From Octopus bimaculoides (taxonomy: Eukaryota), in the NCBI RefSeq assembly GCF_001194135.2, contig NC_068982.1, positions 114,051,181 through 114,115,180 on the forward strand: a stretch of DNA of 64,000 bases, in the 5' to 3' direction. The notes beneath the pieces are model-generated. The model had not been told where the DNA came from and did not search any database. It was given only the letters and a program-made list of their open reading frames with translations. Within the stretch, counting starts at the first letter, position 1. Each line of letters begins with the position of its first letter. A program made the translations under genes and the position numbers. Below, in pieces: positions 1 through 64,000 of the stretch.

Positions 1-3000
1 GGCCATTGCCAACAAGAAGAAAATATTGCTTACATCTAAATTGGTATCTTGCTGAAAATAGGAAAGCCAGCTTTGTATAACACAAAACGATATCGGAAGA
101 GTTTGATGAACAGAATAAAAAGTAATTTTTCAGAAATATTTATTAGCAGCTTCAATATATAAAGGGTTCTTTAGCGAAAGGAAATCACATAGTTGAGGAA
201 CGAGAAATTCCTTTTTATTTACTGAGTTTTTGAAGATGTTTTTGAATATTTATCTTTTAAAAAGAAAAAAAAACAACATAATTTTGATTCCCTCCCTCTC
301 TTCAATATACTGTCTGTATTTTTACTTGATCGGTTTGTTTTCTCAAGCTATATAAATAGTCTAAGAATCCATATATCGAGAGAGACTGAAAGAGACAGGT
401 AGGCAAACAGAAACAAACACAAACACAAACACACACACACACACACACACACTACGTGAACATACATGCAATTTCACTTAGTCAGTGAGCGTGCACTCAT
501 GCACATATATATGTATGTAAGTATGTATGTATACGCAGATGTATGCATGTTCGTATGCATGCATGTACAGTACTTATATAATTCTGCTATTATTATGTCA
601 CTGAGTTGCCTCGTGTTGTTCAATCACTTCTGTTTTACTGGGATCGGCCTAAGATGTCTGCTTGAAATTGAAAAAGAATTCCAAGATATTTGGAGACTAG
701 ACAGAAGATTTGAAATCATTTGTTGTGTTTGAAGGGATGCTAAAGATTATGACTTTTTCGGTATGCTATAAATATTTCCCAGGTATTATGCAAAACTAAA
801 GCGAAAATGTATTTCGCTTTGCTATAGAAATTACTGCTTTGAATTTTCTTATTCGTATGACTCAACAGAAAGATGCTTTTTGCAAACAGTTTCTTGTCAT
901 TTAATCTACACACCTACTCGTGCCATCTCACTAAGATTTATTTTTAAAGATTTATTTAATGCTTGCATCATTAACTGTTATAATGCCTATACTGAATAGT
1001 TATTATTAACGTAGGAAAATTCCGAAGAGAAAGTAATCCTATTGTCTATTTTGCTAGCTGTTAACAAATAATTCAAATTCTTAAAAATAATTACTGAAAT
1101 TTCATGTTTATAATAAACTCCAAACAATTCTTTCTCGTTTGTGCTTGTTTGTTTTATAGAGAAAAATAATCCTCTTTCCACAAATAACAGTAAGATTTGA
1201 TGTAGTAACTCATGACGGCATTAAACTTAGAATTGTATTACGTATGTTTCTTTAAATATTTATTTCACATCTCTCTATGCCCTGAGCCACCAGTTTCGAG
1301 AAAATAAATATCAGTAATGCACTGAAATTGATTCAGCAAATTTTACACCTGCCCTGCGAAAGATGATGCGTCTAGTAAGGAATGATAAACCTGCAAAATT
1401 TCATTTCTTCTATCATTTAAATAGTGTGTTAATTACGGTTGTTACAAATCATAGCTGAAGCTACCAATCTACTGACATCTATTCAAAAGCAGAAGAAAGA
1501 GTCACCCCATTTCCACGTTAATATTGAATGATTCTTTTCCTACTTCTCAAACATATTTACCTATTTTCTGGCGATAATATATTTCTACGTCACAGAGATT
1601 TATTCCAAGATGTATACTATGATGTATACAATTTTCTTACAGATAATGTAAGAAAAACGCCTAAAAAGGCGTTTTAATATTATAATTAAAATTTTTTCAT
1701 CAGATATACAGTAGGACGTATATCTAACGAAAACTGACAGACTGTTAATGGATAAATGTAATATAGGTATGGATACTAGAAATTCACTTTGCCATTAGTG
1801 GTTTCGGATTCAATTTCTTTATGCGATACCTTCGGTGTCTTCCACTTTAACCTCGGGTAGATCAAAGCCTTTTTGATCGAAACTGTGTTACACAAGAACA
1901 AGAAATGTCCTTCTGACAGGATGTCAGACTTAAATCGCAGCCTGGTTTGACACTAGCCGAAGGCCATCTCGTCTTTGTGTTTATTACAGACTACGTTGAA
2001 ACCTTCCAATAATATCTACGTTATTTAAGACATTATGGCATGATTTGGTGGGGTATTTGGTTGCTATTTCTACCAGATAAAACAAGCACATAAGAGTTCT
2101 TCGCATTGGCTCTAATTTAGTTACATCTATGTTATGCTTATTATAAACAAAAAAATATATATAATCTATAAGCGAAAATTCAATCCTATCAAGCACTCGA
2201 ACGTTTTCAACATTCATTTCGTGGGAAAATTTAGGATTAGATCTCCCTACTTGCCAAAAGTCAGGGAGGCCCTGAAAAGAATCATGAACATTGTTGTTTT
2301 TTCTTTGAATAGACTCCCTCAAGTTCATGAACCAACGGTCTCATAAATTTCTATATAAACAGCGAGATTAGCATTTCTAACTACTCAAGAGACTAGTGAA
2401 TTCTATGATAACCATTGTCATAAATGCTTCTCTATTAACGATACAAGTGTTTGAGTACTTCAATTTATTTAAAGATTATATAATTCTGTTTATACATTGA
2501 CATAACATATAAGTAACCCACAACATGTCACCAGACTAGAAGAAAAATAATGGAAGCCCATATTCAATAGTTCGACCGGTTAGAAATGGCAGCCAAATAT
2601 GTTAAATTGTATACAGACACTTTCCAAAAACATATTCAGATTGTTTTAGTATAAACCAAGATCACTTGGTCATGCAGAGTTCAGTTATGTCAGATATGCA
2701 GTAACGTTAAACCTGTTCTATAATAAACTACATTGTGTATGTTAGATATATTGATAGAAACTTCAACGTAAGTGTGTCACTCTAAAACTGATGGTCACAA
2801 AAGTGCAGAAAACTATAGAATATTATATTGACTCTGCAGGACATTTTGAAGTAAAATTGTCTTCATAATAAAGTTATATAAAGTTTTATTGTCTTTCATC
2901 GATAATATTTGCTGCTTACTTTGAACCCAGAGAAGCAATTGATTTTGTAAATATGATGTTATATAGTGCATGCACTCTTCTGTTTGTTGGGGTCCTAAGG

Positions 3001-4757
3001 GAGAAATAGAGTCAATGATAGCAATGCTTTAGAATGAATATACCCAGAAATTCCATAAGAAAAAACAAAAACAAAAAAGAAATCATAAATCTTCCAAAAT
3101 ATAATCTATTTTAAACACTCAGAAATGTGTTAGAAACTTTGATTTTTAGCATTACAACTATGATATTTACTTTTCAAATTGCCCTTAATTGTTACTTATA
3201 ATACTATCTAATTTCAAGAACAAAATCGTAATGTGTGTCTTATGTCTGTTTGGACTGCTTCACATCACTTAATGCCATTAAGGGTTAATGCTTTTTAGAT
3301 AATGATAAACACCACAACTATAGACTTCTCTCCATATGATGTCAACAGAATTAATTCCTCACCAATAGATACCTTTGATTAGGAAAAGACTGAAGAGGGA
3401 AATACTAACATTTAATATTTAACTTTATTACTTTGGTGTACTAATAAGGAATTCTAATTTACAAGATATTGCACTTTGTCGAGGCGCTCATTATTTGAAC
3501 ATATCTATTTCATTTCATTGAAACATTCGTCTCTTTCCAACATAAGCCTGTTGGACTTGTTGCTTCATTTCCCCCAATTCTTTATTCAATCTCATATCTG
3601 TGATACTTTCCAAAAATTAAAAAATAAGCAAAAAAAGACTATTTATAGTATAATTGATTCCATTGTTATTAATATAACCTGCAGACACTGTCTTTAGTTT
3701 TAAGAATGTTCTAACACCATATAGCCGTCAGATGAAAGGTTACTGTTAAATACAGCTTGTAATAAAAGAGGGAAAATAATTGGATACAAAGTAATAATTA
3801 AGTTAAGAAACATTTCAATGACAGAGTGTGAACAAAAAATTTAAAAAATTAAATAAATGTCTGCGAAACCTGTAGACTGCCTGGAGAAATAAAATTGTTG
3901 GAAATATCTGCAAATGAACTAAGACAGCCAAAGGGATTGAGCATCTAATTATAGCTGAAAAACGAAATAATAAAATATTCTCAGAATTACAACTATTCTG
4001 TTACCAATAGAATATGTTGAACAGACTGAGGGGAAAGAAATCTCACAGCAAATGTTTTTGCAAATACGGAAATGGAGACAAAGAGATGTTACTAAGATGA
4101 AAAATTAGATGTACAATGAGAACATATTGAAAATTTCGGTAGAAAGAGCAGCCTGGTATTAATTACGAGACATGTGTTTCGTCTTGTATTGTTTCGTCTC
4201 TTGACAGCTTGGTATTCTAGATTATCAAGGAAGAAACTGTCTGTGATAGAAAATCATTTTAGTTTGTGTCACCTACTGTTGAGAGAGAGTCATCACCATA
4301 TTTAAGAATTAGAAGAAAAATAAACTTAATAATGTTTAGAAACATTTATAAAGAACGTATTAAATATAATATCAGTCTGAATAACAGGGGAACGATGGAA
4401 TCAAAGACTTGAGTAACAGATAGGAATGGAGGAAAAAGTGCGGAGAGAGATAATCAATTTTGTATCATATTCTCGAATGAAACGGCTCGATTGTATCATA
4501 ATATTCTTGAGTGAAACCTCTAGAAATTATTCCTTGTACATAAGTCTCCTGTTCTCCCACAGTTCTCTGCTTTATTATCTGGACTGCGAGTTAGAATTGA
4601 CAGCAATATTTGTTGTTGCTGTTGTTTAGCCCTGAGCCAGTTATCATCGAGTAAGCCTATGTAAAGCATTCCAGCTATGACCACATCATCATTTGTTGTA
4701 ATAGTTTATCAGTCTGTCATCTCAAGCATTCCCAGCAGATCGTGTGACTACGTAGAG

Positions 4758-4902
4758 CAGGCATGGGCAACCTTTTACGAGAAGCGGGCCACAAGAGATA
4801 TGGCTCTTTACCTGGAGGGGCGCACTACTAAAATGTTCGTGGCAATTTTCCGTTAGTCGTGCCATTCAGTAAGTCCTATGGGTCGCAAGTTGCCCATGAC
4901 TA
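4758..4902. mobile_element. hAT-type MITE (145 bp)
   Basis: TIRs caggcatgggcaac (4758) and gttgcccatgacta (ends 4902). Flanking 8-bp TSD acgtagag / acgtagat (7/8 match); 8-bp TSDs are typical of hAT. Confidence 0.8.
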
Positions 4903-7900
4903 ACGTAGATCATTCTTCACTGGATCGTGGGGGAGATATTAGATTGTTCAGTATACAACCATAGTATTCATGCGGATTTTAAGACTCGAATCTCCCCAGA
5001 AAAGATGATATGTTCTGTTTGTTACAACTCATAATTTTAAACGTAGCTAAGTTTGAAAAAGGTAATTGTAATTATGAAAATGTCATTAAAAATATATAAA
5101 TGAATTAAAATTATATATTTGTGACAAAGTTTTCAAAAAATTAATTAATGTTTTAACAAACAGAATTAAGAGAATAAAAGTAAGTTAATGTAATAAAAAA
5201 AATTTAGAGACAATCCAATAATTACAAAGAAATAACGAGAAAAAAGGTGAAGTAGATAAAATATTTTAGAGCTGGCGAGTGAGAAAAAACGAGCTAAAGT
5301 CTAATAATACCAACATTACAACAGCATTTACTTTTACTTCAACATAACATGTTCTGTTTATATCAGCACTAAATTTAACAGTACTATGCGGAAATGAGAT
5401 ATTGCAGATTAATCCTGATAAAACAACATCAAGTAAGACAAATTTACAACGTTTTTCTGGCTTCTTTAAACCTTCAAAGAAGGTACTAAAATATAAAACC
5501 GACAACAAATGCGAATAAAGATATTTATTTATTGCTACATGGAAATAATAAAACAATAAAAACAAATATACTGATTTTAATGGTATTTTTTCTCCTCCAT
5601 AAATTGGGAGTGCTTCTTTTTTTTTTAAGTACGAGGCGCAGACAGCTCAAATGACTTAAACGTCATGAATCAATTGATGAGAGTGTTTTCCCCCCCATGC
5701 AAAAATTCAATTTGTTTTTATAATGGGACTCTCTTTTGGATGATGAGATAAAGTGATGAAAATATGGAACGGTTTTTATATATATTGCTCATTGTAAACT
5801 AATTTCTCTTGTTTTGTTTTGTGAGTTTCAATGAAATTCCCGACAGAATTTACATTTAGCTAGATATGAAAATTTGAAACATTTTATTCTAGTTTTCTAG
5901 GATTATCTCATCACTCATCCAATTTACTGAAAGCCTTATTACCCCCAATGGACTCGAGTATATAAGGAATAATCGAAATGATTTAAGCTCCAATAATTAG
6001 CACGGTCTCCGCCAGAAAACATACAAAAAGTTGTTCCATTAGCTTTAATATGATTTATAAAAATATAGAGCTCTGGGAAGTAACATTTAAATGTAACATC
6101 AGAGAAATGAGTATGTTAATGGAAAAGGGTATCAGTGACATTAGACTGCACCGATCAAGTGTTGACCAAAGCAATGATAATCTAAACATTCTTTCCTTGC
6201 CAACAATTTTAATTCCATCTTTGAGGACTTCCATTTTTTATTCGAAAATTTGCTCTTCGTGATACCCAGAATCCATGCTTCACAGCACTGACTCTTTGAC
6301 TTATACGCTATATTTATAGTAGGTTATATACTCAATACCAATTACATAGTAACGCGAACGATCCAGAACGTTGAGTCATTAACTTGCTTGAGACATTAAC
6401 TTTTCTCTGTTCTCATTTCCAATTCTATCCAATTCTAGCGGCTTCTTTCACCTTGCCAACTTCACACACCGTTTCCTTTTCTCTCTTTCTCTTGGCCTTC
6501 AATTTTATTCCTCATATCATGCCTTTCATTCCTTCCTTACTTTTTCTATTGCTTTTTCAGGTGGAAGGGAGTGCCTATGATGCTGGTGTTTTACGGTGCC
6601 TGCAAGACTGGTGGACAAAAGAGAAAGTTATCCTCAAACATGAAACCTGGTCTAAATGCTTGCAATAGAGTAGACACTACTAAAGGCACCCACTGATTAA
6701 ATGGGTGTGTTAATCAGAGCGAAGGAACAAGTCTAACATTCAAGTAGACCATATCAGGATTTGAATTCATGACTCAAGGAACTAGGATAAAATTCCGCAA
6801 GGTGTCTTCTTCGACACTAGAATTATTCCGTCACTCTAGACTGGTATTGATTCTTCGATCCCGGAAGCAAATCTGACTTCGGTGAGAGTGAACTAAAAAT
6901 GGAAAAAGGAATAAACACCGCACAGTATTTCGTTCGATGCTTAAAAGCCGTTCGTCTAAAGCTTACCTACAACCAAAACCACAACACCACTTTCTTACTC
7001 AACCAGATAAAGTCAAAAACGTTAGATACTTGATTTATCAAATTTTTGCACAAACCATTCCATGGATTAATTGTAGATCATCATTAGTTTCTCTAGATTC
7101 TGGATTTACTCTATTTTTAAATTACTGAAGTTTAAATGTATATTCGTAGTCGATTACTTTAAATGTATAAACAACTAATACGAATTTGGCAGTTCATAGA
7201 TGGGATAAACAATAGGAAAATAATGCCAATTCTAAAAGAATTGCACTGGTTCTCCTTTAATATTAAATTAACAAGAAAGGAGATCAGAGATTAATCTCTG
7301 AAGTCAAAGACCAAACGAAGATAATTGATTTCAGTATTGTGAACAATATATATTGTCCAGAAAGAAATCAAACAATATCTAAATATCCTAAACAGTCAGA
7401 AGTTGATAGATCGTGTATTGTACTAAATAACTATACCTTAGAACAATACGGTTGTAACACACACTGATTGACTAGCATCACATAAATACACGCGAAATAT
7501 AGACTGGATCTATCGGCATTTGGTTTTATCGATTAATCAATAGAGATCCATTTCACAGACATCGGCCGAGCTGGCAACAGTGAAACCTCTCTGTTGGAAA
7601 AAAAAAAGAAAGAATATAAGAATAAATAAAATAAAATAAAAGGGGGAACGGCAAGTTTGGTAAATTCCGATTTCTGGCTCACATGTAACTAACTGTTTTG
7701 TCAGCCAGTTCTACAACACGAGACGCTAACTTCAGTTCGATATATTGATTACGACTCAGCCAAAAGGCATCTTAAATATTAAACTCCTCAGAAATAGCCA
7801 CCTCATACCAGTCCTGTTCCACTGTTAAAACTATTGAACAGTTCTCAGTCATATCTAATCAGGAAGTATTGCTTTGACTTGCTTCACGCTTATGCCCCAG

Positions 7901-8310
7901 CGCCTTATCCTTCTTATCCTTGTCTTCCATCAATCAGCTTTTCCATAGTTTCCTTTCTTTTCTATTTCCCCACATTCTCCCCCTAGCTCTTTCCCTCTGC
8001 TCTGCCAGTCCAACGGTTATTTTATCTCTCAGATACTCTCTATATATTTCTATTTCTTCTCGAAAATTTTTTACATCCGCCCCGTCTTCAGCCAGTGACT
8101 TTTACTCTTATCTTATTATTTTTTGATATTTGTAAACGCACGTGTACCCTCGCCACAAATACATGTGGACAGACAGACAGACACACACACACACACACAC
8201 ACACGTGTGTGTGTGTAACCACATGTATGCATATATAGGCATACCTATATATTTACATACATATGTATACACTTGTAGACTTATACATACACACATGTAC
8301 ACAGATAAAA

Positions 8311-8366
<56 letters not shown>

Positions 8367-8605
8367 TCACACACACACGCACATGTATACACATATAGGC
8401 ATACGCAGACACACACACATGCATATAGACATCACTTATACACATGTTTTTCATATGCTTCTACAAATATTTATCTTTAGGTCATATGTAATTCCTTGTG
8501 TGCATTATATATGATATAATGACAGTAATAACAGTGTCTATCTGAATCACAAGATACACACATATTGGGAGATTGTATAGGCGATTAAGTTCTAATTCAG
8601 TACTA

Positions 8606-8607
<2 letters not shown>

Positions 8608-8641
<34 letters not shown>

Positions 8642-8670
8642 CATCATTATTATTATCATTATTATCGTCC

Positions 8671-8723
<53 letters not shown>
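8608..8723. repeat. (ATT)n microsatellite with ATC interruptions
   Basis: Direct reading; abuts the SINE at 8727. Confidence 0.95.
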
Positions 8724-8725
<2 letters not shown>

Positions 8726-8726
8726 A

Positions 8727-8951
8727 AAGGCAGCGAGCTGGCAGAATCGTTAGCACGCCGGGCGAAATGCTTAGTGGTATTTCGTCTGTCCTCACGTTCT
8801 TAGTACGAATTCCACCGAGGTCGACTTTGCCTTTCATCCTTTCGGGGTCGATGAATTAAGTACCAGTCACGCACTGGGGTCGATGTAATCGACTATCCTC
8901 CTCCCCTAAATTTGAGGCCTTGTGCCTATAATAGAAAGGATTATTATTATT
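8727..8951 (+). mobile_element. tRNA-derived SINE, family A, full length
   Basis: Head aaggcagcgagctggcagaatcgttagcacgccgggcgaaatgc, body gaggtcgactttgcctttcatcctttcggggtcgat, tail ccttgtgcctataatagaaagg followed by (ATT)n. Near-identical to copies at 10947-11475 and 32623-34549. Confidence 0.9.
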
Positions 8952-8989
8952 TAAAAGGATAAAACGCTATTCATCATTTCTTCCAGCTC

Positions 8990-9135
8990 TTTCCGTTCGA
9001 AGTTCGAATTCTACTGTAGTCGACTTCCCCTTACATAAGTACCAATCAAGTGCTGGATCGATGTGATAGATTTTCTCCTCCCCCCACCTCCTCAAACTTA
9101 TTGGCCTTGTACCAATAACAGAAAGAATTATTAAT
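8990..9135 (+). mobile_element. Degenerate SINE family A fragment
   Basis: ttcgaagttcgaattctactgtagtcgactt...ggccttgtaccaataacagaaagaattatt aligns by eye to the family-A body and tail. Confidence 0.6.
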
Positions 9136-9504
9136 ATCAACAATATATAGAAATGAGAGGTAGATAAAAGTGATGACGTTTTCTGGTAAAATCTTGGCAT
9201 CGACGAAGATGAGCTACGTAATTGCCATGTTTCAACGGATTTTCGGGCCGGGGAACGTCATGAATAACTTCTGGAGATAGCTGGCCTGGAAGCTATCGAG
9301 AGAACCTGCTAGATTGAAGGTAAACTCAATGGACACGGGATTGCCGCCAGGTGGGTCTGCCCGAAACGTGCGCAGAGCGACGAAATCGTATTGTCCGCAC
9401 TCTTGCAAAGTCGAGGATTGCTGATTTCAGGAGTTACGTCGAACAGTTGTTGTCATGTGTAGGACGAATCCGACTATTGGCCGAATTCATCGTAAGGGTT
9501 GCCC

Positions 9505-12055
9505 ACCACGCCGATTTTTAAGTATTTTATCTTATTTTCAGTGTTTCTCTCCATTTTCTCTTTTCTTCCCGATAATAATTTGTCAAACATTGACCTGACT
9601 TTCCTGCCGAACATTAGTGCAGCTGGTGACATACCTGAAGTAGTGTTGGGATTCGGTGTTATTCGGCAGACACTTAGGAATTGTGTCAATGCAGTATCAG
9701 CCAGTAGCTCATTCCTAGATTTTTTCAGCGCCCCCTTAAATGTCTCTACAAAACGTTCTGCTAGTCCATTCGATCTCGGATGGTATGGCAGAGTAAGTAA
9801 TATGCTCCATTGCATGCATTTTGCAAAAGTTCTCAAATTGCTTCGACGTGAACTGTTTCCCATTATCAGGCACTATAGCGTCTGGAACGCCATATCGCGC
9901 AAAAAGTTCGTCCAGAAATTCCATTGTTAATTTGGAGGTTGGCTTCCTCCATTTACATATTTCCGGCCACTTCATGTAACTAGCCACGCCTATTAGATAA
10001 TACCTTCCATTTAATGGTCCTGCGAAGTCTATGTGTTATCTGGACCAAAGTATGCTGGTCCTGGATCAAGGCTGAATTTTCATAGGTGGTGATCTTGTTG
10101 TCACGGTACAACCCCTGCAGGCTTTCACCAAATTTTTCAATATCCTGATCCATATTCGGCTAGTAAACGTAGCTCCCCATCACTGCTTTCATTCTCGCGA
10201 TTCCTGGATATCTCATGGAATTCTTTTAGCATACGATTTTGAAAAGAAACAGGCATTACAACCTACTGAGCGTACATAAGTACGTCATCACATATCGAAT
10301 ACCATTTCGAAACTGTGTTTTGCTCGACTACATAAGTTTTTGTATTTGCTTCTGACTTCACCATATTTTTCATTTTAATTATGAACACATCCTTCCCTGC
10401 TTTAATTTTTATTTTCTCTGAATTGACAGGTAGTTCACGTACTACGTTGCATCGTATATCTTTTATTTTGATTTCAGCTTTTAATGCCGCTATTATTGCG
10501 TCCTCTAACGGTTCATTGTACTTAGGTATCAATCTTGACATGGCAGAAATTCCATCTTAAAGTAATGATTTACTAGGATCGTCTCCTAGCGCTGTGGCTG
10601 TAGTTTTTTTCAGCCGCCAACAATGAACGTGAAGCATGAGCGATGGATTTTAGGCTACCATTTTCATACTTGTGCAAAATCACCACTCTTATACCACTTT
10701 CACTAGCATTTGATGCTACTACTATTTTAAAATTTGGATCAAAGTGTGATAATGACGCATCCAATGTAAAAACTTTTAAAATTTCTTCGAATGCTTTTTG
10801 GCACCTGTTCGACCAATACCATTTAACGTCTTTTTACAATAGGTTGTTTAGGGGTGCTCTTAGCTCATGCATATTCGGTATATATATTTGGTAATAGCTT
10901 GCGAGCCCCAAGAACGCTTGTAACGTTGTAATATTTTTCGGGGGAGAAGGCGGTGAGTTGACAGAATCGTTAGCCCTCTGGATGAAATGCTTAGCGGTAT
11001 TTCGTCTGCCGCTACGTTCTGAGTTCAAATTCCGCTGAGGTCGACTTTGCCTTTCATCCTTTCGGGGTCGATTAAATAAGTACCAGTTACGCACTGAGGT
11101 CGATATAATCGACTTAACCCGTTTGTCTGTCCTTGTTTGTCCCCCCTGTGTGTAGCCCCTTGTGGGCAGTAAAGAAATAAAAAATGTTAGCGCGCTAACG
11201 TATAATCGACTTAATCCGTTTGTCTGTTCATGTTTGTCCCCTCTGTGTGTAGCCCCTTGTGGGCAGTAAAGAAATAAGAAATGTTAGCACGTCGGGCGAA
11301 ATACTTAGCGGTATTTCGTCTGTCTTTACGTTCTGAGTTCAAATTCCGCCGAGGTCGACTTTGCTTTTCATCCTTTCGGAGTCGATAAATTAAGTACCAG
11401 TTGCGTACTGGGGTAGATCTAATTGACTGGCCCCCTCCCCAAAAATTTTGGGTCTTGTGCCTAGAGTAGAAAAGGATATTTTTCGGGGGAGGCATATTTT
11501 TTATTGCAGTCGATCTTGAAGTATGTGTCCTGCGACCATTTTTATCGATAACTTGCCCTAGATATTTTATTTCTGGCATGAAAAATTCGCATTTTTCCTC
11601 ACTAAGTTTAAATCCATATTTCCTTATTCTTTCAAAGACCTTTTTAACATGTTCCTCACGCTGGCCTCGAGACTCACTTTTTATGAGTATGTCATCCAAG
11701 TAAGCTATAGCGAAATCCATATCTGCAAGCATAGTGTCCATCACCTGTTGGAAAATACTACGTGCCACCTTTATCCCCAAAGGAAGTCGATTAAATTTAT
11801 ATAAACCTTTATGGGTGTTTACTGTTAATAATTTCGAACACTCCTCTTCGACTTATGACTGTATATATACCTCTGACAAGTCCAGGTCCAACTTTAAAAA
11901 AAATATTTCCTCCATTGAGTTTCGCAAAAATTTCCTCCGGCCTTGATAATGGGTAATTGTATGTCATGAAACGTTCGTTCAAGCCTGTTGAAAAGTCAGC
12001 GCATACTTGTATTTTTTTATTTTTCATTTTTTACATAAACAGTTGCTGACACCCA
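9505..12055 (-). mobile_element. pol: Ty3/Gypsy LTR-retrotransposon pol pseudogene (RT, RNase H, integrase), interrupted by SINEs
   Basis: Minus-strand fragments: WVSATVYVK/KIQVCADFSTGLN, MGIKVARSIFQQVMDTML...AYLDDILI (RT YLDD), FLGLASYY, DASLSHFDPN...SNASESGI...AHASRSL..AEKNYS (RNase H), MASYMKWPE...FARYGVPDAIVPDNGKQF, PYHPRSNGLAERFV (integrase). Many frameshifts and stops; no LTRs found. Confidence 0.93.
10947..11475 (+). mobile_element. Composite SINE (family A with nested alternative-tail SINE copies) inserted in Gypsy RT
   Basis: Perfect 16-bp TSD atatttttcgggggag at 10931-10946 and 11476-11491; the Gypsy peptide PPKNI is duplicated on both sides. Confidence 0.92.
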
Positions 12056-12358
12056 TCCTCCTTCCCTCCTCAACAAGGTATGAAACTCCTTGAAGTCTCT
12101 GTCCTTTACTTCCAATTCACGCATCTGCAGTAGCTCAGCTGTCAGGCTCTTGCCCGTCACTGCAGCATAACTGCCTGTTTGGGCCTGCGCATTCATAATT
12201 ACGTTGTTCATCGTTTTACCCATAAATGGTGAAGCCAAATAAAATTTTTCAATAAATTCAAAAAAATCACAAATACAACAATCACAATATTCAACAATTC
12301 TGTAATTCAAAGCAACAACGCACGTGTGAGCGAAATCAAGACAACAACTCCTTCACAA
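12056..12358 (-). pseudogene. 5' fragment (UTR plus ORF1 N-terminus) of an L1/Tx1-like element related to 32684-34382
   Basis: MGKTMNN...GSYAAVTGKSLTAELLQMRELEVKDRDFKEFHTLLRREG aligns ungapped to ELEVREIKVEPRKMKKSEKLITKEG (9/25 identical) and shares SYAA. Both have a similar TTG-rich leader and start context. Confidence 0.6.
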
Positions 12359-12737
12359 ATGCGTCAGTACGCATGCGCCTTTATAAGGTTTAGGACAGTT
12401 CACTTGCTATCCCACAAGGGTGTCAGGATTTCACCACAACAGTATTTTGAGTAGAATTACTAGTTATGCAGTACCGTATATAAATACTCTCAGAGTAATG
12501 TTTGAAAGCAATTTCTAGGTTTTCTGAAATATATGGCATATAAAGTAGGCTTAGTTATCTCACCATGTTTTACAGCATCACCACACACGCGCGCAAGCAT
12601 ACAAACACATATGTATATGTACACACGCATACACACACTCATATATACTGCAATTTTGTCTTATAGTGGATTTTTTTAATATCGACATAAATGTATGTTC
12701 CTTATATATACTTATATACAGATTCGTTACCGGACCG

Positions 12738-12892
12738 GATCGGACAAACTGTCTAGCGTCATCGAGGTCGACTTTGTCTTTGATCCTTTCGAAGTCGATA
12801 AAATAAAATATCAGTCAAACACTGGGTTTGATGTAATTGACTGCAACCTATCTAGAAATTTCAGACCTTGTGCCTATAGTAGAAAGAATAAC
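12738..12892 (+). mobile_element. Degenerate SINE family A
   Basis: gaggtcgactttgtctttgatcctttcgaagtcgataaa...ccttgtgcctatagtagaaagaataa. Confidence 0.75.
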
Positions 12893-13309
12893 ATATACTC
12901 ATATTTCTAGAATGGTATTACATTTAGGGGTTCGTTTTTGAATACTGGCGTATATTTATGCCAGTTTACTTAAATTTGTACTTACATATAGTTATACATT
13001 AATACGTGTTTTTTGTATATATAAGATGTGAATGTTCTTTTACGTAAATGTGTAGATGTACATGTATATAAGTTGTTTGTGTATGTATATACAACTCTGT
13101 CTTATGTTTCAATCATAGTTTGTAATCCTAGAGAAATATGGGCCCTATCAAACTGATTTTGCTTTGACATATTTGGAAAGACATAAGATTATCTTGCAAA
13201 AAAATGTCTATTTCTGTGTTTATTTGAGTAAACGCATGTACTCAAATCTATATGTAAGTAAACAAAGAATACTTACACACGTAATATTAACTTGATAAAC
13301 ATAAATAAA

Positions 13310-13532
13310 TGCATATACGTATATATTTTAACTTCGATTATAGTGTTATGTACATATATACACAGGTAAAAGTGAATATATAAATGCGTGTGTGTGTATA
13401 TACATACACACATGTATATATGCATACACACACACACATATATAAACGTATATATACACACACACGCATATATATATATATACATATATATATATGCATA
13501 TATATACATATATATATACATATAAATATACG

Positions 13533-13574
<42 letters not shown>

Positions 13575-13655
13575 TATACACACATATATATATATACAGA
13601 CATATATATATATATATACACATATATACATATGTATACATATACATATGTATAT

Positions 13656-13724
<69 letters not shown>

Positions 13725-13790
13725 TATATATATATACATATATACATACACATATATATTTGTACACAAACACACACATATGTATTCATA
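13310..13790. repeat. Compound (TA)n/(CA)n cryptic microsatellite
   Basis: Direct reading; source of several spurious YI/HT-rich ORFs. Confidence 0.95.
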
Positions 13791-16216
13791 TTCATATAAC
13801 ATTATTCTAAAATCGAAATATAATATTTGAATTATTATTTTACAATTAGGTAGACGTGTAGTTTGCTTTGAATTTGTTCATAACCACACACTTTTCAAGA
13901 AACTCGATATATAAATTCGTAATCGCCCTTGGTGCGTAATCTGCTAATGTGTGGAAAGCCTCATCTACGTCGTTGTCATTTAAGTAGTGTTTCGTATAAG
14001 TGGTCCTGTCATGTATTTCAAAAGTTTTAAACAGCAAGTGCCAGAAGATAGAGTGTTGGACAATTAAGTCTTCAGTAAGGATGGTTATATTCAGAGAATT
14101 ATAAACGTGTATTCGATGGTTTTTATTGACTTACACACGGTATTGTACACTCCTTAGCTTACATGTTATATGTCACTCCAAATATAGGATCCAGTTTAGT
14201 CTTCGATTGTTTTTTAACTTAAGTGCCAAATGTCAATACTGTCCGGACAAGAGACGCAGTTTCACAAAATCGATTAAAATTCCATTGAAAACTGTTCGAA
14301 TATATTATATCAAGGTGACCTGCTCTCGTTGCTTTCTACAATAATATGATATTAGCATTTCTTTTATTTATCTACTTATTTATACTTATTTATATATTTG
14401 ACAAGCCTTGTCAAAAGTTTAAGCGAGTAACATCGTGAATTCAACAGATGTAATGTACTGGAGTTTTCTCTTTAGTTTCTTCACATTTTTTTTATTCACT
14501 GTCAAAGCTGACACTAGTATTTCCTTCTAATATGCATTTTCTTCAGAATTTATTAAAGAATACTGATTTGAATAAACGTTGCTTAGACGAGCCTATCACT
14601 TTATATCACCGTAATATCGTTAGAGAAACGCATAACGTTGTTTATATATATATATATATATATATATATGAACTCTGAGGTCATTAGGACTCCAAGCATC
14701 GCCTTAACGGTGGCTTATCCAACAAGTTATTTTTACTGATTAAGAACTTCATTCACACACAAACACACATACACATGTACATATCATGTACATATGTATA
14801 TATTTACGTGTGTGTACTGTGGTAATGAGATTCTCTGACATTAGTCCATTGCGTCAAAAACGGGAGGTGGTTAAATAAACAGCTATTTAGTGATGAGAAT
14901 GAAGTCATAATGAGAAATCAGGTAAACGAAAGCAATAAATCAATGTTAATTATCTGTGTAGCAAGAAACAAGCCCCAGTCCGTGAAGTGATTTCGATTTC
15001 CGCTTGGAACCACCCCATTTTACTTACTTCAAAATAGTATAGAGAAAGGCATAAACATTATTCACTTCTCGTATAAAATGTACGGCATTTTTTGTCCTAG
15101 AAATCAATACATTAATCATATACCGTACAAAACTCATGTACCATTAATAGGTTTAGCTTGTTTAGTTAATGGAAAATACCCTAGCCTACAGCTATATGAA
15201 GAATCATATGTTGGAAGTTATAGTGTTTCAATACCGTCGTCAAGGCGTTTGTTTGATGCAGAAACGGTTTGCGGCAGATTTCACGAAATATTTTTTCGTC
15301 ACAGAATTGATTACATTGTGTTACAGAAATATAAGTGATGCTGATGTGTCCGAGTATAGAAACATTAGCGAAACTACAACATTACTAATTGTAAAGTAAA
15401 ACCAATTTTAAAAAGTTTAGAAATTATTTGCAGCCATTTCATATTAAGTTGTCTGAAAATCTTTTCATTTCAACTGATGGAAAATATTCATATATTAATT
15501 TGTAACCGTTGAAGAGAAAGACTTTTAAGATCTTCTACGGAATTTTTAATAAGATATTCTCCAGTGAGATTTATTTCATGCCAGGTTTCTGTCGACAATA
15601 AGTATTTCACAAGGCGATGTTTAAGAAGTCGTCATTAGCAAACGACGAATACTCTAGCATAAATGATAGGAACAAAAGAGAGAGCAATGTTTATTAACTT
15701 TCCAGCTTTCAGGTTTGTTTTGTCTCGAAAGATTACTTAGCTGAAAGAGAAACCGATTCTGTAACTTATCACATTTTTATTTTACTTTTCCGCTATTATT
15801 TCTATTGACAGTTTGTTTACCAAAGCTGGTGGCGTCTAAGATCTTAGCAAAGCTGTCCATTTTAATTTCAATGTGCAGCTCATAAGAACTGAAAGGTCAG
15901 TTGTGGTTAATATCTTAGTTGATTACAGCTAAACTACTTTTATTCAAATTACAGTTTCTTTCGTTACATCACAAATTCTTTCATCTCTTTTCTTTCTACA
16001 TTTCCTTATTTCTTCATTTCCATGATACGAAAACCTTCGTTTTCATATTCATTGATGCATTTAGATACTGCACTGCATATATATTTCCTGGCACAAATTT
16101 AATATATTCATACAAACACACACACATGCATATGCACATACATGCATAAGAAATCAACTGTATACATTTACTCACACAAGTGTTAGCATTATACATACAT
16201 GCACAATGTATGTTTG

Positions 16217-16256
<40 letters not shown>

Positions 16257-16508
16257 CTTAGAATCTTCTATATATATATATATATACATATATTTACATA
16301 TATTGATACACGCAATTATATACACATGAGTGTGTGTGTGTGTAGCACTTTATATTTAAGTTCACAGAATCAGATGACAATAAGCGACAAAGGATTCACT
16401 AGACGCGTTTCGCGAAACTTCGGATTCGAAGTCAGTCACTTTGCATTTCGCTTGAGTTATACATGAGTGTGCGTACTTATGTACACATATATGCAGATAC
16501 CCAGCCAG

Positions 16509-16548
<40 letters not shown>

Positions 16549-17171
16549 TCACACATACACGCACAGGCACACACACACGCGCGCGCACATCGTTCTACAC
16601 TTTTCTATACGCAGTAGTTCACTTACCCAAACTTTATATCAATCACCTAGAACCTTTTCCCCAAAACAATAAACTTAAAGTAACTCCCTCCATAACTTAT
16701 CAGCAATGCCGTAGAACATGAAATGCAGCAAATCATCAAACTGAACTACTCGCACGCACGTACACACACTACACACACATACACACACACACACATACGC
16801 ACACGCACACATACGCATGCGTGTGGAAGACAAATGTACTAGGATTTGTATACACGAGTTTGTAATTGAATATCTAAAACGATTTGCAATGCACAAATCT
16901 ATAGATGAAGATATAGACATCAATGGCTTATGCAAGAATGTAATAAAGTAGTATACTGGAAACTAACAAAAAGGCATTTTGGGTTAAGGAAAAATAAAAT
17001 GAACGAAATAGATCGCGGATGAAAGATGGGAGGTTATTGTGACACGAAAGAAGTAAAATAAAATTCTTAAATTTGCAGAGGGAATCGAATGGATTTAAAA
17101 TTGTATAGCTAAATGCTGGAGTCTCAATAGAAAGGTGAAAAAGTTGTTAAAGAAGAGATAAAAGAAGATTC

Positions 17172-17650
17172 ATGAAAATGAAAGCCGATGAAGCAGATAA
17201 ATTCCTCGATGCAGGAGACAGTAGAGGAATTAGAAAAGCTTATGAAATAATAAATGGGATTACAGGCAAAGTAAAGAGATCAAAACGAATACCACAGTTA
17301 TTTATTGATGAGGGAACTAATAACATGTGCTATAAACAAGTAAAGAAATGGAGAAAACATTTTAATGCAGACATGAAAAATACGTTTAATAAGAGAAGCG
17401 ATCAAGAGGAGCTGAAAGTGGCTGTCCATGAAATACCTTTTGAAGAAGTAACAAGGGTCATCGAGCTGTTAAAAAAAAAGTTCAGAAAGGTTTCTGGATC
17501 CAGGATAAATGCTAAAAGCAGATAAGCACTTAACTGCAAGACCATTGTTGAAACTGTTTCATAATACATGAAGCATTGAACAGATGCTTTAAGATTGGAA
17601 GGGTGGTAGAGTATCTAGGATATCAAGCACAAAGGGAACTCGGAGTATGA
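17172..17650 (+). pseudogene. LINE (RTE-like) ORF2 remnant, linker and start of RT
   Basis: ADEADKFLDAGDSRGIRKAYEII...KWRKHF...IPFEEVTRVIELLK..K.SGS, then WKGG...KG, matching the pre-RT region of APE-type LINEs. Confidence 0.65.
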
Positions 17651-17769
17651 CATTTGGAGGAGTCATTGAAAGTAGCATAGCTCGGTTATCCTAAATAAGA
17701 AATAGATTGCACTGGAAAATATAGCGAGGAATGACCAATTAAGCTTCTAGTGATCGTGAGTATATTACT

Positions 17770-17910
17770 GAGCGTTCAAATCCCATCAAAGTCAACTTTG
17801 ACCTCTATTTCCCAGTGTCCATAAAATTACTGCCAGTAAAATTATTGGAGTAGATATAATCAACTGCGCCATTCCCACTAATGTATCTTTGTGCCTTTAC
17901 TAGAAGTGGT
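17770..17910 (+). mobile_element. Highly degenerate SINE family A
   Basis: gagcgttcaaatccc...gtcaactttgacc...gatataatcaact...ttgtgcctttactagaa. Confidence 0.5.
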
Positions 17911-20762
17911 CTTTGCAATTTGATGTTTATTGTACACTCAAAAGTGTTTTGTCTTCGGCAGTGTAATAATTCTAATGGCAATTAAAATAAGTGAATGACA
18001 GAATTTGCAAAGCTAGAGCTCCGGACAGAAACAACTTGCATCATGTAGTTGTTTATGGTCTAAATTAAAACCCCACTTGGGTTGATTTTCAAGAGTTGAG
18101 ATGAGGGGTTCAATAAAAAAAAAAACCAATAATTTTATAATAGTACTATTATTCAATCGACTAAACTCCTCTCTAACAAATTTATGGACCATGTGTGCTA
18201 TGATAATAAATCAACATTCTGACTGTAATATACGAAGTGTTGCGTAGAGTTCTTAGAAAGCCATTCCGTTTCGATTCTCAGTCAAAATCCACTTCACTTT
18301 TATCATTAATACCTTGCATGATTAAACGTCGGAAGATCCACTCTTCTCTTTATTTCTTCACTAAAATATTTTCCGTGTGTGAGAAGAAAAGATTTCTCTT
18401 GCTGATACTGACTCAGGCAAATCCAAACCCCTCTTTCAACATCTGCTACCATATACGTAAGAAGAATTATTTGAGCACCAATGAAATTCTCATGTGGATC
18501 GATTAACAGATATACGATTCAAAACTATTGTTTAGAATACGAGATTGCAATCGACAATTTATCAGAGGTATACAGTTTCAGTTTGAATAAATATCACGAA
18601 CATTGAAGATAAAAAAAAAAATACTTCAGAGACAGAAAGTGCATAAGAATTCGCTGTCTAACGTTTCTTGTAAAAGGTCAAAGATACCTGATGTAAATTG
18701 TTAATTCTCGTCGGTTGCCCAATCTCCTTTCTCATGCATTAATTGTTTTATCAATTGGTATTTTCAATAAATTAGTTTTAATTCTCTACGTACGTATAAA
18801 ATAGCTGAAATTTTAGCTTTCAACCCGGAAAGAAAAATATGCTATACTACGTTCATACTTTGTTTACTTGATATTTGGCCTTTTCGGATCTACTCGTATT
18901 GTATCCGTCCATAGCAACAATAAATTGTTGCACTATTCAGAAATGTCCGCTAGTAGTTGGAGGCAAAATATAGGATAGGGATCATGTTTCCGGTAAATGT
19001 AAGGTTTAGCCAATGAAACTATAGTTGTGTGACGTAGGAAATTATTACTATGAATTGTTCTTTGCTGGTGTTTGCTGTTATGTCGTCCCAGACAAGCTCT
19101 GATGAAACAGATTCAACTGCGAAGCTGTACGAAATAAAAGCAACATGCTCATATTATCAGCGTGACATGTTATAGTTTGTGGGTCCACTGACCAGTCTGT
19201 CTCTGTAAATCTGCAGTGTCTGGTCGTGTCTGCAACAGAAGTGAATACTTGGGACTTGGTCTCAGTAAATGGTCTTCTACACCTCTTTCTGGAAGAGTAT
19301 AGTGTAAGGCAACCTCGAATCTCATTCGACACTGAATAGTTATTGTTTCAAAGATCCTGGCATTCTAGAAGTGATCATCACTCGTTGAATTTTATAGCAG
19401 TCTACATCAGCTTTTATACTTAATTATTGCCGTAACAAATTGCATCACTTTAGCTGTTTTATTTTATTATACAGCTTTACCTTCTCACCTCTCTGTTCTG
19501 TCTGTTTATTTGGATATAGACTGACATTAATGAGTCACATGCCAGCTCAGCCGATGAGGAATTATTGTTAATTTCATTTATGTGAGTACCTACGTCCTGG
19601 TGTAACCGATCCTCAACAATCTTATCCATGGAAGAAATTTAATGCCAGTGTAACACTCATCAATAATATAGTACTTCCACTTATTACGGAAATATTGTGT
19701 ATCTTCTAGTAGCCAGAAAGTCTGTGCTATCGACGGCTTAGGATTGCGCCTATGCACAATGCATAGTTCATTCACTAGACGTGAATTTGTAACATTTCAG
19801 AAGTTTGTTGTGCCCTTATCCATTTAGTCCTTTGCAGTCCACAGATATTGAAACCAATTGTTCTAAAATATTGACTTCTTTTTTAGGCAGAAGTTTTTGT
19901 TGTGAGTATATGTGAGCGCACTCGTGTGTCGGAATAAAGAAAAGTTGCCAGTTATCTCTACGATTTCACTAAAATTAAATTTATTGACTCCGATATCAAA
20001 AATAGTCCCGACACTGCTAGGATGTGAAGTTACACAAGGTGTCATAAAATGGGTAGAGCACACACACACACTCATTGCCTTTCATTCGGAAACAAAACGA
20101 AAAAACTATATATGATAATTGATGTGTTTCAAGACAACAAAAATGATACGACAGGAGATAGTTACTTCTTTTGTAGAGACGATATTGAACAGATAAACAG
20201 ACAAGTGTACATATCAGTAACATTGAATGGAAGGAAATAGGTTCGGTCATAAGACCTTCAACTAAAATAGTCGAAGCGAGAGGAACATGGTGGATGGAGA
20301 AGCGTGGATGATATCGAAATGAGAGAACACATATGGAAAGAGGGATTGCTGGATACAAGCAACAGGCATTGCGGGATAAAAGTTATATATGTATATAGAC
20401 ACACACGTTTGATCTGTGTCTTGTGTTTACCATACTTTTTCATATATCCTCTTAAATTACATTAGCAGCCTTATCAGTTGTTTAAGCTTTCGTAATCAAA
20501 ATGTATTTCTAGAATATTTTCTCAGAGCTTATCGCGAAATTCCTAAAGCCGTGATTTAGATGATGTAAACAAGCTAGCGTAAACGAAGGCAATAAAGTAA
20601 TGTGGCTGGATATATTGCATATTTAATAAGTTACAATTAGCGTAGAGTAGTGACGCACCCTTGTCTAGCGTAGAAGTGACAAGAAATTAGAATCAAACGC
20701 AGTATCAGATTGATATATTTGTTAACTTATATCAGTAAATGTGCATAACGTATCGATCCATT

Positions 20763-20980
20763 AGGGGTAGTAGATTGGTTGAATCATTAGAATGTTCGAT
20801 AAAATGCCTTGCTGTATTTAGTTGCAGTTCTTTCTGCTTTGAGTTCAAATTTTCTCCAAAGTTTATGTTAACTTTGATCTTTCTGAGTCCGATAAAATAC
20901 ATCTCAGTCAACATTGTTGTCGATATAATCGATTGTTTCCTTCCCGGTAAACTAATAGGGTTGATCATCCGTTAAGAGAT
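20763..20980 (+). mobile_element. Degenerate SINE family A
   Basis: gaatcattagaatgttcgataaaatgcc...tgagttcaaatttt...gtcgatataatcgatt. Confidence 0.55.
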
Positions 20981-21624
20981 ATTGCTCACAACTGAAAGAT
21001 CAAACAATTCGCTATTTATCCACATTGCTCAGTGGGTTAACAATTTTATCAGTTACTCTGAAAACTGTAAATCCAGAACATAGAACGAGGAATCTAAATT
21101 ATATCAGCTCATTCAGAGAATAACTTGGAGAAATCAACTCAAGAACACCTTCAGCATGGAAAAACGCATAGTTAAACTGGGGCTAATGTAATAAATGTAG
21201 CGAACCTACACCATGTTGATTAATTTGGAATTCACAATGTGACTTCACATTTTTGTAAACAAATAACTATTGAAGTTCATAATTTCTTTTCTGGACTTTT
21301 GTAACCAATTGAATCCATTTTGGGGACAATTAGACTGCATGTTAGCCTCGCATTTACTCTATGTCAAACCTCTATTTCGGTGTCATAAAGAAAATTTAAG
21401 AGATTCTAACTTAGACTGAAGACCATAAATTATATAGCAGGAGTGTAATCGGTCGAGACCAATAATATTAATATTACGAATACTAATCGACCCAGGTGAG
21501 AGAGAGAGAGAGCATATCAATGACATGGTGGGATATAAATTGAGAATGTAAAAGAGGTGTTTGTTACGAAAACAGTCTTTTTACAACTATCTTGTAATTC
21601 TGTTACACCGACTTTTAAACATTA

Positions 21625-21662
<38 letters not shown>

Positions 21663-21684
21663 ATATATATATATATATATATGG

Positions 21685-21715
<31 letters not shown>

Positions 21716-21765
21716 GAGAGAGATAGAGATATAGAGAGATAGAAAGATGTAGATATATATATATA

Positions 21766-21960
21766 TTATTTGTTTCAAGTCACTGGACTGCGGCCATGCT
21801 GGGGTGTCACCTTGAAGAATTTTAGTCGAATGATTCGACCCCAATACTTACTTTAAGCCTTGTACTTATTCTTCCTACTCTTTTGCCGAATCACAAAGTT
21901 ATCTGGAGGTAAATACACCAACACCGGTCAAGCGATGGTAAAGGAACAAATACACACACA
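21766..21960 (-). mobile_element. SINE family B, 3' half
   Basis: tgtttcaagtcactggactgcggccatgctggggtgtcacc...caagcgatgg...acaaatacacac matches the 55081 copy. Confidence 0.75.
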
Positions 21961-22059
21961 CGTATACGTAAACACACACGCACACACATATAAAGTTAAG
22001 ATCCAAGGATCAAGCTGTAGGAAGTTAGTGAGCTTCAAGCGGTCTGTAGAAGGTATAAA

Positions 22060-22200
22060 AGCAGGAACAACAGGGGTTTATTGGCGCAGAAGGTTGAGAA
22101 TTTTTTCTGTGTCGAAGTACGATAGGCTGAAAGAAGGTTAGCAACTGGGGTTGCTCTATATGTGAATAAACATCTAAAATTAGGGAATGGAATAGATAAA
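22060..22200 (+). pseudogene. Possible LINE AP-endonuclease remnant
   Basis: LRIFSVSKYDR followed by TGVALYVNKHLK resembles the DR..GGGVALYV motif of CR1/L2 endonucleases; very short. Confidence 0.35.
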
Positions 22201-23439
22201 ATCCAGGTCAAATATGTTTCATAGATAGCGGAACCTCAGACGTAGTAATTATACAATTACACAAATATAAGTGTGTGTGTGTGTGTATATATGTGTGTGT
22301 GTGTGTGTACGTACGTACGTATGTATGTATGTATGTATGTATGTATGTATCAGCTGTGCTTGCTGTTGTTGTTGACGACGACGATTATGATGATTACGAC
22401 GATCTTTTTTCGAACATATTGTATCTTGGATCTCATGAAACATGTCCTGCCATTTTTAATATAATAGTGTTGCGATTTTATGCTGATTCGGCTGCTAATT
22501 TTCTAGTGGGTCGCGCAACCGTATAGAAGTTTTTTGTTGACCCGTCTATCTAAAGTCGTTGTTGCAGCTATTGGTATCGATGTTTTTATCGCTGCTGTTG
22601 TTTTTAAACACTCTATGAAAAATCTTCATAAATATTTGGAAACACATTCAGTAGTTATTTGAACGTAAACTAGAAAATGTCTCAGGACGACTGCTTATTT
22701 AATGGTGTGAAAATCTGCATCAGCTAAATGAATTCAAAGATCTAATTAACGGTGCCAACCCTCCTTGAAATGTTACTATAGAGTACAGTAATGACAAACT
22801 CACTTTTTCTCTTCTTTTTTTTTATTGGTGGTGGGTATACTAGTGATAAGAAATTAGGAATCTTTTCTGTTGCTGTCTCAGTTTTCATTTCTTTTAATTT
22901 CGTTCCAGTTGTTTCCAAATTTAGTATACTGATGTAGTTTTGAAAGTTAATTATGGAAATGAAATTCATTTTTGCCATAAATTAATAAATAAAATCTGAA
23001 TAGCTTTTTAAAGTTTTCGAATTTTGGGTAATATCAACCAATCGAAAGCCACAGACATATTAGTGCTGGTTTCCTTAGTGATACGTCAAGGTATAGCCTG
23101 CTTAAAACTCCAACCACGTGTATTGTATTTATCTATCTATTTTCTTGGACAAGTGCCTTTTTTCTGACCGTTTGTACCACGTTTTTATCTTTTACAAATG
23201 TAATTTTTGAGAAAGGAATATATTTAGTTGCAGTCCATTCACTATCACATTTTCGTCATTTTCACCTTTTATATATTTATTTTTTATGAGAAACGAACTG
23301 ATATTTCCGGTTGCTGTCCTGTCTACCTCGTTTTCATAATTTTGAACTTTGTGTTTCTCTGGACCGTTTTAACCTAAATAGAAGTATGACTGCAGCCAAC
23401 TCGATTAACCTTTCGAATATGATAGAGAAATTGAAAACC

Positions 23440-24235
23440 GTTAAGATGCGTTTCTATACTTGCAAGAGAAGGATATTATCCCTAAAAGAAAATTATGCAC
23501 AAAAGGACACTATATGAACAAGAAGATGCTTCACGGGAAAAAATTATTGTCATTACTATCAAAAAGGATGCAACGAATGTGTGTCTGCCAGAAAGGATAC
23601 ATGGTTGGAAGGTGGCACTATTCCTCTCAGGACTCTTTCACTCATGGGTCAAGGGACTGACTTCAGTCCGGTTTTGCGTTGAAGAACTGGGAATGATCCA
23701 CTGCACAACTGTTGATTACAATAGTTGCGGAGGACTGTTTCAGATAGGCTAATCTAGGAGGTTGTTAAGATAGACGAAACAGTCTTCTCAAGACGTAAAC
23801 ACAACCGAAGAAGAATGTTTGCTACCTCAGCAGTAGGTTTTCGGAGGAGTATGTCGCAAGTCCAATGCTTTTTCTTTATGCGGTGCCATGACGGAATCGC
23901 AACACACCAGAGGAATGCATACGTTAGTCACTTCTTCCAGGAACCAAAATTTTCAGTGATTTATAGAGGACTTACTCTCACATTCCTGAAATTGATGGTT
24001 AGAATTTTTGACATAGAACAGTGAACCACAGCGTTGAGGTTATTAACTCGAAAGGTGGTATCCACATGCAACGAGTGGAAAAAGTACATGGGCCTGTATA
24101 AAACGACGTAATAAACAATGTTGTGGGACCTACCGTTTTACGGTTGGCTCGTATGTCTGCGAGTTTATGTGGCGCAGAAGATATGAAAATTGTAATTTGC
24201 TTGAGGAGAAACTCATAGAGTGTATCTCAAGCTTT
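23440..24235 (+). pseudogene. Merlin (IS1595/ISXO2-like) DDE transposase remnant
   Basis: VVKIDETVFSRRKHNRRR (23761), Q*VFGGVCR, TVNHS (24018), GIHMQRVE, SYVCEFMWRRRY (24149); frameshifted; TIRs not found. Confidence 0.8.
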
Positions 24236-24659
24236 CCGTTCTGAATTTTTGATCCAAAATATGTAATAACTGTATTAATTGTTTACATGAACTGAACTGC
24301 AGTTTTTTTTTGTGTAATTTAATGTAGTTTGTATTTTTGTAATTTGTTGCAAGAAAAAAAAAATTCGAAGATTTTTCCTTTTTTTTTTTTTTTTCGTTTA
24401 CATGCCTGTCCCAACATTTCACATGATTCTATTCGTTAAAACTTATTAAAACTTCTAAACAGTTTTCAAACTATCACACACAGAATGTCAGCTTCGAAAT
24501 CCAGTTTTCTAATTGGGTAAAAATTATCAAACTTTGTAAAATTTTCTAAAATTTTTCTGGAACAAATGAATAACAAAATCAGATTCAGCTTGAAAAATTA
24601 AATCTATATACCAAATTTGAAAACTTGCACTAATTTTAAAATTTCAGAACCTGTGCCAG

Positions 24660-25060
24660 CAACAGAAAAGATTCGAAAATAAAAACTGATATATACTTTA
24701 AACATTCTGTTCCAATTTACATCGTGTGTCATCCAAGACAAACTCGAGTTACCATATCATTGTAATTTAGCGAAGCGAATATTTTCCAAGACGAATAGTC
24801 TTGACTCATCCAACAAAAGATTATAGATTAGAAGAATTGAAAGAAATATTGATAACAAAAAAAAATAATTCTTTGAATCAAATTACTAATGCAATTCAAA
24901 GAGAGAAGCAAATTGATATTCAAGAACTTCGAAAAATTAAAAGCAAATACGAAAAGAATATGATAAAACATGTCTCGACTTTTAACCCCAACAAACGTCG
25001 AAATCTTTGTAATTATTCATCAAGACATACTTAGATTACTATGAGATCATAAGATGAAAA
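24660..25060 (+). pseudogene. Penelope-like element, RT C-terminus and linker remnant
   Basis: KIKTDIYFK, CHPRQT...NLAKRIF, RLEELKEIL...AIQREKQIDIQELRK...VSTFNPN resemble PLE motifs TDIYYKPT / SCHP..T..NIP..LA.RI / ELR...VSTYNP. Confidence 0.65.
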
Positions 25061-25246
25061 AGTTATGGAAATAACAAACGATTAAAACTAATGACAAGCT
25101 AAATTTCTAAGCAGTTTTGTAACGAGTGCAAAATTTAATAAAACTAAGAATTCGAAAGAACTCCCGAGTATGTAATTATTAATTAGAAGCTCTTCTATTT
25201 CATTTCATGGAGAGATATGTTTTCAAAAACGTGTTACTTTGAAAAT

Positions 25247-25292
<46 letters not shown>

Positions 25293-25395
25293 NNNNNNNN
25301 NNNNNNNNNNNNNNNNNNNNNNNNNNNNNNNNNNNNNNNNNNNNNNNNNNNNNNNNNNNNNNNNNNNNNNNNNNNNNNNNNNNNNNNNNNNNNNN

Positions 25396-25438
<43 letters not shown>

Positions 25439-25750
25439 ATGTATATATATATAACATAAAGGTGTCAGATCTTGTTTACACGTGGTTCTAGATATTTAAG
25501 AAAGAAAAATATGTAAGAATGCACAGGAGGTTTGTATAGTAAAATATATGCAAATATTAAGATCATAATGTAACAAGGAGTTGTATTACAACAGTATATA
25601 ATAAACTGGGAGTACTGGTTTGGCGGATTACGTTTATCAAACTTCCAAGGTCTTAAATTTCTGCCATTTTTGTTATCGACAATGATTTTTCAAAAATTAT
25701 TAGCACAAATTTTGCTACACAAACCTGTGCGTTTTCACATATTTTTCTTT

Positions 25751-25798
<48 letters not shown>

Positions 25799-26482
25799 TC
25801 TATATACTTATATATACACATACATCTGTATGCATATATATATATAGATACACACATTTATATACATATATATATATACATATATACGCACGTTTATATA
25901 CACATACATACATATATATATATTTTCATAGAAAAACATGTAATCGTTACCAATATAGCAAGAGATTTCACCGCAAAAAAGTCTCAAGTAGACTCCTTAA
26001 GGATCGTTCTCCTTGGTTATATATTCAAAGTTTAAATTGAAAAGAAAATTTTGACGCTAATATCCATTATTATTGAAATTTATTCCTATGTCAACATTTC
26101 TGTATAAGGCTATATTTGACTGTCAAATTTAAGTCAAACATATAATTTGCCTTACACGTCTTCAGGGAAATAAATTTAAGAACAAACAAAAAATCAAAAA
26201 AATCAAGAACAAGAGGTAAATACCAAGACATCGTCTCTAAGTCCCGTCCATATTCAAATTTGTCGTTAAATGACTCGTTAAATAAGTTCCTTCTTAAACA
26301 AAGGTCCATTAAGGGGAGACAACCCCTCATAATTCTAACAATAATATTAATAATATTGATAAGTTATAAACAATTCTCTATTACAATGGAAATCTATACT
26401 ATATTATCTCTAGGATCTATTGTAAAAACCACAACTGTGTTTGGTAAATTATACATTGATATGGCCTGCCTTATATATGTTT

Positions 26483-26671
26483 TGTGTGTCTGTGTCTGTC
26501 CCCCCAGCATCGCTTGACAGCCGATGTTGGTGCATTTATGTCCCCCGTAACTTAGCGGTTCGGCAAGAGTGGCCGATACAATAAGTCATGGTGTCGATTT
26601 GTTCGACTAATGGTGATGCTCCAGCATGACCGCAGTGAAATGACTGAAACAAGTAAAAGAACAAAAGAATA
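26483..26671 (+). mobile_element. SINE family B, 3' half
   Basis: tgtctgtcccccagcatcgcttgacagccgatg...gtaacttagcggttcggcaa...gctccagcatgaccgcagtgaaatgactgaaacaagtaaaagaa. Confidence 0.85.
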
Positions 26672-26737
26672 TACTCACACAGCTATATCTAAACACGCAT
26701 ATATACACATCTACATATAAACAAACACATACACACA

Positions 26738-26820
<83 letters not shown>

Positions 26821-26821
26821 G

Positions 26822-26858
<37 letters not shown>

Positions 26859-27464
26859 GTATATATATATGGTCAGTGTTATTGTTCAAGTCATTGTTAC
26901 TTTGATGCGTCATGTGGTTGATATTTGCAGAGTCACTGGAGTTGTTATATGTGTCTCCATCAATTTTTGATGCATCCTGCACGCTGCCTAAGTTTTCGGT
27001 TGTTAATTCTATGAATGTGATGTTCCATAATCGATGAATTCGCATACGACTTCTTGTTTTTATCGGCAATTATTTGTCTATATTTACAAGAGTTTGCAAC
27101 TCTTATTGGAAAAGGATAATAGTAATAGAATATTGTAGTGATGCTTCATTTCCTAATCATACATGATAGCCAAAACTCGGTATCTCTAGCGGGACACGAA
27201 CCTTTATGAATAGATGTACCTGATAAGACAGACTGCAAAATTGATCCAACACAATATGTTGAAAGGAGTCCCACCCATAAGGGACAGTAGCAGGATAGTC
27301 GAAACGACCGTTGTACAAAATAAAGATTAATACCAATTCCATCTTCTCGTTACTTAAGCAATTATTATCATTATTTAAACTAACACTGTGGAATTCCTGA
27401 AATAAATCCAACACACTAATCGACATCTACGAATCAGTCCAAAAATACTATATGTATATTCTTT

Positions 27465-27770
<306 letters not shown>

Positions 27771-28156
27771 CTTTATTTAAAAACAGCAAAAATATCACAA
27801 AAACTGTTACTCAGAGTTTCACGTTCCCGTTCGTCAGACAGTTTTGTTTAGAACCATGACCTAGAAGTGACTTTATATGTAAGGGAACTGTGATTATATA
27901 AGTCGAAACAATTTGTTGGCCTCTTATGGTTTTTACAATTATTTACGTTATATAATATTATGTTATATATTATATTCATAATGTTTAATGTAATATTGTA
28001 ATATAAATAAATTATTTGATTGTCAATAGTATATCTCTACATTTAATGTATCTTTATAATTGAATTATACCAATATGTATATGGCATCCAACTGACGCAC
28101 CAGTAAAATGGATGTTTAACACACCCATTTGAAGGATTTTATTTTCCTCAGTTCGT

Positions 28157-28193
<37 letters not shown>

Positions 28194-28196
<3 letters not shown>

Positions 28197-28348
28197 GGCG
28201 GGCTTCTTCAAGGTCCATCTACCAACTCCACTCACAAGGCTTGGCTATAGTAGAAGACACTTGCCCAAGGTGCCACGCAGTGGGACTGAACCCTGAACCA
28301 TGTGGTTGGTAAGCAAGCTACTTACCATACAACCACTCCTGCGCCTAT
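28194..28348 (-). mobile_element. SINE family B, 5' half (tRNA-like head)
   Basis: gggcttc...ctcacaaggc...gacacttgcccaaggtgccacgcagtgggactgaaccc...ccactcctgcgcctat. Confidence 0.85.
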
Positions 28349-28369
28349 ATATATATATATATATAATAC

Positions 28370-28745
28370 AATAGATACGTAAGCATGTATACACACATAT
28401 ATGGACATACTTACATCTACATGTGTATATAGATGCATATTCGGGTACTGGACGTTGGAAAAATGAACTAGAGACAACGGAACGAACACATAGAAAAACA
28501 AATAGCCACTTGGATTAATTCTTCATCAGCTGCCTCTATTCTAAACTAGGCGTTTCGAACCTCTTTTTTCCCAACCAGTCGCTATGCTTGACTGCTAAAT
28601 CCACAAGTTTCTTTTTAATTTTCTCTTTGTTTATTTTCTCTTATTCCTATCTGCTGAAGGGCGTAGGTTCGAAACGTGAAAGAATTTCTCACTTTTTCGA
28701 GCGTCAAACTAATACACCTGCTTGTTGTTCATACACCTGTCTTCG
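28370..28745. mobile_element. Probable Penelope-like terminal-repeat fragment
   Basis: Two degenerate hammerhead-like cores in opposite orientation (minus CTGATGA at 28523-28529; plus CTGAAGG...GAAACG at 28654-28676). The family assignment is inference. Confidence 0.35.
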
Positions 28746-29655
28746 ACTTATATATATATNNNNNNNNNNNNNNNNNNNNNNNNNNNNNNNTATATATACA
28801 TATAATCAATTAAAATCTAGAATTGAGAAGCAAAGAGATTTAATTCTAATGGTTACAACTGTTTCGTAATTCACCCTCAATAACATTAACAACTCTGAAT
28901 CGAAAGTACATGTACAGTGTATACACTTCACATACACATTATATACATTTATGCATACATATATATGCACAAATACAATTGCATAGATACATGAAGATGC
29001 ACCAAAGAGAACTACTCTTCTGAGCGTTCCCAAACATCTCAGATTCGTCTCATTCTTTGAATTGAAAAAAAAAAACGTCGTAGAAACAAGTACCAATTCC
29101 TTGTTTAAAATATATATTCAAAAAGACAGCGCCTGATTTCGAATATCATGGAAGATAAAGCATAATTTATTTTCGCGTGGTTCCATGTTTACTATTCTTT
29201 ATACTGCCAAAATATTCAAATATGTTCTGTTTCAAATATATTCAAACAATATAAAATCTGACGGCTCGATTTGTAGAGCATAAATCCTGAATATTTCAGA
29301 AATATAAAGAGATTTAAATGTAAAACAATGAAAGAAAATAATTCTCTATGTTACATACGAAGTATTTGAAGCTGTGTATAATATTGAAGAAACCGACTTT
29401 TAAATGTGAAATTCCAAGTACGTGGAATATACTGTATATACTGTACACACAAAAACACGCACATACACACGCATATACTATACACACACATAAATACGGT
29501 GAATAATTTGGTTCTCATTTTCTGTTTTCTTCACTTTCTCAATGAAATATATGCGATAAAGTAAAAGAAATTTGTATTTTTCCCCAAAAATGTGCATACC
29601 AAGTTATACGCACCATATGCATATGTGCTATTTAAAGCACATATACATGTAGTGT

Positions 29656-29731
29656 GCCCGGCTAGCTCAGTCGGCAGAGCACGAGACTCTTAATCTCGGG
29701 GTCGTGGGTTCGTGCCCCACGTTGGGCGCCA
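29656..29731 (+). tRNA. tRNA-Lys-CTT: tRNA-Lys(CTT) with genomically encoded CCA, probably a retrocopy
   Basis: 73-nt cloverleaf GCCCGGC...GTTGGGCG with anticodon CTT; differs from the canonical animal tRNA-Lys-CTT at 20 (C), 27/43 (compensatory C-G) and 58 (T). Followed by CCA, with no oligo-T terminator. Confidence 0.92.
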
Positions 29732-29736
29732 GAAAG

Positions 29737-30002
29737 GGAGGCGCAATGGCCCAGTGGTTAGGGCAGCGGACTCGCGGTCATAGGATCGTGGTTTCGATTC
29801 CCAGACCGGGCGTTGTGATTGTTTATTGAGCGAAAACACCTAAAGCTCCACAAGGCTCCGGCAGGGGAAGGTGGTGAACCCTGCTGTACTCTTTCACCAC
29901 AACTTTCTCTCACTCTTACTTCCTGTTTCTGTTGTGCCTGTAATTCAAAGGGTCAGCCTTGTCACACTGTGTCACGCTGAATATCCCGAGAACTACGTTA
30001 AG
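29737..30002 (+). mobile_element. tRNA-derived SINE family C, 3' end lost in gap
   Basis: A box tggcccagtgg, B-box-like ggtttcgattccc, then a non-tRNA body; runs into N gap at 30003. Confidence 0.8.
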
Positions 30003-30932
30003 NNNNNNNNNNNNNNNNNNNNNNNNNNNNNNNNNNNNNNNNNNNNNNNNNNNNNNNNNNNNNNNNNNNNNNNNNNNNNNNNNNNNNNNNNNNNNNNNNN
30101 NNNNNNNNNNNNNNNNNNNNNNNNNNNNNNNNNNNNNNNNNNNNNNNNNNNNNNNNNNNNNNNNNNNNNNNNNNNNNNNNNNNNNNNNNNNNNNNNNNNN
30201 NNNNNNNNNNNNNNNNNNNNNNNNNNNNNNNNNNNNNNNNNNNNNNNNNNNNNNNNNNNNNNNNNNNNNNNNNNNNNNNNNNNNNNNNNNNNNNNNNNNN
30301 NNNNNNNNNNNNNNNNNNNNNNNNNNNNNNNNNNNNNNNNNNNNNNNNNNNNNNNNNNNNNNNNNNNNNNNNNNNNNNNNNNNNNNNNNNNNNNNNNNNN
30401 NNNNNNNNNNNNNNNNNNNNNNNNNNNNNNNNNNNNNNNNNNNNNNNNNNNNNNNNNNNNNNNNNNNNNNNNNNNNNNNNNNNNNNNNNNNNNNNNNNNN
30501 NNNNNNNNNNNNNNNNNNNNNNNNNNNNNNNNNNNNNNNNNNNNNNNNNNNNNNNNNNNNNNNNNNNNNNNNNNNNNNNNNNNNNNNNNNNNNNNNNNNN
30601 NNNNNNNNNNNNNNNNNNNNNNNNNNNNNNNNNNNNNNNNNNNNNNNNNNNNNNNNNNNNNNNNNNNNNNNNNNNNNNNNNNNNNNNNNNNNNNNNNNNN
30701 NNNNNNNNNNNNNNNNNNNNNNNNNNNNNNNNNNNNNNNNNNNNNNNNNNNNNNNNNNNNNNNNNNNNNNNNNNNNNNNNNNNNNNNNNNNNNNNNNNNN
30801 NNNNNNNNNNNNNNNNNNNNNNNNNNNNNNNNNNNNNNNNNNNNNNNNNNNNNNNNNNNNNNNNNNNNNNNNNNNNNNNNNNNNNNNNNNNNNNNNNNNN
30901 NNNNNNNNNNNNNNNNNNNNNNNNNNNNNNNN

Positions 30933-31014
<82 letters not shown>

Positions 31015-31299
31015 TTATATTTATATCAAGAAAAATTCATCCCAAATGACAAAATAGTTCGTAACAAAATACTTCTTAAGATTCTCATTTCATCTCCCAA
31101 AATAATATCAGTAGACTTGGGTCAACAAAGCAAGGTCAGAATATCTAATTTTACAATTACATTCTGTTATTTTGAATATTTATAGAACATAATCTCTGAC
31201 CCCAGAGGATATCTCAACGATACACAACTTATAAATTCAGTAACTGCCTCAGCCACTAAATCTCCTTTTCTTTTTATACATATACTACCTGTGCACGTT

Positions 31300-31359
<60 letters not shown>

Positions 31360-32019
31360 NNNNNNNNNNNNNNNNNNNNNNNNNNNNNNNNNNNNNNNNN
31401 NNNNNNNNNNNNNNNNNNNNNNNNNNNNNNNNNNNNNNNNNNNNNNNNNNNNNNNNNNNNNNNNNNNNNNNNNNNNNNNNNNNNNNNNNNNNNNNNNNNN
31501 NNNNNNNNNNNNNNNNNNNNNNNNNNNNNNNNNNNNNNNNNNNNNNNNNNNNNNNNNNNNNNNNNNNNNNNNNNNNNNNNNNNNNNNNNNNNNNNNNNNN
31601 NNNNNNNNNNNNNNNNNNNNNNNNNNNNNNNNNNNNNNNNNNNNNNNNNNNNNNNNNNNNNNNNNNNNNNNNNNNNNNNNNNNNNNNNNNNNNNNNNNNN
31701 NNNNNNNNNNNNNNNNNNNNNNNNNNNNNNNNNNNNNNNNNNNNNNNNNNNNNNNNNNNNNNNNNNNNNNNNNNNNNNNNNNNNNNNNNNNNNNNNNNNN
31801 NNNNNNNNNNNNNNNNNNNNNNNNNNNNNNNNNNNNNNNNNNNNNNNNNNNNNNNNNNNNNNNNNNNNNNNNNNNNNNNNNNNNNNNNNNNNNNNNNNNN
31901 NNNNNNNNNNNNNNNNNNNNNNNNNNNNNNNNNNNNNNNNNNNNNNNNNNNNNNNNNNNNNNNNNNNNNNNNNNNNNNNNNNNNNNNNNNNNNNNNNNNN
32001 NNNNNNNNNNNNNNNNNNN

Positions 32020-32192
32020 TGTGTGTGTGTGTGTGTGTGTGTGTGTTTATGTTTGTCCCCCCCCCTTCCCGATATTGGTGTGTTTACTAGGATTACAAAG
32101 AATAAATCCTGGGGTTGATTTGTTCGACTAAAGGCGGTGCTCCAGCATAGCCGCAGTGAAATGACTGAAACAAATAAAAGAATAAAAGAATA
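32020..32192 (+). mobile_element. SINE family B, 3' half, internally deleted
   Basis: (TG)n then tttgtccccccc...tcctggggttgatttgttcgactaaaggcggtgctccagcat...gactgaaacaaataaaagaataaaagaata. Confidence 0.85.
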
Positions 32193-32683
32193 TAGAAAAG
32201 TATTTAGTTATAAGGGGATGATGATACGGAAATAAATATAATTCCACAAATGCAAACACTTTGAAGTAAACTAGATAATCTATCCACTGATATAATATTT
32301 TAATTGTAGATTAAGTCATTCATAAGATTTATATTTGTTTGGGGAAAAATATACCAGTGATGATTTACGGTGACAGCAATTTGCTTATTGGAGATCTTTG
32401 GAAGATTCCTATACGTTCAGTTACCATGCGGAGGGAATAATTTAATTTTTGGTTATTGTCTTTTGTCTGGGTGTAAGGAGGAGAGAGAAAGTGGTGTTAC
32501 TCAACCAGTTAGCTTCGTTGTTGTTTTTTTTTGTGTGTGTATGAGCGAAGGCGTGGATGTGTAATTAACAATTTCAGTAAGAATTGCTCTTACAGATATC
32601 CAATATTATAATTGAGCAACATAAGGCAGCGAGCTGACAGAATCGCTAACACGCCGGACGAAATGCCTAGCGGTATTTCGTCT

Positions 32684-34382
32684 CTGTGGAGTTATTGCAT
32701 GAGTTTATGTTGAAATATTTATCGAATTGTTGCCATTGTTATTAATTTGAATTGTTGTTAGAACTGTTGCTGTTGTCAATTTGTTAATTGTTGGGTTTTT
32801 TTTTTCCATTGTGGGAAAATGGAGAAGATGCTGGAGGGAGGCCCAAGTTATGCGGCCGCAACGAGTAGAGGAGTAGACGTGCAAGAGTTGGAGGTCCGCG
32901 AGATAAAGGTGGAGCCTAGAAAGATGAAGAAGAGTGAAAAATTAATCACTAAGGAAGGTAATATTCTGAAGCTAACACCACCTGAAGATTTATTGGCCAT
33001 GTGTTAAAAAGAACGGTAACATTTGAAAACATGAAGACAGCCACAAGAAAAATAGAGATTGCGCCGATAGAAACCATAGAGGAGTGTATGAAGGAGTTGA
33101 AAAGATTTACAACATACATTACGAGAGGGAGAAAATACACCACTGTGGAAGTGCGCTTTACAACGGAGGAGGAAGCAATAAAGCACTCCACAGAGGTTAT
33201 AAGGTCAGAAGAATAGATGCTCCTGTCTTCGTACTGCGGCAAACGTGTGGCCAAAGTGCGAGTAGGTAAGGTTTCACCCGAATTAAAGGAAGAATGGCTG
33301 AAGACAGCAATAATATATAATATGAAGGATGGGAAGATTTTGATGGCTACCAGGACCCAGGAAGTAAACTACTGGGGATATGGTATTAAATTGACAATAC
33401 AGGCAACTACGGAGGATTTGAACAGTGTGGTGGATGAGATTGTGTTGTCAGAAGATGTAAGATTGAGAGTCGGTGTAGAGGGAAGGCCGCCGATATGTTT
33501 CACATGTGGAGAGAGGGGCTACATGAAGGCGTGGTGCGCCCAAAGAGAACAACAAGCAGAACAGGTGGAGAGAAAGGAGAGTATGGACCGGGTCATGGTA
33601 ACAGAAAAAGAAACAGAGAATGGATTTACTATGGTTAAAAAGAAAAGAAGGAGGAGCGGAGGAATGAGTTCTCCGCCAGAGAAGCAGAAAAAGAAGAAAG
33701 AAGAGGTGAGAAAAGAAACTGTGATGGAGGTCAGTAAGATTCGGAAATACAACTGTAGGAAGGAGAGTTGGAGTGATTATTTAGGATAGAGGGAGGAAAA
33801 ACAGAACAAAAAGTACAAGATAAAGGCAAGCAGATACGAGGAGGAGATGGAGTTTGGTATTATGTGACATACCCAAAGAATGTTGAAACCGAAAAAAAGA
33901 TAAGTTTCATTCAATAGTAAGAGTGAAGGTGCCTTCATACGTCTACGTAGAGGATATGAAGGCAATACTGATTGAAGAAGAGAACTACAGAAGGTTGAAA
34001 GAGATGTGTGGAGATAGCGTTGACCCACCAGGAGTGGAGGTAGAATTCAAGGAGTTGCCACCAGTAGTGAATATAAGAGATATTGAACCACTGATGAAGT
34101 TCTACTAAAAGAGGAAAAATAATGTATGTTAAATGATATTAATTTTAGGAAAATAATGGTGATAAAGTAGTAAAAAAAAAAGAACAATTGTAGATAGTAC
34201 ATATAATGGTTCAAATGGTACCGTATGGGAGTGGGGCCTGTGTGGCCATTTTCATTTTTTTTTCATTATTATATAATTTCATCCCATTTACATTAGTTTT
34301 ATGTTTTTTGTCCCCACTGTGGTCTTGTCTGTACTGGTGGTGTCCGCATCTGTGTTTAGGGCTTTATGCCTAATAAAGAAAT
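32684..34382 (+). mobile_element. ORF1-only (no ORF2) L1/Tx1-like non-LTR element
   Basis: Perfect 13-bp TSD cggtatttcgtct (32671-32683; 34383-34395). Has a TTG-rich 5' leader, disrupted ORF1 and ~270-bp 3' UTR ending aataaagaaat; no endonuclease or RT sequence. Confidence 0.85.
32819..34108 (+). pseudogene. Disrupted gag-like ORF1 (RRM-like region plus CCHC zinc knuckle)
   Basis: MEKMLEGGPSYAAA..., KVRVGKVSPELKEEWL, VEGRPPICFTCGERGYMKAWC (C-x2-C-x4-[H>Y]-x4-C), basic KKKRRR tail, C-terminal ...EPLMKFY*. A frameshift near 33000, a stop at 33214 and further breaks after 33789. Confidence 0.8.
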
Positions 34383-36039
34383 CGGTATTTCGTCTGTCGC
34401 TACGTTCTAAGTTCAAATTCCGCCGAGGTCAACTTTGTCTTTCATCATTTCGGGGTCGATAAATTAAATATCGGTCAAGTACTGGGGTCGATATGATCAA
34501 CTCACCTCCTCACCCAAAATTTCAGGCTTGTGCTACAGTAGAAAGGATCATAACTGAACAACAACAATTTCGCCAAAAGGGCTTCTAACTGAATGCTGAA
34601 TACGAAATAAGATTTTTCCTATTAAACTTAGTTTTCTTCTAGCGATATGTTAATTTATCTTTACCACATTAGCATATTCACCTGATAAAAATGAATTATT
34701 ATAATTAAAGACTTTAATATTAATATGTATGCTGTATTAATTTTTATGTCAAATTAGTATGATGTATTGCTTTAGGACGAGAGTTCTGACAATGCTGGGA
34801 TAAATTTGATTATCTTGGCAAACTGCGATGTTTGAACAACGTTTAAACCTGCTTATACATGAGCCCAGTGTCTCTGTGTGGAGCAGTTTCGCGTCAGTCT
34901 GCTTGTAAATAATACATTGTATACAAGCAAATGTATATTGCTCCTTGGTTTAATATCAGTGATATGTTTATCCAGATGTTTTGTCATACTACGGAACTGT
35001 GTCACTCATCCTAATTCCTTTCATTAATCTTTTAAATCCCAGAGAAGCAACTTTTCACCATTAGTAGAAAAAGAAAATGCTTCAAATTTTAATTCAAATG
35101 TAAACTTGGCAATCAAAAACATGAGTGTGGTTTTTCATATTCGTTGTATAACTTGTTAACAGGATGGCTAAACATGTTAACATGACTTGTTAACAGGATG
35201 GCTAAATGGTTCAAATCACAAGTCATGTGTTATTCGAAAGGAACCCGAAAAATAACATATCACGGTTATTTCTAACGTGAGAGTACTAAAGAGAATACTT
35301 CAAAAACAAAGAGCTTGAATAAATCAAATTCCTTCCGGTCTCAACCTCCAGTAGCTAATCATCCTGAGCTTTGAGTAACGAGGAATATGAGCTGGACCTT
35401 ATGTTCCAAATAAAAAGATAAAAACAAATAAAAAAGATAGAAACATTTTTGTCCTAACTTAATAGGCTCCCTGCTCCTTCATTGAAACATTACTGTCAAA
35501 AAAGATCTGAATGATATTTTTTCGTGACATGAATTTAATTGAGGAACAGACTGAACATTACGATTTTAGAATCTTCTAAAATATGATTCAGATTTAGTAT
35601 TTCCCATAACTGCCATGCAGAATGGCTCTTCCATGAAGATAGATTATTGCTAAGTAAAATTGTGAATTCACACATGCGGCTCTTGGTCATAAAAATAACG
35701 TGGATAAAAGTCAATAGTTCACCGGGATTTGAAAAGTTAACCTGAAAGAAGTTCTTCATATTGGAAATATATTCCGTTCCATACCTGTAACACATATTTC
35801 AACTCTGAGAGAGGGATATGACGACATGTACTTGCCTTTAGAAAAAGGTTCAGTATCAGAAATATACGTGGAACATCTGTGCATATCTGAAGGTTATAGC
35901 AATTTTGATATGATTGTAGTAAGATTATGCTAGGTACTATCACTTTTTATGCGAGATACTTCGGACAGGCAAAACCATAACCGTTAATAGAATTCTCTTA
36001 AATAAACGTCACTTGTTCCAGGTAAAATCAAAATCGATT

Positions 36040-36510
36040 GAACGATTCACTTGTTGGCTTTGAGAAAGTGTTCCTTTGCACAAATGAAATTTCTATCAAA
36101 AGTTCTTTAAATAATGGACAAAGCTCAATTAGGTTTCAAATATTCAAGAAATAAGTTTTCCCAAATCAGTGATGCCAATTTTAACGGAGGAAGTTTTGAA
36201 GGATATCATATTAGTGAATTACTTCAAGTAAGAGATTTGAAGATGATTTGAATAAATACAAGAAAGTCGAGGGACAAAGCAGAATGTCTGTGCAAATATT
36301 TTGGGAAGCATTTTACTGAAATAATACATGATCTTAAGTCTTACAAAAGAATAAGGAACAATATGCCATTTACAAGTTCATTTTTAAAAAATCTCTTTTG
36401 GAAATTTTCCGGGAAAAAATTAGGTGCGGTAAGCGAAGGACATTCTGCGCGTTTTCATCAGGATATTAAATACTATAGAAAAGTGTTACCAAGGCTATTG
36501 GTTTCTGACA
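36040..36510 (+). pseudogene. DNA transposase remnant, probably CMC/Chapaev3-like
   Basis: GFKY..KFSQISDA..GSFEG..I.ELL and KLGAVSEGHSARFHQDIK resemble KFP.LSDAK.KEGIF.GPQIR.L and NLGAVSDEHGERFHQDI. Superfamily name is from memory. Confidence 0.6.
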
Positions 36511-37699
36511 ACTCCTACACACTTGAATCTGTCACACTTTTTGACCGTATTTCAATAAATATGTAAATATATGATTCTTCAAAAATTAATTATGTGCCAT
36601 TCAAATACCTCACTTGATAGAGAAATGTTACAATCTTAGATTCTGCACAATACTATAAGAATACTAAATACTAAATAAATTTTAAGAAACATGAATATAA
36701 GATGGAGCAATAATATAAATATTGTGATATCCAAAACAAACAAAAAGTCATGTCATACAGTGCACACATCCCACTTATGTATATATGTTCTCTTCTATTT
36801 TTGATCATTTGAAGTATTCCTGTAAAGAAGGAACTGGTTTTTAACAAAAATACAAAACTTCATCGTTGAAATGCAGATAACAAAATGAAATCCACAATAT
36901 GAACTTGAGAAATACCTTGCACAAATTTATTGTTCGGATTACAGATTGCATTTGTAATGTGAATGTTAGCTACTTGATTTCTTTTTAATGAAAATCCTAA
37001 CTTTCCCAGATTGTCACTTAGGCTTTTATTCACAAAGCCAAGTACACCAATTATTAATGTTTAAATGTGAATTTTTAAGATAAGTATAGAAGCTGAAGTT
37101 TTCGAAGTAGCTGTCCATAATTACCCTCTTTCTATTTGACTTTTAAGAGATATTAACGCCTGTAGATGGCTGACCTGTGTGACGGTACAAGCTATTAGGC
37201 ATTTTGCAGCTATCTCCTGCTATTGGAATGGAAATACATAGCCTTCGAAATACTAGGTGATGTAGTGATCACGAGTTCAAGAAGGCTGCATTTTATGTGG
37301 ATATTAATGACATCTTGAAGTCTTCGGGAAACCCCCGTGCATTCGTCTTTTGGTATGATGAGCGCTTCACATCCAGGTCTCCGTTGAAATATGTAAGTTC
37401 AGCTGTTTTACGGTTGGATGTGAGGTCGTCAGGATCAGAGTATTTCCTGAAGAGTTTACTGCCAACGCATAGAATGTTCTTTTCTTCATGCTGTATGTAT
37501 GTATATCTGTTGAAGAAGCAAAATTTCTGAGAAACATCTAGATGTCCCGGAGAATTTACCACGGGATAAATGTACGCTTAATTATCTTTCCTTTTATTCA
37601 GTTCGTATAGACATCGGTCTATATTTATTCCGTTATCTGACCAAGATAAGTTTTAAAAAATCTTTTCTGCTACACGTGAGAATAATTTGGGTGATATGT

Positions 37700-37990
37700 T
37701 ATCTCATTCTCTGACTGCTTTACTAATTTTGATATCAATCGCTTTGTTGTAGTTCTACAGTTAGAGTACACATTCTCTAATAACTTCACGTAGTCTCCTT
37801 CGATTCCCTTTTCTTCTAGTGCTATTAGTATATCATCAATTTCCACGAAATTAAAAGTTCTTTCACTATCTACAAATGTTAAGCATGATGGTATGTTATA
37901 AGTTTGGCATTTCCCCCTCAATTCAGTTGTAGCATGAATGTAGTCTATTGGGCTGTACTTTTTTCTTAAAGGTAGCCTGTTCTGCTGTAG
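37700..37990 (-). pseudogene. RTE-like LINE reverse transcriptase remnant
   Basis: YSPIDYIHATTELRGKCQTYNIPSCLTFVDSERTFNFVE..IL.AL...GI.GDYVKLL.NVY matches RT subdomains 2-3 (FVDYEKAFDSV). Confidence 0.8.
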
Positions 37991-38860
37991 TGTTTTCATC
38001 TAGGTTTCTCTCAACGGTTATTAACCACTCACAATCTCTCACAGTTTCCATCTACCAAATTTCAAACACAAAGCTTTGATCGAATTGAAGACATGATGCA
38101 GAGCACTTGCCAAAGTAACTACTGCGCAATGGGGTCGAACCCGAAAACAGAAACTTGCGAAGCTACTATTTCAATCACACAGTCATGCTTTATGTATAAG
38201 GCCTTAAAATTTTTCGACTGTAATGTATCAGTTTTTAACCATCATGTATATAAAGATGAAAAGCAAAATTGTCCTCGACAGAATTTAATCTTAGACAGAC
38301 ATTAGCTAGATACTGCAAAGAATTTTCACTGAAGCTTCACCGATTCCGATTCTACTAATTCTCAGCGTTCTTTTCTCATCCACATTAACAAAACTTTTGT
38401 TCCTATTTAACGATTAACTTTATTTGCTTATTACATAATCATTTCCTGGAAATTAAAGCACAAATCAAACATTTACAATAAATTTTATTACGGTATTCCC
38501 CTCACCCATCTCTCATTTAATCATCTCCAGTGTTCGACATGTCTTCCACTAGTTGAACAGAACGTTTTCCTATTGCGCATGCTCAGTTTTTAAATAGCTT
38601 TAAACGGTAATGAATGTTCGTTGTTGACTAATATCGTCTGTTTTATTTTTGTCAATATTCTCCTTACTAAAGAACATTCTATGATATAATTACTTGGTAA
38701 GCAGAACTGAACTAGAAACCAATAAAAAGTATAATCTTCTTAGCTATTAACCCATTGGCATATTCCTATAATCTCTCATGTTCTCTTTTTTCTCTTTCCT
38801 TTTCCCTCCTCTTTCTCTCTCACCACACACACACAGATACCCATACACCACGTTCGCAAA

Positions 38861-38907
<47 letters not shown>

Positions 38908-40873
38908 AGATAGATAGATAGATAGATAGATATTAAAATCACGATTTAACGGATCTCGGCTTTAACGGACAGTTTTGTTTTTTTTAGAGACAGAGAATGG
39001 GACAAAGTGGATGGAGGTGGTGGGAGGAAGTGCAAAATAGAAGTAAGCAAAAGCAATAACAATGAAAAACAGAGAAATCCAGCAGGACTGAATTGAATGG
39101 CAAAATTTGTCGAAGGATGACTGGGATAAAAGCGAGAAAGAATGAGTTTTGGCGTGAATGTAACACGTTTCAGAGGAGAAAAGAAAGAATCAGAAAATGG
39201 AAAGTGGAGTCGAGAGAAGCGTTGGTGAATTATGAATGGAAAGAGGGCAGTCTTTATTAATAATGTATCAGTTTTACTCTATCAAACTGAAGTTAGTTTC
39301 ACTTTGACAGACGGCTTGTTTTTCATCGGGGGATGCTGTTGTTGAATTGCATTTATCTTGTTTCTGAATTATTTTTAGAGTTGTTGAATTATCTTAGAAG
39401 TACCCATGGGTAAATTATCTACTGTTTCCTTCATTATTTTAGGGTGGCACATTGATTCAAAGGAGAACTTGCTGCTGTTTTTAGCATGTTGAGTTGCAAG
39501 GAAGGGGCACCCTGTTCTACTTTCTATTTAACTTCTCAGTAGTGAGAAATGGAAAGCGGAAAGCGAGTGTGTGTGTGCGTGCGTGTTTGTGTATGTGTGT
39601 GTGTGTGTGTGTGCTTGCACGCTCACGTGCACCAACCTTATTGTGTCCTATTTGTTTAGGATAGCCTGTGATAGACTCACTTCTTGCCTAAATCTATCCC
39701 AGACTTTGGTGTTGTAAGGACGTCTATAGAGTGCTTCTGTTATTTCTGAATTATTACTTTAATTTTTTAAAACGTTACAATCCTTGCAATTTAAAATAGA
39801 ATAGCATTAAGTAACAGAGAAACTAAATGAAAGCTTAATGCCAACTTAAATGCGACATAGATATTAAAGATAATTGATAAATTAGAACAATGCGTCAACT
39901 TGCATGTGTTAGAGAAATTTATGACGTTATAAAACAGTTTACGATAAACGCCTATCAAATGCTAAATTGGAGCGGTTTTCTTTAAAACAAGCATTAAATG
40001 TGACTCTACAAGTGTAGTACGAAACACAGAAAAATTTATCTCGATAAAAACATAGATGCTATGTTTAAGTGGTATGCTCAGCTGTGATCTAGTGCTACTA
40101 GTTACGAAGGCAGAAGTTAAAATTTACGCGTGAAACTATTGAAAAACTATGGGATTTAATGTTAAGATAAGCGATAGGTGGCTGTGATGAGTGGCAACTG
40201 ATGGGTGAACATTTTTTTGTAGAAAAATGTATAGTATTTTGAGAAGATAACTTGCAATGAATCTTTAAGTGAGATATCTCACGGGGTAAAACCATTTAGA
40301 AAGTATATTAAGGGCCTTATTTTTATCATAGCTTTACAATTACAACCAACTTGTTCTATAGTGCTGTTCCTACAAGTACCTTGGCCTATAAACATGAATA
40401 CAGCACAGTTGGTTTCACATTGGATAGGAGCGAATCTCCATCTCATTATGTGTACAAATGTTGATAGCTGGCACTACACGAAGCCCATTGTGGTAGAATA
40501 ATCAAATCCCGCAGAACTAGTGCATAACTGGTGGAACGCTTTTCAGTATAGCTCTGCTTGATCAGCGCTGACTTCCGACTAAATAACAACTATATTTACA
40601 ATTTGGTTTCGGTGAAATCAGAGGACGGGCAACCTGTAGTCCAAGTCCACGGGACTTTCTGAATGGTACACCAAATGGAAAATTACCTTAAAGATTCTCA
40701 GTAGGGTGGCCCGCCTGATGTGTCAAGTCTCATGAGGCCTGCTTTTCGAAAAAGGTTGTCCATACCTGTTTTAGTCATTCAAATCGAGAATTTTATCATG
40801 TGTGTGCGTGGTGTGCGTGCACATTTCTGCAAGTATGTATAGAACAAACAGAGGTAAGAGAAATCAATACATG

Positions 40874-40950
<77 letters not shown>

Positions 40951-41547
40951 ATATATGTATGTATGTANNNNNNNNNNNNNNNNNNNNNNNNNNNNNNNNN
41001 NNNNNNNNNNNNNNNNNNNNNNNNNNNNNNNNNNNNNNNNNNNNNNNNNNNNNNNNNNNNNNNNNNNNNNNNNNNNNNNNNNNNNNNNNNNNNNNNNNNN
41101 NNNNNNNNNNNNNNNNNNNNNNNNNNNNNNNNNNNNNNNNNNNNNNNNNNNNNNNNNNNNNNNNNNNNNNNNNNNNNNNNNNNNNNNNNNNNNNNNNNNN
41201 NNNNNNNNNNNNNNNNNNNNNNNNNNNNNNNNNNNNNNNNNNNNNNNNNNNNNNNNNNNNNNNNNNNNNNNNNNNNNNNNNNNNNNNNNNNNNNNNNNNN
41301 NNNNNNNNNNNNNNNNNNNNNNNNNNNNNNNNNNNNNNNNNNNNNNNNNNNNNNNNNNNNNNNNNNNNNNNNNNNNNNNNNNNNNNNNNNNNNNNNNNNN
41401 NNNNNNNNNNNNNNNNNNNNNNNNNNNNNNNNNNNNNNNNNNNNNNNNNNNNNNNNNNNNNNNNNNNNNNNNNNNNNNNNNNNNNNNNNNNNNNNNNNNN
41501 NNNNNNNNNNNNNNNNNNNNNNNNNNNNNNNNNNNNNNNNNNNNNNA

Positions 41548-42547
41548 AAACAGCTTAAATGTTTGGTGTATCAAGAAGTAGTCTCGAAAGTAACGACAGC
41601 CTTTGTGAAAGAGGGAAAAACCTCCTCGTCGAAACAAAACTCCGGAAGAAAACCAGATATTTCCGATAGAGACCATCGAACTGTTACGCGAATTGTTAGA
41701 AAAGATCACAAAAGTACAGCTCCCAAAATTACTGCAGAGCTTAATGACCGCCTCGAGAACCCAGTTTCCACAAAAACTGTTCGCCGGGAGCTGCACAAAG
41801 CCAGATTTCACCGGAGGACTGCAATCAGAAAACCACTACTTTCAAAAACAAACGTTGCAAAGCGTTTAGAGTGGAGTAAAAACCTGTAGAATTGGTCCCT
41901 AGAGCAGTGGAAGAATGTTATTTTCTCGGATGAGTCGTCCTTTACCTTATTTCCGACAACTGATCGAGTATACGTGTGAAAGCATTTGACCCAGACTGCC
42001 TTCTTCCAACTGTTAAACATGGAGGAGGATCTGTGATGATCTGGGGGACTATATCTTGGAAATCTGCTGGCCCAATGGGTTCCCTTCATCGCAGAAGTAA
42101 TAGTCAAGACTATTTGCGCATTTTATCTGATCAAATTCATCCTATGGTTTCGGAAATGTTTCAGGGAAGAAACGCAACCTTTCAGGATGATAATGCACCA
42201 GTTCACACAGCTAAAGTTGTTACTTAATGGCACGAGGAACATTCTAGTGAAGTTGAACATCTTATCTGGCCACAACAGTCCCCAGATCTCAATATTATCG
42301 AACATTTATGATACATTCTAGAAAAACAAGTAAGGAGTTGATATCCTCCACCATCATCACTACAAGAACTGGAGACTGTTTTAACTGTAAAATGGAAAAA
42401 AAATTCCTTTGGAAACAATTCAAACTTTGCACGAGTCCATACCTTGTAGAATTCAAGCTGTAATTACTTCCAAAGGCGGTCCTACCCTATATTAAAATAA
42501 ATTTGTTTGAAATTTTAAGGTGTTTCCATTATTTTGTCCAACCCCTG
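41548..42547 (+). mobile_element. Tc1-family transposon (DD36E spacing), decayed, left end in gap
   Basis: SGRKP..., VIFSDESSF, VKHGGGSVMIWG, FQDDNAPVH...WPQQSPDLNIIE with 36 codons between D and E. Right TIR ggtgtttccattattttgtccaacccctg ends 42547, followed by TA. Confidence 0.93.
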
Positions 42548-42562
42548 TATATGTATATATAT

Positions 42563-42706
42563 ATACAACGGGCTTCTTTCAGTTTCCGGCAAATCCATGC
42601 ACAAGGCTTTAGTTGGTCTGGGGCTATAGTAGAAGACATTTACCCAAGGTGTCACGCAGTGGGACTGAACTCGGAACTATGTGACTGAGAAGCAAACTTA
42701 CCACAC
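42563..42706 (-). mobile_element. SINE family B, 5' half
   Basis: gggcttctttcagtttcc...ggctatagtagaagacatttacccaaggtgtcacgcagtgggactgaactcggaac. Confidence 0.8.
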
Positions 42707-43154
42707 ATTTACGTCAAAGTCCCACCGGTGTTGAATTTACTTTTCTATGTTCTAAGGTTTTGGAAATAGTTATCGGTCAGAAACTAGTTAAAACAGAGAT
42801 TGTATAAACTATAGTTCATTTATTATTTTTTAGTAGTCTATTGCGAATTCGAGGAGTGAAATGTTTTAAACAACACAATTGTTAATATATTAAGTTTCGT
42901 TAATCTAGTTAAGAAACTATATTATAAGCAAAGATGAATTGTACAGGATTAAGCAAAAGTAATAAGATTAGTGTTTATAAAAACATTCTCCATGGTCTTT
43001 GGATAGACAGATCAAACTGATTCTCTCTATTACTTTTTTCCCCATTGTAACCTATTTACCAAATGTACTGTCTTACATGTGATCTATGAAAGAAAAACAT
43101 TATTTTTTTGTCGAAAAATGATTGTTTAAAAATATATTAGTTAATAGGAACAAG

Positions 43155-43300
43155 CAGAGTGTGAGGTCTAAAGCTTCGATTTACAAGCATACGGTTCCGA
43201 GTTCGATCCCACTGCATGACGCATTGTGCAAGTGCTTGCTGCTGTAGCTTCGAGTCGACCAATGAAAGCTGAGTAGAATTTGTGCGGGACCCCGTCGTAT
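43155..43300 (+). mobile_element. Degenerate SINE family B head
   Basis: ggttccgagttcgatcccactgcatgacgcattgtgcaagtg...gtcgaccaatgaaagctgagtagaatttg...cccgtcgtata. Confidence 0.55.
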
Positions 43301-45074
43301 ACCAATTACACACGCGCACAGGCATATTCATGTCAGTGCTTTCGCTTATGTAAACATTTTGCTGCACCTCTGTCAAAACTGGTTCGATAAATGAAGAGAT
43401 TGATCAAATAATTTCTGGGCTTGATACAGTCGACTAAAACCTTTGAGGCCGGTGAGCTTGTAGAGCCGCAATCCATGTAATAACTTAGTTAACGTCTATT
43501 TGAAAATAGCTACTACACTGACATAATCATTGTCTATACGTTTATATATTTACAGTTGAAATCTCTCACTGAAATATTTAGAATTTCAGCATCAAATTCT
43601 CAAAAAGCATCTTTCAACTACAACATTAACGAAGATAATCATCATAATCCTCATGGACAATGTTTTCCTCGTAACATAAATATAGAATATCGAAAATGTA
43701 TCATAAAATATAGAAAATGAAAAAAAAAAAAAAAAAATTAACTTCAGTTTCTTAGTTATATCTTCTCGTGAATACTATCCAATTATTGGTTCTTCTACAA
43801 TATTCAATAATTCTCATTTTGCTTAAGTGTTTCTGATTTAGTTTTGATGTAACATTAGTAAACGCTAAAGCAAACCTACTGATTAAACCTATAAACCTTA
43901 TTTCCTGTTCATTTCTTTAGCCAAAATAACTTTTATATGATTTATTTCAATATGTCCTGAATATGTGATTTGCTGGCTTCAGAAGTAATATTCACACTTA
44001 TGTTTCTCACATCATCTTCGCAAGATCCCATTTAAACACAAATGGCTATTCCACCAACCGGAGGAAAATTAATAACTGTGTATCCATTTACAGACATTGC
44101 TTCATATACGTCATTTCCATAGCTCGTTTATCTTCTCTTACTACTCAATGTATATACTTTTTGTGGAAAGCTTTACTGTGAATATATTTAGAATATGTTT
44201 CAGGCTACCATAAAATGCAACCCATAAACCATTTATAAGTCTTCTTTTATCGAAATATTAGAAATGTTTGACCGTAAAACTGTCAAGAAAGTCTTCTCCT
44301 CAAACTCTGTTTGATGAAAGTAGTTTTCCTTTGGGATACATATATGACAGAGAGAACTACGGAATCGCTTAGTCATGCCATAATTTTATTATTCCACCTA
44401 AAATAATATCGATATTTCACTACACAGTACTACTGACATCAGCTTGTTTTCAATCTCTATGGAAACATATCCACTCGATCCTCTTGTACAAATATCTGCA
44501 CTCCCCGTGGATTAGTTGTCGTTCAGCCTAATAAGATAGTTGCTTTAAAATAGATTCAATAGTCAGCGAGAATGTATCGAAACAATCCAGTCTAGTGTAA
44601 CTATATTTCGCTGTTTGAAATCTCTTTCTTTAATTATCAGATAGTGCATTCACTACAGTTTCATATATTTTATTGAAGACAAAGCAGATTGACCATTGTC
44701 AGTAAAAGCAAGCTTTATCCTATCATTCTACATAAATTATTGTCTTCCTATTATAACATGCTATGTTAGCTCTGAATGAGCAGACTTGTGACCAAAGTTA
44801 TCCAGTCGTGACCATCCCATCGTTTTGAATACTCGGACATACATTTTCCATTGCATTCTGCCTCTTTGAAACTGAAGGGTCTGAACTGATGGATATTTTC
44901 CTGCTGTTTCTAGTGTATTCAGTGACTATGTCGCAGCCAACTCGTTAGATAGGGATATCCTTAGAAATTACAAGAGTACTAATGTATGTAATATATGGAT
45001 ATAGTATTAATGTAATAGAAATTTTATAGAATTAATGCATGCTTCTGCAACTTATCAGATCTGCCACTGAAAGC

Positions 45075-45225
45075 ACGTGAGCTGGTGCTTAGAGTGTTCG
45101 CCTCTCGATCGTAAAGTCGTGAGTTCAATTACTGAACCTGCGTGCATTGTTCCCTTTAGCAAAGGACTTCGTTTTACGTTGCATTAGTCGAAAATGAGTA
45201 CCAGTTGATGCTGGTGTCTGACTGT
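45075..45225 (+). mobile_element. Degenerate tRNA-derived SINE fragment
   Basis: gagctggtgcttagagtgttcgcctctcgatcgtaaagtcgtgagttcaatt (A/B-box-like head). Confidence 0.45.
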
Positions 45226-45394
45226 CTGCTTCTCTGTCTCTCCTCCCTCCCCCTCTCTCTCCTTCCACCTGTTGTATCCTGGATGAGCCACTGGGTCACA
45301 GGATGGAAGAGTCGACAGAGTGACTGTGTTTGCTCACAACTTCATAAGTACCTAAAACATGGTTCGTGTTATCAAATCATAATCGCTCACGAGT

Positions 45395-45440
45395 AACGGC
45401 TAACTTCAACGGCTAACTTCAACGGCTAACTTCAACGGCT
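45395..45440. repeat. 13-bp tandem repeat (aacggctaacttc) x3.5
   Basis: Units at 45395, 45408 and 45421, partial unit at 45434. Confidence 0.9.
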
Positions 45441-45644
45441 GCTTGCTAAACTTGAGTTAAATGGGGAGGTAATATTGCCGTATTATTTTGTTGCTACTTT
45501 CAAATTAAAACGTATTTCTAAACTAGGTGAACACCACAGCCATATTTGTACGTTTTGGACGGGATGATATTCTCTGGAAATTCTTGCAATATTCTAACGT
45601 TGCTATTTCATAAGAGAAAGAATGAGCGTCAAACAAATCTCATT

Positions 45645-45645
45645 C

Positions 45646-45696
<51 letters not shown>

Positions 45697-45700
45697 CAGT
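45645..45700. repeat. (TAG)n microsatellite
   Basis: Direct reading. Confidence 0.95.
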
Positions 45701-45715
45701 AGTAGTAGTGATGAT

Positions 45716-45751
<36 letters not shown>

Positions 45752-45948
45752 NNNNNNNNNNNNNNNNNNNNNNNNNNNNNNNNNNNNNNNNNNNNNNNNN
45801 NNNNNNNNNNNNNNNNNNNNNNNNNNNNNNNNNNNNNNNNNNNNNNNNNNNNNNNNNNNNNNNNNNNNNNNNNNNNNNNNNNNNNNNNNNNNNNNNNNNN
45901 NNNNNNNNNNNNNNNNNNNNNNNNNNNNNNNNNNNNNNNNNNNNNNNN

Positions 45949-45998
<50 letters not shown>

Positions 45999-46084
45999 AA
46001 TAATAAATGAGTATATGCATATATACGTACAGGTATGTACATACCTACGTCTACCTGTATATATACATGCGTGTGTGTGTATGT

Positions 46085-46310
46085 GAGTGTGTCTATATGT
46101 CTGTGTTTGTCACCTCCCAGCCGCTTGGTAACCTGTGTTGGTGTGTTTAGCTAACCGCTAAGTTATGGAGACATAAGGGAACCGATAGAATAAGCACCAG
46201 ACTTAAAAATAAAAAAAGAACGTAAGTGCCGGAGTGGTTTATTCAGCTAAAGCCCTTCAAGTGAACGTCCCTGCAAGGCTGCAGTCCAATGACTGTAACA
46301 AGCAAGAAAT
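46085..46310 (+). mobile_element. Diverged SINE family B 3' half with internal micro-inversion
   Basis: tgtgtttgtcacctccc..cgcttggtaacc..gttggtgtgttt...accgatagaataagcacc...gcagtccaatgactgtaacaag. Confidence 0.65.
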
Positions 46311-46881
46311 AACACATCTATTAATGTACCTGTCTATCTACCTATCTAAATACATGTGTGTGTGTATGTGTGCGCACGTGTGTTTAATTCGAAGCCTAAA
46401 TATCCTGATATATGAATGATGGAAAAAAAAAAAAATTAGAATTGACAACAAGCATGCGTTTCTCGCATGAAAGATGTTAAGTTGGTACGGTAGTCGAAAC
46501 CAAACCGATAATTTGTCTCGTCATTAACAACATTCCAGCATCTATCTCTAGCGTTTACCTGATTTAGAGATATAATTTTATTTCAGTGCAACTAGCGCAG
46601 TAATATGGCTATTTGCAGTAATTATCTTTGTATGCAAAATAATTATGAATTGTAATATGAATTTTGAGAAACAGAATAGTATTTATCTTTTGATGTTTAC
46701 CGAACAATATGCAGCGGTTCGTTTTAATAGATGCAGTTTTTAAAAAAATGTTTCATGCGAGAATTTATTTTATTCAATATGCAGCTTTCTAGATTTTATA
46801 ATTCCTTCAAAGGCGAAATGTTTGTGTTACCATGTCAAGTCATCTAAATACAGTTGTTTGTAGTAGCAGCAGCAGCAGCAG

Positions 46882-46975
46882 AGAAGAAGAAGAAGAAGAA
46901 GAAGAAGAAGAAGAAGAAGAAGAAGAAGAAGAAGAAGAAGAAGAAGAAGAAGAAGAAGAAGAAGAAGAAGAAGAA
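46882..46975. repeat. (GAA)n microsatellite
   Basis: Direct reading. Confidence 0.95.
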
Positions 46976-49433
46976 TTCTTTTGNNNNNNNNNNAGAAGAA
47001 TTCTTTTGGTCGTAAAATGCAAGTGAACACATGAACATATAAATTTCTCGTAGACTAACTCTGATATTTTTCAACACCATACTATATAGGAATACAAAAG
47101 AGATTTCAAGCTCACTTACACACAAGCACTCAGTGTATCTGTGAGTGTACATATAAGTAATATATGTAAGTGTGTGTGAGTGTGTATGTACATACATACA
47201 TGTATATACAGACATACACACACATACATACACACACATACATACACACATTTTGTGAGAAGTCATGGTAGGTACTACTATCGTATATGTCACTCTTGAT
47301 ATATTAGCACTTCTATCTTTGGTTCAAGAGTATTTGAATATATTTATCAGCTGCTGATATATTATCGGAAATCTATCATAAATTTTAATTAATTATCTCT
47401 GTAAGAAAATACTTTACGAGTTTACAATCGTATAGTTTCTCGCTTAGCACTTAACATCTATTCGGGAGAATTTACATCATGGTCGAATAATGAATACCAA
47501 CAAGATAAACTAATTGGATCATGATCTAACGAGCACCTATGTGGTAGCTTGAGCTGCGCGACATAACAAACAATATCCTTCAAATCATACGTAACTATTT
47601 TTAAAAAGTGTGTGCGTGTGTGTGTGTCTTTGTACGTGCATATGTGTGTGTGTGTCCATTGTTAAGTTATCCTGAGAAGTGCTCAATAGAAATGTAGAGT
47701 ACAATAGTTTAATCAGGCCGGCCTAATCTCTCACTCTGGAATTAAAAGTCACGAGAATAGGCCATGTATATTAATATATATATATATATATATANNNNNN
47801 NNNNNNNNNNNNNNNNNNNNNNNNNNNNNNNNNNNNNNNNNNNNNNNNNNNNNNNNNNNNNNNNNNNNNNNNNNNNNNNNNNNNNNNNNNNNNNNNNNNN
47901 NNNNNNNNNNNNNNNNNNNNNNNNNNNNNNNNNNNNNNNNNNNNNNNNNNNNNNNNNNNNNNNNNNNNNNNNNNNNNNNNNNNNNNNNNNNNNNNNNNNN
48001 NNNNNNNNNNNNNNNNNNNNNNNNNNNNNNNNNNNNNNNNNNNNNNNNNNNNNNNNNNNNNNNNNNNNNNNNNNNNNNNNNNNNNNNNNNNNNNNNNNNN
48101 NNNNNNNNNNNNNNNNNNNNNNNNNNNNNNNNNNNNNNNNNNNNNNNNNNNNNNNNNNNNNNNNNNNNNNNNNNNNNNNNNNNNNNNNNNNNNNNNNNNN
48201 NNNNNNNNNNNNNNNNNNNNNNNNNNNNNNNNNNNNNNNNNNNNNNNNNNNNNNNNNNNNNNNNNNNNNNNNNNNNNNNNNNNNNNNNNNNNNNNNNNNN
48301 NNNNNNNTTGTATGATCGTGTATAGAGGAATATATTATTTTATTTAAAAGCGTTCCAACTCTGTCTGTTTTTTATGTTTTATTTATATTCTTGTAAAATT
48401 AATGTGGGATATAGAATATGAAATATATAATATAATATATAATATAAAAATGGATGGTACAATGAAATGAAGTATTGAATGTCATATTGAATATATGAAA
48501 TATTGAGTGTTCAATATAAAGGATTAAATATATAAAGGTATATATATATGTATATATATATGTATACATATATGTGTGTATATATGCATACATATATGTG
48601 TACATATATATGTGTATATATATATATATACATATAAATATACACACACATACATATATATATTCACATATACGTGTATGCATACGCACGCACAAACATA
48701 CGTACATATATACTCATATATATATACACACATACACGCATATACACACATACACACACATACGTACATGTGTGTGTGTCAGTGTGCGTCTGTATGTGTG
48801 TGCGTGTGTGTATGACAATTGACTGTCACATGTCCTATTGAGAATATTCCATAGAGACAAATGCTGCTATAGTACATCGTCTAAGAATTCAAGTTACTTC
48901 CAATGCATTGATGCGATCTTAATCACACGCGAATCATTAATGTAGCACTTGTACATTACAGCTACCCAATTAGAGTAATTGTATGAGTTGTATAAATCTA
49001 TTTTACAGACACACAAATGCAAGCATATGTGTTGACACATTACGGAAATGAAATGAAAAAACAAAAAAAGTTTTCTTCAATAGTTGCCTACACTCTTTGA
49101 TTGACAAAATTCAAATTCCTTCGTAAAAGTAGCTGCTGCTATTTTATTTCAAAGTCCACTGACTTTTATATGATTAATTTATGTATCATTAATTCAAAAT
49201 GTGCTTTGTTTCTAAAGAATTATTAATTTATTCCTCTAGTTGCTCAGTTGCAACGTTTTTCTTTATGTTAATTTAATTTTGGTTCTAAGAAGCGCTGACA
49301 ATAAAATAATAATTCTTGACTATTAAACAGCAAATATTGTCATTTGATGAGAAACATAACGAAAACAAAAGAAAACAATTCGCAATGATGCGGATATGAA
49401 TGCAAAGGAAAAACGAAAAAAAAAGAAAAGAAC

Positions 49434-49504
<71 letters not shown>

Positions 49505-50265
49505 TGCAATTCTGTACAATAATGTTCGAGTGTAGTTTGATATTGAAAGTATTCTTTTGTTTTTATCAATTGTAACAGTTAGATTATATTCGTCGTAAAG
49601 GCCTTGTGTGTGTGCGCGCGTGTGTGTATTAACCTAGAAATCATTTATTAGGATGTAAAATATATTTACAAAACTCTCATTGTGTCCCACACGTTGTATT
49701 AAAATAAATGTAATTGATTTGCAATAAGACAGCAACTTCAATTATTTTTTTTTATAAAGCAATATTTCTATTCCCATGAGATTTTACGAATTCACACGCA
49801 CACACAAACAAACAAACAGTTATCCTCATTTTACGTACGTTTTCCACTCTAGCTCAAGGTAGATGGCCGAATGCTGAGTTCTCATTCGGAGCACTGTCCT
49901 AGTATACGGGCCATATGCTCATATCTGTCATGCATTGTATGGGTAGACGACACTTTACAGAGTAAACGGTGTCACCGTTCCTTCGCCAACTACTTAACAG
50001 AATGTAATACAAGCATATAATCATGATACCATACGGAAGAGGCCTTGTCACGAGCGAAACTAAAGAGCCCTAGCTCTCCGTCTTTTGTGTTGTCTCTGAT
50101 CAATAAATATAAGTAAAAGTAGGTAGTCAGGATGTAGATAAAAACTATTTATTTAACGCTTTCGTCCCCTTCAGGGATTCATCATTCCTGATGACTCCTG
50201 AAGAGGGCGAAAGTGCTATATAAATAGCTGTTATGCAAATCCTGACTACCTTCTTTTTTTTAATA

Positions 50266-50526
50266 CAGTTTGGAGCAGAGAGAGTGGACATTTTTGAAAA
50301 GTTCACAAAATCATTATTTTTAGATGCAAACAAATTTTATTGATATTAATGTATTTGTATTGAATTAGCATTTGTCAAAATCAAGTGTGGAAAACAACGT
50401 CCATCATCTGGTGCCCGTTTTCATTGATGCGTTTCTGAAGATGTTCTTGGAAGTTGGCCTCCACTCTCTCCAGTATTGTTCTATCGATTTGGACGAGTTC
50501 CACGTGGTCCTCTCTGCCTCGCCCTG
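50266..50526 (-). mobile_element. Internally deleted Tc1/mariner element retaining the transposase C-terminus
   Basis: Minus frame ...ILERVEANFQEHLQKRINENGHQMMDVVFHT* resembles mariner-type C-termini. Degenerate TIRs (TA)cagtttggagcagaga / (TA)cagggcgaggcagaga. Confidence 0.6.
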
Positions 50527-51149
50527 TATATAAAATTTGTACATCACTTTAGACAATTTCTCTCTCACTCTCTCTGTCTATGTTTTTCTCTCTCTCTCAT
50601 ATGAATGTATGTATGTATACGCACACACACACATTTCAAGGGGTCGAGATAGCTTCTCTTTCAAGAATGTCATATTAAAAACACAGCGTATTCAAAGTTT
50701 ATATCTTTAATGATTTTTCACATATATTTATTAATCATTTATGTTTAGCATAGAACGATAACATAACTTTATTATCGTTTCTAAGGATTTCCACATTCAC
50801 GTACCTATGTCAGTGGCACTCATTCACATACGTATGTTAGTGGCACTATTATTACAACATCTTTAGTAGTAGGCAGCTCTTTACTAATGTCCTGAAATTG
50901 CGGAACGTTAGTAACAAGGCTGTTAGCTTTAACAGTAGGTGTCTTTTTCTTTTTAAATTTACTATAGGACGTTTTACTGAAGAGAAGAAGACGACGAAGA
51001 ACGTGAGACATTGTTCACTATATCATGGGATCAGACGACTACAAATCTCCGAGAATATACGAAAACAAATTAAGATAAATATGATCTTTCGAAATTATAT
51101 ACATAGATGTATATGTGTGTATATATAATTCTGATAGATTATTTATTCT

Positions 51150-51950
51150 AAAATACACCACGCTGATATTCTGGGTGCATCGTCAGTAATGTTTCTGGAG
51201 TGTTAGGGGTTTCGAGTTTTTCAACAACAGATGCTCTAGCCCAGTTGGTCCAGCCGGAGTTGATGAAACCGAAGCTTGCATCTCAGTAGTAGCAAACCAC
51301 TGGTCTTCCCTTTTTATCCGAAGTAGCCTTCTCTGCAACATCAGTGATGGGATTTATAGCTCTCTTCTTTACTGCGTCAGTAACTCCAAGCCCAGTCAGA
51401 GCTTTACAGAATGAACTTTACACAAAACCTCGACAACTTATTTTTGCTGCTCACAATGTTCCTACCAGACCCGATTTCTGTACTACTCTACCAGCTTCTG
51501 ACATTTGGCATGGTTCCTCTCACAAGCTCCCTACTTGCGTTCCTCCCAGCGCACAATCAGTTCCCACGTGCTCACCTGTCTGGTGGAATTTGAGAATATC
51601 ACTATGCCTGGGTGGAGTGGTCTTCATACAAATGTGATCTGTGAACTTTAACCTTTCCACGAGATCCACTCTCAATTGCTAGTCTGGGAATGTGGAACAC
51701 AGAAATGATGGTCATTGAAGTCCAATGAACTGGACTTCTCTCCAGCTCTGAGAAAAGTTATGATCTTCTTCATGAGATGGTATTTACTGGACTGAATGGC
51801 TGTCGATATCATCTCCGCAGCCACCCTGAGCACCTTGTCATGTTGCCCGTGGTAGCGGCTATCGGCTAAGGGTCTGAGGCAGTTTCTGAGTAGATGCCGA
51901 AGAGACCCTCTTTCAGTACATAAGGGACAGGACCGAGTGAAGGCCACTAG
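51150..51950 (-). mobile_element. HERO-like (restriction-like endonuclease) non-LTR retrotransposon, 5'-truncated 3' end
   Basis: CPLCTERGSLRHLLRNC...RYHGQHDKVL (CCHC), D*QLRVDL..LKF..HI, ELIVRWEE, SCRGFV, KRAI..ITDVAEKAT, then a 3' UTR with gaaaccc...acattactgacgatg. Confidence 0.8.
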
Positions 51951-51981
51951 ATAACTTTAGGTAAACATAGCAGGCCAAGAG

Positions 51982-52090
51982 TTTGCTGGTATTTAGATGC
52001 AAGCTGGGACTTGATAGGCTCCGGAAGTCTGATGTCAAAAGACCTGAAACCCGCTGAGACGCAAGAAACATCACTGACGATGCATGAGGA
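51982..52090 (+). mobile_element. Second HERO-like 3' UTR copy in opposite orientation
   Basis: tttgct...agatgcaagct...ctccgg...tctgatgtcaaaagacctgaaaccc...agaaacatcactgacgatgca is an inverted homologue of 51176-51297. Confidence 0.65.
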
Positions 52091-52796
52091 CGTGAGTAGG
52101 GTTGAGGTATGCGGGAGTGGCGTGGGGCATGTGGGAGTGCAATGTGTGAGGGTGGGGTGGATTACAGAAGCGAATAACAGAAAAAGTTTCATTGAATAAT
52201 ACTACAATCGTGTCATTAACATATTACCAGAGTATCGTTGCCGAAATATTATTTATAACATGAAGTAATACACTCTATCAGTTTTATTTCAGTAGTATTG
52301 GTAAAGGTCGACTCTCCAGGTATATATACAAACAGTTCATGCATACATGAATATACATACATACACATATATAAATACGTACATGTACATACTCTGTCTC
52401 ACGCACACGTGCACACCTGAACAGAATAGGTGAAGCCACCGACAAAATACTTTATGCTTTTTGATAATGTTCTCTGTCTTATGATTTCTAGCACTTTATT
52501 TTTCCAAAGTTGATAAATATATGTATTTGTTAAGTATTGTATGGGGTCATACAACTGACAGTAAAAGTGTTGTCTCAGCATGGCAACCGTCTAATGACTA
52601 AGATTAGAGTGATAGGGAAAGAGAGAAAAATTATGTGAATTTGTAAAATTATGGTGCGAGAGTGGACGGTAGGTTCGATTCAAACCCGGATGAATGACAG
52701 AGTTAGATAATATCGGAGGGGTTTAAATTCAGAATGTAAAGTTATACGTATAACTGAACAAAAAACATTTTGGTCGTGTCAGCCATTTTTAGCTCT

Positions 52797-52970
<174 letters not shown>

Positions 52971-55080
52971 CTATATACGTAGAGTAACACCATCCTTCCA
53001 CTTATGTATATGTATGTGTGTGAGTGTGCAATGAATAATATCGATCTCAAAAGTTGGCAAATGGTCACAATTTCTATAGGACAAGTATAGTCATTTTCCG
53101 GAAATAGACAGGCTAGAGGATAAAGTCTGAGCGTCCTTCCAAAATCGTGATCAAGGACTGGTCGGAGAAAATGATTACGCAGATGTTGATATTCTGTCAG
53201 GATCGTTATCCCATTCTGGATAAGTAATAGTTGAGCACTGGGAGCAATGTAATCGACTAACCCGCCATCTCCGAAATTGTTGGGAGGTGGGGGAGCCTAT
53301 TTCGAAACCGATATTAATCATGTCGCCAAATAACTGGTGCATCTGTTATCGTGATGACGGTGATGACGACACCAAAGGTAATGATGATAATGACGCCATT
53401 TCGTAAGACTTTATGTAAGCCTTATTTACCGCCTTAAATTATTCTTGATGTATTTTGGCGAGATATAAAAAGAACAATTGTGCTTTACGAATAAGGTTCC
53501 TTACAATATTTTTTCTGCAATTAATTACATTAACACTCTTGTCGCTCTCACCATCTTAAATGCAGTGAAGCAGTGGATAGCCTATTTGAAAAACTGTACT
53601 AACGGCAGTATTGTCCATTATTTACGATATAATGTGAAAAGCAAATAAATCCGCTTGTACCTACGTAGAGCAAGGTGGCCTTGACCGTTGAGAATTTTGT
53701 GCGTTTAATATGTGCACAACGCAGTAATGATGATGGGATATGGAAAAGCCCACCACTGGGCTGGTTATCTAGTACCTTATTGATTCAACCAACCGTGTTA
53801 GTTTTTTGTTATGATAAAACGAATAACGAAATATGGTGCAATATTATATTTCTATAAAGAAAGGAGTCTCAAATAAAGCTGGTTAGAATTCCCCGATAGA
53901 TGCGACAGCGTGTAAACAATGACTGTTGTTAAACAGCTCGCACAGCTAAACCCATATTAGATGTGCATAAATATATCCAGTGCTATTACGGTTGGATGAA
54001 ACATCAACTGGAGCATGTGAATTGTGAAGCATGTTCCATAAATTGTTTAAAAAGATAGATTCTTGAATTGCTTTATTTTGCCTTTTTATCAGTCTTCACC
54101 TTTATGGTTTTTTAAAAATCTTTTTACCTGCTAGAGTTTTTTTTTTCTGCTATATAAAGTTTCAATCGAAAGCGCTTTGTAAATATTCGAAACTAAAGTG
54201 AAAGAAAAGGTAAAGGAGAACGAAGAGAAAAATGGAAAAAAGAGGTTTTAAAACACCATCAAAAATATCCCAGCTCGAAATATCTAATGGAAAAACAGTT
54301 TAAAAGCGCTTGGGAAAATATCGATATGCATGATTATAGCTAAACAGAAGATTTTGAAATAATATTTTTAGGAACAATATCAGCTGCTGTAAGGAACTTA
54401 TAGAGAAACAAAAATACCACCAATAAGAGCAAAACAAGTACAGAAATATAAACTTAACGCTATTTGGTAAATGTAAACATAAGTGGAAGTAATCAATAAG
54501 TGAATTTATTTATCGGCAGCTGAGCAAAACATTAAGGATTCTCTCTGTTTAACCGAGAAAATAGCTGTAATCCATTATGTGACTGCTCAAATTTCCATGT
54601 CAAGGACAGAACATATTTGGTTGGTACTTGCTAATGTGTTCACTCACAATAAACATGTAATATACTTTATAAAGTCACAGAGGAATGGGCAAACATCATC
54701 ACGGTAGAAACTGTATCAATTGATGCAATGAGATTTGTTACAGGAAAGAAAACAGGAAGAAAACGTTTGCTACAATGGGAATTTACAAGAGAATATTTGC
54801 ATTTGAGTGTATATTGCGAGCTTGTATTGTCTTGTGAAAGCATGAAATAAAAATATAACGTAAGTTGAGATTAGAAATGAAGCTCCAAAAATATAGAAAT
54901 GAAAATTATACATTTTTGTTCACGTATTTTCATTTTTGCTTTTCTCGCCTTTATTCTCTCTTTCATCAACAAAGAGTCGTTGTGTTCTCAGTTGTCTTTC
55001 ACTGTTGCAGTTTTTGACCATAAGAAAACGTCGACTCAACCAACCACTTCGATACCAGACACGTGCGCACACATATACAC

Positions 55081-55276
55081 TTTACTTGCTTCAGTCATTT
55101 GACTGCGGCCATGCTGGAGCACCGCCTTTAGTCAAGCAAATCGACCCCAGGACTTACTCTTTGTTAGCCTAGTACTTATTCTATCGGTCTCTTTTTTGCC
55201 AAACCGCTAAGTTACGGGGACGTAAACACCAGCATCGGTTGTCAAGCGATGTTGGGGGACAAACACAGACACACAA

Positions 55277-55319
<43 letters not shown>

Positions 55320-55633
55320 NNNNNNNNNNNNNNNNNNNNNNNNNNNNNNNNNNNNNNNNNNNNNNNNNNNNNNNNNNNNNNNNNNNNNNNNNNNNNNNNN
55401 NNNNNNNNNNNNNNNNNNNNNNNNNNNNNNNNNNNNNNNNNNNNNNNNATATATATATTCATATATACGACGGGCTTCTTTCAGTCTCCGTCTACCAAAT
55501 CCACTCACAAGGCTTTGGTCAGCCCGAGGCTATAGCAGAAGACACTTGCCCAAGGTGCCACGCAGTGAGACTGAACCCGGAACCATGTGGTTGGTAGGCA
55601 AGCTACTTACCACACAGCCACTCCTGCGCCTAT
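55081..55633 (-). mobile_element. SINE family B, full length, with internal (CA)n(TA)n and gap
   Basis: Head (reverse complement) ataggcgcaggagtggctgtgtggtaag...ggttccgggttcagtctc with A/B-box-like motifs, internal microsatellite, tail ...gactgaagcaagtaaa. Confidence 0.9.
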
Positions 55634-57327
55634 ATGATAAACTAAGCAATCATAGTTGACCTAAGGTGAAGAAACAATAACCTGTACTATGCTGAGGCAA
55701 TGACAGAGCCTGTACATGACAGTCTGAGTTGTTAGAAATAGCAGCCAAACTTCTCTCAACATTTTAATAACGACTTCATAAAATGACTATTAGATGAGAA
55801 GGTCACGCCTGGAATGCCATTTGAGCATAGGTCTTTTTAATTAGAGCTGACCTGAAGTTAAACATGCTATGTGGATCCCATCTTCAAACAAATCTTTTTT
55901 ACAGTTAGAGAAATTGTGCATTTCGAGAATTAAGGATATTTGTTAAGTAAAACGGCAGCGTTTGTTTGAAAACAATTGGCCATTCTATACCTCATTTATA
56001 ATTAATTCATTTCTTTTGCTGCTTTCATTCATTGGGCTCCGTCCTGATGGGCGTTTAGTTGGTCATATCAGCTCCAGGATTTACTACAACCTGTTAAATA
56101 TCTTATCAATTTATTTATCGATTGGTTATGCTACCTTTTGACATAAAAGAGTGCAACTCGACTCAACGGTTTACAAAATAAATACATACGCACACGTGTA
56201 CATACAGATACATACTGGTCTTCCACATTTTATCCATGAAGACATTTGTTGATTTGAGGTTACTGTATAAGACAATACCCCAAGATCCGAACCAGGAACC
56301 ACGTAATAGCGGAGCGAATTTCGTGTTTCTGAAATTTTATTTCATTCAACAGGGTACAACGGTTTCATACAAACAGTGCACAATTAACAAAATAGGAAAA
56401 CTCCAATAAAGAGGAATAGCCTCCATTCTTCTTGTTGTCTTTATTTAATTAGAGAAAATGCTCTCTTACCTGTGAAAATAAGCGAGCCAACCAAGCGTGT
56501 CATTATATCTCAAATAATAACCTTAGTTATATTATGTTATTGTAAATATTGCAAATATTATTTAATGCAGTTCATATTCTACTTTATATTCGTATTCATT
56601 AGCTAGCATTGAACAAGGATTTTTACAAAAAACTTAATCAACATGTAAGGAGGATTCTCAATAAAATATTTCTAAAAATAATTTCGAATAGGTTGGTGTA
56701 TTTATAGTTAGGTTTTTTAATGATAAAAGAAGAAGCAATTTTGAAAGATAAAGGAAAAAAAATATGGATTTACTTAATTTAGATAGTTGAGTGTAATCAC
56801 TAAGTTTCAATTTATTGAAAATATTTTAATGTGTTTGCAGAATGCATTAAATAAAGAGCAGTAAAACTCAGACGATAATTAAACTGCTGTGAAATAACTT
56901 TCAGTGGGCGATGGCAAGTTTGGAGGGAGGGTTTTATGGGCTAAGAACCTAACGTAAAGTTTCATTGGGAATATTTTCTATTTTACTGAAATCGATTCCT
57001 TGTAAAAGTATAAAGTCATAAAACGTAGAGATATTTCTGTTCAAAGGTAAACATAATCCACTGGTCGGTGGTGTTCCCTGGAGACGCAGAAAGGGAAAAG
57101 AAAATTCTTCTTTTACACCACAGAAAGATAGGCTGAAAGAGAAAATAATAATAAAAATATCGTAAACAAGATTTAAAATTTTCTTTTAAGTAAAATACGA
57201 CTGTCTTCTTTTAATCTCCCCTTCACTCTATTGTTTTCTTATTTTATATATTCTCCTTTTTCTTCTTTTCTTATCTCTGTTTTTCATTACTTTCTGATTT
57301 TACTTTAATATTTCTTCATTTCGAGTG

Positions 57328-57510
57328 TGAGGTAGGTCGGCAAAATCGCGAGAGTCTCAGACAAAATGCTTTGCGATGTTCAAAGGTCAAATCCCACCGA
57401 GGTTAATTTTGTCTTACATCCTTCCGTAGTCGATAAGATTAAGTACCAATACAGTACTGGGATCGATAAAATCAATTATATACCTCTCCAAATTTGGAAC
57501 TTTTTATTTA
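57328..57510 (+). mobile_element. Degenerate SINE family A
   Basis: ggcaaaatcg...acaaaatgc...tcaaatcccaccgaggttaattttgtcttacatccttccgtagtcgataagattaagtacc. Confidence 0.65.
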
Positions 57511-57578
57511 TGCTAAAAATATTTCTTTATATCTCTCCTCTTTCATTCCCACAGAGTTAAATATTTAATGTATACCAA

Positions 57579-57612
<34 letters not shown>

Positions 57613-57622
57613 NNNNNNNNNN

Positions 57623-57656
<34 letters not shown>

Positions 57657-60600
57657 CGTCTCACTAAATTCTGAGTTCAAACCCTATCCTGTACTCTTGA
57701 ACTAATTCTTTCGTTCATCGATAAAGTGATAAATTAACTATCCGTCAAGACCATGTCACTTAGACAATTATATCACTCACTACCAAACGACTATACTACA
57801 GAGCACCAAACAATTACATCACTCACCGCCATGCAACTATACCACTCTCTACGAAACAACTACATCACTCTTTTGCAAGTTTATCAGTTCCTAGCAATAC
57901 CGGCGGCCTCGTTAATTACATTTGGTGACCACACACGCATTAATACGTCAAAAACACATTCTTATATTCTATTTGATATTCATACACATCCTCTTACACA
58001 CAGCACCCTCTTGACTCGGGAACAACATACCGCTACATGCCTCAAACACAAATACTTCACCTCACAATCTTAAATTCCCTCTCATGCTGAACACTACTCT
58101 AAATCATAGTCAAAACTGCAAAACTGCCAACGGCTAAACTCCTTCGGTGCCTGAAAACACTTTAGAACTAATCAGCTCTTGGCCCATTACAACTATGATC
58201 TATACCAGTATATTACCACACCTGGAATGGTACCACAACTACATATGCATATATTCTGAAGACTACGCTAATTTAGACAGAGTACTTTCTCTGTCTCTCC
58301 TACTTTTAGTATAGTTCATTTACTAACTTACTCTATTTACCCCAACGTCTTCTCTACTCTTGAAAAAAACTTTCCTTCACAGACACACTGGGCTAAATGT
58401 TCTCTCCTCCATTCTCTTCTAAAATGGCCCCTTCCGCTCAGAACTAACAAGATTTCAACCACTAGATGCACCTGCTTCTCCTTTCTCAATATCCGTAGTT
58501 TCTATTCTCGCTCCCCAGAACTGCAATTATATGGAACTGTGTCTCTTTACGGTGGTTCTTGTTGTTGTTGTTGCTTCGGTGTTACTTCCTCGCTTTAGGT
58601 TATTCGTGGTCGAGTGAGTCCTTAATCAAATAGCTTCTAACTGTAAGTACCATATGTTCCCCTCTTGCTTTCGGCAATGACAAAATCCAGTATGCCTTTA
58701 CATGCTTATTGAGATAGTAGGATAAGATTTTTAAGAAGTTTGACTATTGCTAGCATTTCGAGTGGCTGCATATCTACGGCATTCTTTTATCCGAGACATC
58801 AGCCTATCGCAATTCAAACTGAATAAAAGATTGAATATGAATTGATTTTTTTATTGTTTCGATCTCATGTATACCTTCAAGTTAACGAGATTTTTCTTGT
58901 AACTTTTTGTCGAGAGGTCGATCTCGATAAATGTGAAAGTTCTGGAATCGATACAGAATTAAGTGATCAGATAAGAATAAGAAATTTCTTAACGATGTTC
59001 TTCTGAATATTGTATTTATATGGAAGCAGATACGGTTCGATGGCTAAGGAATTTATTTCGCAAAAACACGATTTTCAGTTACATGATTTTCAATATACCA
59101 CTGCGTGGTATATTGGGTAAGTATATTCTAACATAACCTCGGGCCGATAGACAGTAACTGTATGGAAACAGATCGAAGAGACATTTTCTGGTTTTGGGTG
59201 CTAAACTTAAACCGTAACTCAGTTTAAACACCACCTCCTGACCCTTGGACACTTTTAGTGGAATTCATTTTATTGCAGGTACTCGGGCCAGACTGAAAGA
59301 AACGAACTAATCTAAGACAGCCTTCATATCTATGAAATTCAAACAAAATTCGTGGCAAGATTTCGATTTCTAGAAATTCGTTAAATTTCTAATTTTGGGA
59401 AAGACATGAATGTAACAACTGCACACTTCCTTTCGTCGAAAATTAGTTTAAGCTTCATAACTATGTAAAAAGCTAACGTACTGACTGTTCCAACTACTTG
59501 AAATATTAACCAAACCTCCTTCACCTCATAGCTTAAAAAGAGCAGCCTATATATAGACAGTTCAGTTCTAATAAAACTATGTCTGAATTAAAGATAAGAA
59601 CGTCCTAGCTATAACGTTTCTATATTTTTTTTATCATAAGTTTGCTCGATCAGAGCGAAGGTGTGGTTAAGTAACAACAAAAACATTTATTCCTAAATAG
59701 ATCGGTCTCTGTACTGCGCATGATTCGAAAGAGGACATAAAACGACCAGTTTTAATTCGAAATGCTCAAGCAGTCGTTATCTTCTCACCTCTCCGTAGTA
59801 ATATCATTATTATTATTCACTACAGTGTGAAGGGTTAAATGGAAAACTAGATTCGATCGAAGATAAATTCAGTAACATCACATAGAGACTAGTCTAGCTA
59901 AGCTGCAGCCCAGATACAGATTATCGCGGCTTCTAGTTTGTAAGATAAAAGATGCTGCTTTCAAATGTCACATCGGTAATAGATGAAAGGTTTTTGTACT
60001 CCTGTCTGAAATCAGATATAATGATTCCAGAGAAATCGAACTGAGATGCTATCATCATTAACCAACTCAGACCAATTCTACAGCTTCACTAATGAGTTTA
60101 TGGTTTAACAGTTTCACGAAGCCAAAAACAGAAAAAAATCATACACACACAAGCGCGTGAACACAGACACATATACTTACAAGCATATCATAAAACACTC
60201 AACATATAATCACTTATCCTTACACACAATATACTGCACGCATGCATATGCATCCAAGCCAGTACCGGCTTCTATGTTGAGGTTGATGCTGCTAGAAATA
60301 CTAGCAAAATTCCTTCAAATAACAGCTCAGATTTCTTTATAATAATGATAATTTGAACAAAATATAGACCTAGATATGAAAAAAAGACTGGTCATGTTAT
60401 AACGCCTATGATAACAAGTCCGGTCTATCATGACTTTCCTGGGGTTAAACAAAAACAACAACATTCGAATAAACCCAAATGCTTCAAGTGTGAAAGAGTG
60501 CACAGACAGAATAATAATAAGAGTGTTATTACATGCAACAGAGGAGAATATATCTTCACCTATACGTTTATGTTTACGATGCACGCAACGTACATCATGT

Positions 60601-61029
60601 GGCTGCAGATAAAATAATGGTTCTATCTATAGTTAGTAGTAGAAGATAAAAGCAGTAGTAATCGTATTTGATTGAATCATTATATATATGTGTGTGTATA
60701 CATATATGTGTGTGTGTGTGTATGTGTGTGTGTGTGTGTGTGTATATATACATGTATATGTATATATATATGTACATATATGTATATGTACATATATATA
60801 TAATTAGAAATATTGCATTTCTAAATCTCTCAGAGTGAGTGATGCAGTAGCAGCACGATAAAATGATGGTTTCTTGCCAACTTAATGTAGCAGTCCCAGG
60901 AAAGGCAAGAATGCTACTGCTATTTAACCCCAAGAAACACCATTTCTAGTTGGCTACGTAACACAAGCGTTCTCTGTCCTTAACTTTTCAAACAGGAGAA
61001 ATAAAGACCTCCACCCAACAAAGTCAGCA

Positions 61030-61073
61030 TCAAGAGACTAGTTTCAGGGTAGTTGCCCTTCATCAGTCTGGAA
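61030..61073 (-). ncRNA. Minimal type-I hammerhead ribozyme
   Basis: Minus strand: ttccaga CTGATGA aggg-caacta-ccct GAAA c-ta-g TC tcttga. Full core, 4-bp stem II, 2-bp stem III with palindromic CUAG, GUC cleavage site, stem I 5/6 paired. Confidence 0.75.
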
Positions 61074-61179
61074 CAGCTTGGCCTTGCTAGCTGTCGGTGC
61101 TAAGTCGCTGTTGAAAACTTATAGAATTTGAAGTGAAATAAATTCACTGATCTACAATATATATATATATAATAACCGA

Positions 61180-61259
61180 TTCTTCTTCTTCTTCTTCTTC
61201 TTCTTCTTCTTCTTCTTCTTCTTCTTCTTCTTCTTCTTCTTCTTCTTCTTCTTCTTCTT
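61180..61259. repeat. (TTC)n microsatellite at gap edge
   Basis: Direct reading. Confidence 0.95.
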
Positions 61260-62244
61260 NNNNNNNNNNNNNNNNNNNNNNNNNNNNNNNNNNNNNNNNN
61301 NNNNNNNNNNNNNNNNNNNNNNNNNNNNNNNNNNNNNNNNNNNNNNNNNNNNNNNNNNNNNNNNNNNNNNNNNNNNNNNNNNNNNNNNNNNNNNNNNNNN
61401 NNNNNNNNNNNNNNNNNNNNNNNNNNNNNNNNNNNNNNNNNNNNNNNNNNNNNNNNNNNNNNNNNNNNNNNNNNNNNNNNNNNNNNNNNNNNNNNNNNNN
61501 NNNNNNNNNNNNNNNNNNNNNNNNNNNNNNNNNNNNNNNNNNNNNNNNNNNNNNNNNNNNNNNNNNNNNNNNNNNNNNNNNNNNNNNNNNNNNNNNNNNN
61601 NNNNNNNNNNNNNNNNNNNNNNNNNNNNNNNNNNNNNNNNNNNNNNNNNNNNNNNNNNNNNNNNNNNNNNNNNNNNNNNNNNNNNNNNNNNNNNNNNNNN
61701 NNNNNNNNNNNNNNNNNNNNNNNNNNNNNNNNNNNNNNNNNNNNNNNNNNNNNNNNNNNNNNNNNNNNNNNNNNNNNNNNNNNNNNNNNNNNNNNNNNNN
61801 NNNNNNNNNNNNNNNNNNNNNNNNNNNNNNNNNNNNNNNNNNNNNNNNNNNNNNNNNNNNNNNNNNNNNNNNNNNNNNNNNNNNNNNNNNNNNNNNNNNN
61901 NNNNNNNNNNNNNNNNNNNNNNNNNNNNNNNNNNNNNNNNNNNNNNNNNNNNNNNNNNNNNNNNNNNNNNNNNNNNNNNNNNNNNNNNNNNNNNNNNNNN
62001 NNNNNNNNNNNNNNNNNNNNNNNNNNNNNNNNNNNNNNNNNNNNNNNNNNNNNNNNNNNNNNNNNNNNNNNNNNNNNNNNNNNNNNNNNNNNNNNNNNNN
62101 NNNNNNNNNNNNNNNNNNNNNNNNNNNNNNNNNNNNNNNNNNNNNNNNNNNNNNNNNNNNNNNNNNNNNNNNNNNNNNNNNNNNNNNNNNNNNNNNNNNN
62201 NNNNNNNNNNNNNNNNNNNNNNNNNNNNNNNNNNNNNNNNNNNN

Positions 62245-62296
62245 TTTTTGGTAATTTCTGGTGGGGAGGCTTTGGTCTTGTGCAGCAATTAAAATT
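62245..62296 (-). pseudogene. R4/Dong-like LINE fragment, continuing into gap
   Basis: Minus translation LIAAQDQSLPTRNYQK resembles the AAQDQ.L.TRNY motif upstream of the R4-clade zinc finger. 5'-truncated at an (AAT)n array; only ~50 bp visible. Confidence 0.55.
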
Positions 62297-62322
62297 ATTA
62301 TTATTATTATTATTATTATTGA

Positions 62323-62572
62323 GTGAGAGAGAAGTGCATGCCATCAAAGTGACACTGGAGTAAAATATACGAAGCCCAGTATACCCATCATGACTACCCG
62401 TCTGATAACGGTACACCAGGCACATGCATCACAACCATATGTGCGCGACATGGTGATCTCATATCAAGATAAACAGCACATGACCTCGCAGGTGGGGCTC
62501 AGTTAGAATTTTCTTCAGGTCGAGTGGCCCATCCCGCTCAAAAGGTCCCTGAATAAGGGTTGTTTAAGGATT
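62323..62572 (-). mobile_element. Unclassified retroposon 3' segment flanked by (ATT)n
   Basis: GC-richer 250-bp block with (AAT)n tail on the minus strand and (ATT)n at the other end; no ORF. Confidence 0.45.
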
Positions 62573-62951
62573 ATTATTATTATTATATTAAGGTGGTGAG
62601 CCGGCAAATCTTTAGCATGTTGGACGAAATGCTTTTCAGAGGAAAAAGTTTATTTGAAAAAGTTATGTTTGTTTGAGAGAAAGTGGGGGGGGTTGAAGTT
62701 TCAAAAGTTCCAAACACAAGCTTATGGAGCTCTGTTAATGTATATGGGGCGCAAAGGAACTAATGTATACGCATGCACAGGTACCATATTTCATTAACAC
62801 ACACACGTTTGTGTGTGTGTGTGTGTCTGTCTGTCTGTCTGTCTGTGTATCTGTGTGTGTGCTTATAAGCCCTGTAAAAGGAATGGGGGCCCAACTAGGC
62901 ATTTCGCGATACCCTTACAGCTAGGAACTTTTCAGCACACTCTCGTATGTA

Positions 62952-62998
<47 letters not shown>

Positions 62999-62999
<1 letters not shown>

Positions 63000-63545
63000 T
63001 AACATACTTACCCGGTAATTCCCGGGAAAGCGGGGCTTATCGCTTGGTTCCGTTCTCATAATTGCTTTGCTAATCCAGTAACAATACAAAGTATGTAGCC
63101 CTTTAAACAGTTTTTGTGCATTTATTGAGAATACCGAACTGTCTTACACAGGATCTTATTTTTAGGAATTCCCAATAAGTTATGAATACCCAAATTGTGA
63201 ACTCAGTTATATAATAACATGAAATTCATTACCCGATAGTAAGAATTCAAATAAAATGCAGGTGCTATGGACTATTTCCCTTGAGTGTTTAAAAAACTAT
63301 TGTGCAGGTGCTATGGATTATTTCCCTTGGGTGTTTTAAAAAAATTAGTCATATGAGGTAGAAATAAAGATCTCTTCCAGGGGCCATATTATCGAATTTT
63401 TCAACAACCTAAGTATGTCACAAGGTTTCCAGACATGAGTTCTACTCACATGTTAAGTTTCATCAAAATCAATAAGGTGATGTAGGAGGAGTTAGCTAAC
63501 AACTCCACAAACAAACACACACCGATTTTGCACATATGTAGTAGA
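62999..63545 (-). mobile_element. Non-autonomous Helitron
   Basis: Minus strand starts A|TC (63545), ends TTAG|T (62999). GC hairpin cccgg-taattc-ccggg at 63011-63026, 12 bp from the 3' end; no TSD. Internal ~45-bp tandem duplication at 63257-63346. Confidence 0.65.
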
Positions 63546-63679
63546 TATATGTATATACATATGCGTCTGTGTGTGTATGTGTGTGCATTATATATATATG
63601 TCTGTGTGTGTATGTATATTTATTATATATGTGTGTGTGTGAGAGAGAGATATATACACAAATATATACACATATATCT

Positions 63680-63691
63680 ATATAGATAGAC

Positions 63692-63748
<57 letters not shown>

Positions 63749-63750
63749 TG
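63680..63750. repeat. (ATAG)n tetranucleotide microsatellite
   Basis: Direct reading. Confidence 0.95.
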
Positions 63751-64000
63751 TTTATATAAACATATGAGGTGGGGTAAAAGGAAATGCAGGAAGATCATTT
63801 AATCATGATTTTATTCCCTCTCAGATTTATACACTTATTGCAACCGTCTTTCAGTTTCTCTAAGCCGTGTGAAAAAACTCGGATACGGGCAAATCAACAA
63901 TGACAAGAAAAATAAACTGGAAAAAGCAACAAAAATCAATAGATGTACACAGTGAATACAATAGTTTGCCGCTCATATATATACGCATACATTTATATAT

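What the first reader, a model, noticed from the sequence alone, without database searches (positions are those of the whole stretch)
11118..11277. SINE variant shares the ORF1-only element's 3' tail, with a covarying stem-loop
Seen: the SINE tails at 11118-11180 and 11201-11277 (ttgtctgtccttgtttgtcccc.ctgtgtgta GCCC cttgt GGGC agtaaagaaat) align in register with the ORF1 element's end at 34325-34382 (ttgtctgtactggtggtgtccgcatctgtgttta GGGC tttat GCCT aataaagaaat). Two stem pairs swap C-G for G-C while the 4-bp stem, 5-nt loop and distance to the end are kept. Known: stringent LINE RTs recognise 3' stem-loops, and SINEs acquire LINE tails to be mobilised. Inference: a family-A SINE head has picked up the tail of the Tx1-like family, making a three-part system (autonomous LINE, ORF1-only element, chimeric SINE) that inserts into SINE heads.
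Basis: partly seen in the sequence, partly recalled or inferred. Interest (0 to 1): 0.8.

Follow-up and report, generated by a model that had tools for sequence, protein, structure and literature searches.

The report
Octopus SINE with borrowed LINE tail
Two neighbouring copies of an octopus SINE end in the same ~56-base tail, including a small hairpin kept by compensating base changes, as a family of ORF1-only elements and an L1/Tx1-type LINE; this is the usual way a SINE hijacks a LINE's copying machinery, so it is a new example of a well-known arrangement.

Summary
The window is Octopus bimaculoides DNA. The tails at 11123-11178 and 11220-11275 are homologous, right up to the last base, to the 3' end of the ORF1-only element at 34325-34382. 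They also match four more 3' ends fetched from elsewhere in the genome: three ORF1-only copies and one LINE with an AP-endonuclease and a zf-RVT domain. A sixth tail lineage (a 132-bp element in L001) and the ordinary 'canonical' tail of the same SINE carry the hairpin at the same place.

Six lineages have six different stems, and all 24 stem cells are paired. The 4-5 bp stem always fills the gap before A(A/G)TAAA(A)GAAA(T/A) (variant forms in L001short and the canonical tail). The covariation is convincing for so few sequences but is not an R-scape-grade test, and the hairpin is thermodynamically weak.

The locus itself is one canonical SINE (14-bp TSD) whose head was hit twice at the same nucleotide by variant-tailed copies. 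The ORF1-only element and the L001 element also sit in SINE heads.

'Tx1-like' and 'autonomous' remain unproven, because the RT lies in an assembly gap. This is a new member of a known kind: a stringent-type LINE/SINE tail partnership with Tx1-style target preference.

The parts
10933..10946 (+). Upstream copy of the 14-bp target-site duplication ATTTTTCGGGGGAG of the host canonical SINE-A
   Evidence: Exact second copy at 11478-11491; it flanks the whole SINE cluster.
10947..10968 (+). 5' part of the head of the host canonical SINE-A, up to the nucleotide before GTTAGC
   Evidence: Homologous to other SINE-A heads. It continues at 11283 after the two inserts.
10969..11185 (+). Variant-tailed SINE copy 1. 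The body runs to ~11115. The LINE-type tail runs 11116-11178 and is followed by AAAAAAT. The copy joins the host head seamlessly by homology.
   Evidence: The body is 85% identical to canonical copies up to AATCGAC and then diverges. Tail: CM R1 72.8 bits, E 1e-14.
11155..11167 (+). Hairpin of copy 1: GCCC CTTGT GGGC
   Evidence: isolated -5.1 kcal/mol; pair probability 0.87-0.93 in the last 40 nt.
11186..11199 (+). GTTAGCGCGC (upstream copy of the ~10-bp target duplication for copy 2) plus a 4-nt filler TAAC
   Evidence: Downstream copy GTTAGCACGT at 11283-11292 differs only by CpG-type transitions. The filler has no counterpart.
11200..11282 (+). Variant-tailed SINE copy 2. It is 5'-truncated, with 16 nt of SINE body plus the tail, and ends in (AAGAAAT)x2.
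   Evidence: 94.8% identical to copy 1 over 77 nt. CM R1 71.6 bits.
11252..11264 (+). Hairpin of copy 2: GCCC CTTGT GGGC
11283..11477 (+). Remainder of the host canonical SINE-A, with the canonical tail. Its hairpin is GGGT CTTGT GCCT at 11450-11462, followed by AGAGTAGAAAAGGAT.
11478..11491 (+). Downstream copy of the 14-bp TSD of the host SINE
32623..32683 (+). 5' part of a SINE-A head interrupted by the ORF1-only element. Its last 13 nt, CGGTATTTCGTCT (32671-32683), are the upstream TSD copy.
32684..34382 (+). ORF1-only non-autonomous LINE derivative (1699 bp). It holds a decayed single ORF at 32819-34108 (frameshift near 32990, stop at 33214, further shifts after 33789) and a 3' UTR at 34109-34382.
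   Evidence: Homologues P0001-P0012 are all O. bimaculoides. The ORF is homologous to the ORF1 fragment upstream of the endonuclease in the L002 LINE.
34325..34382 (+). Tail module of the ORF1-only element. The hairpin GGGC TTTAT GCCT is at 34359-34371 and AATAAAGAAAT at 34372-34382.
   Evidence: (72 bits).
34383..34548 (+). Rest of the interrupted SINE-A, beginning with the downstream TSD copy at 34383-34395. It has a decayed canonical tail.

Best explanation
The ~56-nt tail is the 3'-terminal module of an L1/Tx1-group LINE lineage of Octopus bimaculoides. The same module ends three kinds of element:
- LINE copies;
- a multi-copy family of ~1.7-kb ORF1-only elements;
- a subfamily of the tRNA-like 'family A' SINE.

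The module consists of a pyrimidine/G-rich stretch (TTGTCTGTCC..GT..GTCCCC), a (TG)n-like spacer ending in TA, a 4-5 bp hairpin with a 5-6 nt loop, and the terminal block A(A/G)TAAA(A)GAAA(T/A). There is no poly(A). In the SINE the last unit, AAGAAAT, is repeated.

Inferred mechanism: the LINE's ORF2 protein (possibly with ORF1p) recognises the hairpin plus terminal block on the RNA and starts target-primed reverse transcription there. Any RNA carrying the module (LINE, ORF1-only element, SINE) is then copied in trans. The machinery appears to prefer nick sites in Pol III-type SINE heads and at its own 5' terminus (GTTAGC / GTTGAGCAGC / TAAGTAGC-like). That would explain the double hit in one SINE head at 10968|10969, the ORF1 element in another head, and the head-to-tail arrays elsewhere.

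Shown: tail homology, stem covariation, TSDs and 5' truncation, insertion sites.
Inferred: protein recognition of the hairpin, trans-mobilisation, sequence-specific nicking, clade.
For: Homology to the terminus:
- Shuffle tests and the blind scan.
- CM R1 finds all seven tails at 61-76 bits, while the next hit scores 13.7.

The LINE:
- L002 carries Exo_endo_phos (E 8.8e-9) and zf-RVT (E 4.8e-10) upstream of a tail ending at L002:18070.
- Its endonuclease hits only human L1 EN in the PDB.

The ORF1-only family:
- Four copies share the same architecture: window, L002 x2, L003.
- CCHC knuckle in P0004.
- ORF1 homology to the LINE's ORF1 fragment.

Hairpin stems found:
- GCCC/GGGC (variant SINE)
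- GGGC/GCCU (window ORF1 element)
- UGGC/GCCA (L002/L003 ORF1 elements)
- UCCUA/UAGGA (LINE)
- UGCC/GGCA (L001 short element)
- AGGC/GCCU (canonical SINE)

Hairpin statistics:
- 24 of 24 cells are paired, and only 2 of 720 permutations of the 3' arms reach this.
- A hairpin at a fixed position occurs at 6.7-6.9% of background sites.
- On an unbiased MAFFT alignment, 70.8% of cells are paired against 56.8% in shuffles (0 of 500 reach it). The covariation score is 0.443 against 0.238 (0 of 500), and all slid controls are lower.
- The hairpin dominates the fold of the last 40 nt in every tail.

Retrotransposition marks:
- 13-bp TSD around the ORF1 element.
- 14-bp TSD around the host SINE.
- ~10-bp TSD plus a 4-nt filler and 5' truncation for copy 2.

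Targets: three of three non-array insertions lie in SINE heads, which are 0.84% of the held sequence.

Precedent: L1-Tx1 is annotated as recently active in Octopus vulgaris (PMC13282606). RRM/CCHC ORF1 in non-mammalian animals is reported as consistent with the Tx1 group (PMC5203782).
Against: - Only six lineages (12 sequences) were available, all from one genome. Several are old, decayed copies.
- Full pairing needs a hand-made structural alignment with 1-2 nt register shifts. RNAalifold on the unbiased MAFFT alignment predicts no structure.
- Whole-tail MFE z-scores are weak, -0.4 to -1.5. In 60-100 nt contexts the hairpin sometimes loses to alternative folds.
- The variant SINE is seen only at this one locus (two adjacent copies).
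- The L002 LINE is a different subfamily from the ORF1-only elements (only the last ~57 nt are shared). It is decayed, and its RT is in an assembly gap.
- The nick sites are not identical: the ORF1 element sits ~35 nt downstream of the GTTAGC site.
- The SINE head is not recognised as a tRNA by ARAGORN or Rfam.
Confidence: 0.7

Rival explanations
1. The tails are homologous by descent, but the hairpin has no function. The stem differences are neutral changes that happen to keep a short, weak palindrome, and recognition (if any) rests on the conserved linear blocks.
For: - The stem is only 4 bp, at -1.7 to -5.1 kcal/mol in isolation.
- MFE z-scores are unremarkable.
- RNAalifold on the MAFFT alignment gives nothing.
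- The flanks (TCTGTGT..TA and AATAAAGAAA) are more conserved than the stem.
- Related sequences can beat column shuffles without any structure (tool caveat).
Against: - Stem sequences differ at every pair, yet 24 of 24 cells pair. Pairs 2 and 3 flip independently: L001short has G-C then C-G.
- Only 2 of 720 permutations do as well.
- The background rate of such a hairpin is ~7% per site.
- The hairpin always exactly fills the interval between the two conserved anchors, even when the loop or stem length changes.
Confidence: 0.17
2. There is no variant SINE subfamily. A 5'-truncated fragment of a LINE or ORF1-only element landed in an ordinary SINE, and the junction was then duplicated locally.
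For: Both copies are adjacent, 97 nt apart and 94.8% identical. No other copy was found in 126 kb of octopus sequence.
Against: - No remainder of the canonical tail follows either variant tail. What follows is SINE head sequence from GTTAGC.
- The repeated unit is 93 nt plus a non-homologous 4-nt filler, and copy 2 is bracketed by GTTAGCGCGC / GTTAGCACGT. That fits a TPRT insertion of a 5'-truncated SINE RNA better than a clean tandem duplication.
- Both copies carry the same body/tail junction.
Confidence: 0.12
3. The variant tail was not newly captured from the LINE. The canonical family-A tail already belongs to the same tail family, and the variant arose from it by internal change (gain of the TTGTCTGTCC..GTCCCC stretch, a stem flip) or by recombination between related tails.
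For: - The canonical tails have a hairpin at the same place, with the identical loop CTTGT.
- Their stem (AGGC/GCCT) is almost that of the window ORF1 element.
- They are followed by a related terminal block, ATAGTAGAAAGGAT.
- The LINE-type loops are TTTAT or CGTACT, not CTTGT.
Against: - The first 30 nt of the variant tail are 87-90% identical to the LINE and ORF1-element tails and share the LINE's indel pattern.
- The terminal AGTAAAGAAAT is of the LINE type, not the canonical type.
Confidence: 0.25
4. The similarity is a chance match of low-complexity TG/C-rich sequence.
For: A TG-rich motif of another SINE (GTTTGTGTGTCTGTGTTTGTCCCCCC) also scores fairly high against the tail. blastn inside the window missed the match.
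Against: Shuffle p is about 0.001 or less for four independent tails. The matches run to the exact 3' terminus of TSD-flanked elements. CM scores are 61-76 bits against 13.7 or less for everything else.
Confidence: 0.02

Closest known systems
Stringent-type LINE/SINE pairs with a common 3' tail (e.g. eel UnaL2/UnaSINE1, zebrafish ZfL2; Ohshima/Okada; PMC4176376, PMC3747384)
   Same: The SINE and LINE share the 3'-terminal tens of nucleotides. There is a small stem-loop near the end with a variable stem sequence, a short terminal repeat unit, and no dependence on poly(A). The SINE is presumed to be mobilised in trans through the tail.
   Different: Those partners are L2/CR1/RTE-type LINEs, and the requirement was shown experimentally. 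Here the LINE has L1/Tx1-group features and nothing has been tested experimentally. No mollusc or cephalopod term occurs in the 58-pair survey text (term search).
Maize/sorghum L1-clade LINE (LINE1-1_ZM) with ZmSINE2/3 sharing a 3' stem-loop (Ohshima 2012, PMC3472496)
   Same: An L1-clade LINE with a conserved 3' stem-loop supported by compensatory changes and shared with SINEs.
   Different: It is a plant lineage. The stem-loop precedes a poly(A) tail. No target preference and no ORF1-only third partner are described.
Tx1-Mar LINEs and SINEU in crocodilians (Kojima 2015, PMC4494074); Tx1-clade site-specific elements (Tx1L, Keno, Kibi, Koshi)
   Same: The LINE and its SINE show the same preference for inserting into another repeat family. 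Copies are found flanked by other copies of the same system.
   Different: The SINEU/Tx1-Mar link rests on shared targets and shared 5' heads, and those SINEs have poly(A) tails. Here the link is a shared non-poly(A) 3' tail with a hairpin, and the targets are Pol III SINE heads.
HAL1 ('half-L1') ORF1-only non-autonomous L1 derivatives of mammals (Bao & Jurka 2010; from my own knowledge, not checked here)
   Same: A multi-copy element that keeps ORF1 and the LINE 3' end but has no ORF2.
   Different: HAL1 has the Transposase_22-type ORF1 and a poly(A) end. Here the ORF1 is of the CCHC type and the end is a hairpin tail.

Membership tests
SINE/LINE pair with common 3' tail (stringent type) | The SINE 3' end is homologous to the LINE 3' end up to the terminus | tested here: met
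   SINE tail against the L002 LINE tail is 27/30 identical at the start, with the same indel pattern and the same terminal block.
SINE/LINE pair with common 3' tail (stringent type) | The partner encodes endonuclease and reverse transcriptase (is autonomous) | tested here: inconclusive
   Exo_endo_phos and zf-RVT are found. The RT region is an N gap and the copy is decayed. A protein search with the C-terminus found nothing.
SINE/LINE pair with common 3' tail (stringent type) | Conserved stem-loop near the 3' end, supported by compensatory changes | tested here: met
   Caveats: few sequences, a hand-made structural alignment, and no RNAalifold structure on the MAFFT alignment.
SINE/LINE pair with common 3' tail (stringent type) | The tail is required for reverse transcription / bound by the LINE protein | not testable with these tools
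   Needs a retrotransposition or binding assay.
Tx1 group of the L1 clade | RT-domain phylogeny places the element with Tx1 | not testable with these tools
   The RT of the only LINE copy held lies in an assembly gap (L002 ~15550-16850), and no reference RT set is on hand.
Tx1 group of the L1 clade | AP endonuclease at the N-terminus and a CCHC zinc finger at the C-terminus of ORF2 | tested here: met
   The endonuclease hits only L1 EN chains in the PDB, weakly (E 1.4e-3).
Tx1 group of the L1 clade | Type I ORF1 (RRM plus CCHC knuckle) | tested here: inconclusive
   zf-CCHC is found in P0004. The model shows a beta-alpha-beta-beta-alpha-beta domain at pLDDT 70-79, but Foldseek hits (ACT, NikR, RRM) are all above E 1e-3. 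There is no Pfam RRM hit.
Tx1 group of the L1 clade | Target-specific insertion | tested here: inconclusive
Three of three non-array insertions are in SINE heads (0.84% of the sequence), two hits fall at the same nucleotide, and there are head-to-tail arrays.
ORF1-only non-autonomous LINE derivative (HAL1-like) | The ORF is homologous to a LINE ORF1, with no ORF2, in several copies with the same layout | tested here: met
   In the window, L002A, L002B and L003E1, the ORF stop is followed by a 225-275 nt 3' UTR and then the tail.
tRNA-derived SINE | The head is recognisable as tRNA-derived | tested here: not met
   ARAGORN and Rfam (E up to 1) do not call the head. Only a B-box-like GAGTTCAAATTCCGC is visible. 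'tRNA-like' is therefore an inference.
tRNA-derived SINE | Short, multi-copy, TSD-flanked, non-coding | tested here: met
   At least six copies in the window; a 14-bp TSD at 10933/11478.

The most novel reading that the evidence does not exclude
This is an animal L1/Tx1-group LINE lineage that has given up poly(A) priming for stringent, hairpin-dependent 3' recognition. Its endonuclease nicks a GTTAGC-like motif found in Pol III SINE heads and at its own 5' terminus. As a result the LINE, an ORF1-only parasite and a tail-swapped SINE pile up in SINE heads and in head-to-tail arrays. The abundant canonical octopus SINE uses a sister version of the same hairpin tail, which would tie the octopus SINE expansion to this LINE group.
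Probability: 0.3. Interest if true: 0.55.

Novelty: new member of a known kind. Interest (0 to 1): 0.4.

Why it matters
SINEs make up a very large share of octopus genomes, but no paper found in the library searches made here names their LINE partners. A shared hairpin tail gives a concrete, testable link between a SINE family (variant and probably canonical), an ORF1-only element and an L1/Tx1-type LINE. It would also add an animal L1-group case to the 'stringent' recognition class. In the 58-pair survey read here, the L1-clade examples described are from plants and a green alga (PMC3472496, PMC3747384). The apparent preference for SINE heads would explain the nested and arrayed repeat structures that complicate octopus assemblies. 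The principle itself (a SINE borrows a LINE tail; the stem-loop covaries; Tx1 relatives target other repeats) is textbook.

Tried and rejected
- A metagenome scan for the tail's first 22 nt gave four chance hits in unrelated contigs and no octopus DNA.
- A protein search with the LINE C-terminus gave no hit.
- Look-up of P0004 found no contig on record. Only three ORF1 homologues had genomic DNA, so no large tail collection could be built.
- The window's ORF1 pieces and LINE-like ORFs at 17151, 37673 and 51675 gave no useful Pfam hit. None is related to the L002 LINE.
- RNAalifold on the MAFFT alignment gave no structure.
- The covariance models did not re-register the shifted hairpins, so the structural alignment was made by hand.
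- Weak CM hits at window 2106-2160, 62834-62884, 29343-29391 and 7575-7611 were read and judged to be chance.
- L001 13160-15300 holds further ORF1/LINE-like pieces that I could not resolve.
- The ORF1 structure model was mostly low confidence, and its fold matches were generic.
- A simple tandem duplication of the two tails was considered and judged less likely, because of the 4-nt filler and the TSD-like GTTAGCRCGY repeats.
Full report
**What is at the coordinates**

The window is cephalopod DNA. Every protein homologue of the ORF1 element is from Octopus bimaculoides, and the fetched loci come from assembly GCA_001194135.2.

- TTGTCTGT...GTCCCC..TGTGTGTA GCCC CTTGT GGGC AGTAAAGAAAT at 11123-11178
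- the same at 11220-11275
- TTGTCTGT...TGTGTTTA GGGC TTTAT GCCT AATAAAGAAAT at 34325-34382

From TGTGT to the last base the two kinds of tail align without a gap. Further upstream there is one 2-nt indel. Stem pairs 2 and 3 are C-G in the SINE and G-C in the ORF1 element, and pair 1 changes from G-C to G.U. Loop length (5 nt) and distance to the end (11 nt) are identical.

**Is it more than chance?**

Plain blastn inside the window did not connect the tails. Three other tests did:
- A Smith-Waterman score of the 63-nt SINE tail against the ORF1 tail was reached by 2 of 2000 dinucleotide shuffles.
- A blind scan of all 126 kb of octopus DNA held, on both strands, was run with the SINE tail. After self-hits, the best matches were the 3' ends of three ORF1-only elements (L002 ending at 11114 and 13006; L003 ending at 9737) and of a LINE (L002 ending at 18070). 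These scored 40-42 against a background of 13.7 +/- 4.4, and none of 2000 shuffles reached them.
- A covariance model of the tail scores the seven tails at 61-76 bits. Nothing else scores above 13.7 bits.

Homology is therefore established, and it runs to the exact terminus of TSD-flanked elements.

**The elements**

The window element at 32684-34382 is bracketed by the 13-bp duplication CGGTATTTCGTCT and splits a SINE head. It has one decayed ORF (32819-34108), followed by a 274-nt UTR and the tail. Its intact relatives (P0004, P0005) end with the same ...EPLMKFY and carry a CCHC knuckle.

Copies in L001, L002 and L003 have the same layout, so this is a multi-copy ORF1-only family.

No relative with an RT is in the window. 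In L002, however, a LINE has three parts:
- an ORF1 fragment homologous to the ORF1-only ORF;
- an AP-endonuclease domain (E 8.8e-9);
- a zf-RVT zinc finger (E 4.8e-10).

This LINE ends in ...TTGTCTGTCCTAGTTCGTCCCCTCTATGTA TCCTA TTTAT TAGGA AATAAAAGAAAT. Its endonuclease matches only human L1 EN in the PDB, weakly. Its RT lies in an assembly gap, so clade and autonomy could not be tested.

The available features are an L1-type EN, a C-terminal zinc finger, a CCHC ORF1 and insertion into other repeats. These fit the Tx1 group, which is annotated as recently active in O. vulgaris (PMC13282606). In non-mammalian animals the RRM/CCHC type of ORF1 is reported as consistent with the Tx1 group (PMC5203782).

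**The hairpin**

A second model, of the terminal module only, picked up two more kinds of tail:
- A 132-bp element in L001 (minus strand, 7195 to 7064) ending ...CTCTGTGTAC TGCC TTTAT GGCA AATTAAAATGAAAT.
- Unexpectedly, the ordinary tail of the same SINE family...AAATTTC AGGC CTTGT GCCT ATAGTAGAAAGGAT. Copies are at 8915-8927, 11450-11462 and 12863-12875, with a divergent relative at 9101-9115.

In every lineage the hairpin exactly fills the interval in front of the terminal A-rich block (in the LINE-type tails it is also preceded by a conserved TA), even where the loop is 6 nt or the stem is 5 bp. The six stems are GCCC/GGGC, GGGC/GCCU, UGGC/GCCA, UCCUA/UAGGA, UGCC/GGCA and AGGC/GCCU.

Evidence for the structure:
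- All 24 cells pair.
- Pair 1 has four pair types, and pairs 2, 3 and 4 have two each.
- Pairs 2 and 3 flip independently.
- Only 2 of 720 permutations of the 3' arms do as well.
- Such a hairpin occurs at 6.7-6.9% of arbitrary positions, including positions upstream of ARTAAA.
- On the unbiased MAFFT alignment, which mis-registers four lineages by 1-2 columns, the structure still beats all 500 column shuffles for percent paired (70.8 vs 56.8) and for covariation score (0.443 vs 0.238). It also beats every slid control.

Evidence against the structure:
- RNAalifold finds nothing on that MAFFT alignment.
- Whole-tail z-scores are weak.
- The isolated hairpins are worth only -1.7 to -5.1 kcal/mol, although they dominate the fold of the last 40 nt.

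That could not be done, because only three loci outside the window could be fetched.

**The locus at 10933-11491**

The 14-bp repeat ATTTTTCGGGGGAG at 10933 and 11478 shows that one canonical SINE was inserted into a Gypsy-like pol gene. Its head is interrupted before GTTAGC.

- Copy 1 (10969-11185) joins the host head by homology.
- Copy 2 (11200-11282) is a 5'-truncated copy with 16 nt of SINE body. It is preceded by GTTAGCGCGC plus four unmatched bases and followed by GTTAGCACGT.

The homologous unit is 93 nt plus filler. Two target-primed insertions at the same nucleotide therefore explain the arrangement better than a tandem duplication. That in turn means an RNA carrying SINE body plus variant tail was retrotransposed, so the chimeric SINE is probably real. 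No further copy was seen in 126 kb.

**Targets**

Three independent non-array insertions of this tail family lie in Pol III-type SINE heads:
- the variant SINE in a SINE-A head;
- the ORF1 element in another SINE-A head;
- the L001 element in a SINE-B head, between GTGGTAAG and TAGCTTGC.

Heads make up only 0.84% of the sequence held.

In L002 and L003, elements follow each other head to tail. The tail is followed, after one base, by the next element's 5' terminus GTT(G/A)AG(C/T)AGCAG, which resembles the head sites. This points to sequence-preferring nicking, as is usual for Tx1 relatives (PMC4494074). The sample is small, however, and the ORF1 element's site differs.

**Comparison and verdict**

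Four aspects of the finding each have a known precedent:
- Shared LINE/SINE tails with a covarying stem-loop are the classic 'stringent' arrangement (PMC3747384, PMC4176376).
- An L1-clade example exists in maize (PMC3472496).
- Tx1 relatives with SINEs sharing their target are known from crocodilians (PMC4494074).
- ORF1-only derivatives are known as HAL1 (from my own knowledge).

What is new here is the combination, the host (a mollusc) and the non-poly(A) hairpin tail on an L1/Tx1-type element. There is also a hint that the abundant canonical octopus SINE uses a sister tail.

I therefore file it as a new member of a known kind, with moderate interest.

Noticed in passing
window 8915-8927, 11450-11462, 12863-12875, 9101-9115: The ordinary family-A SINE tails carry a hairpin (AGGC/GGGT/AGAC CTTGT GCCT; TTGG..CCAA in a divergent SINE) at the same place as the LINE-type tails. 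The loop is the same as in the variant, and a related end, A(T/G)A(G/A)TAGAAAGGAT, follows. The canonical SINE may depend on a sister LINE of the same tail family.
   Followed up: partly
L002 9311-18150; L003 8472-10400: ORF1-only elements and a LINE stand head to tail. Each tail is followed, after one base, by the next element's 5' terminus GTTGAGCAGCAG / GTTAAGTAGCAG. That motif resembles the SINE-head sites that were hit.
   Followed up: partly
L001 7064-7195 (minus strand): A 132-bp element ending in the hairpin tail (TGCC TTTAT GGCA AATTAAAATGAAAT) is inserted into the head of a second SINE family, between GTGGTAAG and TAGCTTGC.
   Followed up: partly
window 26482-26503, 32039-32060, 55255-55276(-); L001 18168-18194(-): The second SINE family (head GGCTGTGTGGTAAGTAGCTTGC...) has an internal GTTTGTGTGTCTGTGTTTGTCCCCCC after a variable TG/TA microsatellite. 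It is 23/26 identical to the start of the variant tail. Whether this is a shared module or chance was not resolved.
   Followed up: no
window 9474-12352 (minus strand): Gypsy-like pol remnants (integrase-like, RNase H-like and RT ORFs; RVT_1 E 2e-21) are the host sequence into which the SINE cluster was inserted.
   Followed up: no
window 29656-29731: A regular tRNA-Lys(CTT) gene is predicted by ARAGORN. It carries no insertion.
   Followed up: no
window 41609-42224: Tc1/mariner-type transposase remnants lie next to an assembly gap. Judged by eye from the ORF translations only; no family search was run.
   Followed up: no
window 17151-17522(+), 37673-37999(-), 51675-51956(-): ORFs that look like fragments of other LINE ORF2s, judged by eye from their translations. 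Pfam gave no meaningful hit. They show no similarity to the L002 LINE, and no hairpin tail is nearby.
   Followed up: partly
protein database: All 12 homologues of the ORF1 in a 5.8-billion-protein collection are from O. bimaculoides. Either the family is young or restricted, or other octopus proteomes lack such models.
   Followed up: no
window 11168-11185 and 11265-11282: The variant SINE ends with two units of AAGAAAT (AAAGAAAT AAAAAAT / AAAGAAAT AAGAAAT), whereas the LINE and ORF1 elements have one. Terminal unit repeats are typical of slippage at the start of reverse transcription.
   Followed up: no

What the first reader, a model, noticed from the sequence alone, without database searches (positions are those of the whole stretch)
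29656..30002. Mature tRNA-Lys retrocopy (CCA, T at 58, C at 20) fused to the 5' end of a SINE
Seen: a complete tRNA-Lys(CTT) followed by CCA (29729-29731), a 5-nt spacer, then a same-strand SINE-C head; there is no T-run terminator. Besides a compensated C27-G43 pair, the only changes from the canonical sequence are A58>T (29713) and T20>C. Known: eukaryotic tRNA genes normally do not encode CCA. Position 58 is m1A and 20 is commonly dihydrouridine, and m1A causes RT misincorporation. Template-switch chimeras such as U6-L1 put the second RNA 5' of the first. Inference: a LINE RT copied the SINE RNA, jumped to the CCA end of a mature modified tRNA and read through it, leaving a genomic record of tRNA modifications. 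The chimera has two tandem Pol III promoters and could found a dimeric SINE.
Basis: partly seen in the sequence, partly recalled or inferred. Interest (0 to 1): 0.8.

Follow-up and report, generated by a model that had tools for sequence, protein, structure and literature searches.

The report
Processed tRNA-Lys copy joined to SINE
In an octopus genome window, a DNA copy of a finished lysine tRNA (with its added CCA tail and a change at a normally methylated base) sits directly in front of a short mobile element; this probably records a reverse transcriptase jumping between two RNAs, a known process of which this is a clean but unproven single example.

Summary
A complete tRNA-Lys(CTT) lies at 29656-29728, CCA follows at 29729-29731, there is no T4 run up to the gap at 30003, and a Pol III-type box A/box B head follows in the same orientation.

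Two genuine tRNA-Lys genes from other genomes (L001, L002) have the same C27-G43 pair. One of them also has C20. Both have A58, lack CCA and end in a T5 terminator. So A58>T is the only change private to this copy. The claim that T20>C is a modification footprint is not supported.

A scan of metagenome contigs found 46 CCA-bearing copies of the tRNA-Lys 3' end:
- 13 are real genes with a chance CCA followed by a T-run.
- 23 look like primer-binding sites of LTR retrotransposons, extended by read-through into the primer tRNA.
- 3 carry T at position 58, and none carries G or C.

None of the gene or LTR hallmarks is present in the window.

The best reading is a reverse-transcribed mature tRNA fused to a SINE RNA by template switching. 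The gap hides the 3' end and any target-site duplication, the SINE 5' end is undefined, and no second copy was found. This would be a new member of a known kind, of moderate interest.

The parts
29656..29728 (+). Full-length tRNA-Lys(CTT) body, 73 nt, positions 1-73 in standard numbering
   Evidence: ARAGORN. Rfam RF00005 at 58.5 bits, model positions 1-71 of 71. Differs from genuine genes L001 and L002 only at positions 36/58 and 20/58 respectively.
29713..29713 (+). T at tRNA position 58 (A in genuine genes). It is the only change private to this copy and falls within box B
   Evidence: Direct comparison. The Rfam score is 58.5 bits, against 62.3-65.1 for genuine genes with A58. m1A causes RT misincorporation, and in the m1A-G context the C signal is low (PMC4787781).
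29675..29675 (+). C at tRNA position 20. Probably an encoded isodecoder feature, not a modification footprint
   Evidence: The same C20 with C27-G43 occurs in the terminator-bearing gene L001. C20 with C27 occurs in L047.
29729..29731 (+). CCA directly after discriminator base G73
   Evidence: Sequence. ARAGORN includes it in the gene call. Genuine genes L001 and L002 have TAC or ATA here, followed by T5.
29732..29739 (+). Junction GAAAGGGA. It may be untemplated nucleotides, the SINE 5' leader, or both; the assignment is open
   Evidence: It lies between CCA and the point 7 nt upstream of box A where a tRNA-like +1 would fall. No SINE consensus could be obtained.
29740..29815 (+). tRNA-like SINE head with box A at 29747-29757 and a box-B-like motif at 29791-29801
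   Evidence: The only strict box A in the window, paired with a box-B-like motif. It folds better than shuffles, z = -2.2. It gives no RF00005 match at E<=10.
29816..30002 (+). SINE body, cut off by the assembly gap
   Evidence: The translated frame 29844-30002 matches one Octopus bimaculoides UniRef protein, A0A0L8H1P9 (P0003), at 90-93% identity over about 40 residues, so the sequence is repeated elsewhere.
30003..30932 (.). Assembly gap (930 N) hiding the SINE 3' part, its tail and any target-site duplication
   Evidence: N-run list. No convincing TSD beyond the gap.

Best explanation
The segment 29656-29731 is a DNA copy of a mature, CCA-tailed and modified tRNA-Lys(CTT). It is not a tRNA gene. 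It was most likely made in the same retrotransposition event as the SINE that follows it. In this reading, a LINE-encoded reverse transcriptase primed at the target site and copied a SINE RNA to its 5' end. It may have added a few untemplated nucleotides (part of GAAAGGGA). It then switched to the 3' CCA end of a tRNA-Lys and copied it to nucleotide 1. While passing m1A58 it inserted A, which reads as T on the sense strand.

Shown: the tRNA, the CCA, T58, the absence of a terminator, and the same-sense box A/box B head that follows.

Inferred: that position 58 was methylated, that a LINE reverse transcriptase did the copying, and that one event made both parts.

C20 and C27-G43 were probably already in the source tRNA gene.
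For: 1. The tRNA is complete and CCA follows directly.
2. Genuine genes of the same isodecoder type (L001, L002) lack CCA, have T5 within 3-5 nt and carry A58. The window copy differs from them only at 58, apart from the anticodon base in L001 and position 20 in L002.
3. No T4 run occurs in the 274 nt after the tRNA.
4. Position 58 is a major RT-signature site in tRNA sequencing, and m1A gives misincorporation with T among the products (PMC5066629; PMC4787781).
5. Among 46 CCA-bearing tRNA-Lys copies in metagenome contigs, the only non-A base at 58 is T (3 loci). One of these, L041, lies inside a Gypsy-type LTR element where RT copying of the primer tRNA is certain.
6. The order tRNA-CCA-sense SINE is what a template switch at the SINE RNA 5' end predicts. 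It is the opposite of what tRNA priming predicts (inference from the TPRT model; a SINE-to-tRNA switch is proposed for PittSINE in PMC5729268).
7. CCA ends 15 nt before box A, within the range where SINE transcripts start (plus general knowledge of SINE 5' ends).
8. The LTR hallmarks are absent: no TGT after CCA, no second copy of the adjacent sequence, and no gag/pol domains in 23000-29655.
Against: 1. There is no target-site duplication, because the 3' end lies in the 930-N gap. One event cannot be told from two.
2. The SINE 5' end is undefined. No other copy was found in the window or in any collection reachable here.
3. The argument from position 58 rests on one base. In the comparative set, 3 of 33 non-gene copies changed at 58, against about 3.5% per site at positions 30-50, which is not a significant excess.
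4. Genomic CCA does occur in real tRNA-Lys genes (13 loci).
5. The 10 nt upstream of the tRNA match the 5' flank of the genuine gene L002 at 8 of 10 positions (CATGTAGTGT against CGTGCAGTGT). This hints at a gene-type flank, although a 100-nt alignment is not significant (71 of 500 shuffles) and the L002 organism is unknown.
6. The species' own Lys-CTT genes could not be examined.
Confidence: 0.5

Rival explanations
1. Two independent events. A processed (tailless) tRNA-Lys retrocopy and a SINE landed next to each other, in either order, without any template switch.
For: The marks of a processed tRNA (CCA, T58, no terminator) hold equally well here. No TSD is visible to tie the two parts together. 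The 8-nt junction could be leftover target sequence.
Against: It needs two rare insertions within 0-8 nt of each other, in the same orientation, with the SINE apparently full length at the junction. A single switch explains all of this. No other copy of either element lies nearby.
Confidence: 0.15
2. This locus is a copy of an already amplified composite (dimeric) repeat family, tRNA-Lys-CCA plus SINE. The template switch, if any, happened at the founder locus and not here.
For: This cannot be excluded, because no octopus genome could be searched. tRNA-Lys-related SINEs are described in octopus and squid (Ohshima and Okada 1994, cited in PMC4824008). That those heads include CCA is my recollection, not checked here.
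Against: The tRNA part is identical to a genuine isodecoder except at position 58, so any such family would be very young. There is no second copy in 64 kb. No protein-level trace of the junction exists in about 15 billion predicted proteins, although octopus is barely represented there. The A58>T change damages box B of the left unit.
Confidence: 0.12
3. A genuine tRNA-Lys gene, now a pseudogene, whose next three bases happen to be CCA. It picked up an A58>T point mutation and had a SINE inserted a few bases downstream, which displaced its terminator.
For: Real genes with encoded CCA exist (13 loci, all with a T-run). The 5' flank matches L002's flank at 8 of 10 positions and has T at -1, as real genes do. 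A TATTTAAA motif lies at -27 to -20 (sequence).
Against: It needs three independent coincidences. CCA has a chance of about 0.01 at this base composition. The single mutation must fall on the near-invariant A58 and be A>T, about 1 in 219. A same-sense SINE 5' end must lie within 8 nt. No T-rich remnant of a terminator lies between CCA and the SINE or just beyond the gap.
Confidence: 0.1
4. Remnant of an LTR retrotransposon on the minus strand. Its primer-binding site was extended to the whole primer tRNA by read-through past m1A58 during plus-strand strong-stop synthesis. The 'SINE' would then be the antisense LTR end.
For: This is the commonest origin of CCA-bearing non-gene tRNA-Lys copies in the comparative set (23 of 33). 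It includes a full-length T58 case inside a Gypsy-type element (L041).
Against: No TGT (the LTR ...ACA end) lies within 0-4 nt of CCA; the first TG is 15 nt away. No second copy of the adjacent sequence occurs anywhere in the window. No gag/pol domains occur in the 6.6 kb on the internal side. The adjacent sequence carries sense-strand Pol III boxes.
Confidence: 0.05
5. Assembly chimera. Short-read assembly joined a tRNA-Lys copy to a SINE from another locus.
For: The contig piece ends in a gap 270 nt further on, and the assembly has 11 N runs in 64 kb. Both parts are repeated sequence classes.
Against: The two parts share no sequence through which an assembler could cross over. The private T58 lies 15 nt from the CCA, so reads or k-mers covering T58-CCA-GAAAG-SINE head must exist.
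Confidence: 0.03

Closest known systems
LINE-mediated template-switch chimeric retrocopies (U6/L1, 5S/L1, U3/L1; tRNA/L1 chimeras reported in 2025, bioRxiv 10.1101/2025.02.02.635956)
   Same: A small Pol III RNA lies 5' of a retroelement RNA in the same insertion. The small RNA is copied from its true 3' end.
   Different: Here the 3' partner is a SINE, not a LINE. The mammalian tRNA/L1 chimeras are mostly half tRNAs in antisense orientation, attributed to twin priming, whereas this one is a full-length sense tRNA with CCA. A TSD is shown there and is not visible here.
SINE head replacement or dimerisation by template switching (PittSINE from TguSINE1 plus tRNA-Asp, PMC5729268; 5S-tRNA composite SINEs, PMC4824008)
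   Same: The same proposed step: the reverse transcriptase leaves a SINE RNA and continues on a tRNA, placing a new Pol III head in front.
   Different: Those cases were inferred after the fact from amplified families, with the old head lost. Here the whole old SINE head is kept, the tRNA keeps its CCA, and only one locus is known.
Processed tRNA retropseudogenes, including tailless retropseudogenes (Schmitz et al. 2004; cited in PMC3747384; the paper itself was not readable here)
   Same: A DNA copy of a processed tRNA, without gene flanks or a terminator.
   Different: Those are described for mammals and are often truncated. They stand alone and are not fused to a SINE.
LTR-retrotransposon primer-binding sites extended by read-through of the primer tRNA past m1A58 (seen here in L041 and about 22 other loci)
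   Same: Sense tRNA-Lys plus CCA, copied by a reverse transcriptase, sometimes with T at position 58.
   Different: In those, the CCA is followed within 0-4 nt by TGT (the antisense LTR end) and the elements carry pol genes. The window has neither.
tRNA-Lys-related SINEs of cephalopods (squid SK, octopus OK; Ohshima et al. 1993, Ohshima and Okada 1994) and the 'strong-stop DNA' model
   Same: A tRNA-Lys-like head in a cephalopod repeat. By my recollection a CCA follows the tRNA-like part.
   Different: Those heads are diverged consensus sequences of old families. This tRNA is essentially identical to a living isodecoder and is followed by a second, unrelated tRNA-like head. I could not obtain the OK consensus to compare.

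Membership tests
Processed (mature) tRNA retrocopy | 3' CCA directly after the discriminator base, not followed by a gene-type trailer or T-run | tested here: met
   CCA is at 29729-29731 and no T4 run occurs up to 30002. Genuine genes L001 and L002 have no CCA and have T5.
Processed (mature) tRNA retrocopy | Copy starts at mature nucleotide 1, with no gene-type 5' leader or flank | tested here: inconclusive
   The Rfam match starts at G1. However, the 10 nt upstream match L002's flank at 8 of 10 positions. A 100-nt alignment is not significant (71 of 500 shuffles).
Processed (mature) tRNA retrocopy | Substitution at a base whose modification blocks Watson-Crick pairing (m1A58) | tested here: met
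   A58>T is the only private change. It is a single site, and the comparative enrichment is not significant (3 of 33).
Processed (mature) tRNA retrocopy | Target-site duplication around the insert | not testable with these tools
   The 3' end is in the N gap 30003-30932.
LINE template-switch chimera (U6/L1 type) | Two RNA-derived parts in the same orientation, with the second template 5' of the first | tested here: met
   Sense tRNA, CCA, then a sense box A/box B head.
LINE template-switch chimera (U6/L1 type) | Junction joins the true 3' end of the 5' RNA to the true 5' end of the 3' RNA, give or take a few untemplated nucleotides | tested here: inconclusive
   The tRNA 3' end is exact (CCA). 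The SINE 5' end is unknown, and only its plausible range 29732-29740 can be given.
LINE template-switch chimera (U6/L1 type) | One TSD enclosing the whole chimera, and a LINE-type 3' tail | not testable with these tools
   The gap hides the 3' end.
Bona fide Pol III tRNA gene | Cloverleaf with the invariant T54-A58 pair | tested here: not met
   T is at position 58. The score is 58.5 bits, against 62.3-65.1 for genuine genes.
Bona fide Pol III tRNA gene | T-run terminator within a few nucleotides downstream | tested here: not met
   No T4 run occurs in 274 nt.
LTR-retrotransposon primer-binding site with tRNA read-through | LTR terminus (TGT on the tRNA-sense strand) within 0-4 nt of CCA | tested here: not met
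   CCA is followed by GAAAGGGAGGCGCAATGG. By contrast, 23 comparison loci have the TGT.
LTR-retrotransposon primer-binding site with tRNA read-through | Second LTR copy and gag/pol on the internal side | tested here: not met
   No second copy was found. No Pfam retroelement domains occur in 23000-29655.
tRNA-derived SINE (the 3' part) | Internal Pol III promoter: box A and box B at tRNA-like spacing | tested here: met
   Box A is at 29747-29757 and a box-B-like motif at 29791-29801. This is the only such pair in 64 kb.
tRNA-derived SINE (the 3' part) | Interspersed, multicopy | tested here: inconclusive
   One other copy is inferred from an O. bimaculoides protein. None is in the window. That this is an abundant octopus SINE is my recollection only.
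tRNA-derived SINE (the 3' part) | LINE-related 3' tail | not testable with these tools
   The tail lies in the gap.
Dimeric or composite SINE family | Several copies sharing both units and the same junction | not testable with these tools
   No octopus genome could be searched. No junction-spanning hit appeared in the protein or contig collections.

The most novel reading that the evidence does not exclude
The locus is a freshly formed, still single-copy tRNA-Lys plus SINE dimer, caught just after a LINE reverse transcriptase switched from a SINE RNA to a mature tRNA. That would make it a direct example of the step by which SINEs are thought to gain new heads or become dimeric. The T at position 58 would be a germline record of m1A58 on an octopus tRNA, written by a LINE enzyme.
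Probability: 0.4. Interest if true: 0.55.

Novelty: new member of a known kind. Interest (0 to 1): 0.4.

Why it matters
Template switching from a SINE or LINE RNA to a tRNA is the standard explanation for how SINE heads arise, are exchanged or become dimeric. It is usually inferred long afterwards from diverged families. A near-pristine locus that keeps the CCA tail, the full old head and a position-58 change would show the intermediate itself. It would also suggest that retrocopies can be mined for tRNA modification footprints in animals where tRNA sequencing has not been done. Two practical lessons follow from the comparison set. CCA after a tRNA is not enough to call a retrocopy. And most CCA-bearing tRNA-Lys copies belong to LTR elements.

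Tried and rejected
1. Other copies of the SINE or tRNA in the window. blastn at two stringencies and a 3-mismatch pattern search found nothing but the locus itself.

2. Other octopus copies through predicted proteins. A junction-spanning sense peptide found only two genuine tRNA-Lys gene ORFs from other organisms. The antisense junction peptide found nothing. The SINE-body peptide found one O. bimaculoides UniRef protein that is on no contig on record. Twenty-one window ORFs are absent from the collection, so neither the locus nor an ortholog could be fetched.

3. Collection scans for the SINE body gave 0 hits in viral contigs, 0 in metagenome contigs and 0 in genome contigs.

4. TSD search beyond the gap gave only low-complexity matches. 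A 13-of-15 match (29628-29642 against 31177-31191) is not adjacent to the insert boundary.

5. Position-58 enrichment among CCA-bearing copies is suggestive, since all three changes are A>T, but it is not significant.

6. tRNA-primed cDNA (strong-stop-like) origin is rejected, because it predicts an antisense SINE after the CCA.

7. RtcB-type RNA ligation, as for U6/L1 (PMC6789731), is unlikely, because a CCA-3'OH end is not a substrate. This is from general knowledge.

8. The organisms of L001 and L002 could not be identified.

9. Schmitz et al. 2004 (PMC524414) was not readable.

Full report
**What is in the sequence.** ARAGORN finds a single tRNA in the 64-kb window, tRNA-Lys(CTT) at 29656-29731 with the CCA included. 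Rfam's tRNA model matches 29656-29728 over its whole length at 58.5 bits and is the only family above threshold in the window. All sub-threshold Rfam hits are microRNA models matching (CA/TA)n microsatellites. Read directly, the tRNA is followed by CCA (29729-29731), then GAAAGGGA, then GGCGCAATGGCCCAGTGGTTAGGG and onward. Because tRNA plus CCA is 76 nt, linear and standard numbering coincide. Position 58 (29713) is T and position 20 (29675) is C. No run of four T occurs between 29656 and the N gap that starts at 30003.

**Context.** The window is a gap-ridden, microsatellite-rich animal assembly with 11 N runs. The translated repeat after the tRNA matches one UniRef protein of Octopus bimaculoides at 90-93% identity. 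The window is therefore octopus or a close relative, and the sequence after the tRNA is repeated at least once elsewhere. That sequence carries the only strict box A (TGGCCCAGTGG, 29747-29757) in the window. A box-B-like GTTTCGATTCC at 29791-29801 follows after 33 nt, which is tRNA-like spacing. It is too diverged to match the tRNA model even at E<=10. I accept it as a tRNA-type SINE head plus body. My memory that it is an abundant octopus SINE could not be checked. There is no second copy in the window.

**Which differences are real.** A junction-spanning peptide search happened to return two ORFs lying over genuine tRNA-Lys genes in other genomes, and I fetched their DNA. L002 reads ...GGGCG ATAACTTTTT and L001 reads ...GGGCG TACTTTTT. 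Both lack CCA, both have a T5 terminator within 3-5 nt, both have A58, and both have the C27-G43 pair. L001 also has C20.
- The window tRNA differs from L001 only at positions 36 and 58.
- It differs from L002 only at positions 20 and 58.
- A CCA-bearing copy from a metagenome (L047) also combines C20, C27 and T58.

So C20 and C27-G43 are most simply features of an encoded isodecoder, and A58>T is the one private change.

**How diagnostic are CCA and T58?** I scanned JGI metagenome contigs for the conserved 3' end of tRNA-Lys(CTT) followed by CCA, leaving position 58 free. This returned 46 loci, evidently from eukaryotic DNA, which fall into three groups.
- Thirteen are full-length genes in which the CCA is followed at once by a T-run, for example CCA TTATTTTCTCTTTT. 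They share flanks and all have A58. Encoded CCA therefore does occur in ordinary genes.
- Twenty-three have CCA followed within 0-4 nt by TGT. This is the antisense image of an LTR end (...ACA) next to a primer-binding site. Here the site extends far beyond the usual 18 nt, often over most or all of the tRNA.
- Ten fit neither pattern.

L041 confirms the second group. On the opposite strand it has RT-RNase H and integrase zinc-binding domains in the expected order. Its 'primer-binding site' is a complete tRNA-Lys complement with T at position 58.

At position 58 the 46 loci show 43 A, 3 T and no G or C. The rate in non-gene copies (3 of 33) is not significantly above the roughly 3.5% per site seen at positions 30-50. 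The exclusive A>T direction fits published m1A signatures, in which the m1A-G context gives a low C signal (PMC4787781) and position 58 is a major signature site (PMC5066629). None of the 46 loci has a box A/box B head after the CCA.

**Applying this to the window.**
- The gene reading needs three coincidences: a chance CCA (about 0.01 at this base composition), a single mutation that happens to hit near-invariant A58 as A>T, and a same-sense SINE 5' end within 8 nt that leaves no trace of a terminator. I rate it at about 0.1.
- The LTR reading fails each test. There is no TGT near the CCA. There is no second copy of the adjacent sequence in 64 kb. No retroelement domains occur in the 6.6 kb on the would-be internal side. 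The adjacent sequence has sense-strand Pol III boxes.
- tRNA priming of cDNA synthesis predicts an antisense SINE after the CCA, which is not what is seen.

What remains is a reverse-transcribed mature tRNA lying 5' of a sense SINE. This is the geometry expected if a LINE reverse transcriptase reached the 5' end of a SINE RNA during target-primed reverse transcription and continued on the CCA end of a tRNA. The CCA ends 15 nt before box A, within the range where SINE transcripts begin, so the junction is compatible with a full-length SINE RNA plus 0-8 extra nucleotides.

**What is not shown.** The SINE runs into a 930-N gap, so its tail and any target-site duplication are invisible. Nothing convincing lies beyond the gap. 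A single event therefore cannot be separated from two adjacent insertions, or from this locus being a copy of an already amplified dimer. The SINE 5' end is undefined. The species' own Lys-CTT genes could not be examined, because every route to octopus DNA failed. One caveat points the other way. The 10 nt before the tRNA match the flank of the genuine gene L002 at 8 of 10 positions, although a 100-nt alignment is not significant and T at -1 is common to real genes generally. Finally, A58>T alters the tRNA's own box B (GGTTCGAGCCC to GGTTCGTGCCC). The 'two tandem promoters, could found a dimeric SINE' idea is thus weaker than stated.

**Comparison with known systems.** Template-switch chimeras (U6/L1 and relatives) and processed tRNA pseudogenes are established. 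tRNA/L1 chimeras in mammals were reported in 2025, but they are mostly antisense half tRNAs attributed to twin priming. A SINE-to-tRNA switch has been proposed to explain PittSINE and the 5S-tRNA composite SINEs. I found no report in the searchable library of a full-length, CCA-tailed sense tRNA fused to a complete SINE, or of position-58 footprints in genomic retrocopies. That library is incomplete.

**Verdict.** That the tRNA is a reverse-transcribed mature tRNA is well supported, at about 0.8. That it was fused to the SINE in one template-switch event is the best reading but is unproven, at about 0.5. It is a new member of a known kind and of moderate interest.

Noticed in passing
window 29610-29655: A 46-nt near-perfect hairpin or palindrome (GCACCATATGCATATGTGC...GCACATATACATGTAGTGT) ends exactly at the base before tRNA nucleotide 1. 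Its folding energy is -20.3 kcal/mol, z = -4.0, and 0 of 200 shuffles fold as well. It may only reflect the CA/TA-rich low-complexity DNA common in this window, or it may mark a fragile insertion site.
   Followed up: partly
L041 6491-6566 (also L003, L005, L010, L011, L013, L018, L021, L030, L035, L043, L047 and others): Many metagenome-derived animal contigs carry LTR retrotransposons whose tRNA-Lys primer-binding site extends to most or all of the tRNA, well beyond the usual 18 nt. This implies read-through past m1A58 during plus-strand strong-stop synthesis. L041 has pol domains and T at position 58.
   Followed up: partly
L007, L008, L012, L014, L016, L023, L024, L026, L029, L031, L033, L046: A multicopy family of apparently genuine tRNA-Lys(CTT) genes with a genomically encoded CCA followed at once by a T-run (CCA TTATTTTCTCTTTTGATTAGACA). 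The copies share flanks. This shows that encoded CCA can spread with a eukaryotic tRNA gene family.
   Followed up: no
L001 3016-3088: A tRNA identical to the Lys(CTT) isodecoder except that its anticodon is CTA (it would read the UAG stop codon). It has a normal T5 terminator and lies on a 2.66-Mb ENA contig of unknown organism. ARAGORN labels it 'Pyl'.
   Followed up: no
L036 around 987-1012: A 3' tRNA-Lys fragment (position 40 to CCA) with T at position 58 is embedded in an (AAT)n microsatellite. About 35-nt direct repeats lie on either side. Its origin is unclear.
   Followed up: no
window 29628-29642 and 31177-31191: A 13-of-15 match (TATTTAAAGCACATA against TATTTATAGAACATA) links the 5' flank and sequence 245 nt beyond the gap. 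7 of 300 shuffles score as well. It is not adjacent to the insert boundary, so it is not a proper TSD and is probably AT-rich chance.
   Followed up: partly
window 9474-11780 (-), 33217-33789 (+), about 41550-41889 (+): Other mobile-element remnants are present. ORFs at 9474-9863 and 11211-11780 look like LTR-retrotransposon pol, with a weak rve_3 hit and a YLDD motif. A 190-aa ORF at 33217-33789 has a zinc knuckle (CFTCGERGYMKAWC). An ORF at about 41550-41889 looks like a Tc1-type transposase.
   Followed up: no
window 27478-28350, 55081-55635, 42548-42707, 26481-26669, 32085-32194; also 8727-8948, 10947-11483, 34383-34551: At least two other interspersed repeat families have 3-6 copies each at 75-93% identity. 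None resembles the element at 29732-30002.
   Followed up: no
window, many sites (for example 8307-8377, 40879-40958, 47177-47247): More than 120 sub-threshold Rfam hits to mir-297, mir-466, mir-3149 and mir-1277 models all fall on (CA)n/(TA)n microsatellite hairpins. They are artefacts of low-complexity sequence.
   Followed up: yes
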